Notes under the pieces: model-generated
What the model was told of the DNA's origin: nothing
The model's database searches: none
What the model saw: only the letters and a program-made list of their open reading frames with translations
Made by a program: the position numbers and the translations under genes
Assembly: GCA_002269645.1 (NCBI GenBank)
Contig: NIVC01001785.1
Coordinates: forward strand, 1-64,000
Direction: 5' to 3'
Origin: Macrostomum lignano
Taxonomy: Eukaryota
DNA length: 64,000 nucleotides
Shown here: piece after piece, positions 1-64,000 of the stretch
Numbering within the stretch: the first letter of the stretch is position 1
Layout of the letters: each line of letters opens with the position of its first letter

Positions 1-410
1 GGATTATAGAATCGGGGTCATGGGATTATAGAATCGGGGTCATGGGATTAGAAAATCTGGTCATGGGATTATAGAATCGGGGTCATGGGATTATAGAATC
101 GGGGTCATGGAATTAGAAAATCTGGTCATGGGATTATAGAATCGGGGTCATGGGATTATAGAATCGGGGTCATGGTATTAGAAAATCTGGGTCATGGGAT
201 TATAGAATCGGGGTCATGGGATTATAGAATCGGGGTCATGGTATTAGAAATCTGGGTCATGGGATTATAGAATCGGGGTCATGGGATTATAGAATCGGGG
301 TCATGGTATTAGAAAATCTGGGTCATGGATTGTAGAATCGGGTCATGGGATTATAGAATCTGGGTCATGAGATTATAGAATCTAGGTCATGAGATTATAG
401 AATCTGGGTC
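1..410. repeat. Minisatellite, ~22-bp unit GGGATTATAGAATCGGGGTCAT (runs off the window start)
   Basis: Direct tandem copies, degenerating to ~520. Confidence 0.95.
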
Positions 411-1116
411 ACTACACATGGGATTATAGAATCTGAAGGATTTTATATAAATCTGGGTCAAAGGAATTTTAGAATTTGGTCATAGGATTATTGAGTCGGG
501 TCAAGGGATTATAGAATCTGGACATTCGCAACATATCAGGCAACATCAACCTATCCATCATTGCATTGCAGTTGTCAGTGAAACAGCAGCAGCGGAAACC
601 GCAGGCCTTGAAGGAGATTAATTAAGGAGCGGACTAACAAAATCTGCCAATTCTATCTTACCCATACAAAGGCAAACTTGCTTTGAAAATACTGGACAAT
701 ACTGCAATTTAAAACGCTTACTGGGCTTGGCTTTTGTGTCTATTTTGCCCAGATATTTTTCCTATTTTTGAGTTAAGGATTGTTCTCACATCTCATACGG
801 AGTTGCTTGAGTGCTCAAATACAGCAAGAACTCAATACACACCCGATGTGAATCGCGGAAAATCAATATTTTCAAAAGCTATAAATTAAATAATGCTCTC
901 GGCATTGATTTTTTAGTTATAGTCATCAACCAATTACGTTGCGATGAATGCAAGGACCAATAGGAGTTTCAGGTATTTAAACTACACTCAATCATAGCTT
1001 ATACACCCAATCAGGTAGAGAATTCTATTAAAATTCGGTATCAAATGTAGAAATAAAGATCTGTGGCAAGAATATTTGCTTTGAAATTCTCCTCCTGATC
1101 GTCTTCTTATCAACTC

Positions 1117-1352
1117 GATTGGCTTCATTGTCTATGGCCGAGAGCAGTTCTGTGGTAGAGTTTATGATTGGCTTCATTGTCTATGGCCGAGAGCAGTTCT
1201 GTGGTAGAGTTTATGATTGGCTTCATTGTCTATGGCCGAGAGCAGTTCTGTGGTAGTGTTTTTATTGGCTTCATTTGTCTATGGCCGAGAGCAGTTCTGT
1301 GGTAGTGTTTTTATTGGCTTTATTGTCATGGCCGAGAGCAGTTTTGTGGTAG
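1117..1352. repeat. Minisatellite, 49-bp unit GATTGGCTTCATTGTCTATGGCCGAGAGCAGTTCTGTGGTAGAGTTTAT (~4.7 copies)
   Basis: Direct tandem copies. Confidence 0.95.
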
Positions 1353-2028
1353 TGGAATACGAAAAAAGCACTATCAGTCAAATATACATGTACGAGTATG
1401 GTATTTCAATTGCCGATAAGAGCGAAAACTCATAGACTAGGGGACATTCTCCGTTTGTCTAATTATTTGTCTTAATGCCTATGCCATGCACAATACTCTT
1501 TTGGTACCAGTGGCACTCGTGTTTGAGGCCGAGCACAGAAGTAACGGACTAATTTCTGCATACATGCTAAGCACCTGTACTTCAAATCAGCTACAGCACT
1601 TATTTAAAAGTACACACATTTTAGTCAATGCCACACGTGTTTGATGCTTGCGCGTCATCAGATCAGCAATCAATCTTAAGCCCGCTCATCGACCCCTCCT
1701 CCCAGCCCAGGTAGCCTGTCGGAAATGTCGCACTGAACGGAATGCAGTGTCGGCAGGGAAATTATCGACCGCGATGGCTACCCGCATGTTGTGGCCGGGT
1801 GACCCCACCCGATTTGGGCAACACGAGAAGGGGAGCAACTCATATTTCCCTTTTGCTTCCCAGTCTCATACTCGGAGCACTGACTGCAACTGAAGGGAAG
1901 ACAGGGCTGATTTATCGATTTAGGATCTGATAATAACAATAAGTACAAATGGCAATTGCAGCACCGGAGTCTGAGAATGCTAGAATATACTACTTGTGCA
2001 GTGATATGCGGAACAGCTGAGGCCGAGG

Positions 2029-2432
2029 GGTAAACAGGGGAGGCGGTGGGGTAAACAGGTGAGGCGGTGGGGTAATCAGGGGAGGCGATGGGGTAAACAG
2101 GGAAGGCGGTGGGGTAAACAGGTGAGGCGGTGGGGTTAACAGGGAGGCGGTTGGGGTTAACAGGTGAGGCGGTTGGGGTTAACAGGTGAGGCGGTGGGGT
2201 TAACAGGGGAGGCGGTTGGGTTTAACAGGTGAGGCGGTTGGGGTAAACAGGTGAGGCGGTGGGGTTAACAGGGGAGGCGGTTGGGGTTAACAGGTGAGGC
2301 GGTGGGGTTAACAGGTGAGGCGGTGGGATTAACAGGTGAGGCGGTGGGGTTAACAGGGGAGGCGGTTGGGTTAACAGGTGAGGCGGTTGGGGTAACAGGG
2401 AGGCGGTGGGGTTAACAGGGAGGCGGTGGGGT
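2029..2432. repeat. G-rich minisatellite, ~21-23-bp unit GGGGTTAACAGGTGAGGCGGT
   Basis: Direct tandem copies; G-runs give G-quadruplex potential. Confidence 0.95.
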
Positions 2433-3187
2433 CAAGTTGAGGACAACTAAAGACCTGAAATGAAGAACAATCCATTGGAAAGAGCCGCACAGCTCACAAT
2501 AATGCCATGTTGCAATTATTTGTGTATCAGTGCACAAAGTTTGCCTGTATCCCAGCATATGACGCAGGCAGACGGAAAATATTAAATTATATTATTAAAT
2601 AGTTATAACATATTATTTATTATATTAATAAACTTTGAGACGGTGAGACAGATATCAAGGACATACGAGTACGTTTATACAGTTAGCAATTCATTGTGAG
2701 GCGCAAAAAATCCTAATTGAAAAGAGCAGAAGCTTTGGTCTGGAAATAAGGATCTGAAGAAGTGCACTGTTTAGAATAAATTAATGAGGACACTACAAAA
2801 AGCAGACTGGCTATTTGGCCAAGCGGCAAATGACAGCCAATTTGTAACTGAAGGATTCACTCTTTTATATGTTAAATATGTTAAATTGTGGCAGAAAAAA
2901 GCCCTATTCGGCGGGTAAGGAATCTGCTTCAGTCTACAAAGCAGAGGTGGGAAACAAAAAGCAACAGACAAATGAGCAGAGACAAGCTATCAGAAGTTCT
3001 CTAAGAAAATATACTTTCTTCTCAGGAATATTATTTATGGTCTTTGCTGTGAATTTCAAAAACGATAGAAGCGTTTTTTAGATCCTACAGATTGCTCAAG
3101 CCACACACTGTGACAAAATACGAGGTATTCGAATAAGTGGAGCATAACGCATAAGCAAATAATAAGGATAGTTGACAAAACAAAATC

Positions 3188-3825
3188 AGTGACATCACCT
3201 GGGGATGCGGGAGAGTCGGTGACATCACCTGGGATGCGGGAGAATCGGTGACATCACCTGGGATGCGGGAGAATCGGTGACATCACCTGGGGATGCGGGA
3301 GAATCGGTGACATCACCTGGGGATGCGGGAGAGTCGGTGACATCACCTGAGGATACGGGAGAGTCGGTGACATCACCTGGGGATGCGGGAGAGTCGGTGA
3401 CATCACCTGGGATGCGGGAGAGTCGGTGACATCACCTGGGGATGCGGGAGAATCGGTGACATCACCTGGGGATGCGGGAGAATCGGTGACATCACCTGGG
3501 GATGCGGAGAATCGGTGACATCACCTGGGGATGCGGAGAATCGGTGACATCACCTGGGGATGCGGAGAATCGGTGACATCACCTGGGGATGCGGAGAGTC
3601 GGTGACATCACCTGGGGATGCGGGAGAATCGGTGACATCACCTGGGGATGCGGGAGAATCGGTGACATCACCTGGGGATGCCGGAGAGTCGGTGACATCA
3701 CCTGGGGATGCGGGAGAATCGGTGACATCACCTGGGATGCGGGAGAATCGGTGACATCACCTGGGATGCGGGAGAATCGTGACCTCTCCTGGGATGCGGG
3801 AGAATCGGTGACATCACCTGGGGAT
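3188..3825. repeat. Minisatellite, ~30-bp unit GAATCGGTGACATCACCTGGGGATGCGGGA
   Basis: About 21 tandem copies, 3' of UBE2Q. Confidence 0.95.
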
Positions 3826-4308
3826 GTGGGAGAATTGATTGAAATGATGAGACACTCAGCCAAAGCAAGCCGAGACACAAAGCCAAAGACAATGCGATTA
3901 CTTATGAGTAGTAGCGAGAGAGAAAAAGTTTGCGAAAACTGAAAGACACCAAAAAAACAAAACAACACTTATAGCAACGTATAAAATTACATAGACAGTG
4001 AGAGTAAATTTTCAAAGTTAAATAAACAATTTATTGTATGTCGTTTTTCTGTGAGAGACAAAGAAGAAAACGTTTTAACTGACAAAAAAGCAGGCAGACA
4101 AAATTCATCAAATTTTTTGGACAGCGTGGTAACTTGGATATAAATAAGCGAAATTATCTTGGGGTAAAAAGCACAAAAAAGCTGTTCTGCCACAAGGAGA
4201 GATCGGTAAGTCCGCTGAGTCTACAGTTTAGTGTCTTGCGATTCCTGCCCAACTCTTGGGAGGGGGGAGAGGGAGAATATCCCAATAAGCGATCAATCAC
4301 TGATAGAG

Positions 4309-7300
4309 TTAGCCATCCTCCTTTGGCGGAGTGAACCAGCCTTTCTTCTCGTGATGTGCACCAGCGCCCGGAAGCTGTGCTGCGCCCTGGCCAGGCTGTA
4401 GGCATTCTTACTAGCTGAGAACTGCACCCGGGCCTTGCCTTTGACCAGAGTGGCCGAGATCTGCAGCACCAGAGACTCCAGGCTGTAGGCGGACGACCAG
4501 CCCTGGGTAGCGGTTGGTGGGTGGCATAAGTAATAAGTAGCACGTGACCTTGAGATTGCGGCTTGTAGCCTACACTGGAGAGGGGAACTGATAACCCTGA
4601 GGGACCAGAGAGGGGAACTGATGACCCTGAGGGACCAGAGAGGGGAACTGATGACCCTGAGGGACCAGAGAGGGGAACTGATGACCCTGAGGGACCAGAG
4701 AGGGGAACTGATGACCCTGAGGGACAGAGAGGGATGACCCTGAGACCAGAGAGGGAATGATGACCCACAGCAAGCATCAGAGGGGGGAACTGATGACCCA
4801 CAGCAAGCATTAGAGGGGGAACTGATGACCCACAGCAAGCATCAGAGGGGGGACTGATGACCCACAGCAACCATCAGAGGGGGGAACTGATGACCCACAG
4901 CAAGCATTACCCAGCCCTAACCTGCTTGGTGAGCAGCTCCATGCAGATAGCTCCGCCCTGCAGCACATAGCCGTTGGTAAGCACGGGATTAACAACACGC
5001 ACAAAAGGCGGCTCGAATGGGAATGCGTCTTTAAAATAGAATCCCAGAGTAATCCGGCCAGCGTCTGAGTCGCCATTCCGGCTGAGCTGCTCTAAGTCGC
5101 GCTGCAGCGGACTGTCCGGGTCAACGCGCAACAGGTGCACATGCCATTCGTACAGGCTGTCGTTAACCAGCTCAACGGAGAACATGCCAGCCTTCAAACT
5201 GGACGATCTGGGATTTGGGTTTAATAGCGAGTGTGCAATGATTACAACACTGTTTATATATTCGCAAATTGATTCACTACTTACTACTAACGAGGTTTGG
5301 CAGTAGAGTTTTTCAGCGATAAAATCTAGAAACAGTGAAACTATTCTTAGAAATCCGGAACACGGCTCTGACTTTCTAATCGTGAGGCATGTACACTCTT
5401 CGAGCACACAAGAGCCCGTGCACAGGATTCGAACCAGGGGCATTTTGGTGCGAAAGGGTCAGGCGCGTCAGCCTTGTGAGTAGCAAGGAGAGGCCTGAGT
5501 TCAAACGCTCGCAAGCGTCACAGTGAGAGACTCACCTGTACAGCTCCTTTAACTCCTTCATAAGCCGATCTGTGGCCTGCACGGAGCCAAAAGCCGGGGC
5601 CGCCTGTTTAGCGTAGGCCTCCCGTTGCGCAGTTTTCAATCTGCGCAGCGTTTCAATATGGGCGCGCGAATCGATGCCGGCAAACTCGCACGACAGGTCG
5701 GAGGTAGCGGCAGCGTCGGCCGAGGCGAAGGAGGCGTTGGCGGCGCCGGATGTTGAAGAGCAGCCGCTCGGCTCCGAGCCGGCGATGCCGGAAGCAGCGT
5801 CCGACATGTGCAGATCGTCCTCGTAGTCCTCGAAGCCGGTGTCCTCCTCGTCCGACATGCTGCTGCCAGCGGCGCCGTCATCGTCCTGCAGGTTTAATAA
5901 TAAACCAAATAGTGCTACTTATAGTAGGCTAATGCGGAATAGTCGGAGAAAATGAACCAGAGTGGCCAGTTGGCATCAATAAAAACTTGAAAATTTGATA
6001 TTTTTCATGTTGCGTGTCGCGTTGAGGGTCAGATATAAGTTAAGCTAAGCTGGCCATGGTTAGTAGGCAGTTAAACAGCCCAGATTTACACATCAAGGAA
6101 GTCACAGTGTCGGCGAGTGATCAGTTGCAAAACTTCTATAGAAAATGAAAACCAATACAATAAGGCTTACAGCATCATGATATTCTTCATCATCATCTGC
6201 AGCGGCGGCGGCAGCTGCCCCACTTGCTTGGCGGCGTGTGGCGGCAGACGAGAGACGCAGCTGGGCAACCTCGGGCGGCACAGTCAGGCCGAAGGAGGCG
6301 CACAGGCGGTCCAACAGACTGCAGGTCTGGCAAACCAGATTGCAATTTCGCGGGTAGGCCTCCTGCAGTTCGGCCAGCCCTGACGTCACTTTCTGATTGT
6401 CGGAGTCTGAGAACCACAGCGCTGGCGTCTGGGGATAATTTTCCTAAATAGTAGCGAAATAGAAATTAACAATTCCAATTACAATTCCAATTCCAATTTT
6501 TACCAATACAACAGATATGTTACCAATAGAAACAGCTGGGTGAATGTGAAAGCCATGCATTTATGAACTATATTGTTCTATTGTCTAGAACATATTGCCA
6601 ATGGCTATAGATCATACGTGAACAAGAATTAACCCTAAGCTAGAAGCGAGTCATTATATATTTAACATTTATCAGTAAAAAAATTTTTGCTATATGATGA
6701 ACAATATTGAACTTAGATAATTTGTCTTATGTTATTTTAATTTTGACAAATTTGTTGGCTTGTAGATTCAGGGCCAGCTCATTCTAATGCCTTCAAAACA
6801 TTAAGACTTGAGTCCTAAGGAGTTGAATTAGAATCCTAGAATCCCAGAAATTTATAATTCTGAAGAATAGGAATTTATAGAGGTCAAATACAATCAATTT
6901 TGGAATGAAATCCCAATTCTTGTTACAATCTTAGAATGTGGAATTAGGATCTTATTTTTTATTAAATTGCAGCAAGCAAACCTTTTTGGCCCATAAGAAA
7001 CCTTTGTAGTAAAACTTTGGCAATAGACCCACTTTAAGTAAATTCTTTTAAAACACTTTTAGAAACCCAAAATTTAAAAAATTGTTTTTTTGTGATTTGA
7101 TTTTTACTTTTACTTTATGTGCATAGCCTACAAATATATAACACTTATAATTGACATTTAATTTGTGCAAGATGCAATAAAATATTCATATAGTCCAACT
7201 TGCAACTATTAAAGAAGTTTGTATATAAGTAACTTTATTCTTAGCAATAAACAGTTATTTTTTTAATTTAATTCTGTTTTAGTTTTAGTTATAGGCACAA

Positions 7301-10300
7301 TGATATATATTTAAAGATAAAGAATAGGGGATGGCTAATACCTAGCAAATCAAGAAAGGTCAAAAAAGGTCAAGAAAGGCAATTGTTATGGTAATTTATA
7401 GGCCTAGTATAGAGCAACATTTGATAATTAAAAAAGCAGAGTAGCTAATAGTTATAACAAGTTCTAATATAATCTTGCCATCAATAGTTTTTTAGTTTAA
7501 AAATTGCTTATCAAACAACATGAAAATAAAGTCAAGAGTAGATAATTAATAAAATAAAATTGTAGAATTAAGATAGTCCTAAAACTTGATGAAATAATGC
7601 ATTAGAATTGATACTGCTGCCCATAGTCCAGATCATGGCAGGTGTACATCAGAATAAAAATTCATGTTTTATTCAATTTTACTAGGATGTAGAATAAAAA
7701 ATACAATATGTTCTTTGTTTTAATTTTGTTTTTCTTATAAATTGTGCTGATATTTTTTTTAGTTATCAACTATTTTAAAAAGAGCTTTTGTTGGTTGATA
7801 TTTAACTGCACAATTACATTAGCCCTGAACTATTTTTAGTATGCCAACTATGTACCTTTATGTTAAACCAAAAAATTCTATATACCAAGTGTACGCTAAG
7901 ATTGTCAGCAAGAACAAAAATACATTTGGAATTTTCTGGTGTGAAGGCCACTTTCTAGACTATAGGTTGCTGCTAAGCTTAGCAGTTGTGAGAGAAGTTA
8001 TCATATGTTATACAAATTTATAATTTTTTCATAAATAATTAACACTGAATTTTCTATATATATTTGGCAGCAAAGTAATTTATCGCTGAAGTGATATTAA
8101 TAAAGTAATTATAATTCATTAGCAAGGCATCCTATAGCTATATATAGGCACCATAGTCCAGATCATACTGGGTGCACACCTAAACAAAAATTGAATAATT
8201 ACAAATGCATACTGAAAAAATTGAGTGCATGCCAATTCTTAAAAATATGCTGGTGTTGCAACAATAAATAACCTTTTTACATTGTGACAAAAATGTCCTT
8301 TTTTAAAATTGCATAAAGAACTTTTTCTAGCACTGCAAAGATTTGTTTAACTGAATTTTTTTACTAAACTGTAGAAAACGAGTTCATTTTAACTATTTTT
8401 GTTTTACTTTTCATTTCTTGGAAAAGTTAAACCTGGTTTTTGAATTTAGTTTTCTGTTTTTTCATAAAAGGCTGGCTATTCTTTCTGATCAAAATTTAGC
8501 TACTGTAACTATGTACATGGAGACTATGCCAAATGCAAACTTAAACATTTTTGTATGCTAATTTAATTGTGTACATTGATTGTTGGGACTCGGAACTTTT
8601 GGTCCCACCTGCTGGTCTTGGCAATCTCTATATGCCCCATACTCAGGAAGGTGGCCTGCACGCGGGAATTTTCCCGCGTGCACAAGCCACGCTAAAATTT
8701 TGGCGTGCAAAGTTGGCGTGCAAATAGGGGTCTCAAGCCACGCCTAAATTTTCAGCATACAAGTTTTTTACTTGGCATGTAACCTTGGCGTGCAATTACA
8801 AACTGACAGTATATCAACAAGTCAGATATAGATGTATACACTATATATATATACAATATATAAAGTTAAACGTGAACAATTGAATTTGAATATTGATTAA
8901 ACCAACTAGTTGAGGCTACAGCCAGGTCTACACTCTACAGCCTACATTAAAATTAAAATATCCAATAACTTTTAAACGCTCATATTTTGTGACTCTTGTA
9001 GACTTTTAGTTTATTTGTTTCTTGAAATTTGAAGAAAAAGTTTTTGATACTCACTATGTTCTTTGTAGCGAATTTCCTTTTTTATATAAACTTTGTTTAA
9101 CGTAAGTAGAAAATTTATTTAAAAATAGTATCTAATACGGTTAATATCTACCATATTTGAAAAATATTTCACGCTTTGAAATATCGTGCGCTTGCAAAAT
9201 ACTACATCTTTTAACAAAAAAACGCTCTTTCAAATACCTTAATAATTTTACAAATATCGTAACTCGCATCGTAACTCATGTAAAAATTTAACCTTTTGAA
9301 CAAATTTAACCTTTTGAACTTAATCGTAATTAAACAACTAATGCTAAAATATCTCAAATACACAGAAATATACTGGCCAAACAGGCTTCTTGCCTGAGCC
9401 AACTTACTACTACTACTACTACTAAAAAAACACTTGTCGAATCATCTTTTTAAACTTCCATCTCGAAAATTTTTCCAAATACATTGCTCTATAATATATT
9501 GGCCAAACAGGCTAATTGCCTGAGCCAAATTCTTACTACTAATATTCAAATCACACGTACATGAGGTGTACATGATTTTTGGTATTCAAGATTTTTGGCG
9601 TGCAACAGAAATGTCATGTTAAGGGTTTTAAAAAATTGCCATACATTGGTGTGCACCAAGGATTTTTCCATAAATTGATTCCCGCGTGCACTTGCCACCT
9701 TCCTGACTATGGTATATGCCAAGCGATATGCCAAGAGGGCATGCCAGGCTCCTTTGTATGCCAAGTTGTTTTTCTGTATTTAATTTTGTTTATGGTTTAT
9801 GTGTCTGAATACTCTGGGACAATTCAAAACAATCTACACAGGAAGAAAACAATATAATTAGTTTGATTTCTTTTCTTAAATATATTCTTTTGACAAAAAT
9901 TTTTATATATATTACATAACATAAATCTTAACAAAATAACTACAACCGAATATTATGAAATGCCTCTTATCGTTAAAATGACAATACTCATAAAATCTTT
10001 GATTCTTCATTGAAAATGATTCATTGAAAATGAAATGTCTATCACAATAGCAACTTGTCACTGAAACAACTATTTGTCACCAAAATGTCTGTCACCAAAA
10101 CGTCTTGTCACTGAAATGACTGGTACCCAGAGTGTGGTATAGGCAATATGCTATCTAGAAAATTTCAATATATAGGCCTAAAAGCTTTAATTTTGATAAT
10201 AAAATGTAGGATATGTATACAAGGTACATAAGGTAACCTATATAAGCTATTTGAAAACTTTTTGCAAACAGAAAAGATTGCAAAGAAAGTACAAGAAAAT

Positions 10301-10550
10301 ACAAAATACAAAGTTAAAGTCATAGGCCTAAAGAATTGATGTTTACTGGGATATCAAAATAACAAATTGTTTAAATATCAGTTTTAATTACCATAATTGT
10401 TGCAGTTAGGTCAAATGACTTGTTATTGCACAAAAACTTGCAGTTGACTTCATCAAGGCTAGATGAGACAATTCGGAAAATATTGTGGGTTTTAGGAAAT
10501 GTCTTTTTAAGACGCTCAAGATCTTCTTTTAAGTTTCTCAAGCTAGACAT
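4309..10550 (-). CDS. UBE2Q1: Ubiquitin-conjugating enzyme E2 Q family (RWD-like N-terminus + UBC domain), ~420 aa; complement(join(4309..4502,4922..5207,5536..5885,6171..6443,10392..10550))
   Basis: Hand-spliced with GT-AG junctions and consistent phases (0,0,2,0). Exon 1 [39 protein letters not shown]...TIM joins [14 protein letters not shown]. Contains [40 protein letters not shown] and [22 protein letters not shown] (catalytic Cys), all UBE2Q hallmarks. The conserved end [14 protein letters not shown] needs one extra base at ~4352. Paralog assignment Q1 vs Q2 is not resolvable. Confidence 0.93.
4578..4908. repeat. Two adjoining sub-arrays (30-bp and ~33-bp units sharing GAACTGATGACCC) in UBE2Q intron 4
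   Basis: Units CTGATGACCCTGAGGGACCAGAGAGGGGAA and CTGATGACCCACAGCAAGCATCAGAGGGGGGAA. Confidence 0.92.
8637..9712. mobile_element. Non-autonomous DNA transposon (~1.08 kb) in UBE2Q intron 1
   Basis: ~33-bp TIRs CCATA(C/G)TCAGGAAGGTGGC..TGCACGCGGGAAT; perfect 8-bp TSD TATATGCC (8629-8636 and 9713-9720); internal GGCGTGCA subterminal repeats; no transposase ORF. Confidence 0.85.
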
Positions 10551-11258
10551 TCTACTTCGTAGGCCAAATGCTTACTGATAAAAATAGTGTTAATGCTTTT
10601 TCTTCGCGCTTTATTGTGAGCGAAAAATGTAATCAAATAAACGTCAGTTCTTTAGATTAGATTAAAAACGGAAAGTAAGCTAATTGCCTTCGAATACCGA
10701 TAGGCCTAGTTTATTGTGACATACGATTTCAGTTTGGGACTAATTCACTATTTTGTATTATCTGCTTGGTTAAAAAAACTAAGTCTAAACAACGGCTAAA
10801 CAATATATTTATGATTTACAGCAAAGAGCTCGTATCATTATTTCATTTAATCAATATTTCTGTGTTTCCGCTGCTTGCCTGTTGCTGAGTAAATTCTTTT
10901 CTCCGAACACAGTCATTCGAAAACAGAAGTATAAATACGCAGCTGACTTTTCAAGTTAAAACTTGTAAATTTATTTTTACATTTAAAAAAAGACTAATAA
11001 CTTTTTTGCCTTTATTAATCAAATTCAGCTTTTACTATGGTTTTATTTGTTTCTTGACTCACAAGTTTATGAAAAAAATTTAAGTTCACGAATATAACAT
11101 TTTTCTTCGAATGTCGTTTGTCTCTCACCGTCACCGTCATCGTCATCGAGCTGTTTCGACATCATCTATGTTAGAATTTTAAGGGGAATAGAGGGGGGGC
11201 ATTCCGTGAAGTTGTAAAGTATCAAGTTTTTTAACTTTGCGGCTTTGTATGGCCTGCG

Positions 11259-11266
11259 TATCGATA
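11259..11266. promoter_or_regulatory. TATCGATA (DRE-like palindrome) in the putative UBE2Q/SCYL1 divergent promoter region
   Basis: Exact palindrome located between a minus-strand donor (GTGAGT at 11062) and a plus-strand donor (GTATGG at 11475). Function inferred only. Confidence 0.25.
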
Positions 11267-12825
11267 GTGTAAATTGGACATTCTTTAACATACTGAATCA
11301 GTGTGAATGCTCATTTTATTGTCTGGATGACTATATATATCCTCTGCTCTGTATCCGCTGTAAATTAGGGTCAGTTACAGTACAGTACCAGTACTAATAT
11401 CTATTGTATTTTTTACGACACGCATTTCAATATAAAGTTCCAAGCAGCACAGCTATAGTGAGTCAAAGTCCTAAGTATGGTTTATTTTGCAACCTAAGTT
11501 ACTAAAGTTGAATCTAAAATTGGCTTGGCCTTAGTCAATTTTAAATATTATATACGATTAGTTTGTTTGATTTAGGTGCTAGGCCTAGACTTATGCTACT
11601 ATTATGTAACAGGCGTGTTTCCTGTACGATATGAAATCCCACCATTAAGCCACTAGCTATAACAGGCATGATTGCTCTCACTGAAATTATCCCACCATTG
11701 CAACCAGGCACCAGCTGTTGTAGGGCTACTTTTCTAATTCCTATTATTGAATATCCTAAAGCTGCCACCAAAGTTTTCGAAGGGCTAAACTTGTCTTTAT
11801 AAATTGTTCTAATGTTGGTAGCTGCCACCAAGACTAGAATATAGATTCTATTAATAAATTATGAGTTTATTAAATAATCTTAGAATAAGTCTGAGAAAGG
11901 TTTCTTGGAATTAGGCCTAGTCTGAGTACATATCTTAGTAGTTGTCTAAGTATATATTTAATTCAGAATTTGTCTGAGTATATTGTTCTTAGAATACTAT
12001 TTAGCCCTTGGCCCCTTACAAGTATTGTTCTTCTGTTATTCTAGTAGCATTTACTGTTATTCTGGCCTGAGTGGTATATTGGCTTACTGGTATATTGCAT
12101 GTACTTTCAAGTCCTAGGCATTACCAAGATCAGAGGGTCACAGCCTCCAGTTCATACATGCGCAACCCCCCTGATTTACACTGGCCATACACTGGCCATC
12201 CCGGGAACACCAGGACTGAGAGATATAATAGTAGACAGTGCCAATAGACTGCTCAGGCAAAAGGTACAGTACATGTACAACCGCTACCATTAGATAAGTA
12301 TACGCTAGCAATAGAAGTGGACACTACCAGTAATAATAGTACGTTTATGCAAAAGTACATTAAGTAGAAAGACAGAAAGTTCACCACTAGTATAACTTTG
12401 GTGGCATTTAGTGGGAATTTTCATAGAAAGCCAAAAGGCCTGTTACAACTTTAGTGACAGCTGTGGAATCATTTGTAGGGGCAGAAGTTAACCCCTAGCA
12501 CAGTTTATGCCCAAAAATTTAGGCCTATATTGGCCTTGCATGCCAAAAGTAGAAATAAAAAAAGTATTTTTCTAAGTTTCAAACAAAGTAGCTAGTAGGT
12601 TCTTCGTTTTAATAAACTATTTATTTTTGAAAGTTAGTGATGGAGTCTGTAAATGCAAGGCAAAAAGCTAGATCTCAAAACTGTTTTTTCTTCATGTATG
12701 TATTGATGACACAGATGGTATTGGAAAATTTACTCATTGTTTTTAATGTTACTCTTGTAGAATGATGTAATGGATATAATGTTGTTTTTTGGAAAATAAA
12801 AAAAAGAATACACATGTAGTGCATA

Positions 12826-13090
12826 CATACATGCACAACAGTCGGCCAAGTCGGCCGATCCGGCCAACCGATTTGGCGGCCAACCAAGGAAGTTGCAAAA
12901 ATGCCCACCCAAAAATACCAAAGTAGTAGTACTAAGTAGCTGACGAGGCATTTAGACTTAATTTTGTTTGCGTTAATTTTGCGTTAGGGTTTTTTAACAT
13001 GTAAGTCGCATTTTTGGCCAAAAACTACGTCGCATTTTTGTTAAAACTAAGTCGCATGGCCAACCGAATTTTGAAGGTTGCGCATATATG
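12826..13090. mobile_element. hAT-like MITE, copy 1
   Basis: TIRs CATACATGCACAAC / GTTGCGCATATATG; 8-bp TSD AGTGCATA on both sides; internal sequence homologous to 62377-62674. Confidence 0.88.
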
Positions 13091-13748
13091 AGTGCATATA
13101 GTTTAGAACTGCAAAAAAGGTCTTTTATTGTTGCAACGCCTCATGGGCCCTGCATATAAAGCATAACTGCTAGTTGCGCACTATGCACAACTTCTGTGGC
13201 AGCTGAAAAAATTTTCCTGCATGGCTGGTGAATCCATAAGACTATGGGGTCAATAAAATTGTACTTAATTGATAGAAAAATATTCAATATATATATTTAA
13301 CAGTTAGGTCTATATACAAGTATAAAATCTTTTCTTTTATAGGGTTTATATAAAATAAGAATATAAGAATATAATGTTTCTAAATAAAGCAAATTTTATA
13401 TTTTCCTATTCAATATTTTTTAGGTTTATCTAATATTGTTATTTATTAGCATCTTGGAATTTTTTATTTGAATTTCCAGATTTGCAATTTAGCAACCTAC
13501 TTTGCTTTTCTGCTTTTAATGTTTACCCTATATGACCTATTGACTTTTAACTTTGTTGTTTTTTTGTTAATAATACATTTTTTAGACTGTAAGTTTGATA
13601 AAATATGACAATATTTTAATAGTTAATATAATAATTTTAAATGAAAAACTAAATGATTTCTCTGAATATTATTTGTTGACATTGAAAAGAAAAATGATTA
13701 GGTCTAAGCTTGTTAGTCAGATATAAGAAGCTTGCTATTTATTAGTGA

Positions 13749-14086
13749 CATACATCCCAACACCCATCCGACCTATCCAAACTAGATGGGTGAAATGGCC
13801 ATTGGCAAAGGTAAGTTGCAAAATTTAAAATGCGAAAAACAAAAAAATTAGGGGAAGAAAGAAAGGAGAGGATGAGAAAAGGAAAATAAAGGAGGGAGAA
13901 GAGAGAGGGGAAAGAGAAAAGAGAAAGAAACAGAAGAAAAGAGAAAAAGGCAAGAAAAGTCATATACAAAGTGAAAATTAAGTCCTAATTAGGGGAAGTA
14001 AGTCGCAATCGAGAGGAACTTAGTTGCAAATCTGGACAAAACTAAGTTGCACCAGATGGGTGAAATTTTGAGGTTAAACATGTATG
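13749..14086. mobile_element. hAT-like MITE, divergent relative
   Basis: Ends CATACATCCCAAC / GTTAAACATGTATG; 8-bp TSD ATTAGTGA on both sides; shares TAAGTCGCA/CTAAGTTGCA subterminal motifs with the other two copies; purine-rich interior. Confidence 0.75.
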
Positions 14087-14408
14087 ATTAGTGATCATTT
14101 TATTTTTAATTAGAAGTTTTTCCAATAATTGACTTGACCCAATCTTGTTCTATGAAAACTTGGGCTTTGGGTTATGTACCTTGAACACCCCTTAATATAT
14201 TTTATATACTTGACAAACAAGTTCCAGGTCAGGGTTCTGTGGAATAGACATTTTAGTTTGCCTTCTCATTGCCTATAAATTTGACTGATTACTATGAATT
14301 AAGCAAGTATTTAGTGTGGCCTAATATTTCCTTTTGCAACTCTCTGCTTCAGCTGATTGTGCTGCCAATCAATTTGCAGTTCTCCACAGGCCAAAAACAT
14401 CAATCCCA

Positions 14409-17400
14409 ATGTGGTCCCTGTTTTCTAAAGACCCAGCAACCAGTTTCCCCTATGAGGCTGGCGAAGTTGTTGAACGCGTTGGAGACTGGGCGCTGCATCG
14501 CTGTCGCAAGAAAGGCTCTGACAATTGGGATCAGTTCTCACTATTCGCTTTTGATTGTCGGGCTGCCGCTGCCGACCCAGCCGCCATTGCTAGGGCCAAG
14601 TCTTGCGCCAAGCACAGCAAGACCCTGCGCCATCCCTGCGTGCTAACCTATGCAGATGGCCTGGACACTGACAAGGTGCTGTATGTGGTCACAGAGCGCG
14701 TCTGGCCTCTGTTTGAGTACCTGCGAACTAAAGCAGATTCTACTAGTTTCACTCTGCTTGCCTCGTGGGGCATCTCACAGGTTAGTTCTAATGCTAGTTA
14801 AGCCTATAAATTTCAGCATTGACGGTTTGAAGCTGTGGTTTCACAGGTTCATTAGCTTTGATTTAAGCAAATTTGCACTGTTCAAGCTGGGCACAGATAC
14901 TAAAATAACTAGATGGGCCAATTAGGCATATACTTAGTAAAACAGCTTTCTACTTTCAATTCAGTAGCAAAGAAGAATACATAAGCTATTTCATAAACAA
15001 AAGGCAGCTGAAATTACGAGTACTTTGATATAAGTTTAGAAGCCAAAGCTTGCAGGCGTAAACAACTTGCTAATTGGTTCAGCTGAATGGTAGTGTGGAA
15101 AGGCGCGGTTGGAGGGTTTAAGCTGGGGGTAAGAGCCAATAAATGAGTCTCAGCTTTAAAAGTACATGTTTCTGTTTAGCTTACTACTGAAGTGAAAGTA
15201 GCTTACACGCAAATGTGCTGAGTGGCTCATCTAGTTATTCTAGTGGCAAACTCCGGCCCGCCCAATGTTTTTCTCTTCTCATCTCTCCCTCTCCATTCTC
15301 ATCTATCTTATCTCTCCTATCCTCTCTCATTTCTCCTCTCTTATTTCTTTATCTGGCCCTTGAAGTAAAAGAAGTTTTTCAACCACTGCACTAAAGACTA
15401 GCAGACAGGAACGAAACCCAACCAAAATTACAGCAGCTCCTTTGTATTTATTAATGTAAATCTAATTAATCTGTGTATTATAACAAATAATAACAAAGGT
15501 CGCCAAAGGCCTGGCCTTCCTCAACCGCGACTGCCGCCTGCTCCACGGTCGCGTCCGTGCAGCCTCCGTGTTTGTCAATAGCGCCGGCGAATGGAAACTG
15601 TGGGCCTTTCAGCACACCGCGCCGCTGGAGAATCCGTCTGGCGCGGTGGCTTCGGCTGGTGTTGAACTGCCTGACATTTACCTGCCTGGCGATGCGGACA
15701 GGCTGGTTAAGGCTGCCGACCGGGAGACCATCGACTCCTGGGGACTGGGCTGCTTCGTCTGGGAGGTTGGTTGCTTCATCTGTATTGGTGTATGCAAACT
15801 TGACTGGGGGTTCTGCCTGTTTCTCCTGTTTTGGGGATTCTTGTTGTAACAACAGATTCTTGTTATTGTGATGGGTGAGATTTTAGATAGATTCTTGTTA
15901 TTGTGATGGGTGAGATTTTGAATGGATTCTTGTTATTGTGTAATGGGTGAGATTTTGAATGGATTCTTGTTATTGTGATGGGTGAGATTTTGAATGGATT
16001 CTTGTTACTGTGTAATGGGTGAGATTTTGAATGGATTCTTGTTATTGTGATGGGTGAGATTTTGAATGGATTCTTGTTACTGTGTAATGGGTGAGATTTT
16101 TGAATAGATTCTTGTTACTGTGTAATGGGTGAGATTTTGAATGGATTCTTGTTATTGTGATGGGTGAGATTTTGAATGGATTCTTGTTACTGTGTAATGG
16201 GTGAGATTTTGAATGGATTCTTGTTATTGTGTAATGGGTGAGATTTTGAATGGATTCTTGTTATTGTGTAATGGGTGAGATTTTGAATGGATTCTTGTTA
16301 TTGTGTAATGGGTGAGATTTTGAATGGATTCTTGTTATTGTGATGGGTGAGATTTTGAATAGATTTCATCGTAATTTTCATACCGTTTGTGGGAGAAAAG
16401 TGGGTTTTAGCCTAGCGGTCAGAGCGTCGGACTCACGACTTGAACGTCGGGGGTTCGATTCCCGATCCCACATGAACAATTTGTGTCCTTGAGCAAGACA
16501 CTTAACTCTGCACTGCTTCAGTTCACTCAGCATTAGCTGGGGTAATTGGGGGTCCAGTCCTTGGACTGAACAGCCGTACGCAGCCCTCAGATGCGCTCCA
16601 TTGGGGCAGGTGTAATCAACTATTTTTTTATTATTATTATTACTATTGTAGGAAAATGAAATGATTTCTCCAATTACTCAACCTGTCAACAGGTGTTCAA
16701 CAGGCCGCTGACCTCGCGCCAGGATCTGCGCCAGCTGGGCCACGTGCCGCAGGCGCTGCAGCCGGCTTACGCCGAGCTCATCCGCGACCGGGCGGCCCAG
16801 CGCTGCCCTGCGGCAGACTTTCTGCAGCGCTGCTCCAAGCCCGGCGGGTTTTTCGATAATCCTTACACCAGGGCGCTGCTGCAGCTGGAGCAGCTGCACG
16901 TGCTGGCTGCGGAGGAGAAATCTCAGTTTCTTGGCCAGCTGGCGGAGCAGGTGAGATGCCCAGATTCTCTGGCTGACCCTGCTTTGCTGTTTTTATCGAC
17001 TCTAGATTAACAGTATCACCTACCCAGGTCCTAGCATGCACCCCTACCATTCCAGATCTGCCCCTACCATCCCAGATCCGCCCCTATCATTTCAGATCTG
17101 CCCCTATCATTCCAGATCTGCCCCTACCATCCTAGATCCGCCCCTATCATTTCAGATCCGCCCCTACCATTCCAGATCTTCCCCTACCATCCCAGATCTG
17201 CACCTACCATCCCAGATCCACCCCTACCATCCCAGATCCGCCCCTATCATTCCAGATCCGCCCCTATCATTCTTGATCCGCCCCTACCATTCCAGATCTT
17301 CCTCTACCATTCCAGATCTGCACCTACCATCCCAGATCCGCCCCTATCATCCCAGATCCGCCCCTACCATCCCAGATCCGCCCCTATCATCCCAGATCCG

Positions 17401-20400
17401 CCCTATCATTCCAGATCCGCCCCTACCATTCCAGATCTGCACCTACCATCCCAGATCCGCCCCTACCATCCCAGATTTGCCCCTATCATCCCAGATCCGC
17501 CCCTATCATTCCAGATCTGCCCCTACCATCCCAGATGCGCCCCTACCATCCCAGATCCGCCCTACCATCCCAGATATGCCCCTACCATCCCAGATTCGCC
17601 CCTACCATCTCAGATCCGCCCTACCATCCCAGATGCGCCCCTACCATCCCAGATCCGCCCCTACCAATCTCAGATCCGCCCCTACCATCCCAGATGCGCC
17701 CCTACCATCTCAGATCCGCCCCTATCATCCCAGATCCGCCCCTACCATCCCAGATCCGCCCCTACCATCTCAGATCCGCTCCTATCATCCCAGATCCGCC
17801 CCTACCAATCTCAGATCCGCCCCTACCATCCCAGATCCGCCCCTATCATCCCAGATCCGCCCCTACCATCCCAGATGCGCCCCTACCATCCCAGATCCGC
17901 CCCTACTAAATAAGGCAAGCTCACTCCCAATCGCAGCTGTCCAACTTCCCAGACGACGTGGCCAAGCACAAGGTGCTGCCCCAGCTAGTCAATATTCTTC
18001 AATACGGCGGCGGCGGCTCGGAAGTTCTGCTGCCTCTGCTGCACCTATCCCGCCTGTGCGACAAATCGGAGTTCGAGGGCCGCATCGTGCCCTGCCTGAT
18101 TCGCCTGTTCTCCCTGCCCGAACGGGTCGCCCGAGTCCGCCTGCTTGAGCAGTTGCCGTCCTACATTGGCCACCTGCCCGACCGGGTGGTGAACGAGCAG
18201 ATTCTGCAGCCGTTCTGCCAGGGATTCCACGACACCAGCCCAGTTGTTCGGGAGCACACTATCAGAGCCGCCGTTCACCTGGCCGAGAAGCTCAACGCTA
18301 AGAATCTCAACGAGGAATTGCCCAAGCATTTGACAAGGCTGCAGGTGAGCTTCTTTTGCAGTTTAGCGGCTCTTTTTTAGCTTTTCGTGTCATTAGGGAG
18401 TGTTCTTGCCATTCAAATTGCTTTCATTTCACCTTTCATTAAAAACCTTTAAATGCGTGTCTTCACCCTTCATCATCAGAGGCCTTACAAATGCCTGTCT
18501 TCACCCTTCATCATCAGAGGCCTTACAAATGCCTGTCTTCACCCTTCATCAGCAAAGGCCTTACAAATGCCTGTCTTCACCCTTCATCATCAGAGGCCTT
18601 ACAAATGCCTGTCTTCACCCTTCATCATCAAAGGCCTTACAAATGCCTGTCTTCACCCTTCATCATCAGAGGCCTTACAAATGCCTGTCTTCACCCTTCA
18701 TCATCAGAGGCCTTACAAATGCCTGTCTTCACCCTTCATCATCAGAGGCCTTACAAATGCCTGTCTTCACCCTTCATCAGCAAAGGCATTACAAATGCCT
18801 GTCTTCACCCTTCATCATCAGAGGCCTTACAAATGCCTGTCTTCACCCTTCATCATCAGAGGCCTTACAAATGCTTGTCTTCACCCTTCATCATCAGAGG
18901 CCTTACAAATGCCTGTCTTCACCCTTCATCAGCAAAGGCCTTACAAATGCCTGTCTTCACCCTTCATCATCAGAGGCCTTACAAATGCCTGTCTTCACCC
19001 TTCATCATCAGAGGCCTTACAAATGCCTGTCTTCACCCTTCATCATCAGAGGCCTTACAAATGCCTGTCTTCACCCTTCATCATCAGAGGCCTTACAAAT
19101 GCCTGTCTTCACCCTTCATCAGCAAAGGCCTTACAAATGCCTGTCTTCACCCTTCATCATCAGAGGCCTTACAAATGCCTGTCTTCACCCTTCATCATCA
19201 GAGGCCTTACAAATGCCTGTCTTCACCCTTCATCATCAGAGGCCTTACAAATGCCTGTCTTCACCCTTCATCAGCAAAGGCCTTACAAATGCCTGTCTTC
19301 ACCCTTCATCATCAGAGGCCTTACAAATGCCTGTCTTCACCCTTCATCATCAGAGGCCTTACAAATGCCTGTCTTCACCCTTCATCATCAAAGGCCTTAC
19401 AAATGCCTGTCTTCACCCTTCATCATCAGAGGCCTTACAAATGCTTGTCTTCACCCTTCATCATCAGAGGCCTTACAAATGCCTGTCTTCACCCTTCATC
19501 ATCAAAAGCCTTACAAATGCCTGTCTTCACCCTTCATCATCAAAGGCCCTCAAATGCCTGTCTTCACCCTTCATCATCAAAGGCCCTCAAATGCCTGTCT
19601 TCACCCTTCATCATCAAAGGTCCTCAAATGGCTGACTTCACCCTTCATCATCAAAGGCCCTCAAATGCCTGTCTTCACCCTTCATCATCAAAGGCCTTAC
19701 AAATGCCTGTCTTCACCCTTCATCATCAGAGGCCTTACAAATGCTTGTCTTCACCCTTCATCATCAGAGGCCTTACAAATGCCTGTCTTCACCCTTCATC
19801 AGCAAAGGCCTTACAAATGCCTGTCTTCACCCTTCATCATCAGAGGCCTTACAAATGCTTGTCTTCACCCTTCATCATCAGAGGCCTTACAAATGCCTGT
19901 CCTCACCCTTCATCATCAAAGGCCCTCAAATGCCTGTCTTCACCCTTCATCATCAAAGGTCCTCAAATGGCTGACTTCACCCTTCATCATCAAAGGTCCT
20001 CAAATGGCTGACTTCACCCTTCATCATCAAAGGCCCTCAAATGCCTGTCCTCACCCTTCATCATCAGAGGCCTTACAAATGCCTGTCTTCACCCTTCATC
20101 ATCAGAGGCCTTACAAATGCCTGTCCTCACCCTTCATCATCAGAGGCCTTACAAATGCCTGTCTTCACCCTTCATCATCAGAGGCCTTAAAAATGCCTGT
20201 CTTCACCCTTCATCATCAGAGGCCTTACAAATGCCTGTCTTCACCCTTCATCATCAGAGGCCTTACAAATGCCTGTCTTCACCCTTCATCATCAGAGGCC
20301 TTACAAATGCCTGTCTTCACCCTTCATCATCAGAGGCCTTACAAATGCCTGTATTCACCCTTCATCATCAGAGGCCTTACAAATGCCTGTCTTCACCCTT

Positions 20401-21544
20401 CATCATCAGAGGCCTTACAAATGCCGTCTCCCCTGCAAATCAGGTCAAAGACGAGCAGGGCGGCGTGCGCGCCAACGCCACCGTGTGCTTGGGCAAGCTG
20501 GCCGGCCACATGGCCCCGGCAACCAGACAGGGCCCCCTGCTGGCCCAGTTCCTCAAATGCCTGCGCGACCCGTTCCCGCCGGCGAGACAGGCCGCCCTGC
20601 TAGCCTGCGCGTCTACCCTGTCATTCTACACACTGCGGGACACCGCCTGCCGCCTGCTGCCGGCCCTCTGCCCGCTGACACTGGACCCGAGCAAAGAGGT
20701 TCGCGAGCACGCATTCCAAGCTATTAACGCCTGTCTGCAACGCCTGCGCAAAGCGTCGGACAGTCCAGAGGAGGCAGCGGATCTCGAGAGTCAAGTGGCC
20801 GCCACTAGAGGCGCGGATTCCACTAGCAAGTCTTGGGCCAACTGGGCCGTGTCCGCTCTGTCAGCCAAGTTCTACAAGACCGCCCCGTCTGCGTCTGCTG
20901 CCGCCCCCGCTGCCGCTGTACCATCCGCTTCGGCACCTACTCCGGCATCTGCTACTGCCGAGCCTACTAACAGCAGTAGTATCAGCAAGCCATTGCCGCC
21001 TGTCGCTAATACAGCTTCCGCTGCCGCTGCTGCCAATGCGTCGGCAGTTGCGCCAGCCACCACCGACTGGAACGACGCCTGGAGCGACGCTGACGATGAC
21101 GGTGATTGGGGCAGCATCGAGGAGGCTGGATCGTCGGCGATGGAGAAGCAATCGGCATCAGGGTTGGCTCCGAGCTCTTCCTCCTCCGCTGCTGCCAGCG
21201 CCTGGGACACCAACTGGGGCGACGAGGAGGACGACACCCAGAAGGAGCCGATCCAGTCGGCGGTGGAGCCGCCGCCAATTCGTGCGGCATTGTCGTCGGC
21301 TGCAAAATCCGGCGGCGGTGGACTCAAGCTTACTGGCGCTAAAAAGTTGGCGCCGAAATTGGCGCCTAGCGCCGGTAGCAATCTGGACGCCATCCTATCT
21401 GAAGAGATGGCCAGGCAACAGCTGGCACCGCAAAAGCAGCAGCAGCAGCAGCAACAGCCGATCCGAAATCCACAGAAGGAACAGAAGCACAGAAGGCAGC
21501 AGAAGAAACCAAGTGACGATGAGGATGATTGGGGAGCCTGGTAA
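14409..21544 (+). CDS. SCYL1: SCY1-like protein 1 (N-terminal pseudokinase, HEAT repeats, disordered tail), ~801 aa; join(14409..14780,15499..15765,16693..16950,17937..18344,20444..21544)
   Basis: All four introns are GT-AG, phase 0. Motifs MWSLFSKDP, KTLRHPCVLTY, LYVVTERVWPL, VFVNSAGEWKL, SWGLGCFVWEVFN, HKVLPQL, KDEQGGVRANATVCLGK, RDPFPPARQA and LTLDPSKEVREHAF match the SCYL1 family. Confidence 0.93.
15855..16362. repeat. Minisatellite, 35-37-bp unit GGATTCTTGTTATTGTG(TA)ATGGGTGAGATTTTGAAT, in SCYL1 intron 2
   Basis: About 14 tandem copies. Confidence 0.95.
16399..16645 (+). mobile_element. tRNA-derived SINE with CORE/V-like central motif, in SCYL1 intron 2
   Basis: A-box-like TAGCCTAGCGG, B-box GGTTCGATTCCC, then TTGTGTCCTTGAGCAAGACACTTAAC and a 3' (TTA)n tail. 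Boundaries approximate; no TSD found. Confidence 0.7.
17040..17905. repeat. C-rich minisatellite, 20-bp unit CCCCTACCATCCCAGATCCG, in SCYL1 intron 3
   Basis: About 43 copies. Confidence 0.95.
18445..20424. repeat. Minisatellite, 38-bp unit CCTTACAAATGCCTGTCTTCACCCTTCATCATCAGAGG, in SCYL1 intron 4
   Basis: About 52 copies; source of the spurious 400-716-aa ORFs. Confidence 0.97.
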
Positions 21545-21807
21545 TGCTGGAAGCTGGTAGATGAATATGTGGGTAGGTAGTCAGACCAGTAGGCTGGTAG
21601 ATGAATATGTGGGTAGGTAGTTAGACCAGTAGGCTGGTAGATTAGTAGTATCAGTAGTAGTATAGTAGTATTAGTCATTAGAAGTATGTTGGTGGAAGAA
21701 GTATTAGTAGAATACCAGCAATCTACGCCCCCCGTTGGGGAGCAAACAAAGAATGTAATATTTTTTTAGATAAACTACACGTAGCTTCTAACCTCAGCCT
21801 TGGTATC

Positions 21808-21930
21808 TTAGCAATTCCCCCCAAGCCTTTATATCTCAGCAATTCCCCCAAGCCTTTATATCTCAGCAATTCCCCCAAGCCTTTATATCTTAGCAATTCC
21901 CCCAAGCCTTTATATCTCAGCAATTCCCCC
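21808..21930. repeat. Minisatellite, 27-bp unit GCAATTCCCCCAAGCCTTTATATCTCA (~4.5 copies), SCYL1 3' region
   Basis: Direct tandem copies. Confidence 0.9.
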
Positions 21931-22484
21931 CACGCAGCAGGCTCTGTACATTTGCATAATATCGGCACTCGCTCGTTATCATCATTTAATTGGTGTTCAG
22001 AGGCATAAATTCATTTTATCATGCTCATTACTTTGTCTAATCTAAATGATCTACTTTTTGTGCTAAAAAAAGCCAGTTGCCAAAAGATGAAAATAGATAG
22101 AAGACAAATCCTACTGCCTACTCGCGAGTAGTGTAGTGAAAATACGAGTATAATTTTGCAAATCTGTTATTCTGCTTTGTCGGTTAAACACTTGATTGCT
22201 TCCTTGTTTTGCCTTCTTCATATTATCCTGATTAATATTGATTGCAATTGCATTCAGACTGCCTCTTAAATGTTATGAGCGTATTCTTATTTCCTCTGAT
22301 TTAGCTGTTTGCAATAAAAATAATAAAAAATAAGGTATATGTAATCGTAAAAATATTTCACTGCTTCTTTTGCAACCGAGGCTAACTTTTGCTTGTAAAC
22401 TAATATCTGACATTTGGTCTTTTTATTCTATTTATTTCTAGTACGTTGGAATTTATCTAATCATCATGCTTCTAAAAACATTCA

Positions 22485-22720
22485 GTTGCTAGGTCAGCCT
22501 TTCAGATCTTCAGTTGCTGGGTCAGCCTCCCAGATCCTAAGTTGCTGGTCCACCGCCAGCCTCCCAGATCCTCAGTTGCTGGTCCACCGCCAGCCTCCCA
22601 GATCCTCAGTTGCTGGGCCAGCCTCCCAGATCCTCAGTTGCTGGACCAGCCTTTCAGATCCTCAGTTGCTGGACCAGCCTTTCAGATGCTCAGTTGCTGG
22701 GCCAGCCTCCCAGATCCTCA
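22485..22720. repeat. Minisatellite, 27-30-bp unit CCAGCCTCCCAGATCCTCAGTTGCTGG
   Basis: About 8 copies. Confidence 0.9.
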
Positions 22721-23164
22721 GACAAAGCCGTTACTCCCTGTCCTAAGCCCTCCCTTCTGATTCTTGAGCGTCTGTACTGTTGAAAGACGCTTCGAAAGTG
22801 CAAGACGCTTTAAATCTTCTTGTTACAGCACAGGTGCGAGCTAAAATGAAATTTGAGAATCAATAAAAATCCAAGGAAGAATACGTTTAAAAACAAACTT
22901 GGAGGCAGTCAATTCTGCGAATGAAAAACCTTTCTTTTACAATTTTATTGAGTTATATAGTAAATCAGATAAAATAGTTTTCTTAGCGACCGAGGGAAAA
23001 AATTTGAGCAGCAGTTAATTGAATCTGCGATAATTGAGAAATCAATTCAAATCAAAGCTAGAAAACCAGCGTGTAAGATACTCGCAAATTAATAGGAAGT
23101 TGGGGGGGTACATGTGTACGTGTGTTTTGGAGTTTCTGAGGTGGAGACGGACAGCTATTTGAAG

Positions 23165-25608
23165 GATTTGGGGGTATTTTAACGAGTTAGGGTATTTTTG
23201 AGGAGATAAGGTACTTGGAGAAAGCTGGGGTATTTTTGAGGAGATAAGGTACTTGGAGAAAGCTGGGGTATTTTTGAGGAGATAAGGTACTTGGAGAAAG
23301 CTGGGGTATTTTGAGGAGATAAGGTACTTGGAGAAAGCTGGGGTATTTTTGAGGAGATAAGGTACTTGGAGAAAGCTGGGGTATTTTGGGGAGATAAGTT
23401 ACTTGGAGAAAGCTGGGGTATTTTGAGGAGATAAGGTACTTGGAGAAAGCTGGGGTATTTTGAGGAGATAAGGTACTTGGAGAAAGCTGGGGTATTTTTG
23501 AGGAGATAAGGTACTTGGAGAAAGCTGGGGTATTTTTGAGGAGATAAGGTACTTGGAGAAAGCTGGGGTATTTTTGAGGAGATAAGGTACTTGGAGAAAG
23601 CTGGGGTATTTTTGAGGAGATAAGGTACTTGGAGAAAGCTGGGGTATTTTTGAGGAGATAAGGTACTTGGAGAAAGCTGGGGTATTTTTGAGAAGATAAG
23701 GTACTTGGAGAAAGCTGGGGTATTTTTGAGGAGATAAGGTACTTGGAGAAAGCTGGGGTATTTTTGAGGAGATAAGGTACTTGGAGAAAGCTGGGGTATT
23801 TTGAGGAGATAAGGTACTTGGAGAAAGCTGGGGTATTTTTGAGGAGATAAGGTACTTGGAGAAAGCTGGGGTATTTTGAGGAGATAAGGTACTTGGAGAA
23901 AGCTGGGGTATTTTTGAGGAGATAAGGTACTTGGAGAAAGCTGGGGTATTTTGAGGAGATAAGGTACTTGGAGAAAGCTGGGGTATTTTGAGGAGATAAG
24001 GTACTTGGAGAAAGCTGGGGTATTTTGAGGAGATAAGGTACTTGGAGAAAGCTGGGGTATTTTGAGGAGATAAGGTACTTGGAGAAAGCTGGGGTATTTT
24101 TGAGGAGATAAGGTACTTGGAGAAAGCTGGGGTATTTTGAGGAGATAAGGTACTTGGAGAAAGCTGGGGTATTTTTGAGGAGATAAGGTACTTGGAGAAA
24201 GCTGGGGTATTTTTGAGGAGATAAGGTACTTGGAGAAAGCTGGGGTATTTTTGAGGAGATAAGGTACTTGGAGAAAGCTGGGGTATTTTTGAGGAGATAA
24301 GGTACTTGGAGAAAGCTGGGGTATTTTTGAGGAGATAAGGTACTTGGAGAAAGCTGGGGTATTTTTGAGGAGATAAGGTACTTGGAGAAAGCTGGGGTAT
24401 TTTTGAGAAGATAAGGTACTTGGAGAAAGCTGGGGTATTTTTGAGGAGATAAGGTACTTGGAGAAAGCTGGGGTATTTTTGAGGAGATAAGGTACTTGGA
24501 GAAAGCTGGGGTATTTTTGAGGAGATAAGGTACTTGGAGAAAGCTGGGGTATTTTTGAGGAGATAAGGTACTTGGAGAAAGCTGGGGTATTTTGAGGAGA
24601 TAAGGTACTTGGAGAAAGCTGGGGTATTTTTGAGGAGATAAGGTACTTGGAGAAAGCTGGGGTATTTTTGAGGAGATAAGGTACTTGGAGAAAGCTGGGG
24701 TATTTTTGAGGAGATAAGGTACTTGGAGAAAGCTGGGGTATTTTTGAGGAGATAAGGTACTTGGAGAAAGCTGGGGTATTTTGAGGAGATAAGGTACTTG
24801 GAGAAAGCTGGGGTATTTTTGAGGAGATAAGGTACTTGGAGAAAGCTGGGGTATTTTGAGGAGATAAGGTACTTGGAGAAAGCTGGGGTATTTTTGAGGA
24901 GATAAGGTACTTGGAGAAAGCTGGGGTATTTTGAGGAGATAAGGTACTTGGAGAAAGCTGGGGTATTTTTGAGGAGATAAGGTACTTGGAGAAAGCTGGG
25001 GTATTTTGAGGAGATAAGGTACTTGGAGAAAGCTGGGGTATTTTTGAGGAGATAAGGTACTTGGAGAAAGCTGGGGTATTTTTGAGGAGATAAGGTACTT
25101 GGAGAAAGCTGGGGTATTTTTGAGAAGATAAGGTACTTGGAGAAAGCTGGGGTATTTTTGAGGAGATAAGGTACTTGGAGAAAGCTGGGGTATTTTTGAG
25201 GAGATAAGGTACTTGGAGAAAGCTGGGGTATTTTGAGGAGATAAGGTACTTGGAGAAAGCTGGGGTATTTTTGAGGAGATAAGGTACTTGGAGAAAGCTG
25301 GGGTATTTTGAGGAGATAAGGTACTTGGAGAAAGCTGGGGTATTTTTGAGGAGATAAGGTACTTGGAGAAAGCTGGGGTATTTTGAGGAGATAAGGTACT
25401 TGGAGAAAGCTGGGGTATTTTTGAGGAGATAAGGTACTTGGAGAAAGCTGGGGTATTTTTGAGGAAATAAGGTACTTGGAGAAAGCTGGGGTATTTTGAG
25501 GAGATAAGGTACTTGGAGAAAGCTGGGGTATTTTGAGGAGATAAGGTACTTGGAGAAAGCTGGGGTATTTTTGAGGAGATAAGGTACTTGGAGAAAGCTG
25601 GGGCATTT
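23165..25608. repeat. Minisatellite, 37/38-bp unit TTTT(T)GAGGAGATAAGGTACTTGGAGAAAGCTGGGGTA
   Basis: About 64 near-identical copies; source of the spurious ~800-aa minus-strand ORFs. Confidence 0.97.
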
Positions 25609-26861
25609 TGACGATCTGGTGTATATGGACGAGTTGCGGTATTTGGAGGGGTATTCTGGGGAGCTGGGCACAGCAATAATCAGAGCCAATAGACATGTAC
25701 GGTACACAGCAATCATCGGCTCCCGCCAGTCGCAGGGAAATGCAGAGGTGCTCAAACGCGCGCACAGCGCGCAAAGCAGACAAAATTAGTCCAAGGTTTG
25801 TAACTCTGGCTAGAAAAAGCAGTTGGATTGGTGGGTGATAGATAAATGTATGGGGATTGCTGCAGCTACAGGCAAAATGTTTACCACAGTCTAAAACGGC
25901 TACTGAAAATCTAAACCGAAATTCTAAACAAAACTTTAAAAGATAAATAATAGAACTACTTATACTGTAATTTTGCTTCTCAAATCAGTGGATCAATCAC
26001 AGAAAGTTATAAAAATAGTTGAAAAATCACCCATTGAGGAATAACGGAAAGCTCGTTGCAGATAATAGACTTTTAGAAATAGAAACCATCTTCAATTCTG
26101 TTACCTTCACTCTCTCCTGCTCAGGCTTCCGTTTGACAAATTTGACAATGAAGGCTGCGCATTTCATGTCCTTTTGAGACGAAAACTCTGAAAATCAGTC
26201 CAGAAATGTCCCAGAGTTTTCCATCATTCTCTCCTTGCGCTCTGATGTGCCAGCGGCCCAGGCTCGATTCCAAGTGCAGTCACATTAATCTGGGGCTAAA
26301 TTGGAATCTCGGCTTGGCTCTGCTAGTGCAATTAACGCCCTTAAGGGCCAACCCTCAAGACACAGTGAAGTGTACATGCCGAACGATAAATAAAGCTAGG
26401 ACCGCTGTACACTCCTGTGTGAGTGTGCCTGTGCGTATGACTGCGTACGTATCCGCGCGCTTGTGTGCCTGCTCAGGGGAGTCGGCGGAATGGGCAGCAA
26501 TGCCTCTCGCCGGTTGTGCGACAAAGTCGCTTGAAGTGCGCCAGAGTGCACACAGCCCCCTTGTATCCACGATCTAATATAAAAATCAGCTTAGGAGAGT
26601 TCGTCTACTGATAAAAGTAGAAAGTGTAGAATGTGGTGCTAAAAGTTTGCACGGCGAGCTGAGTTTTCGCCATGCTGGACAGTGCAAAGATTTAATAGAT
26701 TTCTGTTCTCTTTAAACCCTATAGCTGACTGAGAATGACTGACTGGGGCTGTAACAGAGACCTAAGCAAGCCGCCCCCCATGTACACACACGAGTAGGTC
26801 TCGTAAGTATAGGTTGAAGCGAGTAGGTTGAAGTCATTGAATTCTGAGTCATTAGGCCAGG

Positions 26862-29662
<2,801 letters not shown>

Positions 29663-32600
29663 TGTTGTTGAGGAACTTTTGTGCTTAGCAGTCAACAGTA
29701 ACTGTTGAAGAGGTTTAAGTAATTATTGCCGCGCTGAAAAAAAGGATTGTTCTAGCTAAAAATATTTGCATAGAATTCTTAGGAAATAAATTTTTTTTTC
29801 GCAGTGTTGGCTGGAAATCAATAGATTATCAAATGGCAAATTAGTCAGTTCAAATGTGAATTAAAAATGCACGAATATATAGATAAATATGATATTTCAC
29901 ATTTAACTTACATTTACTACTATAATACCTTATAAATATTTACCTTACGCTGGTAAATTTACATGTGCAAGGCTAACTAACAGAGATGGAATTATGACGC
30001 GAAAAGGAATTTTATTACCTTTAGCATAAATATTTCTGGGCTTTCAAATATAACTTTATTATCTGACAAAAATTAATATAGCAGGTGTAAAATAGTAAAT
30101 ACAGGTAATAATATTAATGGAACAGTGTTACAAGGCATCTATAAAAACACAGAACAATATAATCCAATCAAAAAGTAAAATTTTAAAGGCTAAGAAATCT
30201 ATTTTTTGATAAAATTAAGAACCTCTGGATCAATTATTGTGCCTTGAGTAGCCTAAATATATAAGGCTTCTAAATTCGTAAAAATTAATTGCAACATAAG
30301 GCTATTACGAAAGCATTTAATAGTAATATTGTCATTTTCAGAACACTCATTTAGCCATAAGAGTAAGAAAAGGTGAAACTGTAACACATTGCAATAACTC
30401 CAACAACGAGAGAGGACTCTGGGTTTGCTTACTTTTGTTTTTCATTGTAAATTTTTAACTATTTAATTTTAAGACGATGCGTGATATTCTCTCTCAAATT
30501 TTTTTAAATATAACATTTAGGTTAAGAAGCCGAAGCCAAGGTAATCCAGTTCACGAGTTCAATCCTTTCCAAAAATCTATCAGAGTTCTGCGTTACTTAC
30601 AAATAATTTCAATAAAATCCTAAGTTGAATCCGTGCGCATTTTTGTTTACCCTGATTGTCCTAGAGAGCAAGCAGTATATTAAATTTCGTGATAAACGAC
30701 TTTGAAGGAATTACTTTCACTGTAAAATTCAATAACTTGTATTTTTGCCAGAAAATTGGCCTCTAAAAATAGCAGTCTTTAGGTTTTACAGCTGTACGTG
30801 CTGTTATACATGGCGAAGCGCATGGCAAGTTTATTTTTACGCGTAGATCCCTCAAAAGAGTAAATTGTAAGAGTACGTCAGAGTTAATCATGCAAGGTAA
30901 ATTTAGGCCATTGATCCTCGCAGCACTGTAGCGGCACAAGGACGACTAATTATTTATCGTCTTTCTTACTACGGTAAGTCCGGTAAGTTAGTTGGTTAGT
31001 AAGTAGTCCTAAAGCGGCCAGAATCCGGCATCGGATGGTACCGCAGATATCCCACGTACTGGTGCAGCCGGTACATGCTATATAGCTTGCTATTAGCTGC
31101 ATACTAGGACCGACCTGCAGCTCTGGCCAAACTGATCGCCTTCAGCGGAGCGAGGTTGAACTTGAAGTTATTTTCTGATGTCTCGCACACAGTCGAACAA
31201 TATTGCGGATGAATCGCTTAGTTCTTAAGACGCCTTAGTGTATAGCTGTTCACGTCGGTCGAGTACATGTAAAGGCCGGGAAGCGAGGAAGTTGCCGAAT
31301 TGTTTCAACCCCTTCCAATGGCGACGAGCGTAAAATGCATAATTCAGTGTGAAAATGGATGATAATAAAAATAATTAATCCATATATTCATTCCAATGGC
31401 TAAATAATCAGAGCAATGTTATTAAGACACTTGATGCCTCCTAAACCTGCTGCAGTTTATTCACTTCCATGGTTTAAGCATGCAGAACATCGATCGGGGT
31501 GCTTTCACAACGTACGTCGAAAACTCGAATAGCAGCTACTTTTACAACTGCAGTTCGAAACTTCGTAAGCTCGAAATTTTACAACTCCGAAAACTGAATA
31601 CGCTCGTATAGCAACAAACCATTGCAGTTTTCGGTGAAATTTTACTCAACAACATTACTTATCATTACTTAATTTTATCAACAAGCTAACAAGAAACTGA
31701 CAGTGAGCTCTGCATTGGAGTGTGATGTACGGACTGGTGTAATAGGCATGCTTTTTTTACATGCCAGTATCATTTCAGGAAAATCACATTTGATTGTGAT
31801 GTACATGTAACCTGGGGAATGATAACTCAGAGCTATGGCCCGAGGTACTGATGCCAGGGTAGAAGGGGATCAGACCTCACCCTCCCCAGGGGCACCCACC
31901 CTAGATGGAGAACTGGTGGCTTGGGTTGTGGTCCGATAGCAAGGTCCGACTGTTCTAATCCCAACTACGGCCCATGAGTTTTGAAGATAGGGACTGCTTA
32001 AAGTACATGTAGTTCTGCCATCACCCCTAATAATAATTACATTAATAATACCCCTAATAATAATTACATTACAGAATAATAATTACATTAATACATCTGA
32101 AATCTCCTTACGATCTGCCAGCAGCTTCAGTTTTGTATCCCTGCAGTCCTAGCCTTCTCACTAGCCTGTATGCTTAAAAGATTAATAAATTAAAGCAGGA
32201 TAACTGGGTTATGATTTTCATCTGATAGTTAAGTAGCTCAGCTGCAGATACTACAATACTACTCGAGAATGAATGATTGAATTGTTGCAAAGCGGGATAG
32301 GGATCCCGATGGTCAATTCCGGGATTTTCGAATCCCGGACAAGTGTGATCCCGGGATTTAGAATCCCGGGATTTGGGCCTAATTCCGAGATCCTGGGATT
32401 GTATTCACTATAGGTAGATTGTGTAAATGGTTTTGGAAGTAGACAATGATTAATTTTTCACGAGTGGCGAAGTGGCGAAGCCAACCATTGCATGAAATTA
32501 GACACAACTAAACCATTGCATGAAACGACTCTAACCAATAAGCGGTCTTGTGCCATTGTAACACGATTTAAATGTGTAAAAGCGTGCTTAAATGGCCCGT

Positions 32601-34536
32601 GATCGCGTATTGGCTATAGAGTCATTTAACGCACGAGATATATATGTTGTGATTACAATGCTGGTTCTTCTTGCTATGTTATGGCCACATACGAGTATGG
32701 CCACATGTCTATGGCCACTCGTACGCTCTACCTGTTCGCCTTATCTATTTGATCCCAAGTGTTAAAACATGTGGAGATTATCAGTAGCTTATATTCCCCT
32801 ACCATAGACAGCGGAATTCTTCTTTTGGTATCGGTGCATTATAACATCTATATCCGTTGATCTCCGCTCCCTGTACAGATCCATCGCGGCTCACAGGCCG
32901 TGAATCCCATTAAAATATTGCACTTAAATTCAGAGATACTCTATGGCACAAACTCCAAAGAACTGAACCTCCTCGTTTCAGTGTATTATATATTTAAAAC
33001 CACTTCGCGCCCAAGCTTGGTTCTGTAAGATGGCTTAAAAGCCCAAAGGCCTGCAGAGCAGTCCATAGACAAATTTGTCTTTTTTGCTGAATCGAGTGCA
33101 CACCCTAGAAGCCCAGAAGTAAAGTATATTGTAGTGTTACTCCTTCTCGGGTTCTTTAAGATGTTCCTAGCAAATAGAACCCGCTGCTCCTGAAGAAGCT
33201 AGATAGCACCGCAGTACTACCTATCGATTTGCCTGAAAATGAACCTAAAACGTTAGCCGTGACTTGGTAGGGTTGCTGCCACCTTGGTGTGCGGACTCGA
33301 CGCGTCGGCAGAGTTGTCTATCCGTCACCTGAAAGAAAAATAACAAAGTCGCTCGGAGCAAAGGCAAATCTGAAAAATGTCTCGACAGTCGATCGTCTTA
33401 GTAGAATGCTGCTCGAACCTGAAAACCTGAAAACCTGAAATGAGAGAGAAGAGCTCGGAGGCAGAGGCAGCTCCAATCGAGGAAGCTCCCGAACGCGGCT
33501 CACGATCTGGAGAAAATGGCTCGCAGATGCTCCGTATTTATAGCCGAGCGGACCCCCAAAAGTCACGTGAGTTTCATGCGGTGAGCGCGTGAAACTTCCT
33601 TATTTGGTTACTAAAATCATGCGAGCGACGCGTGATTCAAGGCCAACTTCCAAATAAGGCAACCCTGCACGCAGCAGTGGCGTGACTCAAGGTCAGTGGC
33701 CACGCTCCAGCTAAGAAGACAGTATTTTGCTGCAGCCAATGTCCCGGAAATCCTGGTCTCTGTCCAGATCCATGCTAATTCATCCACGCTTTAATTCCCC
33801 TTTAACATTTCCCATTTGAGTGAAAACACAATGGAAATGCATAATGGACGTCTTTAAATCAGTCATGGCCTGCACAGCAGGCCATACTGGGCACTTGCTT
33901 TAGTGATTGGGATATGGTTTTTGATGCCATAGACATTTTTCAATCTCTGGGTTTCTGGGCCGTTTCGGTATGGCCTGCAGTGCAGGCCTTTGGCTTCCAA
34001 ATGGTTAAGCACTCAAAACCACAGATTTATACCTAAGGTATATTAATACCCATGCTGCAAGAATGAAAACGAGAAGTTGGGGTGTGAGGGGCGAGCCCCC
34101 ACATTCCAACCATAGACATTTCCACTTCAATGTAGGCTTAAATGTACGGTATTAAAGGGATGAATTAAGTCGCAGGCAAAAAGGTCATATAGAATCTGTG
34201 CTCAAAACCGACTATTCAACTCCTCAGTTGAGCACGCTTTTGACGTTTAATGCACGCTTTTTCATATTTGAATTGTGTTACAATGGACGTTTCGGGCACG
34301 CTTTTCCCCGCCAATGCGTTGTCTAATTATATTTGATGGTTGGACTGCGTCAACAAACGCTCGAATGGCGCTATTTGATCAATCTGTCATCAAGCAAGCA
34401 AATGCAAATGCATGCATTATATTTTCATGGCTAGTCAGGCTGCTTCAATTCAGTCTAGTCAGCCTTGTTTTTGTAAGGGACTTTAACTCAAACAACTTCG
34501 CTACTCGGACCGGAAAAACGAGACAACTTATTGCCC

Positions 34537-34543
34537 TATAAAT
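34537..34543 (+). promoter_or_regulatory. TATA box of the secreted E/K/H-rich gene
   Basis: TATAAAT 84 nt upstream of the ATG at 34621. Confidence 0.5.
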
Positions 34544-34620
34544 TTGCAGACCTCGTCTCCGACTCTGGTGACTTTCGCCGACGACGATTCACATACTCGA
34601 CGACTCGCTCAATAGCAACC

Positions 34621-35718
34621 ATGAAGTGGCAGCTCGCTCTCGGATTTTTGCTGTGCGCAGCCCTGGCTGCCCAGGCCGCAAACTCCGGCAATCGTGAACA
34701 AGCTCAGGAGCACGAAAAGGAGCACGAGGAGAAGAGGGAGCTCGAGAAGGAGCGCGAAAAGGCGCACGAGGAGAAGAGGGAGCTCGAGAAGGAGCACGAA
34801 AAGGAGCGCGAGGAGCGCGAGGAACTCGAGAAGGAGCGCGAAAAGCAAGACGACGAGCACGAGGAGGTCGACCAGGAGCGCGAAGAGCTCGAAAAGGAGC
34901 GCGAAAAGGCGCACGAGGAGAAGAGGGAGCTCGAGAAGGAGCGTGAAAAGGAGCACGAGGAGCGCGAGGAGCTCGACAAGGAGCGCGAAAAGCAAGACGA
35001 GGAGCGTGAGGAGCTCGACAAGGAGCGCGAAAAGCAGGACGAGGAGCGCGAAGAACTCGACAAGGAGCGCGAAAAGGAGCACAAGGAGCGCGAAGAGGAG
35101 GACGAAGAAGAGCACAAGGACCACAAAGAAAAGCACAAGGTGAAGAAGGAGCTCGAGAAGGCTGAGGAGGAGCACGAGAAGCACAAGGTGAAGAAGGAGC
35201 TCGAGAAGGCTGAGAAGGAGCACGAGAAGCACAAGTTGAAGAAGGTGCTCGAGAAGGCTGAGGAGGAGCACGAGAAGCACAAGGTGAAGAAGGAGCTCGA
35301 GAAGGCTGAGAAGGAGCACGAGAAGCACAAGTTGAAGAAGGTGCTCGAGAAGGCTGAGGAGGAGCACAAGGAGCGCAAGGAGCAGAGGGAGCTCGAGAAG
35401 GCCGAGAAGGCCGAGAAGGCCGAGAAGGAGCACAAGGAGCGCAAGGAGCAGAGGGAGCTCGAGAAGGCCGAGAAGGCCGAGAAGGCCGAGAAGGAGCACA
35501 AGGAGCGCAAGGAGCAGAGGGAGCTCGAGAAGGCCGAGAAGGCCGAGAAGGCCGAGAAGGAGCACAAGGAGCGCAAGGAGCAGAGGGAGCTCGAGAAGGC
35601 CGAGAAGGAGCACGAGGAGCACAAGGAGGAGGTAGAAAAGCGCGATGCTATGCTGGAGGCTCTGGCCAACCTGGACAGTTTCAACATGCTGGAGGAGAGG
35701 GCCGAGAACCTCAACTAG
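34621..35718 (+). CDS. Uncharacterised secreted Glu/Lys/His-rich repetitive protein, 365 aa, single coding exon
   Basis: ATG at 34621. Signal peptide-like MKWQLALGFLLCAALAAQA, then nested 14-22-aa charged repeats and a unique tail KR-DAMLEALANLDSFNMLEERAENLN*. TATAAAT at 34537 and AATAAA at 35933 bracket the ORF; synonymous variation between repeats is consistent with coding. Confidence 0.82.
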   Translation: MKWQLALGFLLCAALAAQAANSGNREQAQEHEKEHEEKRELEKEREKAHEEKRELEKEHEKEREEREELEKEREKQDDEHEEVDQEREELEKEREKAHEEKRELEKEREKEHEEREELDKEREKQDEEREELDKEREKQDEEREELDKEREKEHKEREEEDEEEHKDHKEKHKVKKELEKAEEEHEKHKVKKELEKAEKEHEKHKLKKVLEKAEEEHEKHKVKKELEKAEKEHEKHKLKKVLEKAEEEHKERKEQRELEKAEKAEKAEKEHKERKEQRELEKAEKAEKAEKEHKERKEQRELEKAEKAEKAEKEHKERKEQRELEKAEKEHEEHKEEVEKRDAMLEALANLDSFNMLEERAENLN

Positions 35719-35932
35719 AATTTCATCAATTTTGGGGTTGGTTAGATCGGTCTGCAGTGCAGCTGAGACAGAACGAGCGAAATCGCTCCATTGAAGATTG
35801 AGGACCGGCCGTACACCGAAAGCCAACTGTTTGTAACTCTGTTTCCCACATTCATTGCTGAGTGACTTACAAATACTTGAGTGTTCTCGTTTGAAACTAC
35901 AACAACTTTGATTTCCTGATCAGTTAACACCA

Positions 35933-35938
35933 AATAAA
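35933..35938 (+). terminator. Polyadenylation signal of the secreted E/K/H-rich gene
   Basis: AATAAA ~215 nt after the stop codon. Confidence 0.5.
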
Positions 35939-36404
35939 ATACTAAAGTGCCCTTAATCTATCGAGTTTGGTTATTCTTCATTTAGAAATTTTGAATTCAG
36001 AATTAAAAAGCTCAGATTGTAGCTATATGAAATTAAATATGATGACTTATAGTAGCACGAAGGTGCCTGAAGTTGAGTCAGAACATTGGGTCATGGGTCA
36101 AGACTAAATCAATTTAAATTACATTACAGACACGTACCACCGGAAATCACATGAACTAGACGCTCTACATGCATATGGTCCATAGCATATAGATCTCTGG
36201 ATTAGAGTAGGAACCCCTACACTTGCAAATCGATAAAACTTCTCGTTTGTTGATGAAAACTTTCAGCTCGAACGAGGCGCACACTTGCGTCCTAGTTTAA
36301 TTGTCCATTGCACTAGGCTTCATTACATTGTGAGCTCGTTACATATTTTAGACACTAAAATGGTCTGTGACCAGCATAGTTACAGAGAATACTAAATAAT
36401 TTTC

Positions 36405-36815
36405 TTGGGCTGCCTTTCGTTCCGTGAGGGCAGTCCTGCAGTCCAAGGCTGTCAGAAAACCGTCCTGCTGTACAACGCTGAGACCTGGACAGCTGACGGG
36501 CTCGCTCGAGCAACAAGTAGGCGCGGCTCGACGCCTTCAAGCTCGATAACGAGCGGGTCTCCAATGCGACACTGAATCGCGGCGCCGGCCTGATTCATCG
36601 AAGCGACCTGTTGAGCCGTCGGCGACTCCAGCTGGCAGGCCACATCATCCGCGCCGAGTCGTGGCTCACAGCCGGTGGCACCCTACCGGCGGGGGCAGGC
36701 GCGCACTCGGCGTTTCGTCGATTGCCTGCTGGCTGACGCTGGCGCCCTTCTTCGGTCAGCGGCGTAGGCTTCGTTCGCGGGCTGGCCCAGAAGCGCGCCC
36801 TAGCTGTGACGCTGA
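36405..36815 (+). mobile_element. Degenerate RTE-like LINE fragment (3' part of RT ORF)
   Basis: Encodes a VLLYNAETW-type motif; nucleotide-homologous to 61900-62700 (-) (GTCCTGCAGTCCAAGGC, GACTCCAGCTGGCAGGCCAC), with deletions and frameshifts. Confidence 0.75.
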
Positions 36816-37359
36816 CTTCCAAAGACCCTGACAGCGTATTTTGTTGTTTGGGTTGTAAATACCAGCGTATTTAAATACTCAAATATCATCTTTTTCTGTT
36901 GGAGCATCATAATTCCTACAGCTTAATCCAGATTTCAACAATTTCTTCAAGATGTTTTACTAGCTCGGTAAATCAAATTTTAAGCACCAGAAAGAAGCGT
37001 ACTAGATTTTAATGCCTAGATGAGTTCAAAGACGGGACATTCCCGCGGTCCATCGCCTGAGCTTGCACGTGAGCTAAATTTGAGTCGGACCTTGCTTCTC
37101 AGTAAATAGCGTGAGTAATTAATTGGCTTGTTAGCTGACAGGCTGGACAATCAAATTCATGCGCCGCTCGATTTTTCTCAGCGCAAGTGTATTCAATTCA
37201 CTGCACTCTCCCATCTGATTGTTTGCCAAGATGCGAGCCGTGGAGTGCTAGAGCAGATGGGAGTTCTCGGACTCCATAATGTGTGCGTGCGTTCTTGAGT
37301 AAGCTGGAAAGCATGAAAAAAGCATTAGCAAGGCAACGTCTCTTACTGTTGAATCTGCC

Positions 37360-38330
37360 AGCGCCATCCCTCACCCACCCCTCCCTCACCCGCCCTCTCT
37401 CACCCGCCCTCTCTCACCCGCCTCTCCCTCGACCGCCCTCCCTCATCCGCCCCTCCCTCACCCGCCCCTCCCTCACCCACCCCTCCCTCATCCGCCTCTC
37501 CCTCACCCGCCCTCTCTCACCCGCCTCTCCCTCGACCGCCCCTCCCTCATCCGCCCCTCCCTCACCCGCCCCTCCCTCACCCACCCCTCCCTCATCCGCC
37601 TCTCCCTCACCCGCCCTCTCTCACCGCCTCTCCCTCGACCGCCCCTCCCTCATCCGCCCCTCCCTCACCGCCCTCCCTCATCCGCCCCTCCCTCATCCGC
37701 CCCTCCCTCATCCGCCCCTCCCTCATCCGCCCCTCCCTCATCCGCCCCTCCCTCACCCGCCCCTCCCTCACCCACCCCTCCCTCATCCGCCTCTCCCTCA
37801 CCCGCCCCTCCCTCATCCGCCCCTCCCTCGACCGCCCCTCCCTCACCCGCCCCTCCCTCACCCGCCCCTCCCACATCCGCCCCTCCCTCACCCGCCCCTC
37901 CCTCACCCGCCCCTCCCTCATCCGCCCCTCCCTCACCCGCCCCTCCCTCACCCGCCCCTCCCTAACCCGCCCCTCCCTTATCCGCCCCTCCCTGATCCGC
38001 CTTTCCCTCATCCGCTCCTCTTCACCAGCCCCCCATGATCCGCGCCTCTCTGAATCGCAGCTCTGATCCGCTCTCCCTGATCCGCCCTCCCTGATCCGCC
38101 CTCCCTGATCCGCCCTCCCTGATCCGCCCTCCCTGATCCGCCCTCCCTGATCCGCCCTCCCTGATCCGCCCTCCCTGATCCGCCCTCCCTGATCCGCCCT
38201 CCCTGATCCGCCCTCCCTGATCCGCCCTCCCTGATCCGCCCTCCCTGATCCGCCCTCCCTGATCCGCCCTCCCTGATCCGCCCTCCCTGATCCGCCCTCC
38301 CTGATCCGCCCTCCCTAATCCTTCTTCCCT
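37360..38330. repeat. C-rich array: 15-bp CCGCCCCTCCCTCA(C/T) grading into 14-bp CCGCCCTCCCTGAT
   Basis: Direct tandem copies; source of the spurious Pro-rich ORFs. Confidence 0.95.
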
Positions 38331-39234
38331 AATCGACTCTCAAATGTTTTTGAGCTTTTTAAAATTGAAATTTCGGACTAAAAACAGGTTAGTACTGAAA
38401 TATGATTTAGCACCGTTACTACTAACAGTAGATTGATGAAAAGAAAAAGAAGAAAATAATTTGACGAATAAAGCAAAATTAGTTCAGCTCTGCCACAAAG
38501 TGTGAGGTGGCAGCCAGCTACAGCACGGAGATAGTTGATGATAGTTCAGATCAGATTAGGCCCAATAAATATCCCACATGTGATTTGTTCTTACAAAGAG
38601 AAAAGTCTGCTTGATTTCATTGCGTTTCCAATGCTACAGCTTGGAAATAAGCACTGTTAACATACCCAATGACTGAATAGCATTCTTATTGCACAAGCAA
38701 ACAAGAAATATTGCTACAATCCAAACAATTATTATCGGTTGCAGTTGCCCAGCCTGAGATGAATACAGCAGGTAAGCATTGTGGCATCGGTATTAAGTGC
38801 CAGATGTAGGCGAACGCTTCCACCCCCAAGCTAAGCTCTCACATATTGCTACCTTTAGATAAATGAGAAACTTCTCCTAGCTACTGCCATCAGCTGGATT
38901 CCGATTTTCCCACGAGCTTGGCGATTATCCTGCAACTGCAGTCGTGAAAATCCTCAGGGGAAATCTATGCCGGAATAAGCAATCGGGATTCCAGTAGCCA
39001 AAGGCGGAGACAGTTAAAACTTATACACGCAACAGGGACCCGATTGAATTGCCGCTTCTCCCTTCTTTTCACTGAATTATTAATTAGTTTTTTCAACTAA
39101 TTGAGACAAGCCCAGGCGACCTAGGACAGGTGCCTGGAGTGGCAGTTCCCATTGTCAGGCAGGTGCAAGCGAGGCAATTTTTTGCCAAATGTTTTGGCGC
39201 AAAGTCACCACTGGGGGCGTAGTTATACCATAGA

Positions 39235-41115
39235 CAAGTGTCTAATGAACATTCACCCATTCTTGCAATGGTGTCTGTGGCATTCACCCATTCTTACAAT
39301 GGTGTCTGTGGCATTCACCCATTCTTGCAATGGTGTCTGTGGCATTCACCCATTCTTGCAACTGTGGCATTCACCCATTCTTGCAATGGTGTCTGTGGCA
39401 TTCATTCACCCATTCTTGCAATGGTGTCTGTGGCATTCACCCACTCTTAAAATGGTGTCTGTAGCATTTACCCACTCTTAAAATGGTGTCTGTGGCATTC
39501 ACCCATTCTTACAATGGTGTCTGTGGCATTCACCCATTCTTGAAATGGTGTCTGTGGCATTCACCCATTCTTGCAATGGTGTCTGTGGCATTCACCCATT
39601 CTTACAATGGTGTCTAATGAACATTCACCCATTCTTGCAATGGTGTCTGTGGCATTCACCCATTCTTGCAATGGTGTCTGTGGCATTCACCCATTCTTGC
39701 AATGGTGTCTGTGGCATTCACCCATTCTTGCAATGGTGTCTGTGGCATTCACCCATTCTTGCAATGGTGTCTGTGGCATTCACCCATTCTTGCAATGCTG
39801 TCTAATGAACATTCACCCATTCTTGCAATGGTGTCTGTGGCATTCACCCATTCTTGCAATGGTGTCTGTGGCATTCATTCACCCATTCTTGCAATGGTGT
39901 CTGTGGCATTCACCCATTCTTGCAATGGTGTCTGTGGCATTCACCCACTCTTAAAATGGTGTCTGTGGCATTCACCCACTCTTAAAATGGTGTCTGTAGC
40001 ATTTACCCACTCTTAAAATGGTGTCTGTGGCATTCACCCATTCTTGCAATGGTGTCTGTGGCATTCATTCACCCATTCTTGCAATGGTGTCTGTGGCATT
40101 CACCCACTCTTAAAATGGTGTCTGTAGCATTTACCCACTCTTAAAATGGTGTCTGTGGCATTCACTCATTCTTACAATGGTGTCTGTGGCATTCTCCATT
40201 CTTACAATGGTGTCTGTAGCATTTACCCACTCTTAAAATGGTGTCTGTGGCATTCACCCATTCTTGAAATGGTGTCTGTGGCATTCACCCATTCTTGCAA
40301 TGGTGTCTGTGGCATTTACCCACTCTTAAAATGGTGTCTGTGGCATTCACCCATTCTTGCAATGGTGTCTGTGGCATTCACCCATTCTTACAATGGTGTC
40401 TGTGGCATTCTCCATTCTTACAATGGTGTCTGTGGCATTCACCCACTCTTAAAATGGTGTCTGTGGCATTCACCCATTCTTGCAATGGTGTCTGTGGCAT
40501 TTACCCACTCTTAAAATGGTGTCTGTGGCATTCACCCATTCTTGCAATGGTGTCTGTGGCATTCTCCATTCTTGCAATGGTGTCTGTGGCATTCACCCAT
40601 TCTTACAATGGTGTCTAATGAACATTCACCCATTCTTGCAATGGTGTCTGTGGCATTCACCCATTCTTGCAATGGTGTCTGTGGCATTCACCCATTCTTG
40701 CAATGCTGTCTAATGAACATTCACCCATTCTTGCAATGGTGTCTGTGGCATTCACCCATTCTTGCAATGGTGTCTGTGGCATTTACCCACTCTTAAAATG
40801 GTGTCTGTGGCATTCACCCATTCTTGAAATGGTGTCTGTGGCATTCACCCATTCTTGCAATGGTGTCTGTGGCATTCACCCATTCTTACAATGGTGTCTA
40901 ATGAACATTCACCCATTCTTGCAATGGTGTCTGTGGCATTCACCCATTCTTGCAATGGTGTCTGTGGCATTCACCCATTCTTGCAATGCTGTCTAATGAA
41001 CATTCACCCATTCTTGCAATGGTGTCTGTGGCATTCACCCATTCTTGTAATGGTGTCTGTGGCATTCACCCATTCTTGCAATGGTGTCCGTGGCATTCAC
41101 CCATTCTTGCAATGG
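39235..41115. repeat. Minisatellite, 31-bp unit CAATGGTGTCTGTGGCATTCACCCATTCTTG, with higher-order variant blocks
   Basis: About 60 copies. Confidence 0.96.
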
Positions 41116-41119
41116 TTAT

Positions 41120-41355
41120 TTCAGCCAGTTCTGAATGCCGTTGCTCATGATCGGAACTACCAATCGAAACAAGAACTCGAAAAAGATAGCAGGAAGTTCA
41201 ATGCTTCTAATTTGAAGGATATGCCTGCGATGCTTCAACACCACATTACGCATCAGTTGAAGAAAGATTTTTTTCCAGGGTAGGACCCGCAATTTGCCAA
41301 GGCAAGACAAACCTTGGATGCTGCTATGAAGGAGACCCGTCCGCGAGGGAAAAAT
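41120..41355 (+). pseudogene. Probable Crypton/DUF3504 tyrosine-recombinase-related fragment with an in-frame stop
   Basis: EKDSRKFNASNLKDMPAMLQHHITHQLKKDFFPG*DPQFAKARQTLDAAMKETRPRGK resembles the KDG..Y..S.L...RA.LQRHL...DI..DPEF..AR..LDA.MK pattern as I recall it; TAG at 41281-41283. Confidence 0.45.
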
Positions 41356-42920
41356 ACTGCTCTTCTGCTGAGTGTACATACCATTTCAATCTGAACTTTG
41401 GCAAAAGTGACTTCAATTTTGGCCAGCCCATCGACAAAACGTTAATTTACCTTTCGGCAATGTCTATGGTACCAGGTAACTGTGGCAGAATCAGATAAAA
41501 GCCTAAAACAGTCACTGTTACTGATTCAATGATCTAAATTTCATTGATGAAGTCACTGAAAAAAAACATTTTCTTTTGTCCTCACGTTGCTTCAAAGCAA
41601 CGCTAGCTTCAGTGACAAATCTGTGAATGATCGCCTCGGCCTTGGTTCTCTTCATGTCAGTCGTCTCCAGTCTCTTCCTTCTTGGATGCTGCGCATCAAG
41701 CCGTTCTCCATCCTTCAGACCGCCACTCTAGGCCTCTGGTCCTGGGCCTCCTTGGACAAGCGCAGGTTGGTTTGAATTTTTAATTAGCCGAGCGGCTCGG
41801 TGTGAGATGGCAAACGAATTCTGTCACGAGAGAATTTCAAAAAACAGAAATCTAGTTCAAAATCTTTTTGCTTCATTGAATTGTCTTGAAATGACGGAAT
41901 TTGCTTCCAAGAGTTGGAAACTGACCGGATTAAAGGGGTGATTGTTATTTTGATCTGAGTCGGGATGCAGTAAGAGTGGGGATCTATAGAGATTAATGAT
42001 TCCGGGATCCACTAGGATTTAGCATCAGTAATCAAATAGAAATAGAGTCTATATCAATTAGGATCCGATAGGATTAGAGTGGTTAGGCATTAAGATTGGA
42101 GTTGGGACTCATTAAGAGTATAATACTGGTTTCAACTTTTATTGCGAACTATTGTATCAATAACTTCTATTGTATCCAGTAAGTTCCTATTTTTAGCTTT
42201 TACGAGCAGACTATATTCAGATGATAATTGTTCATTGCGAGGTACTATAAATATGAATTCACACTCTTAATTGTTTTATAGTGACAAGAGTACCTGACTT
42301 CGACAGTAACGGTGTCACAGTGTATTACATCACGCTTGTAACAATTCAATACGTAGACGGCAGCGCCAAATTAAATTGCCTTCTTTGAGGAAAGAGATGA
42401 TGATTTTTTGGACAGCTACAAGTTGAATTTGTGCCGGTTAAACGTTTCAAACATCTCTGTCTTCTAAGCTGTTTCGTTCGACATTTCTAATATATAAACA
42501 AAGTAATAATGTACCTACAAGCAATGCATTGCTACGCAGGATACCAGAAATGAAAGCGAAAATGCAGTTAAATGATTATATTCTAACACTTCATACCATC
42601 TTGAAAGTACGGGTACAATGTAAAACCACATTTGCAAGCCATAGGGTTTAAAAACATAGCTTACTTGCTGCGACAATTTCTTAATCTAGCGTAGGTTCTT
42701 TTACCCCTTTTAGTCCAATCAGGAGCTTTGGAAGCGATATTTGCGATTGGTTCGACTACTACCTGAGCAGCGAGTTGAAGTTCGCTGACAGACTCACCTA
42801 AGTTGAGAAGCAGTTTACTAACTGTTAACTCCTGGCACATTGTGGCAGCGCTTAAACGGCGAGCATCTCGAAATTCGTCTGGAACCGCTTGGAGCTCGCG
42901 AATTTTAGCAGCTGCCCATC

Positions 42921-43499
42921 ATGCGCCCGCTAATCTCTTGCTGGCTCTTTGTAGCCGCTCTTTGTCTGACCGCCGTTGCCGTCAGCAACGCGAACTCCAA
43001 CCTGGATGAAGACGATGACTACATTGGAGTAGCTCCTGAGCATGAGCAGCTCCGATACAACTCAAAAGGCCTCCGTAGAGATCTTCGTAAGTGGCAGTAC
43101 AACGGCGGCATGTTCGGAAAACGGCAGTACAACGGCGGCATGTTCGGAAAGCGGCAGTACAACGGCGGCATGTTCGGAAAGCGGCAGTACAACGGCGGCA
43201 TGTTCGGAAAACGGCAGTACAACGGCGGCATGTTCGGAAAACGGCAGTACAACAGCGGCATGTTCGGAAAACGGCAGTACAACGGCGGCATGTTCGGAAA
43301 ACGGCAGTACAACGGCGGCATGTTCGGAAAACGGCAGTACAACGGCGGCATGTTCGGAAAACGGCAGTACAACGGCGGCATGTTCGGAAAACGGCAGTAC
43401 AACGGCGGCATGTTCGGAAAACGGCAGTATAACGGCGGCATGTTCGGAAAACGGCAGTACAACGGCGGCATGTTCGGAAAACGGCAGTACGAAGAGTAA
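42921..43499 (+). CDS. Neuropeptide precursor, 192 aa, 13 copies of QYN(G/S)GMF-G-KR (predicted pQYNGGMFamide)
   Basis: Signal peptide MRPLISCWLFVAALCLTAVAVSNA, acidic spacer (LDEDDDY), RK site, then 13 x 10-aa units each ending Gly-Lys-Arg (amidation + convertase site), ending QYEE*. AG acceptor just upstream of the ATG; AATAAA at 43724. Confidence 0.93.
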   Translation: MRPLISCWLFVAALCLTAVAVSNANSNLDEDDDYIGVAPEHEQLRYNSKGLRRDLRKWQYNGGMFGKRQYNGGMFGKRQYNGGMFGKRQYNGGMFGKRQYNGGMFGKRQYNSGMFGKRQYNGGMFGKRQYNGGMFGKRQYNGGMFGKRQYNGGMFGKRQYNGGMFGKRQYNGGMFGKRQYNGGMFGKRQYEE

Positions 43500-43723
43500 A
43501 CTTTAAAGAGACGCGAACAGATAAAAATCTTATAATTCCATTAGCTACCGCTTGCGGTGAGCCGCATCAATGCGATGACCTGCGATTCAGCGGGACATTC
43601 CATGTGCTTGTTGTGCAATACCCTCGGCCTCTAACTTATTTCTTGGAAAATGACACTTCGATCTCTCTGAGAGAATAAGTAAAAAAGTGTTCAAGCACGA
43701 TGTTCACAATCAAAAGCTAACAC

Positions 43724-43729
43724 AATAAA
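43724..43729 (+). terminator. Polyadenylation signal of the neuropeptide gene
   Basis: AATAAA ~225 nt after the stop codon. Confidence 0.45.
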
Positions 43730-44224
43730 AAAATCAAAATCTTTTGATTGAAGACAAAGCTTGCACCGAAGCGTACGTGGTTTGTGTGTTCCTAAAACTC
43801 AATGTTCATTCATCAAGTCACTTGACTTTTCTTAAGGTTTGAATCTTGAGCCATCTTCGCTGAAAACATTTGGGAATAGTTCTCTATTCTCAAGTTACAT
43901 AGTACACTCAGCAACATGATAAAGTTTTTCACACCGAAACCAGTAGTCAAAATTTTCTCAGATCTACCCCCAAGTGAGCAACTTACAACCACGCCCGCGG
44001 TTCTGGTCTCAACTGTAGCTGAGTGATGCAGGTTGCGTCACAAGGCCGTAGCTTAGGCTGGTGAGGAGAGAGTGGAGAGTTTTGGCTAGAGTTGAATTAA
44101 TGTGCCGCTTGATGACCACTGGTTTCGGAAAGGAAACTTTTGCATGTTGCTGAATGTAGATCCTCTATCCTCTAGATGTAAATATACATCCTCTACCCCT
44201 TTTAAATGTGCATCCTTTCCAATC

Positions 44225-44580
44225 CTATGTGCACATTCTCTACCCCTCCAAATGTACATCCTCTCCCGCCCTAGTGCGAATTCTCTACCCCTCCAAATGT
44301 ACATCCTCTCCCGCCCTAGTGCGAATTCTCTACCCCTCCAAATGTACATCCTCTCCCGCCCTAGTGCGAATTCTCTACCCCTCCAAATGTACATCCTCTC
44401 CCGCCCTAGTGCGAATTCTCTACCCCTCCAAATGTACATCCTCTCCCGTCCAAAGTGCGCATTCGCTACCCCTCCTAAATGTACATCCTCTCCCGTCCTA
44501 AGTGCGCATTCGCTACCCCTCCTAAATGTACATTCACTCCCGTTATAAGTGTACATTCTCTACCCCTCCTTAGTGTATAT
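44225..44580. repeat. Minisatellite, 45-bp unit CTCTACCCCTCCAAATGTACATCCTCTCCCGCCCTAGTGCGAATT
   Basis: About 7-8 copies, degenerate at both ends. Confidence 0.92.
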
Positions 44581-44971
44581 ACTCTATCCCCTCCGACTAA
44601 ATTCTCTAGCCCTAAAAAGTACATAAAAGCCGAATACGAGTATAGGGTGATATCATGCTACAAACGAACCATAAACCATTCTATACAAGAACTTCATCTG
44701 CAGTATCTGCGACAAGTTAAGAAGCCACTGACAGTTCTTTTAAGCCTAGGCAAGCTAACGCACTCAATAGCCAAAGTCCACACAAGTCTAAATTTAAAGC
44801 CCACCCTCGCTGCTAAAGAGCCGTCCATTTATATTCAAACAGCAGCTGAAACTCCCCGGGGGACTGGAGCCGGCAACAAGAAAAACTTGATGGCCCATGA
44901 ATTAAGCAACAGTATGTATAGTGCTGCAGCCTGTAGTGCTTAGAGCGGCACCCAGATGGACGGCAACTTGC

Positions 44972-45079
44972 TATAAAACGGATCGTCTCGCATTGTTGAC
45001 TTAGGAACTTTCCACTCGCTCGCTCACTAATTCATGCAGCCGGTTTTCTCACTTTCACTCTCGCCTCCGATTAACCTGG
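44972..45079 (+). promoter_or_regulatory. TATA box plus putative non-coding first exon of an unidentified transcript
   Basis: TATAAAA at 44972, pyrimidine-rich leader, then CTGG|GTGAGC donor at 45080. Confidence 0.3.
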
Positions 45080-45644
45080 GTGAGCCATGATATAATTATG
45101 GGAATATAAACTTGTGGCTGAGCCAGTATCGACCCTGCATGGCAACCGCCTTTCAGCAGCCCCAGAGGGCAGCTCTCAAGCAGTTTACTCGGTGCGTCAC
45201 ACCCACGCTTCGATGCCAGATTTCTTCCTCGTTCGCAGAAAGAAACGCGAAATTTTATAAGTTTTGCCCAAAGTCATGCGCGCACGCGATTGGAGACTGA
45301 AATTGGCCATTAAAAACATGAAATAGCTAAAAAAATTGCAGGAAACTTCGGCAGCGACTGCAGAGCGTAGTTTGGTTCTAATGAGAAAAACAGCACGTAT
45401 CAGGCAAACGAATGCAGGGCCAGGAGCTCACGTGACTCGGTGGAGTAGCCTTGACTTACAGTTGCTTACTGTGCGGGAAGTGAGGACCGGGGACAAGTCT
45501 TATGGGGTTTCATCGTAGGGCGATTGTCTGTGATCAACAGGGCCAGCTTGAAGATTCTTATACATGCACATGCATCCGTGAGGAGGGAAGTTATAATGGC
45601 GGAAGAGCGGTTTTAGGCAATGCGACATCAAAAACGGCGATTGT

Positions 45645-45825
45645 TCAGGGGATTGGGAGGGCGATTGTTCAGGGAATCAGGAGGGCCATTGTTCAGGGGA
45701 TCGGGAAGGTGATTGTTCAGGGAATCAGGAGGGGCATTGTTCAGGGATCGGGAGGGCCATTAGGCAGGTTCAGGGCATTGGGAGGGTGATTGTTCAGGGG
45801 ATCGGGAGGGCGATTGGTCAGGGGA
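45645..45825. repeat. Minisatellite, 24-bp unit GGCGATTGTTCAGGGGATCGGGAG
   Basis: About 7 diverged copies. Confidence 0.88.
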
Positions 45826-46419
45826 TTAACGTAGTAAACTTCAAAGATAAAAAGGATAGCTTTTAAAACTATTTAGGAGTTGTTCATTCTGTGTGAATTG
45901 AATTGCAAAAAGATGTCAAGAAGGCAAAAATAGTTAAGCCAGATTTGAGAACACAAGACTTGCTGACTCAGAATGATAGGTCGCGTGCCGGCTGCTCTGT
46001 GGCGGCCAGCAACTGGGACCCGATGGCAGGCTGGCGCAATTAGCAGCCAGTGCCAGGGGTTGACAGAGACTTAAGGGAAAATCATCCCTGCCCAAGTCTA
46101 TACCTGACTGTTCACGCTCCGCATGGGGGGGCGGCTGAGGTTTCAGTCTATGACAGAAGGCCAATTAAGCGTGCGTACATGTATTCTGGCAGGCATCAGC
46201 CTGGGCGTAGAAATTATAATCAACTATCAGAGTTCTTTTGCATGATTAGGAGTTCGGCAAGGTAGCTCAGGTGTGACTGGGCGAATATGCCAGATAAGAG
46301 AAGGCCGCTAAATTTCTTCTTTTGGAAGTTTGTCGGAGTTGAACTTAATTGCGCTGTATAGTAACTGGACCAAAATCGTAACTCGATATACGAATTCAGG
46401 AGCCTCTGCACACAGCTAG

Positions 46420-47478
46420 ACTTCATACACTCCCTGACACAAATCACAGCTAGATTTCATACACTCCCTGACACAAATCACAGCTAGATTTCATACACTC
46501 CCTGACACAAATCACAGCTGGAATTCATACACTCCCTGACACAAATCACAGCTAGATTTCATACACTCCCTGACACAAATCACAGCTAGATTTCATACAC
46601 TCCCTGACACAAATCACAGCTGGAATTCATACACTCCCTGACACAAATCACAGCTAGATTTCATACACAGGCTGACACAAATCACAGCTAGATTTCATAC
46701 ACTCCCTGACACAAATCACAGCTAGATTTCATACACTCCGACACAAATCACAGCTAGATTTCATACACTCCCTGACACAAATCACAGCTGGAATTCATAC
46801 ACTCCCTGACACAAATCACAGCTAGACTTCATACACTCCCTGACACAAATCACAGCTAGATTTCATACACTCCGACACAAATCACAGCTAGATTTCATAC
46901 ACTCCCTGACACAAATCACAGCTAGATTTCATACACTCCGACACAAATCACAGCTAGATTTCATACACTCCCTGACACAAATCACAGCTGGAATTCATAC
47001 ACTCCCTGACACAAATCACAGCTAGATTTCATACACAGGCTGACACAAATCACAGCTAGATTTCATACACTCCCTGACACAAATCACAGCTAGATTTCAT
47101 ACACTCCCTGACACAAATCACAGCTAGATTTCATACACTCCCTGACACAAATCACAGCTGGAATTCATACACTCCCTGACACAAATCACAGCTAGATTTC
47201 ATACACTCCCTGACACAAATCACAGCTATATTTCATACACTTCCTGACACAAATCACAGCTAGATTTCATACACTCCCTGACACAAATCACAGCTGGAAT
47301 TCATACACTCCCTGACACAAATCACAGCTAGATTTCATACACTTCCTGACACAAATCACAGCTAGATTTCATACACTCCCTGACACAAATCACAGCTATA
47401 TTTCATACACTTCCTGACACAAATCACAGCTGGATTTCATACACTCCCTGACACAAATCACAGCTGGAATTCATACAC
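46420..47478. repeat. Minisatellite, 34-bp unit CACAAATCACAGCTAGATTTCATACACTCCCTGA
   Basis: About 31 copies. Confidence 0.96.
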
Positions 47479-48119
47479 AAAAGTAAAAAGCCAAAACATT
47501 CGAGCTTCATATTCGAGCGAGTTTAAATCAGAAAGTTTCCAGTAAATCTTTGATTTTATCCTGTAGCAGCTGGTCTATAATAGTTTGTATCGTCAATAAT
47601 TTTGTTAACACAGACAGGACAAAAACGCGGTAAGGAAGTTGAGAATTTTTCGAATTCTTTTGAGAAACCGGCACTAACAAAATGCACAACAGCGGCACAG
47701 GCAATAAATTCGAATCATCACTGTATCGTTCATCTCGAATGGAAATAATGGAATTAATTAAACGTTAAACACATAATAAAGTAGCGGTTAAACACGTTTT
47801 AACGCAATAAACAACATTTTAATTAGCATACAACACCCAAAACCGTAGCGTGTACAGTAGAGTCTAAGGTACATCAAGCAATAAAAAACGCAGAAAATGA
47901 AATCATGTAATTTTAAAACTAGAGCCATAAAACCAACCAAATTATATATTTTTTCGTTTAACGTACACCAATAGCACAAAGAAAACACTGTATAAATAAT
48001 GGAATACATTTAACAGTAGAAATACCTTTCTAAACTCTCACTCTGTCATACTGTCGATATCGATTTTCCTACGCACAAGTTGCAATACAATTGACGGGCA
48101 ACCTCACTCCCAACCCCTC

Positions 48120-49225
48120 CCTTTCTACCCGCCTTCTCTCTCCCTAGCCCCACTCTTCCTTACTATCAGCCTTCTCTCTCTCTCTCTCCCTAGCCCCACT
48201 CTTCCTTACTATCAGCCTTCTCTCTCTCTCCCTAGCCCCACTCTTCCTTACTATCAGCCTTCTCTCTCTCTCTCCCTAGCCCCACTCCTCCTTACTATCA
48301 GCCTTCTCTCTCTCTCCCTAGCCCCACTCTTCCTTACTATCAGCCTTCTCTCTCTCTCTCCCTAGCCCCACTCCTCCTTACTATCAGCCTTCTCTCTCTC
48401 TCCCTAGCCCCACTCTTCCTTACTATCAGCCTTCTCTCTCTCTCTCTCCCTAGCCCCACTCTTCCTTACTATCAGCCTTCTCTCTCTCTCCCTAGCCCCA
48501 CTCCTCCTTACTATCAGCCTTCTCTCTCTCTCTCTCTAGCCCCACTCCTCCTTACTATCAGCCTTCTCTCTCTCTCTCTCCCTAGCCCCACTCCTCCTTA
48601 CTATCAGCCTTCTCTCTCTCTCTCCCTAGCCTCACTCCTCCTTACTATCAGCCTTCTCTCTCTCTCTCTCTCTCTCCCTAGCCCCACTCTTCCTTACTAT
48701 CAGCCTTCTCTCTCTTTCTCTCCCTAGCCCCACTCTTCCTTACTATCAGCCTTCTCTCTCTCTCTCCCTAGCCCACTCTTCCTTACTATCAGCCTTCTCT
48801 CTCTCTCTCCCTAGCCCCACTCCTCCTTACTATCAGCCTTCTCTCTCTCTCTCCCTAGCCCCACTCCTCCTTACTATCAGCCTTCTCTCTCTCTCTCTCT
48901 CTCTCCCTAGCCCCACTCTTCCTTACTATCAGCCTTCTCTCTCTCTCTCTCCCTAGCCCCACTCTTCCTTACTATCAGCCTTCTCTCTCTCTCTCTCCCT
49001 AGCCCCACTCCTCCTTACTATCAGCCTTCTCTCTCTCTCTCTCTCTCTCCCTAGCCCCACTCTTCCTTACTATCAGCCTTCTCTCTCTCTCTCCCTAGCC
49101 CCACTCCTCCTTACTATCAGCCTTCTCTCTCTCTCTCTCCCTAGCCCCACTCTTCCTTACTATCAGCCTTCTCTCTCTCTCTCTCTCCCTAGCCCCACTC
49201 TTCCTTACTATCAGCCTTCTCTCCG
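48120..49225. repeat. Compound array: CCCTAGCCCCACTC(T/C)TCCTTACTATCAGCCTT plus a variable-length (CT)n in each unit
   Basis: About 25 copies immediately 3' of DNAJC1. Confidence 0.95.
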
Positions 49226-49344
49226 ACTTTATATTTTGTTTAAATCATTTACTACTAAATCAACTTGCATGGATTCTTATTCCGTCATCAGCCTGACCTT
49301 TGTGACCTTCAGCATGACTAATTATAGAATAACTAACTATAGAT

Positions 49345-52300
49345 TTATTCCTTTTTCAGCCGCAGCCGCTCGTTGATAATCTTGCACCGCTGGGCGCACT
49401 CGTCCGCGCTGCGGGAGCCCACGGCCGCAGCCACCTGATCCCAGCGCTCCTTCGTACCTTTGGGAAATTGTCTGAGCGCCGCCTCCAGCTTAGACTGCTC
49501 AGCCTGACTCCAGGCCCGAGTCCGCTGCTGAGCTTCATCTATATCGTCTTCTTCTGCTTTAACGGTTACGCCTCTCTGCTGCTGCTGCTGCTTCTGGCGC
49601 TTATTTCGACGCCTTCGCTGCGCCCTGCCGGCGCCGCCATCCGAATCGGCGTCGCTGTCCGTGTCCGATTCGCCGCACACCGCCGCCCCATCGGTGTTGA
49701 CTTCGAAAGCGGCGTTGAGGCTGGCGGCAGCCTGGCGCCGCATCTGCTGCTCGGCCTCGCGAGCCCGGGCGGCCACGTCCGGCACGGCGCGATGCAGCAG
49801 GGCGGCGATTTTCTCCCAGCGGCCGGGCGTGCCGCTTGGGAATCTGGCAACTGCCTTGACCAGAAGCTGCTGCTCCGCCTCGCTCCAGGGACCCTCGACT
49901 AGAGCCGGCGGAGTCGTTGATTCCGCCTGGTCGCCGTTGCTGATGGCGGCTTTGACTGGCGGAGTCGGCAACGGCTGCTGCTGTTCAGCCAGCAATTGCT
50001 GCTGCACCTGGGCCAGTTGCTGCTCCCGGCGCTCGCGTTTCTGCTGCTTTCTCTGCTCCCGCCTGCGGGCCTCCTCGGCTGCGGCTTCCGCTTCCGCTTT
50101 GGCCGCCCGCTTCCGTTGCAGTTCGGCGTCGCGCCAATCGGCCAGGCTGTCCAGCGCCCAGCGGCAGGCGCCTGGCGCGCCAACAGCGCAGGCGTAGAGG
50201 CCGCGACCGATGGCCAACGGCAGGAGGTCCCGCCAGCCTGGGCCCACTAGCGGCTCCTGTTCCAGCTCTTCTTCCAGTTGTTTCTGCTTTTTCTTGCTCT
50301 TCCGCCGGAATAGATCGTCGAATGCTAGTTTCCTTTCAATGTAGACACCCCACAGGACTAAATAGTGGCCGACTGTGAACGCCAAGCAGAACACCAGCAT
50401 CACTTCCGCTAAGCTCATCTTTCGCCACTTCCGGTAATAAAACATCGGGGTGCGCCAGTCGGGCAGCCCATTGTCAAGGATCTCGTCGTACCTGGCCAGG
50501 GTAGAGGGCAGATGGAGAGGTTCAGACTCGATTCTCGGTTCTCGTGATTGAAAAAAAACTTTGAATCAGGCCTAGGAGTGATTCTTGGTTCCCGGGCGGT
50601 TCTTGATTTTGGTTACCAGCCTTTCTTGAAAATTGGCCAACCCCACAACAGAGTGTACATGCCTGACGATGTACACCCTGTGTGAGCGTGTGCATGAGTG
50701 CGTGCACCGTTTGCAGGATGGTGTTGCCGAAGGCACTGCGCCAGGCTGCCCACAACCCAATTGCAAGTATTATTAGTAGGAGTTATTCTGAGAATATCTT
50801 ATGAAAATTCATTTTCGGAATTGACACCGCCGAGATACTTGCGAGCTGGGCGGATCCCACCTGAGCGCTCGCAATAAGGTATCATTACTTTAGGCATGAG
50901 AAATTTCCTAACGCGTCACAAAATGGGGAATTGAAGTATTCGATAAAAAAAGTACTTTTTCACCCGCTGGGATCAAAGCATAAAATTTGATGGACTATTA
51001 ACTTGATTAAAAGCTATTAACCGATCAAAAGGCATGTCATGTGTGTTACAAATCAGTATAATCACATAAAAGTTTTTAGCTTGTCTAGACACTTATATAG
51101 GACAATCGATAAATAAAAAATGGGGAAACACAAATGCTTGAAAGTAGACGATTATAATTGTATGCGTAGCTAATAACTAGATATTAGGAATGGGCTATTG
51201 CGAGCGTAAACAATCCAATTAGAATCGCCGAGGACACCCATTAAGAATCGCCCATGACACCATGAGGTATCGCCCATGACACCCATGAGGAATCGCCCAT
51301 GACACCATGAGGTATCGCCCATGACACCCATTAGGAATCGCCCATGACACCATTAGGAATCGCCCATGACACCATGAGGAATCGCCCATGACACCCATGA
51401 GGAATCGCCCATGACACCATGACGTATCGCCCATGACACCCATGAGGAATCGCCCATGACACCATGAGGTATCGCCCATGACACCATGAGGTATCGCCCA
51501 TGACACCATGAGGAATCGTCCATGACACCATGAGGTATCGCCCATGACACCCATTAGGAATCGCCCATGACACCCATGAGGAATCGCCCATGACACCATG
51601 AGGAATCGCCCATGACACCATGAGGAATCGCCCATGACACCATGACGTATCGCCCATGACACCCATGAGGAATCGCCCATGACACCATGACGTATCGCCC
51701 ATGACACCCATAAGGAATCGCCCATGACACCATGAGTAATCGCCCATGACACCATGAGGTATCGCCCATGACACCATGAGGAATCGCCCATGACACCCAT
51801 TAGGAATCGCCCATGACACCATTAGGAATCGCCCATGACACCCATTAGGAATCGCCCATGACACCATGAGGAATCGCCCATGACACCATGACGTATCGCC
51901 CATGACACCCATGAGGAATCGCCCATGACACCATGACGTATCGCCCATGACACCCATGAGGAATCGCCCATGACACCATGAGTAATCGCCCATGACACCA
52001 TGAGTAATCGCCCATGACACCATGAGGTATCGCCCATGACACCATGAGGAATCGCCCATGACACCATGAGGAATCGCCCATGACACCATGACGTATCGCC
52101 CATGACATCATGAGGAATCGCCCATGACACCATGACGTATCGCCCATGACACCATGAGGAATCGCCCATGACACCATGAGGAATCGCCCATGACACCATG
52201 AGGTATCGCCCATGACACCATGAGGAATCGCCCATGACACCATGACGTATCGCCCATGACACCATGAGGAATCGCCCATGACACCATGACGTATCGCCCA

Positions 52301-52760
52301 TGACACCATGAGGAATCGCCCATGACACCATGACGTATCGCCCATGACACCCATGAGGAATCGCCCATGACACCCATGAGGTATCGCCCATGACACCCAT
52401 GAGGAATCGCCCATGACACAATAAGGACTCGATGCCATTAAATCAAACGCACCTCCGCCTCAGAGTTTCATCCTTGAGCACTTCATTGATGGCGTTGAGT
52501 TTGCGGAAATAATCCACAGTCTCATCGTCGTGCTTGTTCACCCGATCCGGATGGTACTGCATCGACACCCGACGGAAGGCCCGTCGAATCTCCTGACTGC
52601 TGGCTTCACGTTTCGTGTTCAACAGTTCGTAGAAATTGCCGTTGACCTCTTCAACTAAGTCGAATAGTTGCAGCTCGCGCTGGTCGAATGCGCTAACGGA
52701 GGGCGCGTGGGATAGCACTAGCAGAGTCAGTAGTAGCGAGGGGAGCGGCCACACCTTCAT
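49345..52760 (-). CDS. DNAJC1: DnaJ homolog subfamily C member 1 (ERdj1/MTJ1): signal peptide, J domain, TM helix, two SANT/Myb domains, ~484 aa; complement(join(49345..50491,52453..52760))
   Basis: ELQLFDLVEEVNGNFYELL...YHPDR (HPD motif)...EVLKDETLRRR|YDEILDNGLPDWRTPMFYYRKWRKMS matches DNAJC1. Phase-2 GT-AG intron. SANT-like WSEAEQQLLVKAVARFPSGTPGRWEKIA and WSQAEQSKLEAALRQFPKGTKERWDQVA. Confidence 0.94.
51222..52420. repeat. Minisatellite, 22/23-bp unit ATCGCCCATGACACC(C)ATGAGGA, in the DNAJC1 intron
   Basis: About 53 copies. Confidence 0.96.
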
Positions 52761-52864
52761 GCCGATGGCTGCCAGGAATTTAGCATTTAATGAAAATGGC
52801 TTGTACGTTTCAAGTTAGAAAACTGTGAGCTGACGACGGAGAGGGTAATTCGTGATGAAGTGAT

Positions 52865-53745
52865 GGGAAGATGGGAAAACAGGGGAGGAGATAAGAGTGG
52901 AGAAGATGGGGAAGGGAGAAGAGATGAGGGGAAAGATGGGGAAGGGAGAAGAGATGAGGGGAAAGATGGGGAAGGGAGAAGAGATGAGAGGAGATGGGGA
53001 AGGTAGAGGAGATGAGAGAAGATGGGGAAGGGAGAGAAGATGGGGAAGGGAGAAGAGATGAGAGGAGAAGATGGGGAAGGGAGAGAAGAGATTAGGGGAG
53101 AAGATGGGGAAGGGAAAAGAGATAAGAGGAGAAAAGATAGGGAAAGGAGGAGACAACTGGGGAGAAGATGGGGAAAGGAGCAGACAACTGGGGAGAAGAT
53201 AAGGAAAGGAGCAGACAACTGGGGAGAAGATAAGGAAAGGACGAGACAACTGGGGAGAAGATAGGGAAAGGAGGAGACAACTGGGGAGAAGATAGGGAAA
53301 GGACGAGACAACAGGGGAGAAGATAGGGAAAGGAGGAGACAACTGGGGAGAAGATGGGGAAAGGAGCAGACAACTGGGGAGAAGATAGGGAAAGGAGCAG
53401 ACAACTGGGGAGAAGATAAGGAAAGGACGAGACAACTGGGGAGAAGATAGGGAAAGGACGAGACAACAGGGGAGAAGATAGGGAAAGGAGGAGACAACTG
53501 GGGAGAAGATGGGGAAAGGAGCAGACAACTGGGGAGAAGATAGGGAAAGGAGGAGACAACTGGGGAGAAGATAGGGAAAGGAGCAGACAACTGGGGAGAA
53601 GATAGGGAAAGGACGAGACAACTGGGGAGAAGATAGGGAAAGGAGCAGACAACTGGGGAGAAGATAGGGAAAGGACGAGACAACTAAGGAGAAGATAGGG
53701 AAGGGAGAGGAGATGAGTGAAGAAGATGGGGAAGGGAGAAGAGGT
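52865..53745. repeat. Purine-rich array, ~31-bp unit GGGGAGAAGATAGGGAAAGGAGGAGACAACT, upstream of DNAJC1
   Basis: Tandem copies, with simpler GA-rich units at the left end. Confidence 0.93.
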
Positions 53746-54639
53746 GACTTCGATTGAGATTTCACAAACCAAACTATATTTAAATGAATTTGAACTCTAT
53801 GATGCTTCACAACCATTTTACTCGTTCATAAGGCCTTTCTGTAAGCTGATTTAGCCTCTTTAATACCCTGTTAATGCGTAGCACTCTAGCGAATATTCTC
53901 TACACAAATATTTATGCACTTTTATCCAGTATAAAATCACTAAAAACAGCGCAGGTTGCAACTAGGAAGAGAAAAGGCATGGGGTATTAAAAATACAATT
54001 AAGACTCAAGTTGAAGCTTAATTATCTGCTTATAAAGCTCAAGTTTATCCTGCTTTTTGGGAGCAGAAAAAATGATTGCAAGGAAAACAGAATAAAGGGC
54101 ACGTATTTGCACTAATTAGCGGTGTTGTGCCGCAGGTAAATTTGCTGTTTGTATTTAAATGATCAAACGGGATTTCTGTTTCAAACACATTCAACCTAAT
54201 GATACAAACAAATTATGAGCGAATTAAAAACTAGTTTTAATGGTAATTAATTTGCAATTATAACTATGTTCTAGACTTGAAAGACAGGACAATGTAATAA
54301 CAATGGATACAATATTTACATAGCAGAATAGATTTTCTGCACATCGGCCGTATGTGAATGAACCAAATTTCACTTCAAATCATCTTTTTGGACTGGGTGG
54401 GCGGCTAAACAAATGGAATTACAATATGATATTACTGTGTAATTGCAACGATATGGATTAGTATTATATGATACAAAGCTTTATAATCGGTAACAAGACA
54501 TTTGGGCCGAGTGAATTACAAATTTAAACAGAATTTCTATTCATAGCGCAGTAAAACATTAGCGGTTAGTGAGCGGCCACGGCCTACAAAACTCCCACCG
54601 TTGCGAGTGCACTAAAGCCGGTTTGCAAGGTCACAAGCT

Positions 54640-55530
54640 GGATGGCGATTATCTGGGATTTGAAGCCGATTCTCTCAGAGATGGGATGGCGATTATCTGG
54701 GATTAGAAGCCGATTCTCAGAGATGGGATGGCGATTATCTGGGATTAGAAGCCGATTCTCAGCGATGGGATGGCGATTATCTGGGATTAGAAGACGATTC
54801 TCAGCGATGGGATGGCGATTATCTAGGATTAGAAGACGATTCTCAGCGATGGGATGGCGATTATCTGGGATTAGAAGCCGATTCTCAGCGATGGGATGGC
54901 GATTATCTGGGATTAGAAGACGATTCTCAGAGATGGGATGGCGATTATCTGGGATTAGAAGCCGATTCTCTCAGAGATGGGATGGCGATTATCTGGGATT
55001 AGAAGACGATTCTCAGCGATGGGATGGCGATTATCTGGGATTAGAAGACGATTCTCAGAGATGGGAAGGCGATTATCTAGGATTAGAAGCCGATTCTCAG
55101 CGATGGGATGGCGATTATCTGGGATTAGAAGACGATTCTCAGAGATGGGATGGCGATTATCTGGGATTAGAAGTCGATTCTCAGCGATGGGATGGCGATT
55201 ATCTGGGATTAGAAGCCGATTCTCAGCGATGGGATGGCGATTATCTGGGATTAGAAGACGATTCTCAGCGATGGGATGGCGATTATCTGGGATTAGAAGT
55301 CGATTCTCAGCGATGGGATGGCGATTATCTGAAATTAGAAGCCGATTCTCAGCGATGGGATGGCGATTATCTGGGATTAGAAGACGATTCTCAGCGATGG
55401 GATGGCGATTATCTGGGATTAGAAGCCGATTCTCAGCGATGGGATGCCGATCTTTGGGGATTGGAAGGCGATTTTAGGGGTTTAGAGGGCGACTCTAGGG
55501 GATCGGATGGCGATTCTTTAGGATTAGAAG
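54640..55530. repeat. Minisatellite, 42-bp unit GATGGCGATTATCTGGGATTAGAAGCCGATTCTCAGCGATGG, 3' of ETFRF1
   Basis: About 20 copies, degenerate at the right end. Confidence 0.95.
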
Positions 55531-55602
55531 GCGATAGTCAGACAGGGGGCTGAAATGATTCTAAATGGATTAGAAAAAATATTTATTACACTAGTTGCAG
55601 AG

Positions 55603-55926
55603 TTATTGAGTCTTCGTAGGCGCCTCTTTATCACTGCTACTAGTAGTAGCGCTAGTAGTAGCTTCATCCTTCTCGTAGTACCTGTGCTTGAGCGCCCGGT
55701 ACTTGCGCAGCATGTACAGCGCCTCCAGCTCTTTGATGACGAACTCGCCCCGGCCAATCAGCACCTTGATCTGGTCCGGGTCCTTGACTCCGCTATTCTT
55801 CAAGAATACGGACTTTAGTCGGTCGCGAAAGTAAGCGTAACCTTTGGGATAGTCGCGTCCCATGTACAGCAGGTTTTTGTACAGGGCGATCACCTGAGAG
55901 CGGAGCTGCGGCGGCGGTGACGTCAT
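55603..55926 (-). CDS. ETFRF1: Electron transfer flavoprotein regulatory factor 1 (LYR motif protein 5), 107 aa
   Basis: [37 protein letters not shown]...[25 protein letters not shown] closely matches LYRM5/ETFRF1. First in-frame ATG at 55926, with an AG acceptor ~25 nt upstream. Confidence 0.94.
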
Positions 55927-56039
55927 TGGGTCAGAGATCGAGCTTTGCAACTTGCATGGAAAAAAAAATATTAAGAAAGCCTGATTAATTTCCGACTTGA
56001 CAGAAGACGTACTAATCGAGGCATTTTAAATGACAGGGG

Positions 56040-56972
56040 AAGGACGGAGGGAGAAGCGGGCATCACTGAAGGACACGGAGGGAGAAGCGGGCATCACTGA
56101 AGGACACGGAGGGAGAAGCGGGCATCACTGAAGGACACGGAGGGAGCAGCGGGCATCACTGAAGGACACGGAGGGAGCAGCGGGCATCACTGAAGGGCAC
56201 GGAGAAGCGGGCATCACTGAAGGGCACGGAGGGAGAAGCGGGCATCACTGAAGGGCACGGAGGAAGAAGCGGGCATCACTGAAGGGCACGGAGGGAGAAT
56301 CGGGCATCACTGAAGGGCATGGAGAAGCGGGCATCACTGAAGGACACGGAGGAAGAAGCGGGCATCACTGAAGGGCACGGAGGGAGCAGCGGGATCACTG
56401 AAGGCACGGAGGGAGAAGCGGGCATCACTGAAGGGCACGGAGGGAGAAGCGGGCATCACTGAAGGGCACGGAGGGAGAAGCGGGCATCACTGAAGGGCAC
56501 GGAGAAGCGGGCATCACTGAAGGGCACGGAGGGAGAAGCGGGCATCACTGAAGGGCACGGAGAAGCGGGCATCACTGAAGGGCACGGAGAAGCGGGCATC
56601 ACTGAAGGGCACGGAGGGAGAAGCGGGCATCACTGAAGGGCACGGAGGGAGAAGCGGGCATCACTGAAGGGCACGGAGGGAGAAGCGGGATCACTGAAGG
56701 GCACGGAGGGAGCAGCGGGATCACTGAAGGGCATGGAGGGAGCAGCGGGATCACTGAAGGGCATGGAGGGAGCAGCGGGATCACTGAAGGCACGGAGGGA
56801 GCAGCGGGATCACTGAAGGGCATGGAGGGAGCAGCGGGATCACTGAAGGCACGGAGGGAGAAGCGGGCATCACTGAAGGACACGGAGGGAGCAGCGGGAT
56901 CACTGAAGGCACGGAGGGAGCAGCGGGCATCACTGAAGGGCACGGAGGGAGTAGCGGGATCACTGAAGGACA
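56040..56972. repeat. Minisatellite, 28-31-bp unit CACTGAAGGGCACGGAGGGAGAAGCGGGCAT, upstream of ETFRF1
   Basis: About 31 copies. Confidence 0.95.
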
Positions 56973-58125
56973 CGACCAAGTCGAAAAATCTCTTACTATG
57001 TTAGGATACACAAACCAACTGTATTTAAAAATTGACACTATTTGCAACTCGGAGAAAGCATGCAATGAAATACACAGGATCATAACAAAAAAGAAATTAA
57101 ACGCAAAGAAATAATAGAATTAAATATCCACTGTACATGATTACATACATATAGTTCAAAAAGCAATAGTTCTGAAGGCCTATCCTTTTTAATCAACAGT
57201 ACTTTAGCATGTTTAATTAAACTAATATCGTTTACGTGTAATTGGTATGCAGAAGTTCTTTTTACAACAAAACTAAGCTTTACAGACTACTTACTGAGTA
57301 AGTAGTGCATAATAGTCAGCAATGAATCTTCCCCGCTATGGCTTCGCTTTACCTAAAAGTCGCTAGAGTCGCCTAAGAGCCGATTTGAGACGCTTTATTG
57401 TCCTATAATTACTCTGGGACCCGGGACCGAAAAGTCGTATATGCAGCGTCACCGCGTTAAGTCTAAAGCGCATCTGCGTCACTTTAATTATGAATTAGAA
57501 TCGCATTTTGTATTTATAACAACTTTTTTAGTCTACTTGGGTTAGTAGAAAGTTAAGCGCCAACACAGCGACTCTTGGACGATTTTTGCGACTCTTTTGC
57601 AATTTTAAAACTCACACGTGATGTACTCGTGACTCAACAGTCACCCCTCCGTCGCATTACAGTCGTCTGAGTCGTTACCAAGGATGATATATATCAACTG
57701 GATTGTCAAACTACTCCACCTAAAAGGGTTGAATATGCCTAAAATGTGACTCGCAAAACCCCTGCTTCCTGCTCATTGGCTGCTATTTTTAGCTCACTTG
57801 CTTATACTGACCTATGTAGAAACATTGCCTGGTGGTTAGAAAACTAGCTAGGGACGCGAGGGTTCGCGGGCCGTGGTGGGTAGAGAGATAAAAGTAGGGG
57901 TTTGTTTTCAAGGTTGTTATATATCTTCCTAGTGTATTTGAAACCGTTCCAAACCGATTTGAATTCATTTGAAACCGATCACGTTCCAGCCAATGAACGT
58001 GAAGGAGGGGATTTGCGGGTCAAAGTTTAAGCATGCTTTAGCGTCAGTCCGACAATCCAGTTGTTATATATCATCCTTGGTCGTTAGTTACAAATGTTAC
58101 AAGAGTAGCCCTAGAGTATTTAGAG

Positions 58126-59297
58126 TCACGATTTCGGCGGTTTATAATCTTCGCCATTGAGTCGCATCTGGCCGGTGAACCGGTGCACCTTGATATTAAC
58201 CGGCCGTTTGATCATCCGATCGGCGTGCGACCGGCTAGCCAGATGCTGCCGCCAGGCCGCCTCCGACACGGTGGCAAAGGCGCAGCGGAGGCAATCGTAG
58301 CGGCGCTGCCGCTTGGTGCAGGCGGCCTCGTGCGAGGCCAGAGTCTCCCGCTTAGCTGAGCGATGGCCGCAGAAGTAGCGGCAGGAGTACAGCGGCTGGA
58401 TGTTGGCGTGGGCCTGCCGGCGATGGCTAACAATCTCATGGTAGGTGCGGCACACGAACGAGCAGAATGAGCACTGGAAGCAGAGCTCTTTATGGGTGGA
58501 ACAGTGCGCAAAATAGCGGCGCTGACTGTCGCAGGTGAAGCTGCACTTCTCGCAGGCGAATCTAGGCGCAAGCGGTTTCTCTTCGTTGACTATTTCAATG
58601 TCACTGTCGGCGCCGGTGTCTGTTGCGACGGCAGCCGACGAATTCGTGGCAGCAGCAGCAGCAGCAGTGGAAGCAGGAGCAGACGAAACCAGAGACTGAT
58701 CAACAAGGCCAGCTAAACTAGCCGAGTGCTTGAGCTCGCAGTGAGCCACGGCAGCATCAGCCGTGTTGAACAGCATCGAAGCAGCGCAGGCTGTGCAAAC
58801 CATCCGGCTGTTGAGATGAAAAGCCAGCAGGTGTTCGGCCAGCACCCGGTCGCTGGGGAATCGACCGCCAGCAGATTTACAAGCAGCTATGGGACAGCGG
58901 ATTAACGACCGGGTGGCAGAAGCCGCACCTGTGACAGTTGGAGCGGCTGGAGAGACAAGAACCGTGGGAGGCACCACCGGGCGAGATGGTGCGTCAACAA
59001 TCTGTACATCGTCATCGTCGCCATTGTACACCGTCGAATTCCAACTGACGACATTTCGACTCTGCCTGCTGTTGATCCCATTGCTATTGCTACTCTGCTG
59101 TCTAGCCACATTAGCAACGTTGGGGCTATTCCTAACTCCAATAGTCCATCTGCCATTGCCAACCCCGTGGCCATTGTTGCGGATGGCGCTGCCGTTGCCA
59201 CGGCTGCTGTTATGGTTGTGATCATCAGTGTCTTCCTCATCGTCAATTATGACAACAATGGGCAGGCCGCCATTGGGCCGACCACTGCTTGGTGGAA
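58126..59297 (-). CDS. C2H2 zinc-finger protein (about 6 fingers) with SIM-like motifs; terminal exon only, 5' exon(s) not located
   Basis: Open frame with CxxC...HxxxH fingers (e.g. CEKCSFTCDSQRRYFAHCSTH, CSFCSFVCRTYHEIVSHRRQAH), one C2HC finger and a final HLASRSH matrin-like finger. No in-frame ATG near the start; a pyrimidine tract plus CAG acceptor at 59298-59300 indicates a phase-1 exon start. Confidence 0.8.
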
Positions 59298-60041
59298 CTG
59301 TTGTATGTGGCAAAGACAAAAATAATGCAACAGAATTATTTAATTAATCAATTTTTTAATTAGTATTTATTCATATTGATTATATAAGCAGACTTAGGCC
59401 TATCTTAGATACTTAACTATTTTTTATATTCAGATAGAATTAGTAAATATTATATAATGACCAGTACATTTTAATAGTATACTATTCCTACAATTGTATA
59501 TAGTTAATATCATTCTTAGCTTTTTAACTTTGAATCTATTGATAAAAATAAATTTAGGCCAGCCAAAATAGTCAAGCCAATAGCCAATGCAATAAGCCCC
59601 CTAATATTTACAGAAATAAGCCTTACAGCTTAGGCCTAAAGTATATAGAGGACTACAAAATAATATTTTGCTTCTTGCTATAGCCAGTGTCTTTAATTTA
59701 TTTTTCTTTTTGTAATAGCTATAGGTCTAATTTAGCAAATTAAGAGATATTTTATAATTAAAGCAACAAAACTAGGGCTAAAAGACCTTTTGCTAACCTG
59801 TTGAAAAAGTAGACAATGAGAATTTTATTAGAATTTCATATTTATTGCATGCAAAAACTAAGTGTTGGTTAGGAATTAAAAAAGTATATTATTGGCCTTA
59901 TATTTAAACTTTTTATGCTAGAACTAATCATTTAGTAGGCCTAAAGCAAAGTATATTTAATTTTCAAAATACAAAAGCTCTAGATTTTTGCTATATTATA
60001 TTTTTTAACTATAACTCTAGACTATAGCCTCTTTATAAAAA

Positions 60042-60924
60042 GGAAGTGCTTATCCCCACAGTCCTATGCTGATAATTTGTATTTTATTCAGATGGATCCA
60101 TGTCAATAATTTCCAGCTTATCCCCATGGCAGCTTATTGAAATAGCTAGCTGCCACCATTCAAGTCTATAAGCTGTGTCAAAAATTTCAATTTTATTTAC
60201 ACAGATCTATGTCAATAATTTTAGCTCGTAGCTCATCCCATGGCTAAGATTGTATAGTTGTTTGTGTTTAGTTTGTATACTGACATTAAATGTTGCTACT
60301 AGGCCTATATTAGTCATTTTATTGTAACATATATAGCATAGTTTAAAGTAATTGTTATTACAATGTTATATGACTTTCTGTTAAAGTCACAATGTGACAG
60401 TGTAATTTTAACATCTTGCTAACTCTCCATCCAAAATTGATATTGTCATTATTATTAGTATTATTATCATCATTATAACATATTGAATTTTTAATTTTTT
60501 TTAAGTCTTGTTCACCTTTATCTTAGGGTTGTTTGATCAGTTTGGCAAAGCTAGCAGCTAAGCAAATATTTAAAATTAACCCTCTTAATGACAAAAAAGT
60601 TTTAACAAAGTACATAATACTATTCAATATTCAAAAGTTTATTTGAAAGATTTCTAAAATAATGAAAACAAAAAGATGGTTTTTGAAAAGATTCATTTCA
60701 ATGTGTTCTATTCTAGTAAGCTGCTTTGGGAATAAGCTGAAAATTGTAAACATAAGATCTATGTAAATAAAATTGGAATTATTGACATGGCTTATAGACT
60801 TGAATGGTAGCAGCTATTTCAATAAGCTGCTGTGGGGATAAGCTAGAAATTGTTGACACAGATCTGTATAGATAAAATTTGAATTATTGGTATAGGACCA
60901 TGAGGAATGGGGATAAGCACTTCC
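60042..60924. mobile_element. Mutator-like (MULE) MITE / foldback element
   Basis: Long (~190 bp) imperfect TIRs starting GGAAGTGCTTATCCCCA; perfect 9-bp TSD TTATAAAAA (60033-60041 and 60925-60933). Confidence 0.85.
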
Positions 60925-61859
60925 TTATAAAAAGTTGATATAAAAAATTATTATTGTCCCATTTCCAAATAAATCACAATTCCAAATCTCTAATTTTTTC
61001 TATTTTATAAAAAACCTTGCTATGGTTAGAATTAAAACTTTTTTATTGCATATTTAAATCATATAATATTGAACCAACCACAATTTGTATAATTTAATCT
61101 GTGTTGGGCACGATTAATAAAAATCCTAATTTCCATTAATGGCAAAAAGCATTAGGCCTAATGTTAGAATGAAAACATCTTTTTAGAAATTGATGTTATG
61201 TACTACAAATGGCCCTATACATGCTATGCTAGCTTTGGTTTACAATCATTTACATGTTTTGCTTTTGTTCAAATGACTGTAAACCAAAGTGGATATATAG
61301 GATCATCTTTGGATTCTTATAACTGTCTTATGCTGTAATCTGTAAAATGGATCACTATAAACCCTTTACCTTCTTTTTTCATTTGAACATGCAGCTAGTA
61401 TTATGATGGATAAATAAAAGGATTGGAGTGCTTGTCGACAGTTTTTTGCACTTTGATGAAATAAACAACAGTTTTGTATCTTCCCTATTTCTCCAATGGG
61501 GATTGTCACTAATTTAAATGATCATAAACCAAAGGAATGCCTGTTGGTCTTGACACTGTCATTAGGCCTAATATTAACAATGAATTTGTCATTAACTCGC
61601 AAAATTATTAATGCAAATTTGTTAATCCATTAGTTTAGAATAATCTCAACAATAGTCCATTAACATTAATGAAAAATCTGGCAATAGTACAGTTTTGTTC
61701 GTGAAATTATTTTTTGTTTAAATTTGAAAGTTCAAAACCAGAAAACAATAGGGCCTAACAATGATAAAAATTGATGTTTTAAACCATTCTAACAATTCAT
61801 CTGGCATTCCGACTGTGCTAGAGCTCATTGGTCATGGACCTTTAAAGCAAATGGGTGCT

Positions 61860-62970
61860 CATAACAACAACAACAGCAACAACAACAACAACAGGGTACA
61901 CTGCCAGTTTGCAAAAGCAGCGTCAGATGGCGCACTTTGAAGCTTGGGCGCAAACAAAGGCTGCACTGCCGGCAGAGTCCAGGGCGCTGGCGTCAGCCAG
62001 CAGACAGTCAACGTAGCGCCGAGTCCTCGCCTGTCCCCACTGGTAGGGTGCCTGCAACATAAGTAGCAGCACCTCCTGCACCGGCTCCGGACAGTAGGCC
62101 TTGGCTCGGATGACGTGGCCTGCCAGCTGGAGTCACCGATGGCGCAGCAGATTGCTAGGACGGGCCAGGCCGGCGCAATGATAGAGCGCCATGTTGGTGA
62201 CTCACTCGTTGCTGATCTTGAAGCCGGCGCACAGCAGGCCAGCGTGCGCCGCATCAACTTGAGCCTCGAGCGAGTCTGTCAGCGTCCAGGTCTCGGCGTT
62301 GTATAACAGGACAGTCTTGATCACCGCCTGGAACAGCACTGCCCTCTGGCGGTCCGGTAGGGCCTTGGACTGCAGGCATACATGCGCAACAGTCGGCCGA
62401 GTCGGCCGATCCGGCCGACCGATTTGGCGGCCAATCAAGGAAGTCGCAAAAATTCCCACCCAAAAAATAACCTGAAGAGTAGTACTAAGTAGCTGACGAG
62501 GCATTTTAGCTTAATAAAACAGTCATAGTTACTCCTGCCGTTTACCCAAAGTTGCGTTAATTTTGCTTTTGGGTTTTTTTATATGTAAGTCGCATTTTTG
62601 GCCAAAAACTACGTCGCATTTTTGTTAAAACTAAGTCGCACGGCTGACCGAATTTTGGAGGTTGCACATGTATGACTGCAGGACTGACCTTATAGAACGA
62701 AAGGCAGCCCAGGCAAGTCCTCGGTGACGCTGCAGATCCTCGCGGATGTCGGAAACCAGACCATCAAGGTAGACGAACTGCTGACATCTTGGAAGCTCAC
62801 TCGCCTGTCTGTCAGTGCCTTGGCAGAAGATTGCAGCCTTGGTGTCGTCTGGCACGCATAGCACGACGGTCTTCTGCGTGTTGACCACCAGGCTGATGCT
62901 CGCTGCAACAGCAACCAGCCTATCCAGCTGTCGTTGGGCGCCCTCGATGGTCGAGGACAGCAGGTGCTCA
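61860..62970 (-). mobile_element. 5'-truncated RTE-like LINE (RT C-terminal part), interrupted by a MITE
   Basis: SLVVNTQKTVVL, ELPRCQQFVYL, GLAWAAFRSI and KTVLLYNAETWTL are RT C-terminal motifs; (TGT)n tail at ~61861-61891. Confidence 0.8.
62377..62674. mobile_element. hAT-like MITE, copy 2, inserted in the LINE
   Basis: TIRs CATACATGCGCAAC / GTTGCACATGTATG; 8-bp TSD ACTGCAGG on both sides; removing it restores the LINE reading (VLQS-KAL). Confidence 0.9.
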
Positions 62971-64000
62971 TACTTTTTTCATTAAATCAGTGCCACACTT
63001 GAATGCTACTTGAAACGCAAGTTGTCTATGGAAAAATTAATTTAAAAAATTGAAAGGGGCTCAAGTGGGAGGGGCTTGAACTGTTTCCCTTTGCTTTAGC
63101 TGAGAAGCTGCTAATATATCTTTTTCTTTTGGACAACATATTCTTTTTTATCATGGCTGGACAACCACCAAGACCCTCGTGGTCATGGATAATTCTGCCA
63201 AATGAAGTGCTGCCAGCAAATGTCTACTGCAACTAGAGCTAAATGCGAGCAACCTGATGGCTGCCATGGCAATGCTGGAGGAATCATTAGAATGGTTTAA
63301 AACATCAATTTTTATCATTGTTATTGTTTTTTGGTTTCAAACTTTTAAATTTAAATGAAATATAATTTCCCGAATAAAACTGCACTATTATTGCCAAAAA
63401 TCTTTATGCTTTTTAATGCTTATTAATGGATTAATGCTTATTAATGAACTGGTACCCAACAGTCAACACTGATTATAATAAGCCCTACTATTTTTAAACA
63501 AAATTGCATTCAAGCCTGATAAAAGTTCTAACCCGAAAAGCTGAATATTATTTTCAAAATAGTTGAGAGTAAGGGCTAAGGCCTATAGAAAGTAACATTA
63601 ACAATGTGAAATCGCAACATAGGGCCTTATCTAAAATTGGTCAGAAGGACAAGGTCTAATAGAAAATAGATAAATTGAAACTACTTTTAAACTACAATGA
63701 AACTAGGCAGAAAGATAGGCCTAGACAAATTACAATATTAAAATCAATAGAACACCGATTTTCCTATTGTTTTAAAAAAATAATAACTATTAAAGCGTAA
63801 ATTTAATCAAATTAATCAATTTATAGGAAAGAGGCCCAACAATTCAACGGGCCGTTTCATATTGCTTAAATTCTGGTTCCAGAACCAGAACCAATTTGTG
63901 AAGTATAACTTTTTGTCTCCATAACTAGACGGAGATACGTGCTATAAAGTTTTTATTATTGAATGACAATCGCCAAGAAGAAAGTGAAAAATTGTGCTAA

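What the first reader, a model, noticed from the sequence alone, without database searches (positions are those of the whole stretch)
42921..43499. Multi-copy amidated neuropeptide precursor of an unfamiliar family: pQYNGGMFamide x12 plus variants
Seen: signal peptide, acidic spacer and 13 tandem units flanked by KR and ending in Gly (one WQYNGGMF, eleven QYNGGMF, one QYNSGMF). Established: G-KR gives C-terminal amidation (PAM) after prohormone-convertase cleavage, and N-terminal Gln cyclises to pyroglutamate. Inference: the mature ligand is pGlu-YNGGMF-NH2, blocked at both ends. I cannot assign -GGMFamide to any neuropeptide family I know (not RFamide, Wamide, allatostatin-A/buccalin or FFamide), so it may be a lineage-specific signalling system with an unknown receptor. 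The 13 units differ at only 4 of 390 nt, implying very recent expansion or homogenisation, like the neighbouring non-coding arrays.
Basis: partly seen in the sequence, partly recalled or inferred. Interest (0 to 1): 0.82.

Follow-up and report, generated by a model that had tools for sequence, protein, structure and literature searches.

The report
Flatworm multi-copy amidated neuropeptide precursor gene
This is a real-looking single-exon gene in the flatworm Macrostomum lignano that encodes 13 tandem copies of a short signalling peptide (pGlu-YNGGMF-amide), an ordinary kind of gene whose peptide closely resembles the nematode NLP-10 / arthropod SIFamide family rather than being unplaceable.

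Summary
ORF 42921-43499 (+) encodes 192 aa: a hydrophobic signal peptide, an acidic spacer, 13 tandem 30-nt units (one WQYNGGMF, eleven QYNGGMF, one QYNSGMF, each followed by G-K-R) and a QYEE tail. Five of 390 nt differ from the unit consensus, not four. The window is the start of contig NIVC01001785.1 of assembly GCA_002269645.1 (Macrostomum lignano). A second contig carries an identical copy.

Chance is an unlikely explanation. A stop-free G-[KR]-[KR] frame arises in 3-7% of random 30-mers, but an in-frame leader this hydrophobic arose in 0 of 20,000 shuffles. No other of about 27 tandem arrays in the window has these features.

The best explanation is a canonical multi-copy neuropeptide or peptide-hormone precursor. 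It would be cleaved at dibasic sites, trimmed, amidated and cyclised to pGlu-YNGGMF-NH2.

The "unfamiliar family" reading is only partly supported. The C-terminal hexapeptide lies inside the observed variation of nematode NLP-10, P-[FY]-[SN]-G-G-[MILVF]-Y-NH2, the ligand of the NPFF/SIFamide-type receptor NPR-35. It resembles arthropod SIFamide (PFNGSIF-NH2). The multi-copy, cysteine-free architecture matches NLP-10 but not arthropod or spiralian SIFamide precursors. Orthology is unproven, because receptor, expression and peptidomics data are missing. No homologue and no mention were found in the databases or papers searched.

The parts
42921..43499 (+). Complete single-exon CDS, 192 codons plus stop, of the peptide precursor
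   Evidence: Called as a 192-aa gene on two contigs of GCA_002269645.1.
42906..42908 (+). In-frame TAG 15 nt upstream of the ATG. It lies within 'ttttag' (42903-42908), a possible (trans-)splice acceptor; that reading is inference only.
   Evidence: and the sequence.
42921..42992 (+). Predicted signal peptide MRPLISCWLFVAALCLTAVAVSNA, with Ser at -3 and Ala at -1
   Evidence: mean hydropathy 2.49 over 15 aa; 0 of 20,000 shuffled leaders match it. The cleavage site follows the -3/-1 rule (established knowledge); SignalP was not run.
42993..43091 (+). Acidic spacer or pro-region NSNLDEDDDYIGVAPEHEQLRYNSKGLRRDLRK, with RR and RK sites
43092..43481 (+). 13 tandem 30-nt units, each encoding (W/R)QYN(G/S)GMF-G-K. 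They yield 11 x QYNGGMF, 1 x QYNSGMF and 1 x WQYNGGMF, each followed by Gly-Lys-Arg.
   Evidence: TRF, period 30, 13.3 copies, 98%; 5 of 390 nt differ.
43482..43499 (+). Truncated last unit and tail, R-QYEE-stop. The first 9 nt match the repeat unit.
43724..43729 (+). Candidate polyadenylation signal AATAAA, 225 nt after the stop. It is the only + strand copy between 43499 and 47703.
   Evidence: Its function is inferred.

Best explanation
This is a protein-coding gene of Macrostomum lignano for a classical multi-copy, amidated neuropeptide or peptide-hormone precursor. The sequence shows a 24-residue signal peptide, an acidic spacer and 13 nearly identical units in which a heptapeptide is followed by Gly-Lys-Arg. 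The following steps are inferred from the established secretory-peptide pathway. The signal peptide is removed in the ER. A prohormone convertase (PC2-type) cuts after each KR, and also after RR and RK. A carboxypeptidase E-type enzyme removes the basic residues. Peptidylglycine alpha-amidating monooxygenase converts the exposed Gly into a C-terminal amide. The N-terminal Gln cyclises to pyroglutamate. One translation product would therefore yield eleven pGlu-YNGGMF-NH2 ([M+H]+ 798.324), one pGlu-YNSGMF-NH2 (828.335) and one WQYNGGMF-NH2 (1001.430). The peptides would be released from dense-core vesicles and act on a G-protein-coupled receptor. The most likely family affinity, held tentatively at about 0.4, is the SIFamide/NPFF-type system in its nematode NLP-10-like form: multi-copy, no cysteine domain, core [FY]-[NS]-G-G-hydrophobic-[YF]-amide. 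If that is right, the receptor would be an NPFF/SIFamide-type rhodopsin GPCR.
For: Anatomy. Against chance: leader 0 of 20,000 shuffles; G-[KR]-[KR] frame in 2.8-7.4% of random units; no other ORF in the window has more than three G-[KR]-[KR] sites. No Pfam domain reaches threshold. The only hit is a sub-threshold match to the TRH precursor family, another KR-Q...G-KR multi-copy precursor. Species and duplicate locus. The CDS is 100% identical at nucleotide level on the second contig, so it has not decayed. A PC2 homologue is expressed in the M. lignano nervous system and is essential (PMC4490696). pGlu and C-terminal amidation were observed by mass spectrometry on a spiralian SIFamide/FF precursor (PMC8557429 supplement). 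M. lignano has at least one other precursor of the same design with homogenised repeats (PAA49395.1, AMYSGLL-GKR). Family affinity: the NLP-10 family was retrieved and named (C. elegans P0300 AIPFNGGMYGKR; CBR-NLP-10 P0324). Every residue of Y-N-G-G-M-F occurs at the matching position in that family. Matrix score is 10.9 bits, above all 202 background peptides and above arthropod FNGSIF, with random expectation 1.3e-4. NLP-10 is the ligand of NPR-35, an NPFF/SIFamide receptor orthologue (PMC11004728, PMC7615250, bioRxiv 10.1101/2023.11.23.568473). SIFamide paralogues ending in -IMFamide and -SMYamide exist in insects (bioRxiv 10.1101/2020.09.17.302331).
Against: No expression, peptidomic or receptor evidence could be obtained. 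No homologue was found in other flatworms or any other non-nematode taxon (none; only repeat-driven hits plus an NLP-10 homologue at E = 2.2e-6, ranked 147th). The exact protein is absent from the 15-billion-protein collection that does hold other M. lignano GenBank proteins. The identity of the two genomic copies is not specific evidence of selection. The whole tract from about 42.5 to 47.5 kb is near-identical, including two non-coding arrays. For the family assignment: the score of 10.9 bits is below the 10th percentile of true NLP-10 peptides (16.5). The near-invariant Pro at -7 and Tyr at -1 are not shared. The canonical arthropod and spiralian SIFamide architecture (one or two peptides next to the signal peptide plus a two-Cys tail) is not met. 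Short multi-copy peptides are known to converge (PMC6188537).
Confidence: 0.8

Rival explanations
1. It is a genuine precursor, but of a lineage-specific (macrostomid or flatworm-only) peptide family. The resemblance to NLP-10/SIFamide is convergent, and the receptor is an unrelated, possibly flatworm-specific, rhodopsin GPCR.
For: No homologue was found outside this genome. None of 47 Schistosoma mansoni npp peptides resembles it. No similar peptide occurs in the planarian prohormone paper or its held supplements. All named NLP-10 hits are nematodes. Spiralian SIFamide peptides are strongly conserved as NMNSLFF/NMNNLLF with two Cys, unlike this gene. Convergence of short multi-copy peptides is considered likely by specialists (PMC6188537). 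Flatworms have many orphan flatworm-specific rhodopsins (PMC6114109).
Against: A six-position fit to the NLP-10 envelope is expected in about 1.3e-4 of random amidated hexapeptides. It exceeds the fit of the accepted orthologue, arthropod SIFamide. The precursor architecture also matches NLP-10.
Confidence: 0.45
2. It is the macrostomid orthologue of a flatworm family that is already named, so it is not new. Candidates are an Ml-npp gene from the 2009 EST survey of flatworm neuropeptides, or 'Attachin', the cestode SIFamide homologue.
For: A cestode SIFamide homologue, Attachin, is cited (Preza et al. 2022, reference lists in PMC11196405 and PMC10614006). McVeigh et al. 2009 surveyed M. lignano ESTs (cited in PMC4490696; the content is recalled from memory). 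SIFamide is listed among the peptide abbreviations in the legend of a Fasciola GPCR phylogeny whose outer labels mark families previously reported in flatworms (PMC6114109).
Against: Neither paper is held, so this could not be tested. No full text among 8.3 million papers contains QYNGGMF, NGGMF in a peptide sense, GGMFamide or Ml-npp. The S. mansoni npp list has nothing similar.
Confidence: 0.25
3. It is a non-coding satellite whose 30-nt period happens to give an open reading frame. It would be one more of the many arrays in this satellite-rich region, with no peptide product.
For: About 32% of the window is tandem arrays. All frames through this array are open. Unit homogeneity of 98% is similar to some neighbouring arrays. 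Identity between the two contigs extends to neighbouring non-coding arrays.
Against: The array is preceded, in frame and without stops, by an ATG and a leader as hydrophobic as a signal peptide (0 of 20,000 shuffles). It starts and ends in register with dibasic sites. Each unit has Gly-Lys-Arg and begins with Gln. No other array in the window has these properties. Three of five unit variants are silent or lie outside the peptide.
Confidence: 0.03
4. It is a secreted multi-copy peptide precursor that is not neuronal, for example an exocrine gland product such as a pheromone, an antimicrobial peptide or an adhesive or secretory-granule peptide.
For: The sequence alone cannot give the cell type. 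M. lignano has abundant gland secretions. A neighbouring gene (34621-35718) also encodes a secreted repetitive protein.
Against: A 7-residue peptide blocked at both ends, produced through G-KR sites in many copies, is the hallmark of neuropeptides. It resembles a known neuronal peptide family.
Confidence: 0.08

Closest known systems
Nematode NLP-10 (SIFP-1) precursors, e.g. C. elegans P0300, C. briggsae CBR-NLP-10 (P0324) and Ancylostoma ceylanicum EYC05570.1 (P0147)
   Same: Signal peptide followed by an acidic spacer. Several copies (2-7) of a short peptide, each followed by G-K-R. No cysteine-containing tail. Core motif [FY]-[SN]-G-G-[MILVF]-[YF]-amide. Every residue of YNGGMF is seen at the matching position in the family.
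   Different: NLP-10 peptides are 9-11 residues long with a near-invariant Pro at -7 and Tyr at -1 (F in 3 of 197), and have no N-terminal Gln/pGlu. Copies within one precursor differ from each other and are separated by spacers. Here there are 13 contiguous, almost identical heptapeptides ending in Phe. The taxa are a nematode and a flatworm.
Arthropod SIFamide (e.g. Tribolium ...TYRKPPFNGSIF-GKR) and its paralogues SMYamide and IMFamide
   Same: The C-terminal hexapeptide class is aromatic-N-G-small-[IM]-F-amide. N, G and F are identical, and Y/F, G/S and M/I are conservative changes. Paralogues ending in -MFamide and -MYamide exist.
   Different: SIFamide precursors carry a single 12-residue peptide directly after the signal peptide, and a C-terminal peptide with two conserved Cys. 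Here there are 13 copies, a spacer before the first copy, and no Cys after the signal peptide.
Spiralian SIFamide/FFamide precursors (Platynereis SIFamide-1 and -2, Lineus, mollusc FFamide)
   Same: Amidated peptides ending in hydrophobic-Phe with Asn at -5. pGlu and amide modifications were confirmed by mass spectrometry in Lineus.
   Different: The motifs are strongly conserved as ...PLLF/GLFF-amide plus NMN[SN]L[FL]F-amide: two peptides per precursor and a two-Cys tail. They score -5.6 to -9.0 on the NLP-10 matrix. No flatworm-named member was among the best 120 hits.
TRH-type multi-copy precursors (Pfam PF05438)
   Same: Repeated KR-Gln-...-Gly-KR units that give peptides blocked at both ends by pGlu and an amide. 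This is the only Pfam hit (E = 0.015, 15.5 bits).
   Different: The score is below the curated cut-off of 27.8 bits. The TRH peptide is the tripeptide QHP. The resemblance is architectural only.
Macrostomum lignano PAA49395.1 (P0036), an xMYSGLL-amide multi-copy precursor
   Same: Same genome and same design: signal peptide, spacer and a run of nearly identical decapeptide units ending in G-K-[KR].
   Different: The peptide is different (buccalin or npp-24-like, -SGLLamide), so it is presumably a different receptor system. It is annotated in GenBank, whereas the present protein was not found in that collection.
Cnidarian pGlu-...GGRFamide peptides (Hydra-RFamide I, pQWLGGRF-NH2; recalled from memory) and echinoderm SALMFamides
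   Same: Heptapeptide length, pGlu, aromatic at position 2, Gly-Gly and a C-terminal Phe-amide (RFamides). SALMFamides end in -L-x-F-amide or -MFamide.
   Different: Arg at -2 defines RFamides, and here that position is Met. WLGGRF scores -2.1 on the NLP-10 matrix, and the SALMFamide ends score -4.6 and -6.1. These are leads from memory, not tested for homology.

Membership tests
Multi-copy amidated neuropeptide/peptide-hormone precursor (generic kind) | N-terminal signal peptide | tested here: met
   MRPLISCWLFVAALCLTAVAVSNA has a hydrophobic core with mean hydropathy 2.49, matched by 0 of 20,000 shuffles. The -3/-1 residues are Ser and Ala. SignalP was not available.
Multi-copy amidated neuropeptide/peptide-hormone precursor (generic kind) | Repeated short peptides flanked by dibasic cleavage sites, with Gly before the site as amide donor | tested here: met
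   13 units of x7-G-K-R.
Multi-copy amidated neuropeptide/peptide-hormone precursor (generic kind) | Small protein with no other domains | tested here: met
   192 aa, with no Pfam family above threshold.
Multi-copy amidated neuropeptide/peptide-hormone precursor (generic kind) | Expressed in neurons or endocrine cells, with the mature peptide detectable | not testable with these tools
   No transcriptome or peptidome of M. lignano is reachable. The exact protein is absent from the protein collection.
Nematode NLP-10 / SIFP-1 | Peptide core [FY]-[SN]-G-G-hydrophobic-aromatic-amide | tested here: met
   YNGGMF lies within the observed residue set at all six positions. It scores 10.9 bits, above all 202 background peptides, with random expectation 1.3e-4.
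Nematode NLP-10 / SIFP-1 | Pro at -7 and Tyr-amide C-terminus (near-invariant: P in 182 of 197, Y in 185 of 197) | tested here: not met
   Here the residues are Gln at -7 and Phe at -1. The score is below the family's 10th percentile.
Nematode NLP-10 / SIFP-1 | Multi-copy precursor without a cysteine-containing C-terminal domain | tested here: met
   There are 13 copies and no Cys after residue 16. NLP-10 precursors have 2-7 copies, and most have 0 Cys after residue 25.
Nematode NLP-10 / SIFP-1 | Detectable whole-precursor homology | tested here: inconclusive
   phmmer hit to A. ceylanicum NLP-10 at E = 2.2e-6, but it is ranked 147th among repeat-driven hits, so the E-value is not trustworthy.
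SIFamide/NPFF-type signalling system | Ligand activates an NPFF/SIFamide-type rhodopsin GPCR (this defines the family across phyla) | not testable with these tools
   The M. lignano genome outside two 20-64 kb loci could not be searched, and no pharmacology is possible. The NLP-10/NPR-35 pairing comes from the literature.
Arthropod/spiralian SIFamide (FFamide) precursor | One or two peptides immediately after the signal peptide | tested here: not met
   A 33-residue spacer precedes the first of 13 copies. Compare.
Arthropod/spiralian SIFamide (FFamide) precursor | C-terminal associated peptide with two conserved Cys | tested here: not met
   The tail is QYEE and contains no Cys. Most family members have 2 Cys.
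Arthropod/spiralian SIFamide (FFamide) precursor | Peptide end PFNGSIF-amide (arthropods) or NMN[SN]L[FL]F-amide (spiralians) | tested here: inconclusive
   Compared with FNGSIF there are 3 identities and 3 conservative changes out of 6. There is little similarity to the spiralian form.
Buccalin / allatostatin-A type | C-terminal Y/F-x-F-G-L-amide or -x-G-G-L-amide | tested here: not met
   The peptide ends in -G-M-F-amide, which is one residue longer. AFSGGL scores -11.8 on the NLP-10 matrix. M. lignano has a separate -YSGLLamide precursor.
RFamide (FMRFamide-like, NPFF sensu stricto) | C-terminal Arg-Phe-amide | tested here: not met
   The peptide ends in Met-Phe-amide.

The most novel reading that the evidence does not exclude
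pGlu-YNGGMF-amide is the ligand of a signalling system not yet described in any flatworm. One possibility is a Macrostomum-lineage invention with an orphan, possibly flatworm-specific, receptor. The more informative possibility is a spiralian representative of the NLP-10-like, multi-copy form of SIFamide/NPFF signalling. That would mean the '[FY]-N-G-G-hydrophobic-aromatic-amide' ligand form predates the ecdysozoan-spiralian split, and that the trochozoan FFamide form is derived.
Probability: 0.35. Interest if true: 0.6.

Novelty: new member of a known kind. Interest (0 to 1): 0.4.

Why it matters
If the gene is expressed, it supplies a concrete, easily synthesised ligand for GPCR deorphanisation in a genetically tractable flatworm: seven residues, blocked at both ends, [M+H]+ 798.32. 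Its close fit to nematode NLP-10 and arthropod SIFamide gives a specific, testable hypothesis about the receptor (NPFF/SIFamide type). It also bears on how that ancient system evolved in Spiralia, where the known ligands look different (FFamide with a two-Cys tail). Finally, it illustrates how coding tandem arrays behave in a genome that is very rich in satellites. If it proves to be an already listed Ml-npp gene or an Attachin orthologue, it is an ordinary annotation item.

Tried and rejected
1. The word-indexed homologue search with the full precursor gave 7 candidates and none significant. Even the protein itself is not in that collection.
2. A full HMMER scan of 1.84 billion representatives gave 364 hits, of which 150 are listed. 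Nearly all are period-10 repeat artefacts, such as G/S/T-rich proteins and nucleoporin-like FG repeats, or unrelated multi-copy precursors: QYAPRFLa from Elysia, ELPGMMFa from Plectus, GLWa, PMNMLRLa and EYPTEGILLa. Only P0147 (NLP-10 type) shares the core.
3. Literature searches for QYNGGMF, NGGMF, GGMFamide, MFamide with flatworm, Ml-npp and Macrostomum neuropeptide precursors found nothing relevant. A 'GGMFG' hit in crinoids is the internal sequence of a calcitonin-type peptide.
4. McVeigh 2009 and Preza 2022 (Attachin) are not held. The cap on papers was then reached.
5. A profile of spiralian and arthropod SIFamide precursors was used to look for a canonical flatworm SIFamide.
6. I compared the two genomic copies as a test of purifying selection. 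I rejected this as evidence, because the near-identity covers a tract of about 5 kb that includes non-coding arrays.
7. Pfam gave only a sub-threshold TRH-precursor match.
8. Rfam and tRNA scans of the window found nothing.
9. A self-BLAST for dispersed repeats found none of 300 bp or more.
10. Relations to SALMFamide, Hydra-RFamide and buccalin were considered from memory. They were set aside because the key positions differ and the scores are low.
Full report
**What is there**

It starts at the first ATG after an in-frame TAG that lies 15 nt upstream. It encodes 192 residues in four parts:
- a 24-residue hydrophobic leader, MRPLISCWLFVAALCLTAVAVSNA;
- a 33-residue acidic spacer containing RR and RK sites;
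- thirteen contiguous 30-nt units at 43092-43481;
- a truncated fourteenth unit that gives R-QYEE-stop.

The units encode one WQYNGGMF, eleven QYNGGMF and one QYNSGMF. Each is followed by Gly-Lys-Arg. Two differences are silent Lys changes and one is a silent Tyr change. One gives Gly>Ser inside the peptide. One is a CGG>TGG change that turns the Arg before the first copy into Trp. Tandem Repeats Finder reports the array as period 30, 13.3 copies and 98% matches.

**Where it comes from**

The exact protein is encoded on two contigs of assembly GCA_002269645.1. One is NIVC01001785.1, of which this window is the first 64 kb. The other is NIVC01003283.1. I recognise that assembly as Macrostomum lignano from memory. 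This agrees with a hit from the same project, PAA49395.1, which its source names as Macrostomum lignano.

**Is it more than chance?**

The question is a fair one. About 32% of the window consists of tandem arrays. All other frames through this array are also open, giving ORFs of 150, 154 and 113 aa.

A stop-free frame with G-[KR]-[KR] in every unit is not rare. It arises in 2.8% of random 30-mers of window composition and in 7.4% of shuffles of this unit. The leader is different. An in-frame, stop-free leader with a hydrophobic core as strong as the observed one (mean hydropathy 2.49 over 15 residues) arose in none of 20,000 shuffles of the leader. No other stop-free stretch in the six frames of the window has more than three G-[KR]-[KR] sites. 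The array also begins and ends in register with cleavage sites, and each peptide starts with Gln. I put the "accidental ORF in a satellite" reading at about 3%.

**The duplicate locus**

The second contig is collinear and has the same neighbours: a secreted Glu/Lys-rich repeat protein upstream and a DnaJ/Myb-domain (DNAJC2-like) gene downstream.

The 579-nt CDS is identical on the two contigs. There is no difference at all between window positions 42521 and 43967. I considered using this as evidence of purifying selection and rejected it. The whole tract from about 42.5 to 47.5 kb is almost identical, and that tract includes the non-coding 45-bp and 34-bp arrays, which have the same copy numbers and TRF scores on both contigs. 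Elsewhere the loci differ more:
- the last exon of the DnaJ gene is 98.8% identical;
- the upstream 31-bp array has 59.7 versus 20.7 copies;
- the 15-bp array has 65 versus 26 copies.

The comparison shows that the gene is intact in both copies. It shows nothing more.

**How it most likely works**

The anatomy is that of a classical multi-copy amidated neuropeptide precursor. The sequence shows the signal peptide, the spacer and the repeated x7-G-K-R units.

The rest is inferred from the established secretory pathway. A prohormone convertase cleaves after KR, RR and RK. Carboxypeptidase trims the basic residues. Peptidylglycine alpha-amidating monooxygenase amidates the C-terminus. The N-terminal Gln cyclises. 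The products would be eleven pGlu-YNGGMF-NH2 ([M+H]+ 798.324), one pGlu-YNSGMF-NH2 (828.335) and one WQYNGGMF-NH2 (1001.430).

Three findings from other work support this inference:
- a PC2 homologue is expressed in the M. lignano nervous system, and its knock-down is lethal (PMC4490696);
- both pGlu formation and amidation were seen by mass spectrometry on a nemertean precursor (supplement of PMC8557429);
- M. lignano has at least one other precursor of the same build, PAA49395.1, with runs of AMYSGLL-GKR.

Pfam gives no family above threshold. The only hit is a sub-threshold match to the TRH precursor, another KR-Gln...Gly-KR multi-copy design.

**Comparison with known families**

I could not find this peptide either. 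The word-indexed search of 5.8 billion proteins returned nothing. The exact sequence is not in the 15-billion-protein collection. Full-text searches of about 8.3 million papers for QYNGGMF, NGGMF, GGMFamide, MFamide with flatworm, and Ml-npp found nothing relevant. The 47 cloned Schistosoma mansoni npp peptides include nothing similar. The planarian prohormone paper and its held supplements also contain nothing similar.

The exhaustive HMMER scan of 1.84 billion representatives returned mostly repeat artefacts. One hit did share the peptide core: an Ancylostoma ceylanicum protein with PFSGGMY/PFSGGVY/PFSGGLY-GKR units. Searching with that protein retrieved 53 proteins. Every named one is from a nematode. 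They include "CBR-NLP-10" and the C. elegans protein with AIPFNGGMYGKR, STMPFSGGMYGKR, AAIPFSGGMYGKR and GAMPFSGGMYGR.

Across 197 peptides the family motif is P-[FY]-[SN]-G-G-[MILVF]-Y-amide. Occasional members end in Phe, for example PLNGGFF and YYSGGFF. Every residue of Y-N-G-G-M-F occurs at the corresponding position within this family.

On a position matrix built from the family:

| Peptide | Score (bits) |
|---|---|
| YNGGMF (this gene) | 10.9 |
| YNSGMF (variant unit) | 4.7 |
| FNGSIF (arthropod SIFamide) | 4.9 |
| Best of the 202 background amidation-type hexapeptides | 9.5 |
| True NLP-10 peptides, 10th percentile | 16.5 |

Only 1.3e-4 of random hexamers with amidated-peptide composition reach its score.

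NLP-10 is the ligand of NPR-35, an orthologue of NPFF/SIFamide receptors, and has been renamed SIFP-1 (PMC11004728, PMC7615250, bioRxiv 10.1101/2023.11.23.568473). Insect paralogues of SIFamide end in -IMFamide and -SMYamide (bioRxiv 10.1101/2020.09.17.302331). A -GMFamide end therefore lies within the range of this family.

**Membership is not established**

Several points count against filing it as a member:
- the score is below the 10th percentile of true NLP-10 peptides (16.5 bits);
- the near-invariant Pro at -7 and Tyr at -1 are replaced by Gln and Phe;
- the canonical SIFamide precursor architecture is not met. In 120 arthropod, mollusc and annelid sequences it is strongly conserved: PFNGSIF-amide in arthropods, or xPLLF/GLFF-amide plus NMN[SN]L[FL]F-amide in spiralians, placed next to the signal peptide and followed by a tail that usually has two Cys.

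In architecture the Macrostomum gene is like NLP-10: multi-copy and without a cysteine tail. It is odd for a spiralian peptide to resemble the ecdysozoan forms more than the spiralian one. Specialists also warn that short multi-copy peptides converge readily (PMC6188537).

A cestode SIFamide homologue, "Attachin", has been published (Preza et al. 2022, cited in PMC11196405 and PMC10614006). I could not read that paper. I also could not read the 2009 EST survey that included M. lignano. So I cannot say whether this gene is an orthologue of something already named there.

The defining test is activation of an NPFF/SIFamide-type receptor, and that cannot be done with these tools. My estimates overlap, because an already-named family could itself be SIFamide-type:
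- about 0.4 for a true SIFamide/NLP-10-type relationship;
- about 0.45 for a lineage-specific family with a convergent motif;
- about 0.25 that it is already listed under another name.

**Verdict**

The interpretation as a multi-copy amidated precursor is well supported by sequence (confidence about 0.8 that it is a genuine secretory peptide gene). It remains untested for expression.

The claim of an unplaceable family is only partly supported, because a specific and testable affinity to NLP-10/SIFamide exists. This is a new member of a well-known kind of gene, of moderate interest. The mechanism is entirely conventional. The peptide offers a good handle for receptor deorphanisation in a model flatworm, and for the question of how SIFamide/NPFF-type ligands evolved in Spiralia.

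Noticed in passing
window 1-64000: About 32% of the window (some 20.5 kb) consists of roughly 27 separate tandem arrays with periods of 4 to 147 bp. Several are kilobase-sized: 18451-20429 (38 bp x 52), 23190-25609 (38 bp x 64), 39250-41116 (31 bp x 60) and a (CTGT)152 microsatellite at 28831-29440. There are no dispersed repeats of 300 bp or more, no tRNA genes and no Rfam matches.
   Followed up: partly
window 34531-35718 (+); called gene L001:1701-2798: The upstream neighbour encodes a protein with a signal-peptide-like start (MKWQLALGFLLCAALAAQA) followed by long Glu/Lys/His-rich repeats (EKEREKEHEE..., KVKKELEKAEKEHEKH...). It has no Pfam family. Repeat number differs between the two contigs (products of 305 and 380 aa).
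   Followed up: partly
L001 vs L002 (window 32921-53499 vs NIVC01003283.1:81017-101595): The two collinear copies of the locus show patchy divergence. A tract from about 42.5 to 47.5 kb is almost identical, including two satellite arrays. Flanks are 92-97% identical, and array copy numbers differ up to three-fold (31-bp array 59.7 vs 20.7; 15-bp array 65 vs 26, with a different unit). This suggests either haplotypes or homeologues with a recent gene-conversion or recombination tract.
   Followed up: partly
P0036 = PAA49395.1 (Macrostomum lignano), not in the window: This is another M. lignano multi-copy amidated precursor with homogenised units (AMYSGLL-GKR in 6 or more copies, plus SIFSGVL-GKR). 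It is reminiscent of buccalin and of schistosome npp-24 (GGMYGGLL-G), and is annotated only as a hypothetical protein.
   Followed up: no
window 14334-14801 and 20117-21544 (+): Two ORFs look like exons of one gene. The second has HEAT repeats (Pfam), and from memory the pair resembles an SCY1-like N-terminal-kinase-like protein. They are separated by 20-bp and 38-bp satellite arrays (17041-17906 and 18451-20429). The 38-bp array runs in frame into the downstream exon ORF, so mechanical ORF lists fuse satellite and exon.
   Followed up: no
window 49345-50445 (-), 4907-5443 (-), 58126-59319 (-): Other probable genes are a DnaJ/Myb-SANT (DNAJC2-like) gene whose 366-aa last exon is 98.8% identical on the second contig, a fragment with a weak ubiquitin-conjugating-enzyme match, and a 397-aa Cys/His-rich ORF (possibly a zinc-finger protein) with no Pfam hit.
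   Followed up: partly
P0031 (Plectus sambesii, UniRef A0A914W1R3), not in the window: This nematode multi-copy precursor has ELPGMMF-GKR and xMGMMF-GKR units, so it is another -MMFamide family with no name given by the source. It does not fit the NLP-10 matrix (-3.8 bits).
   Followed up: no
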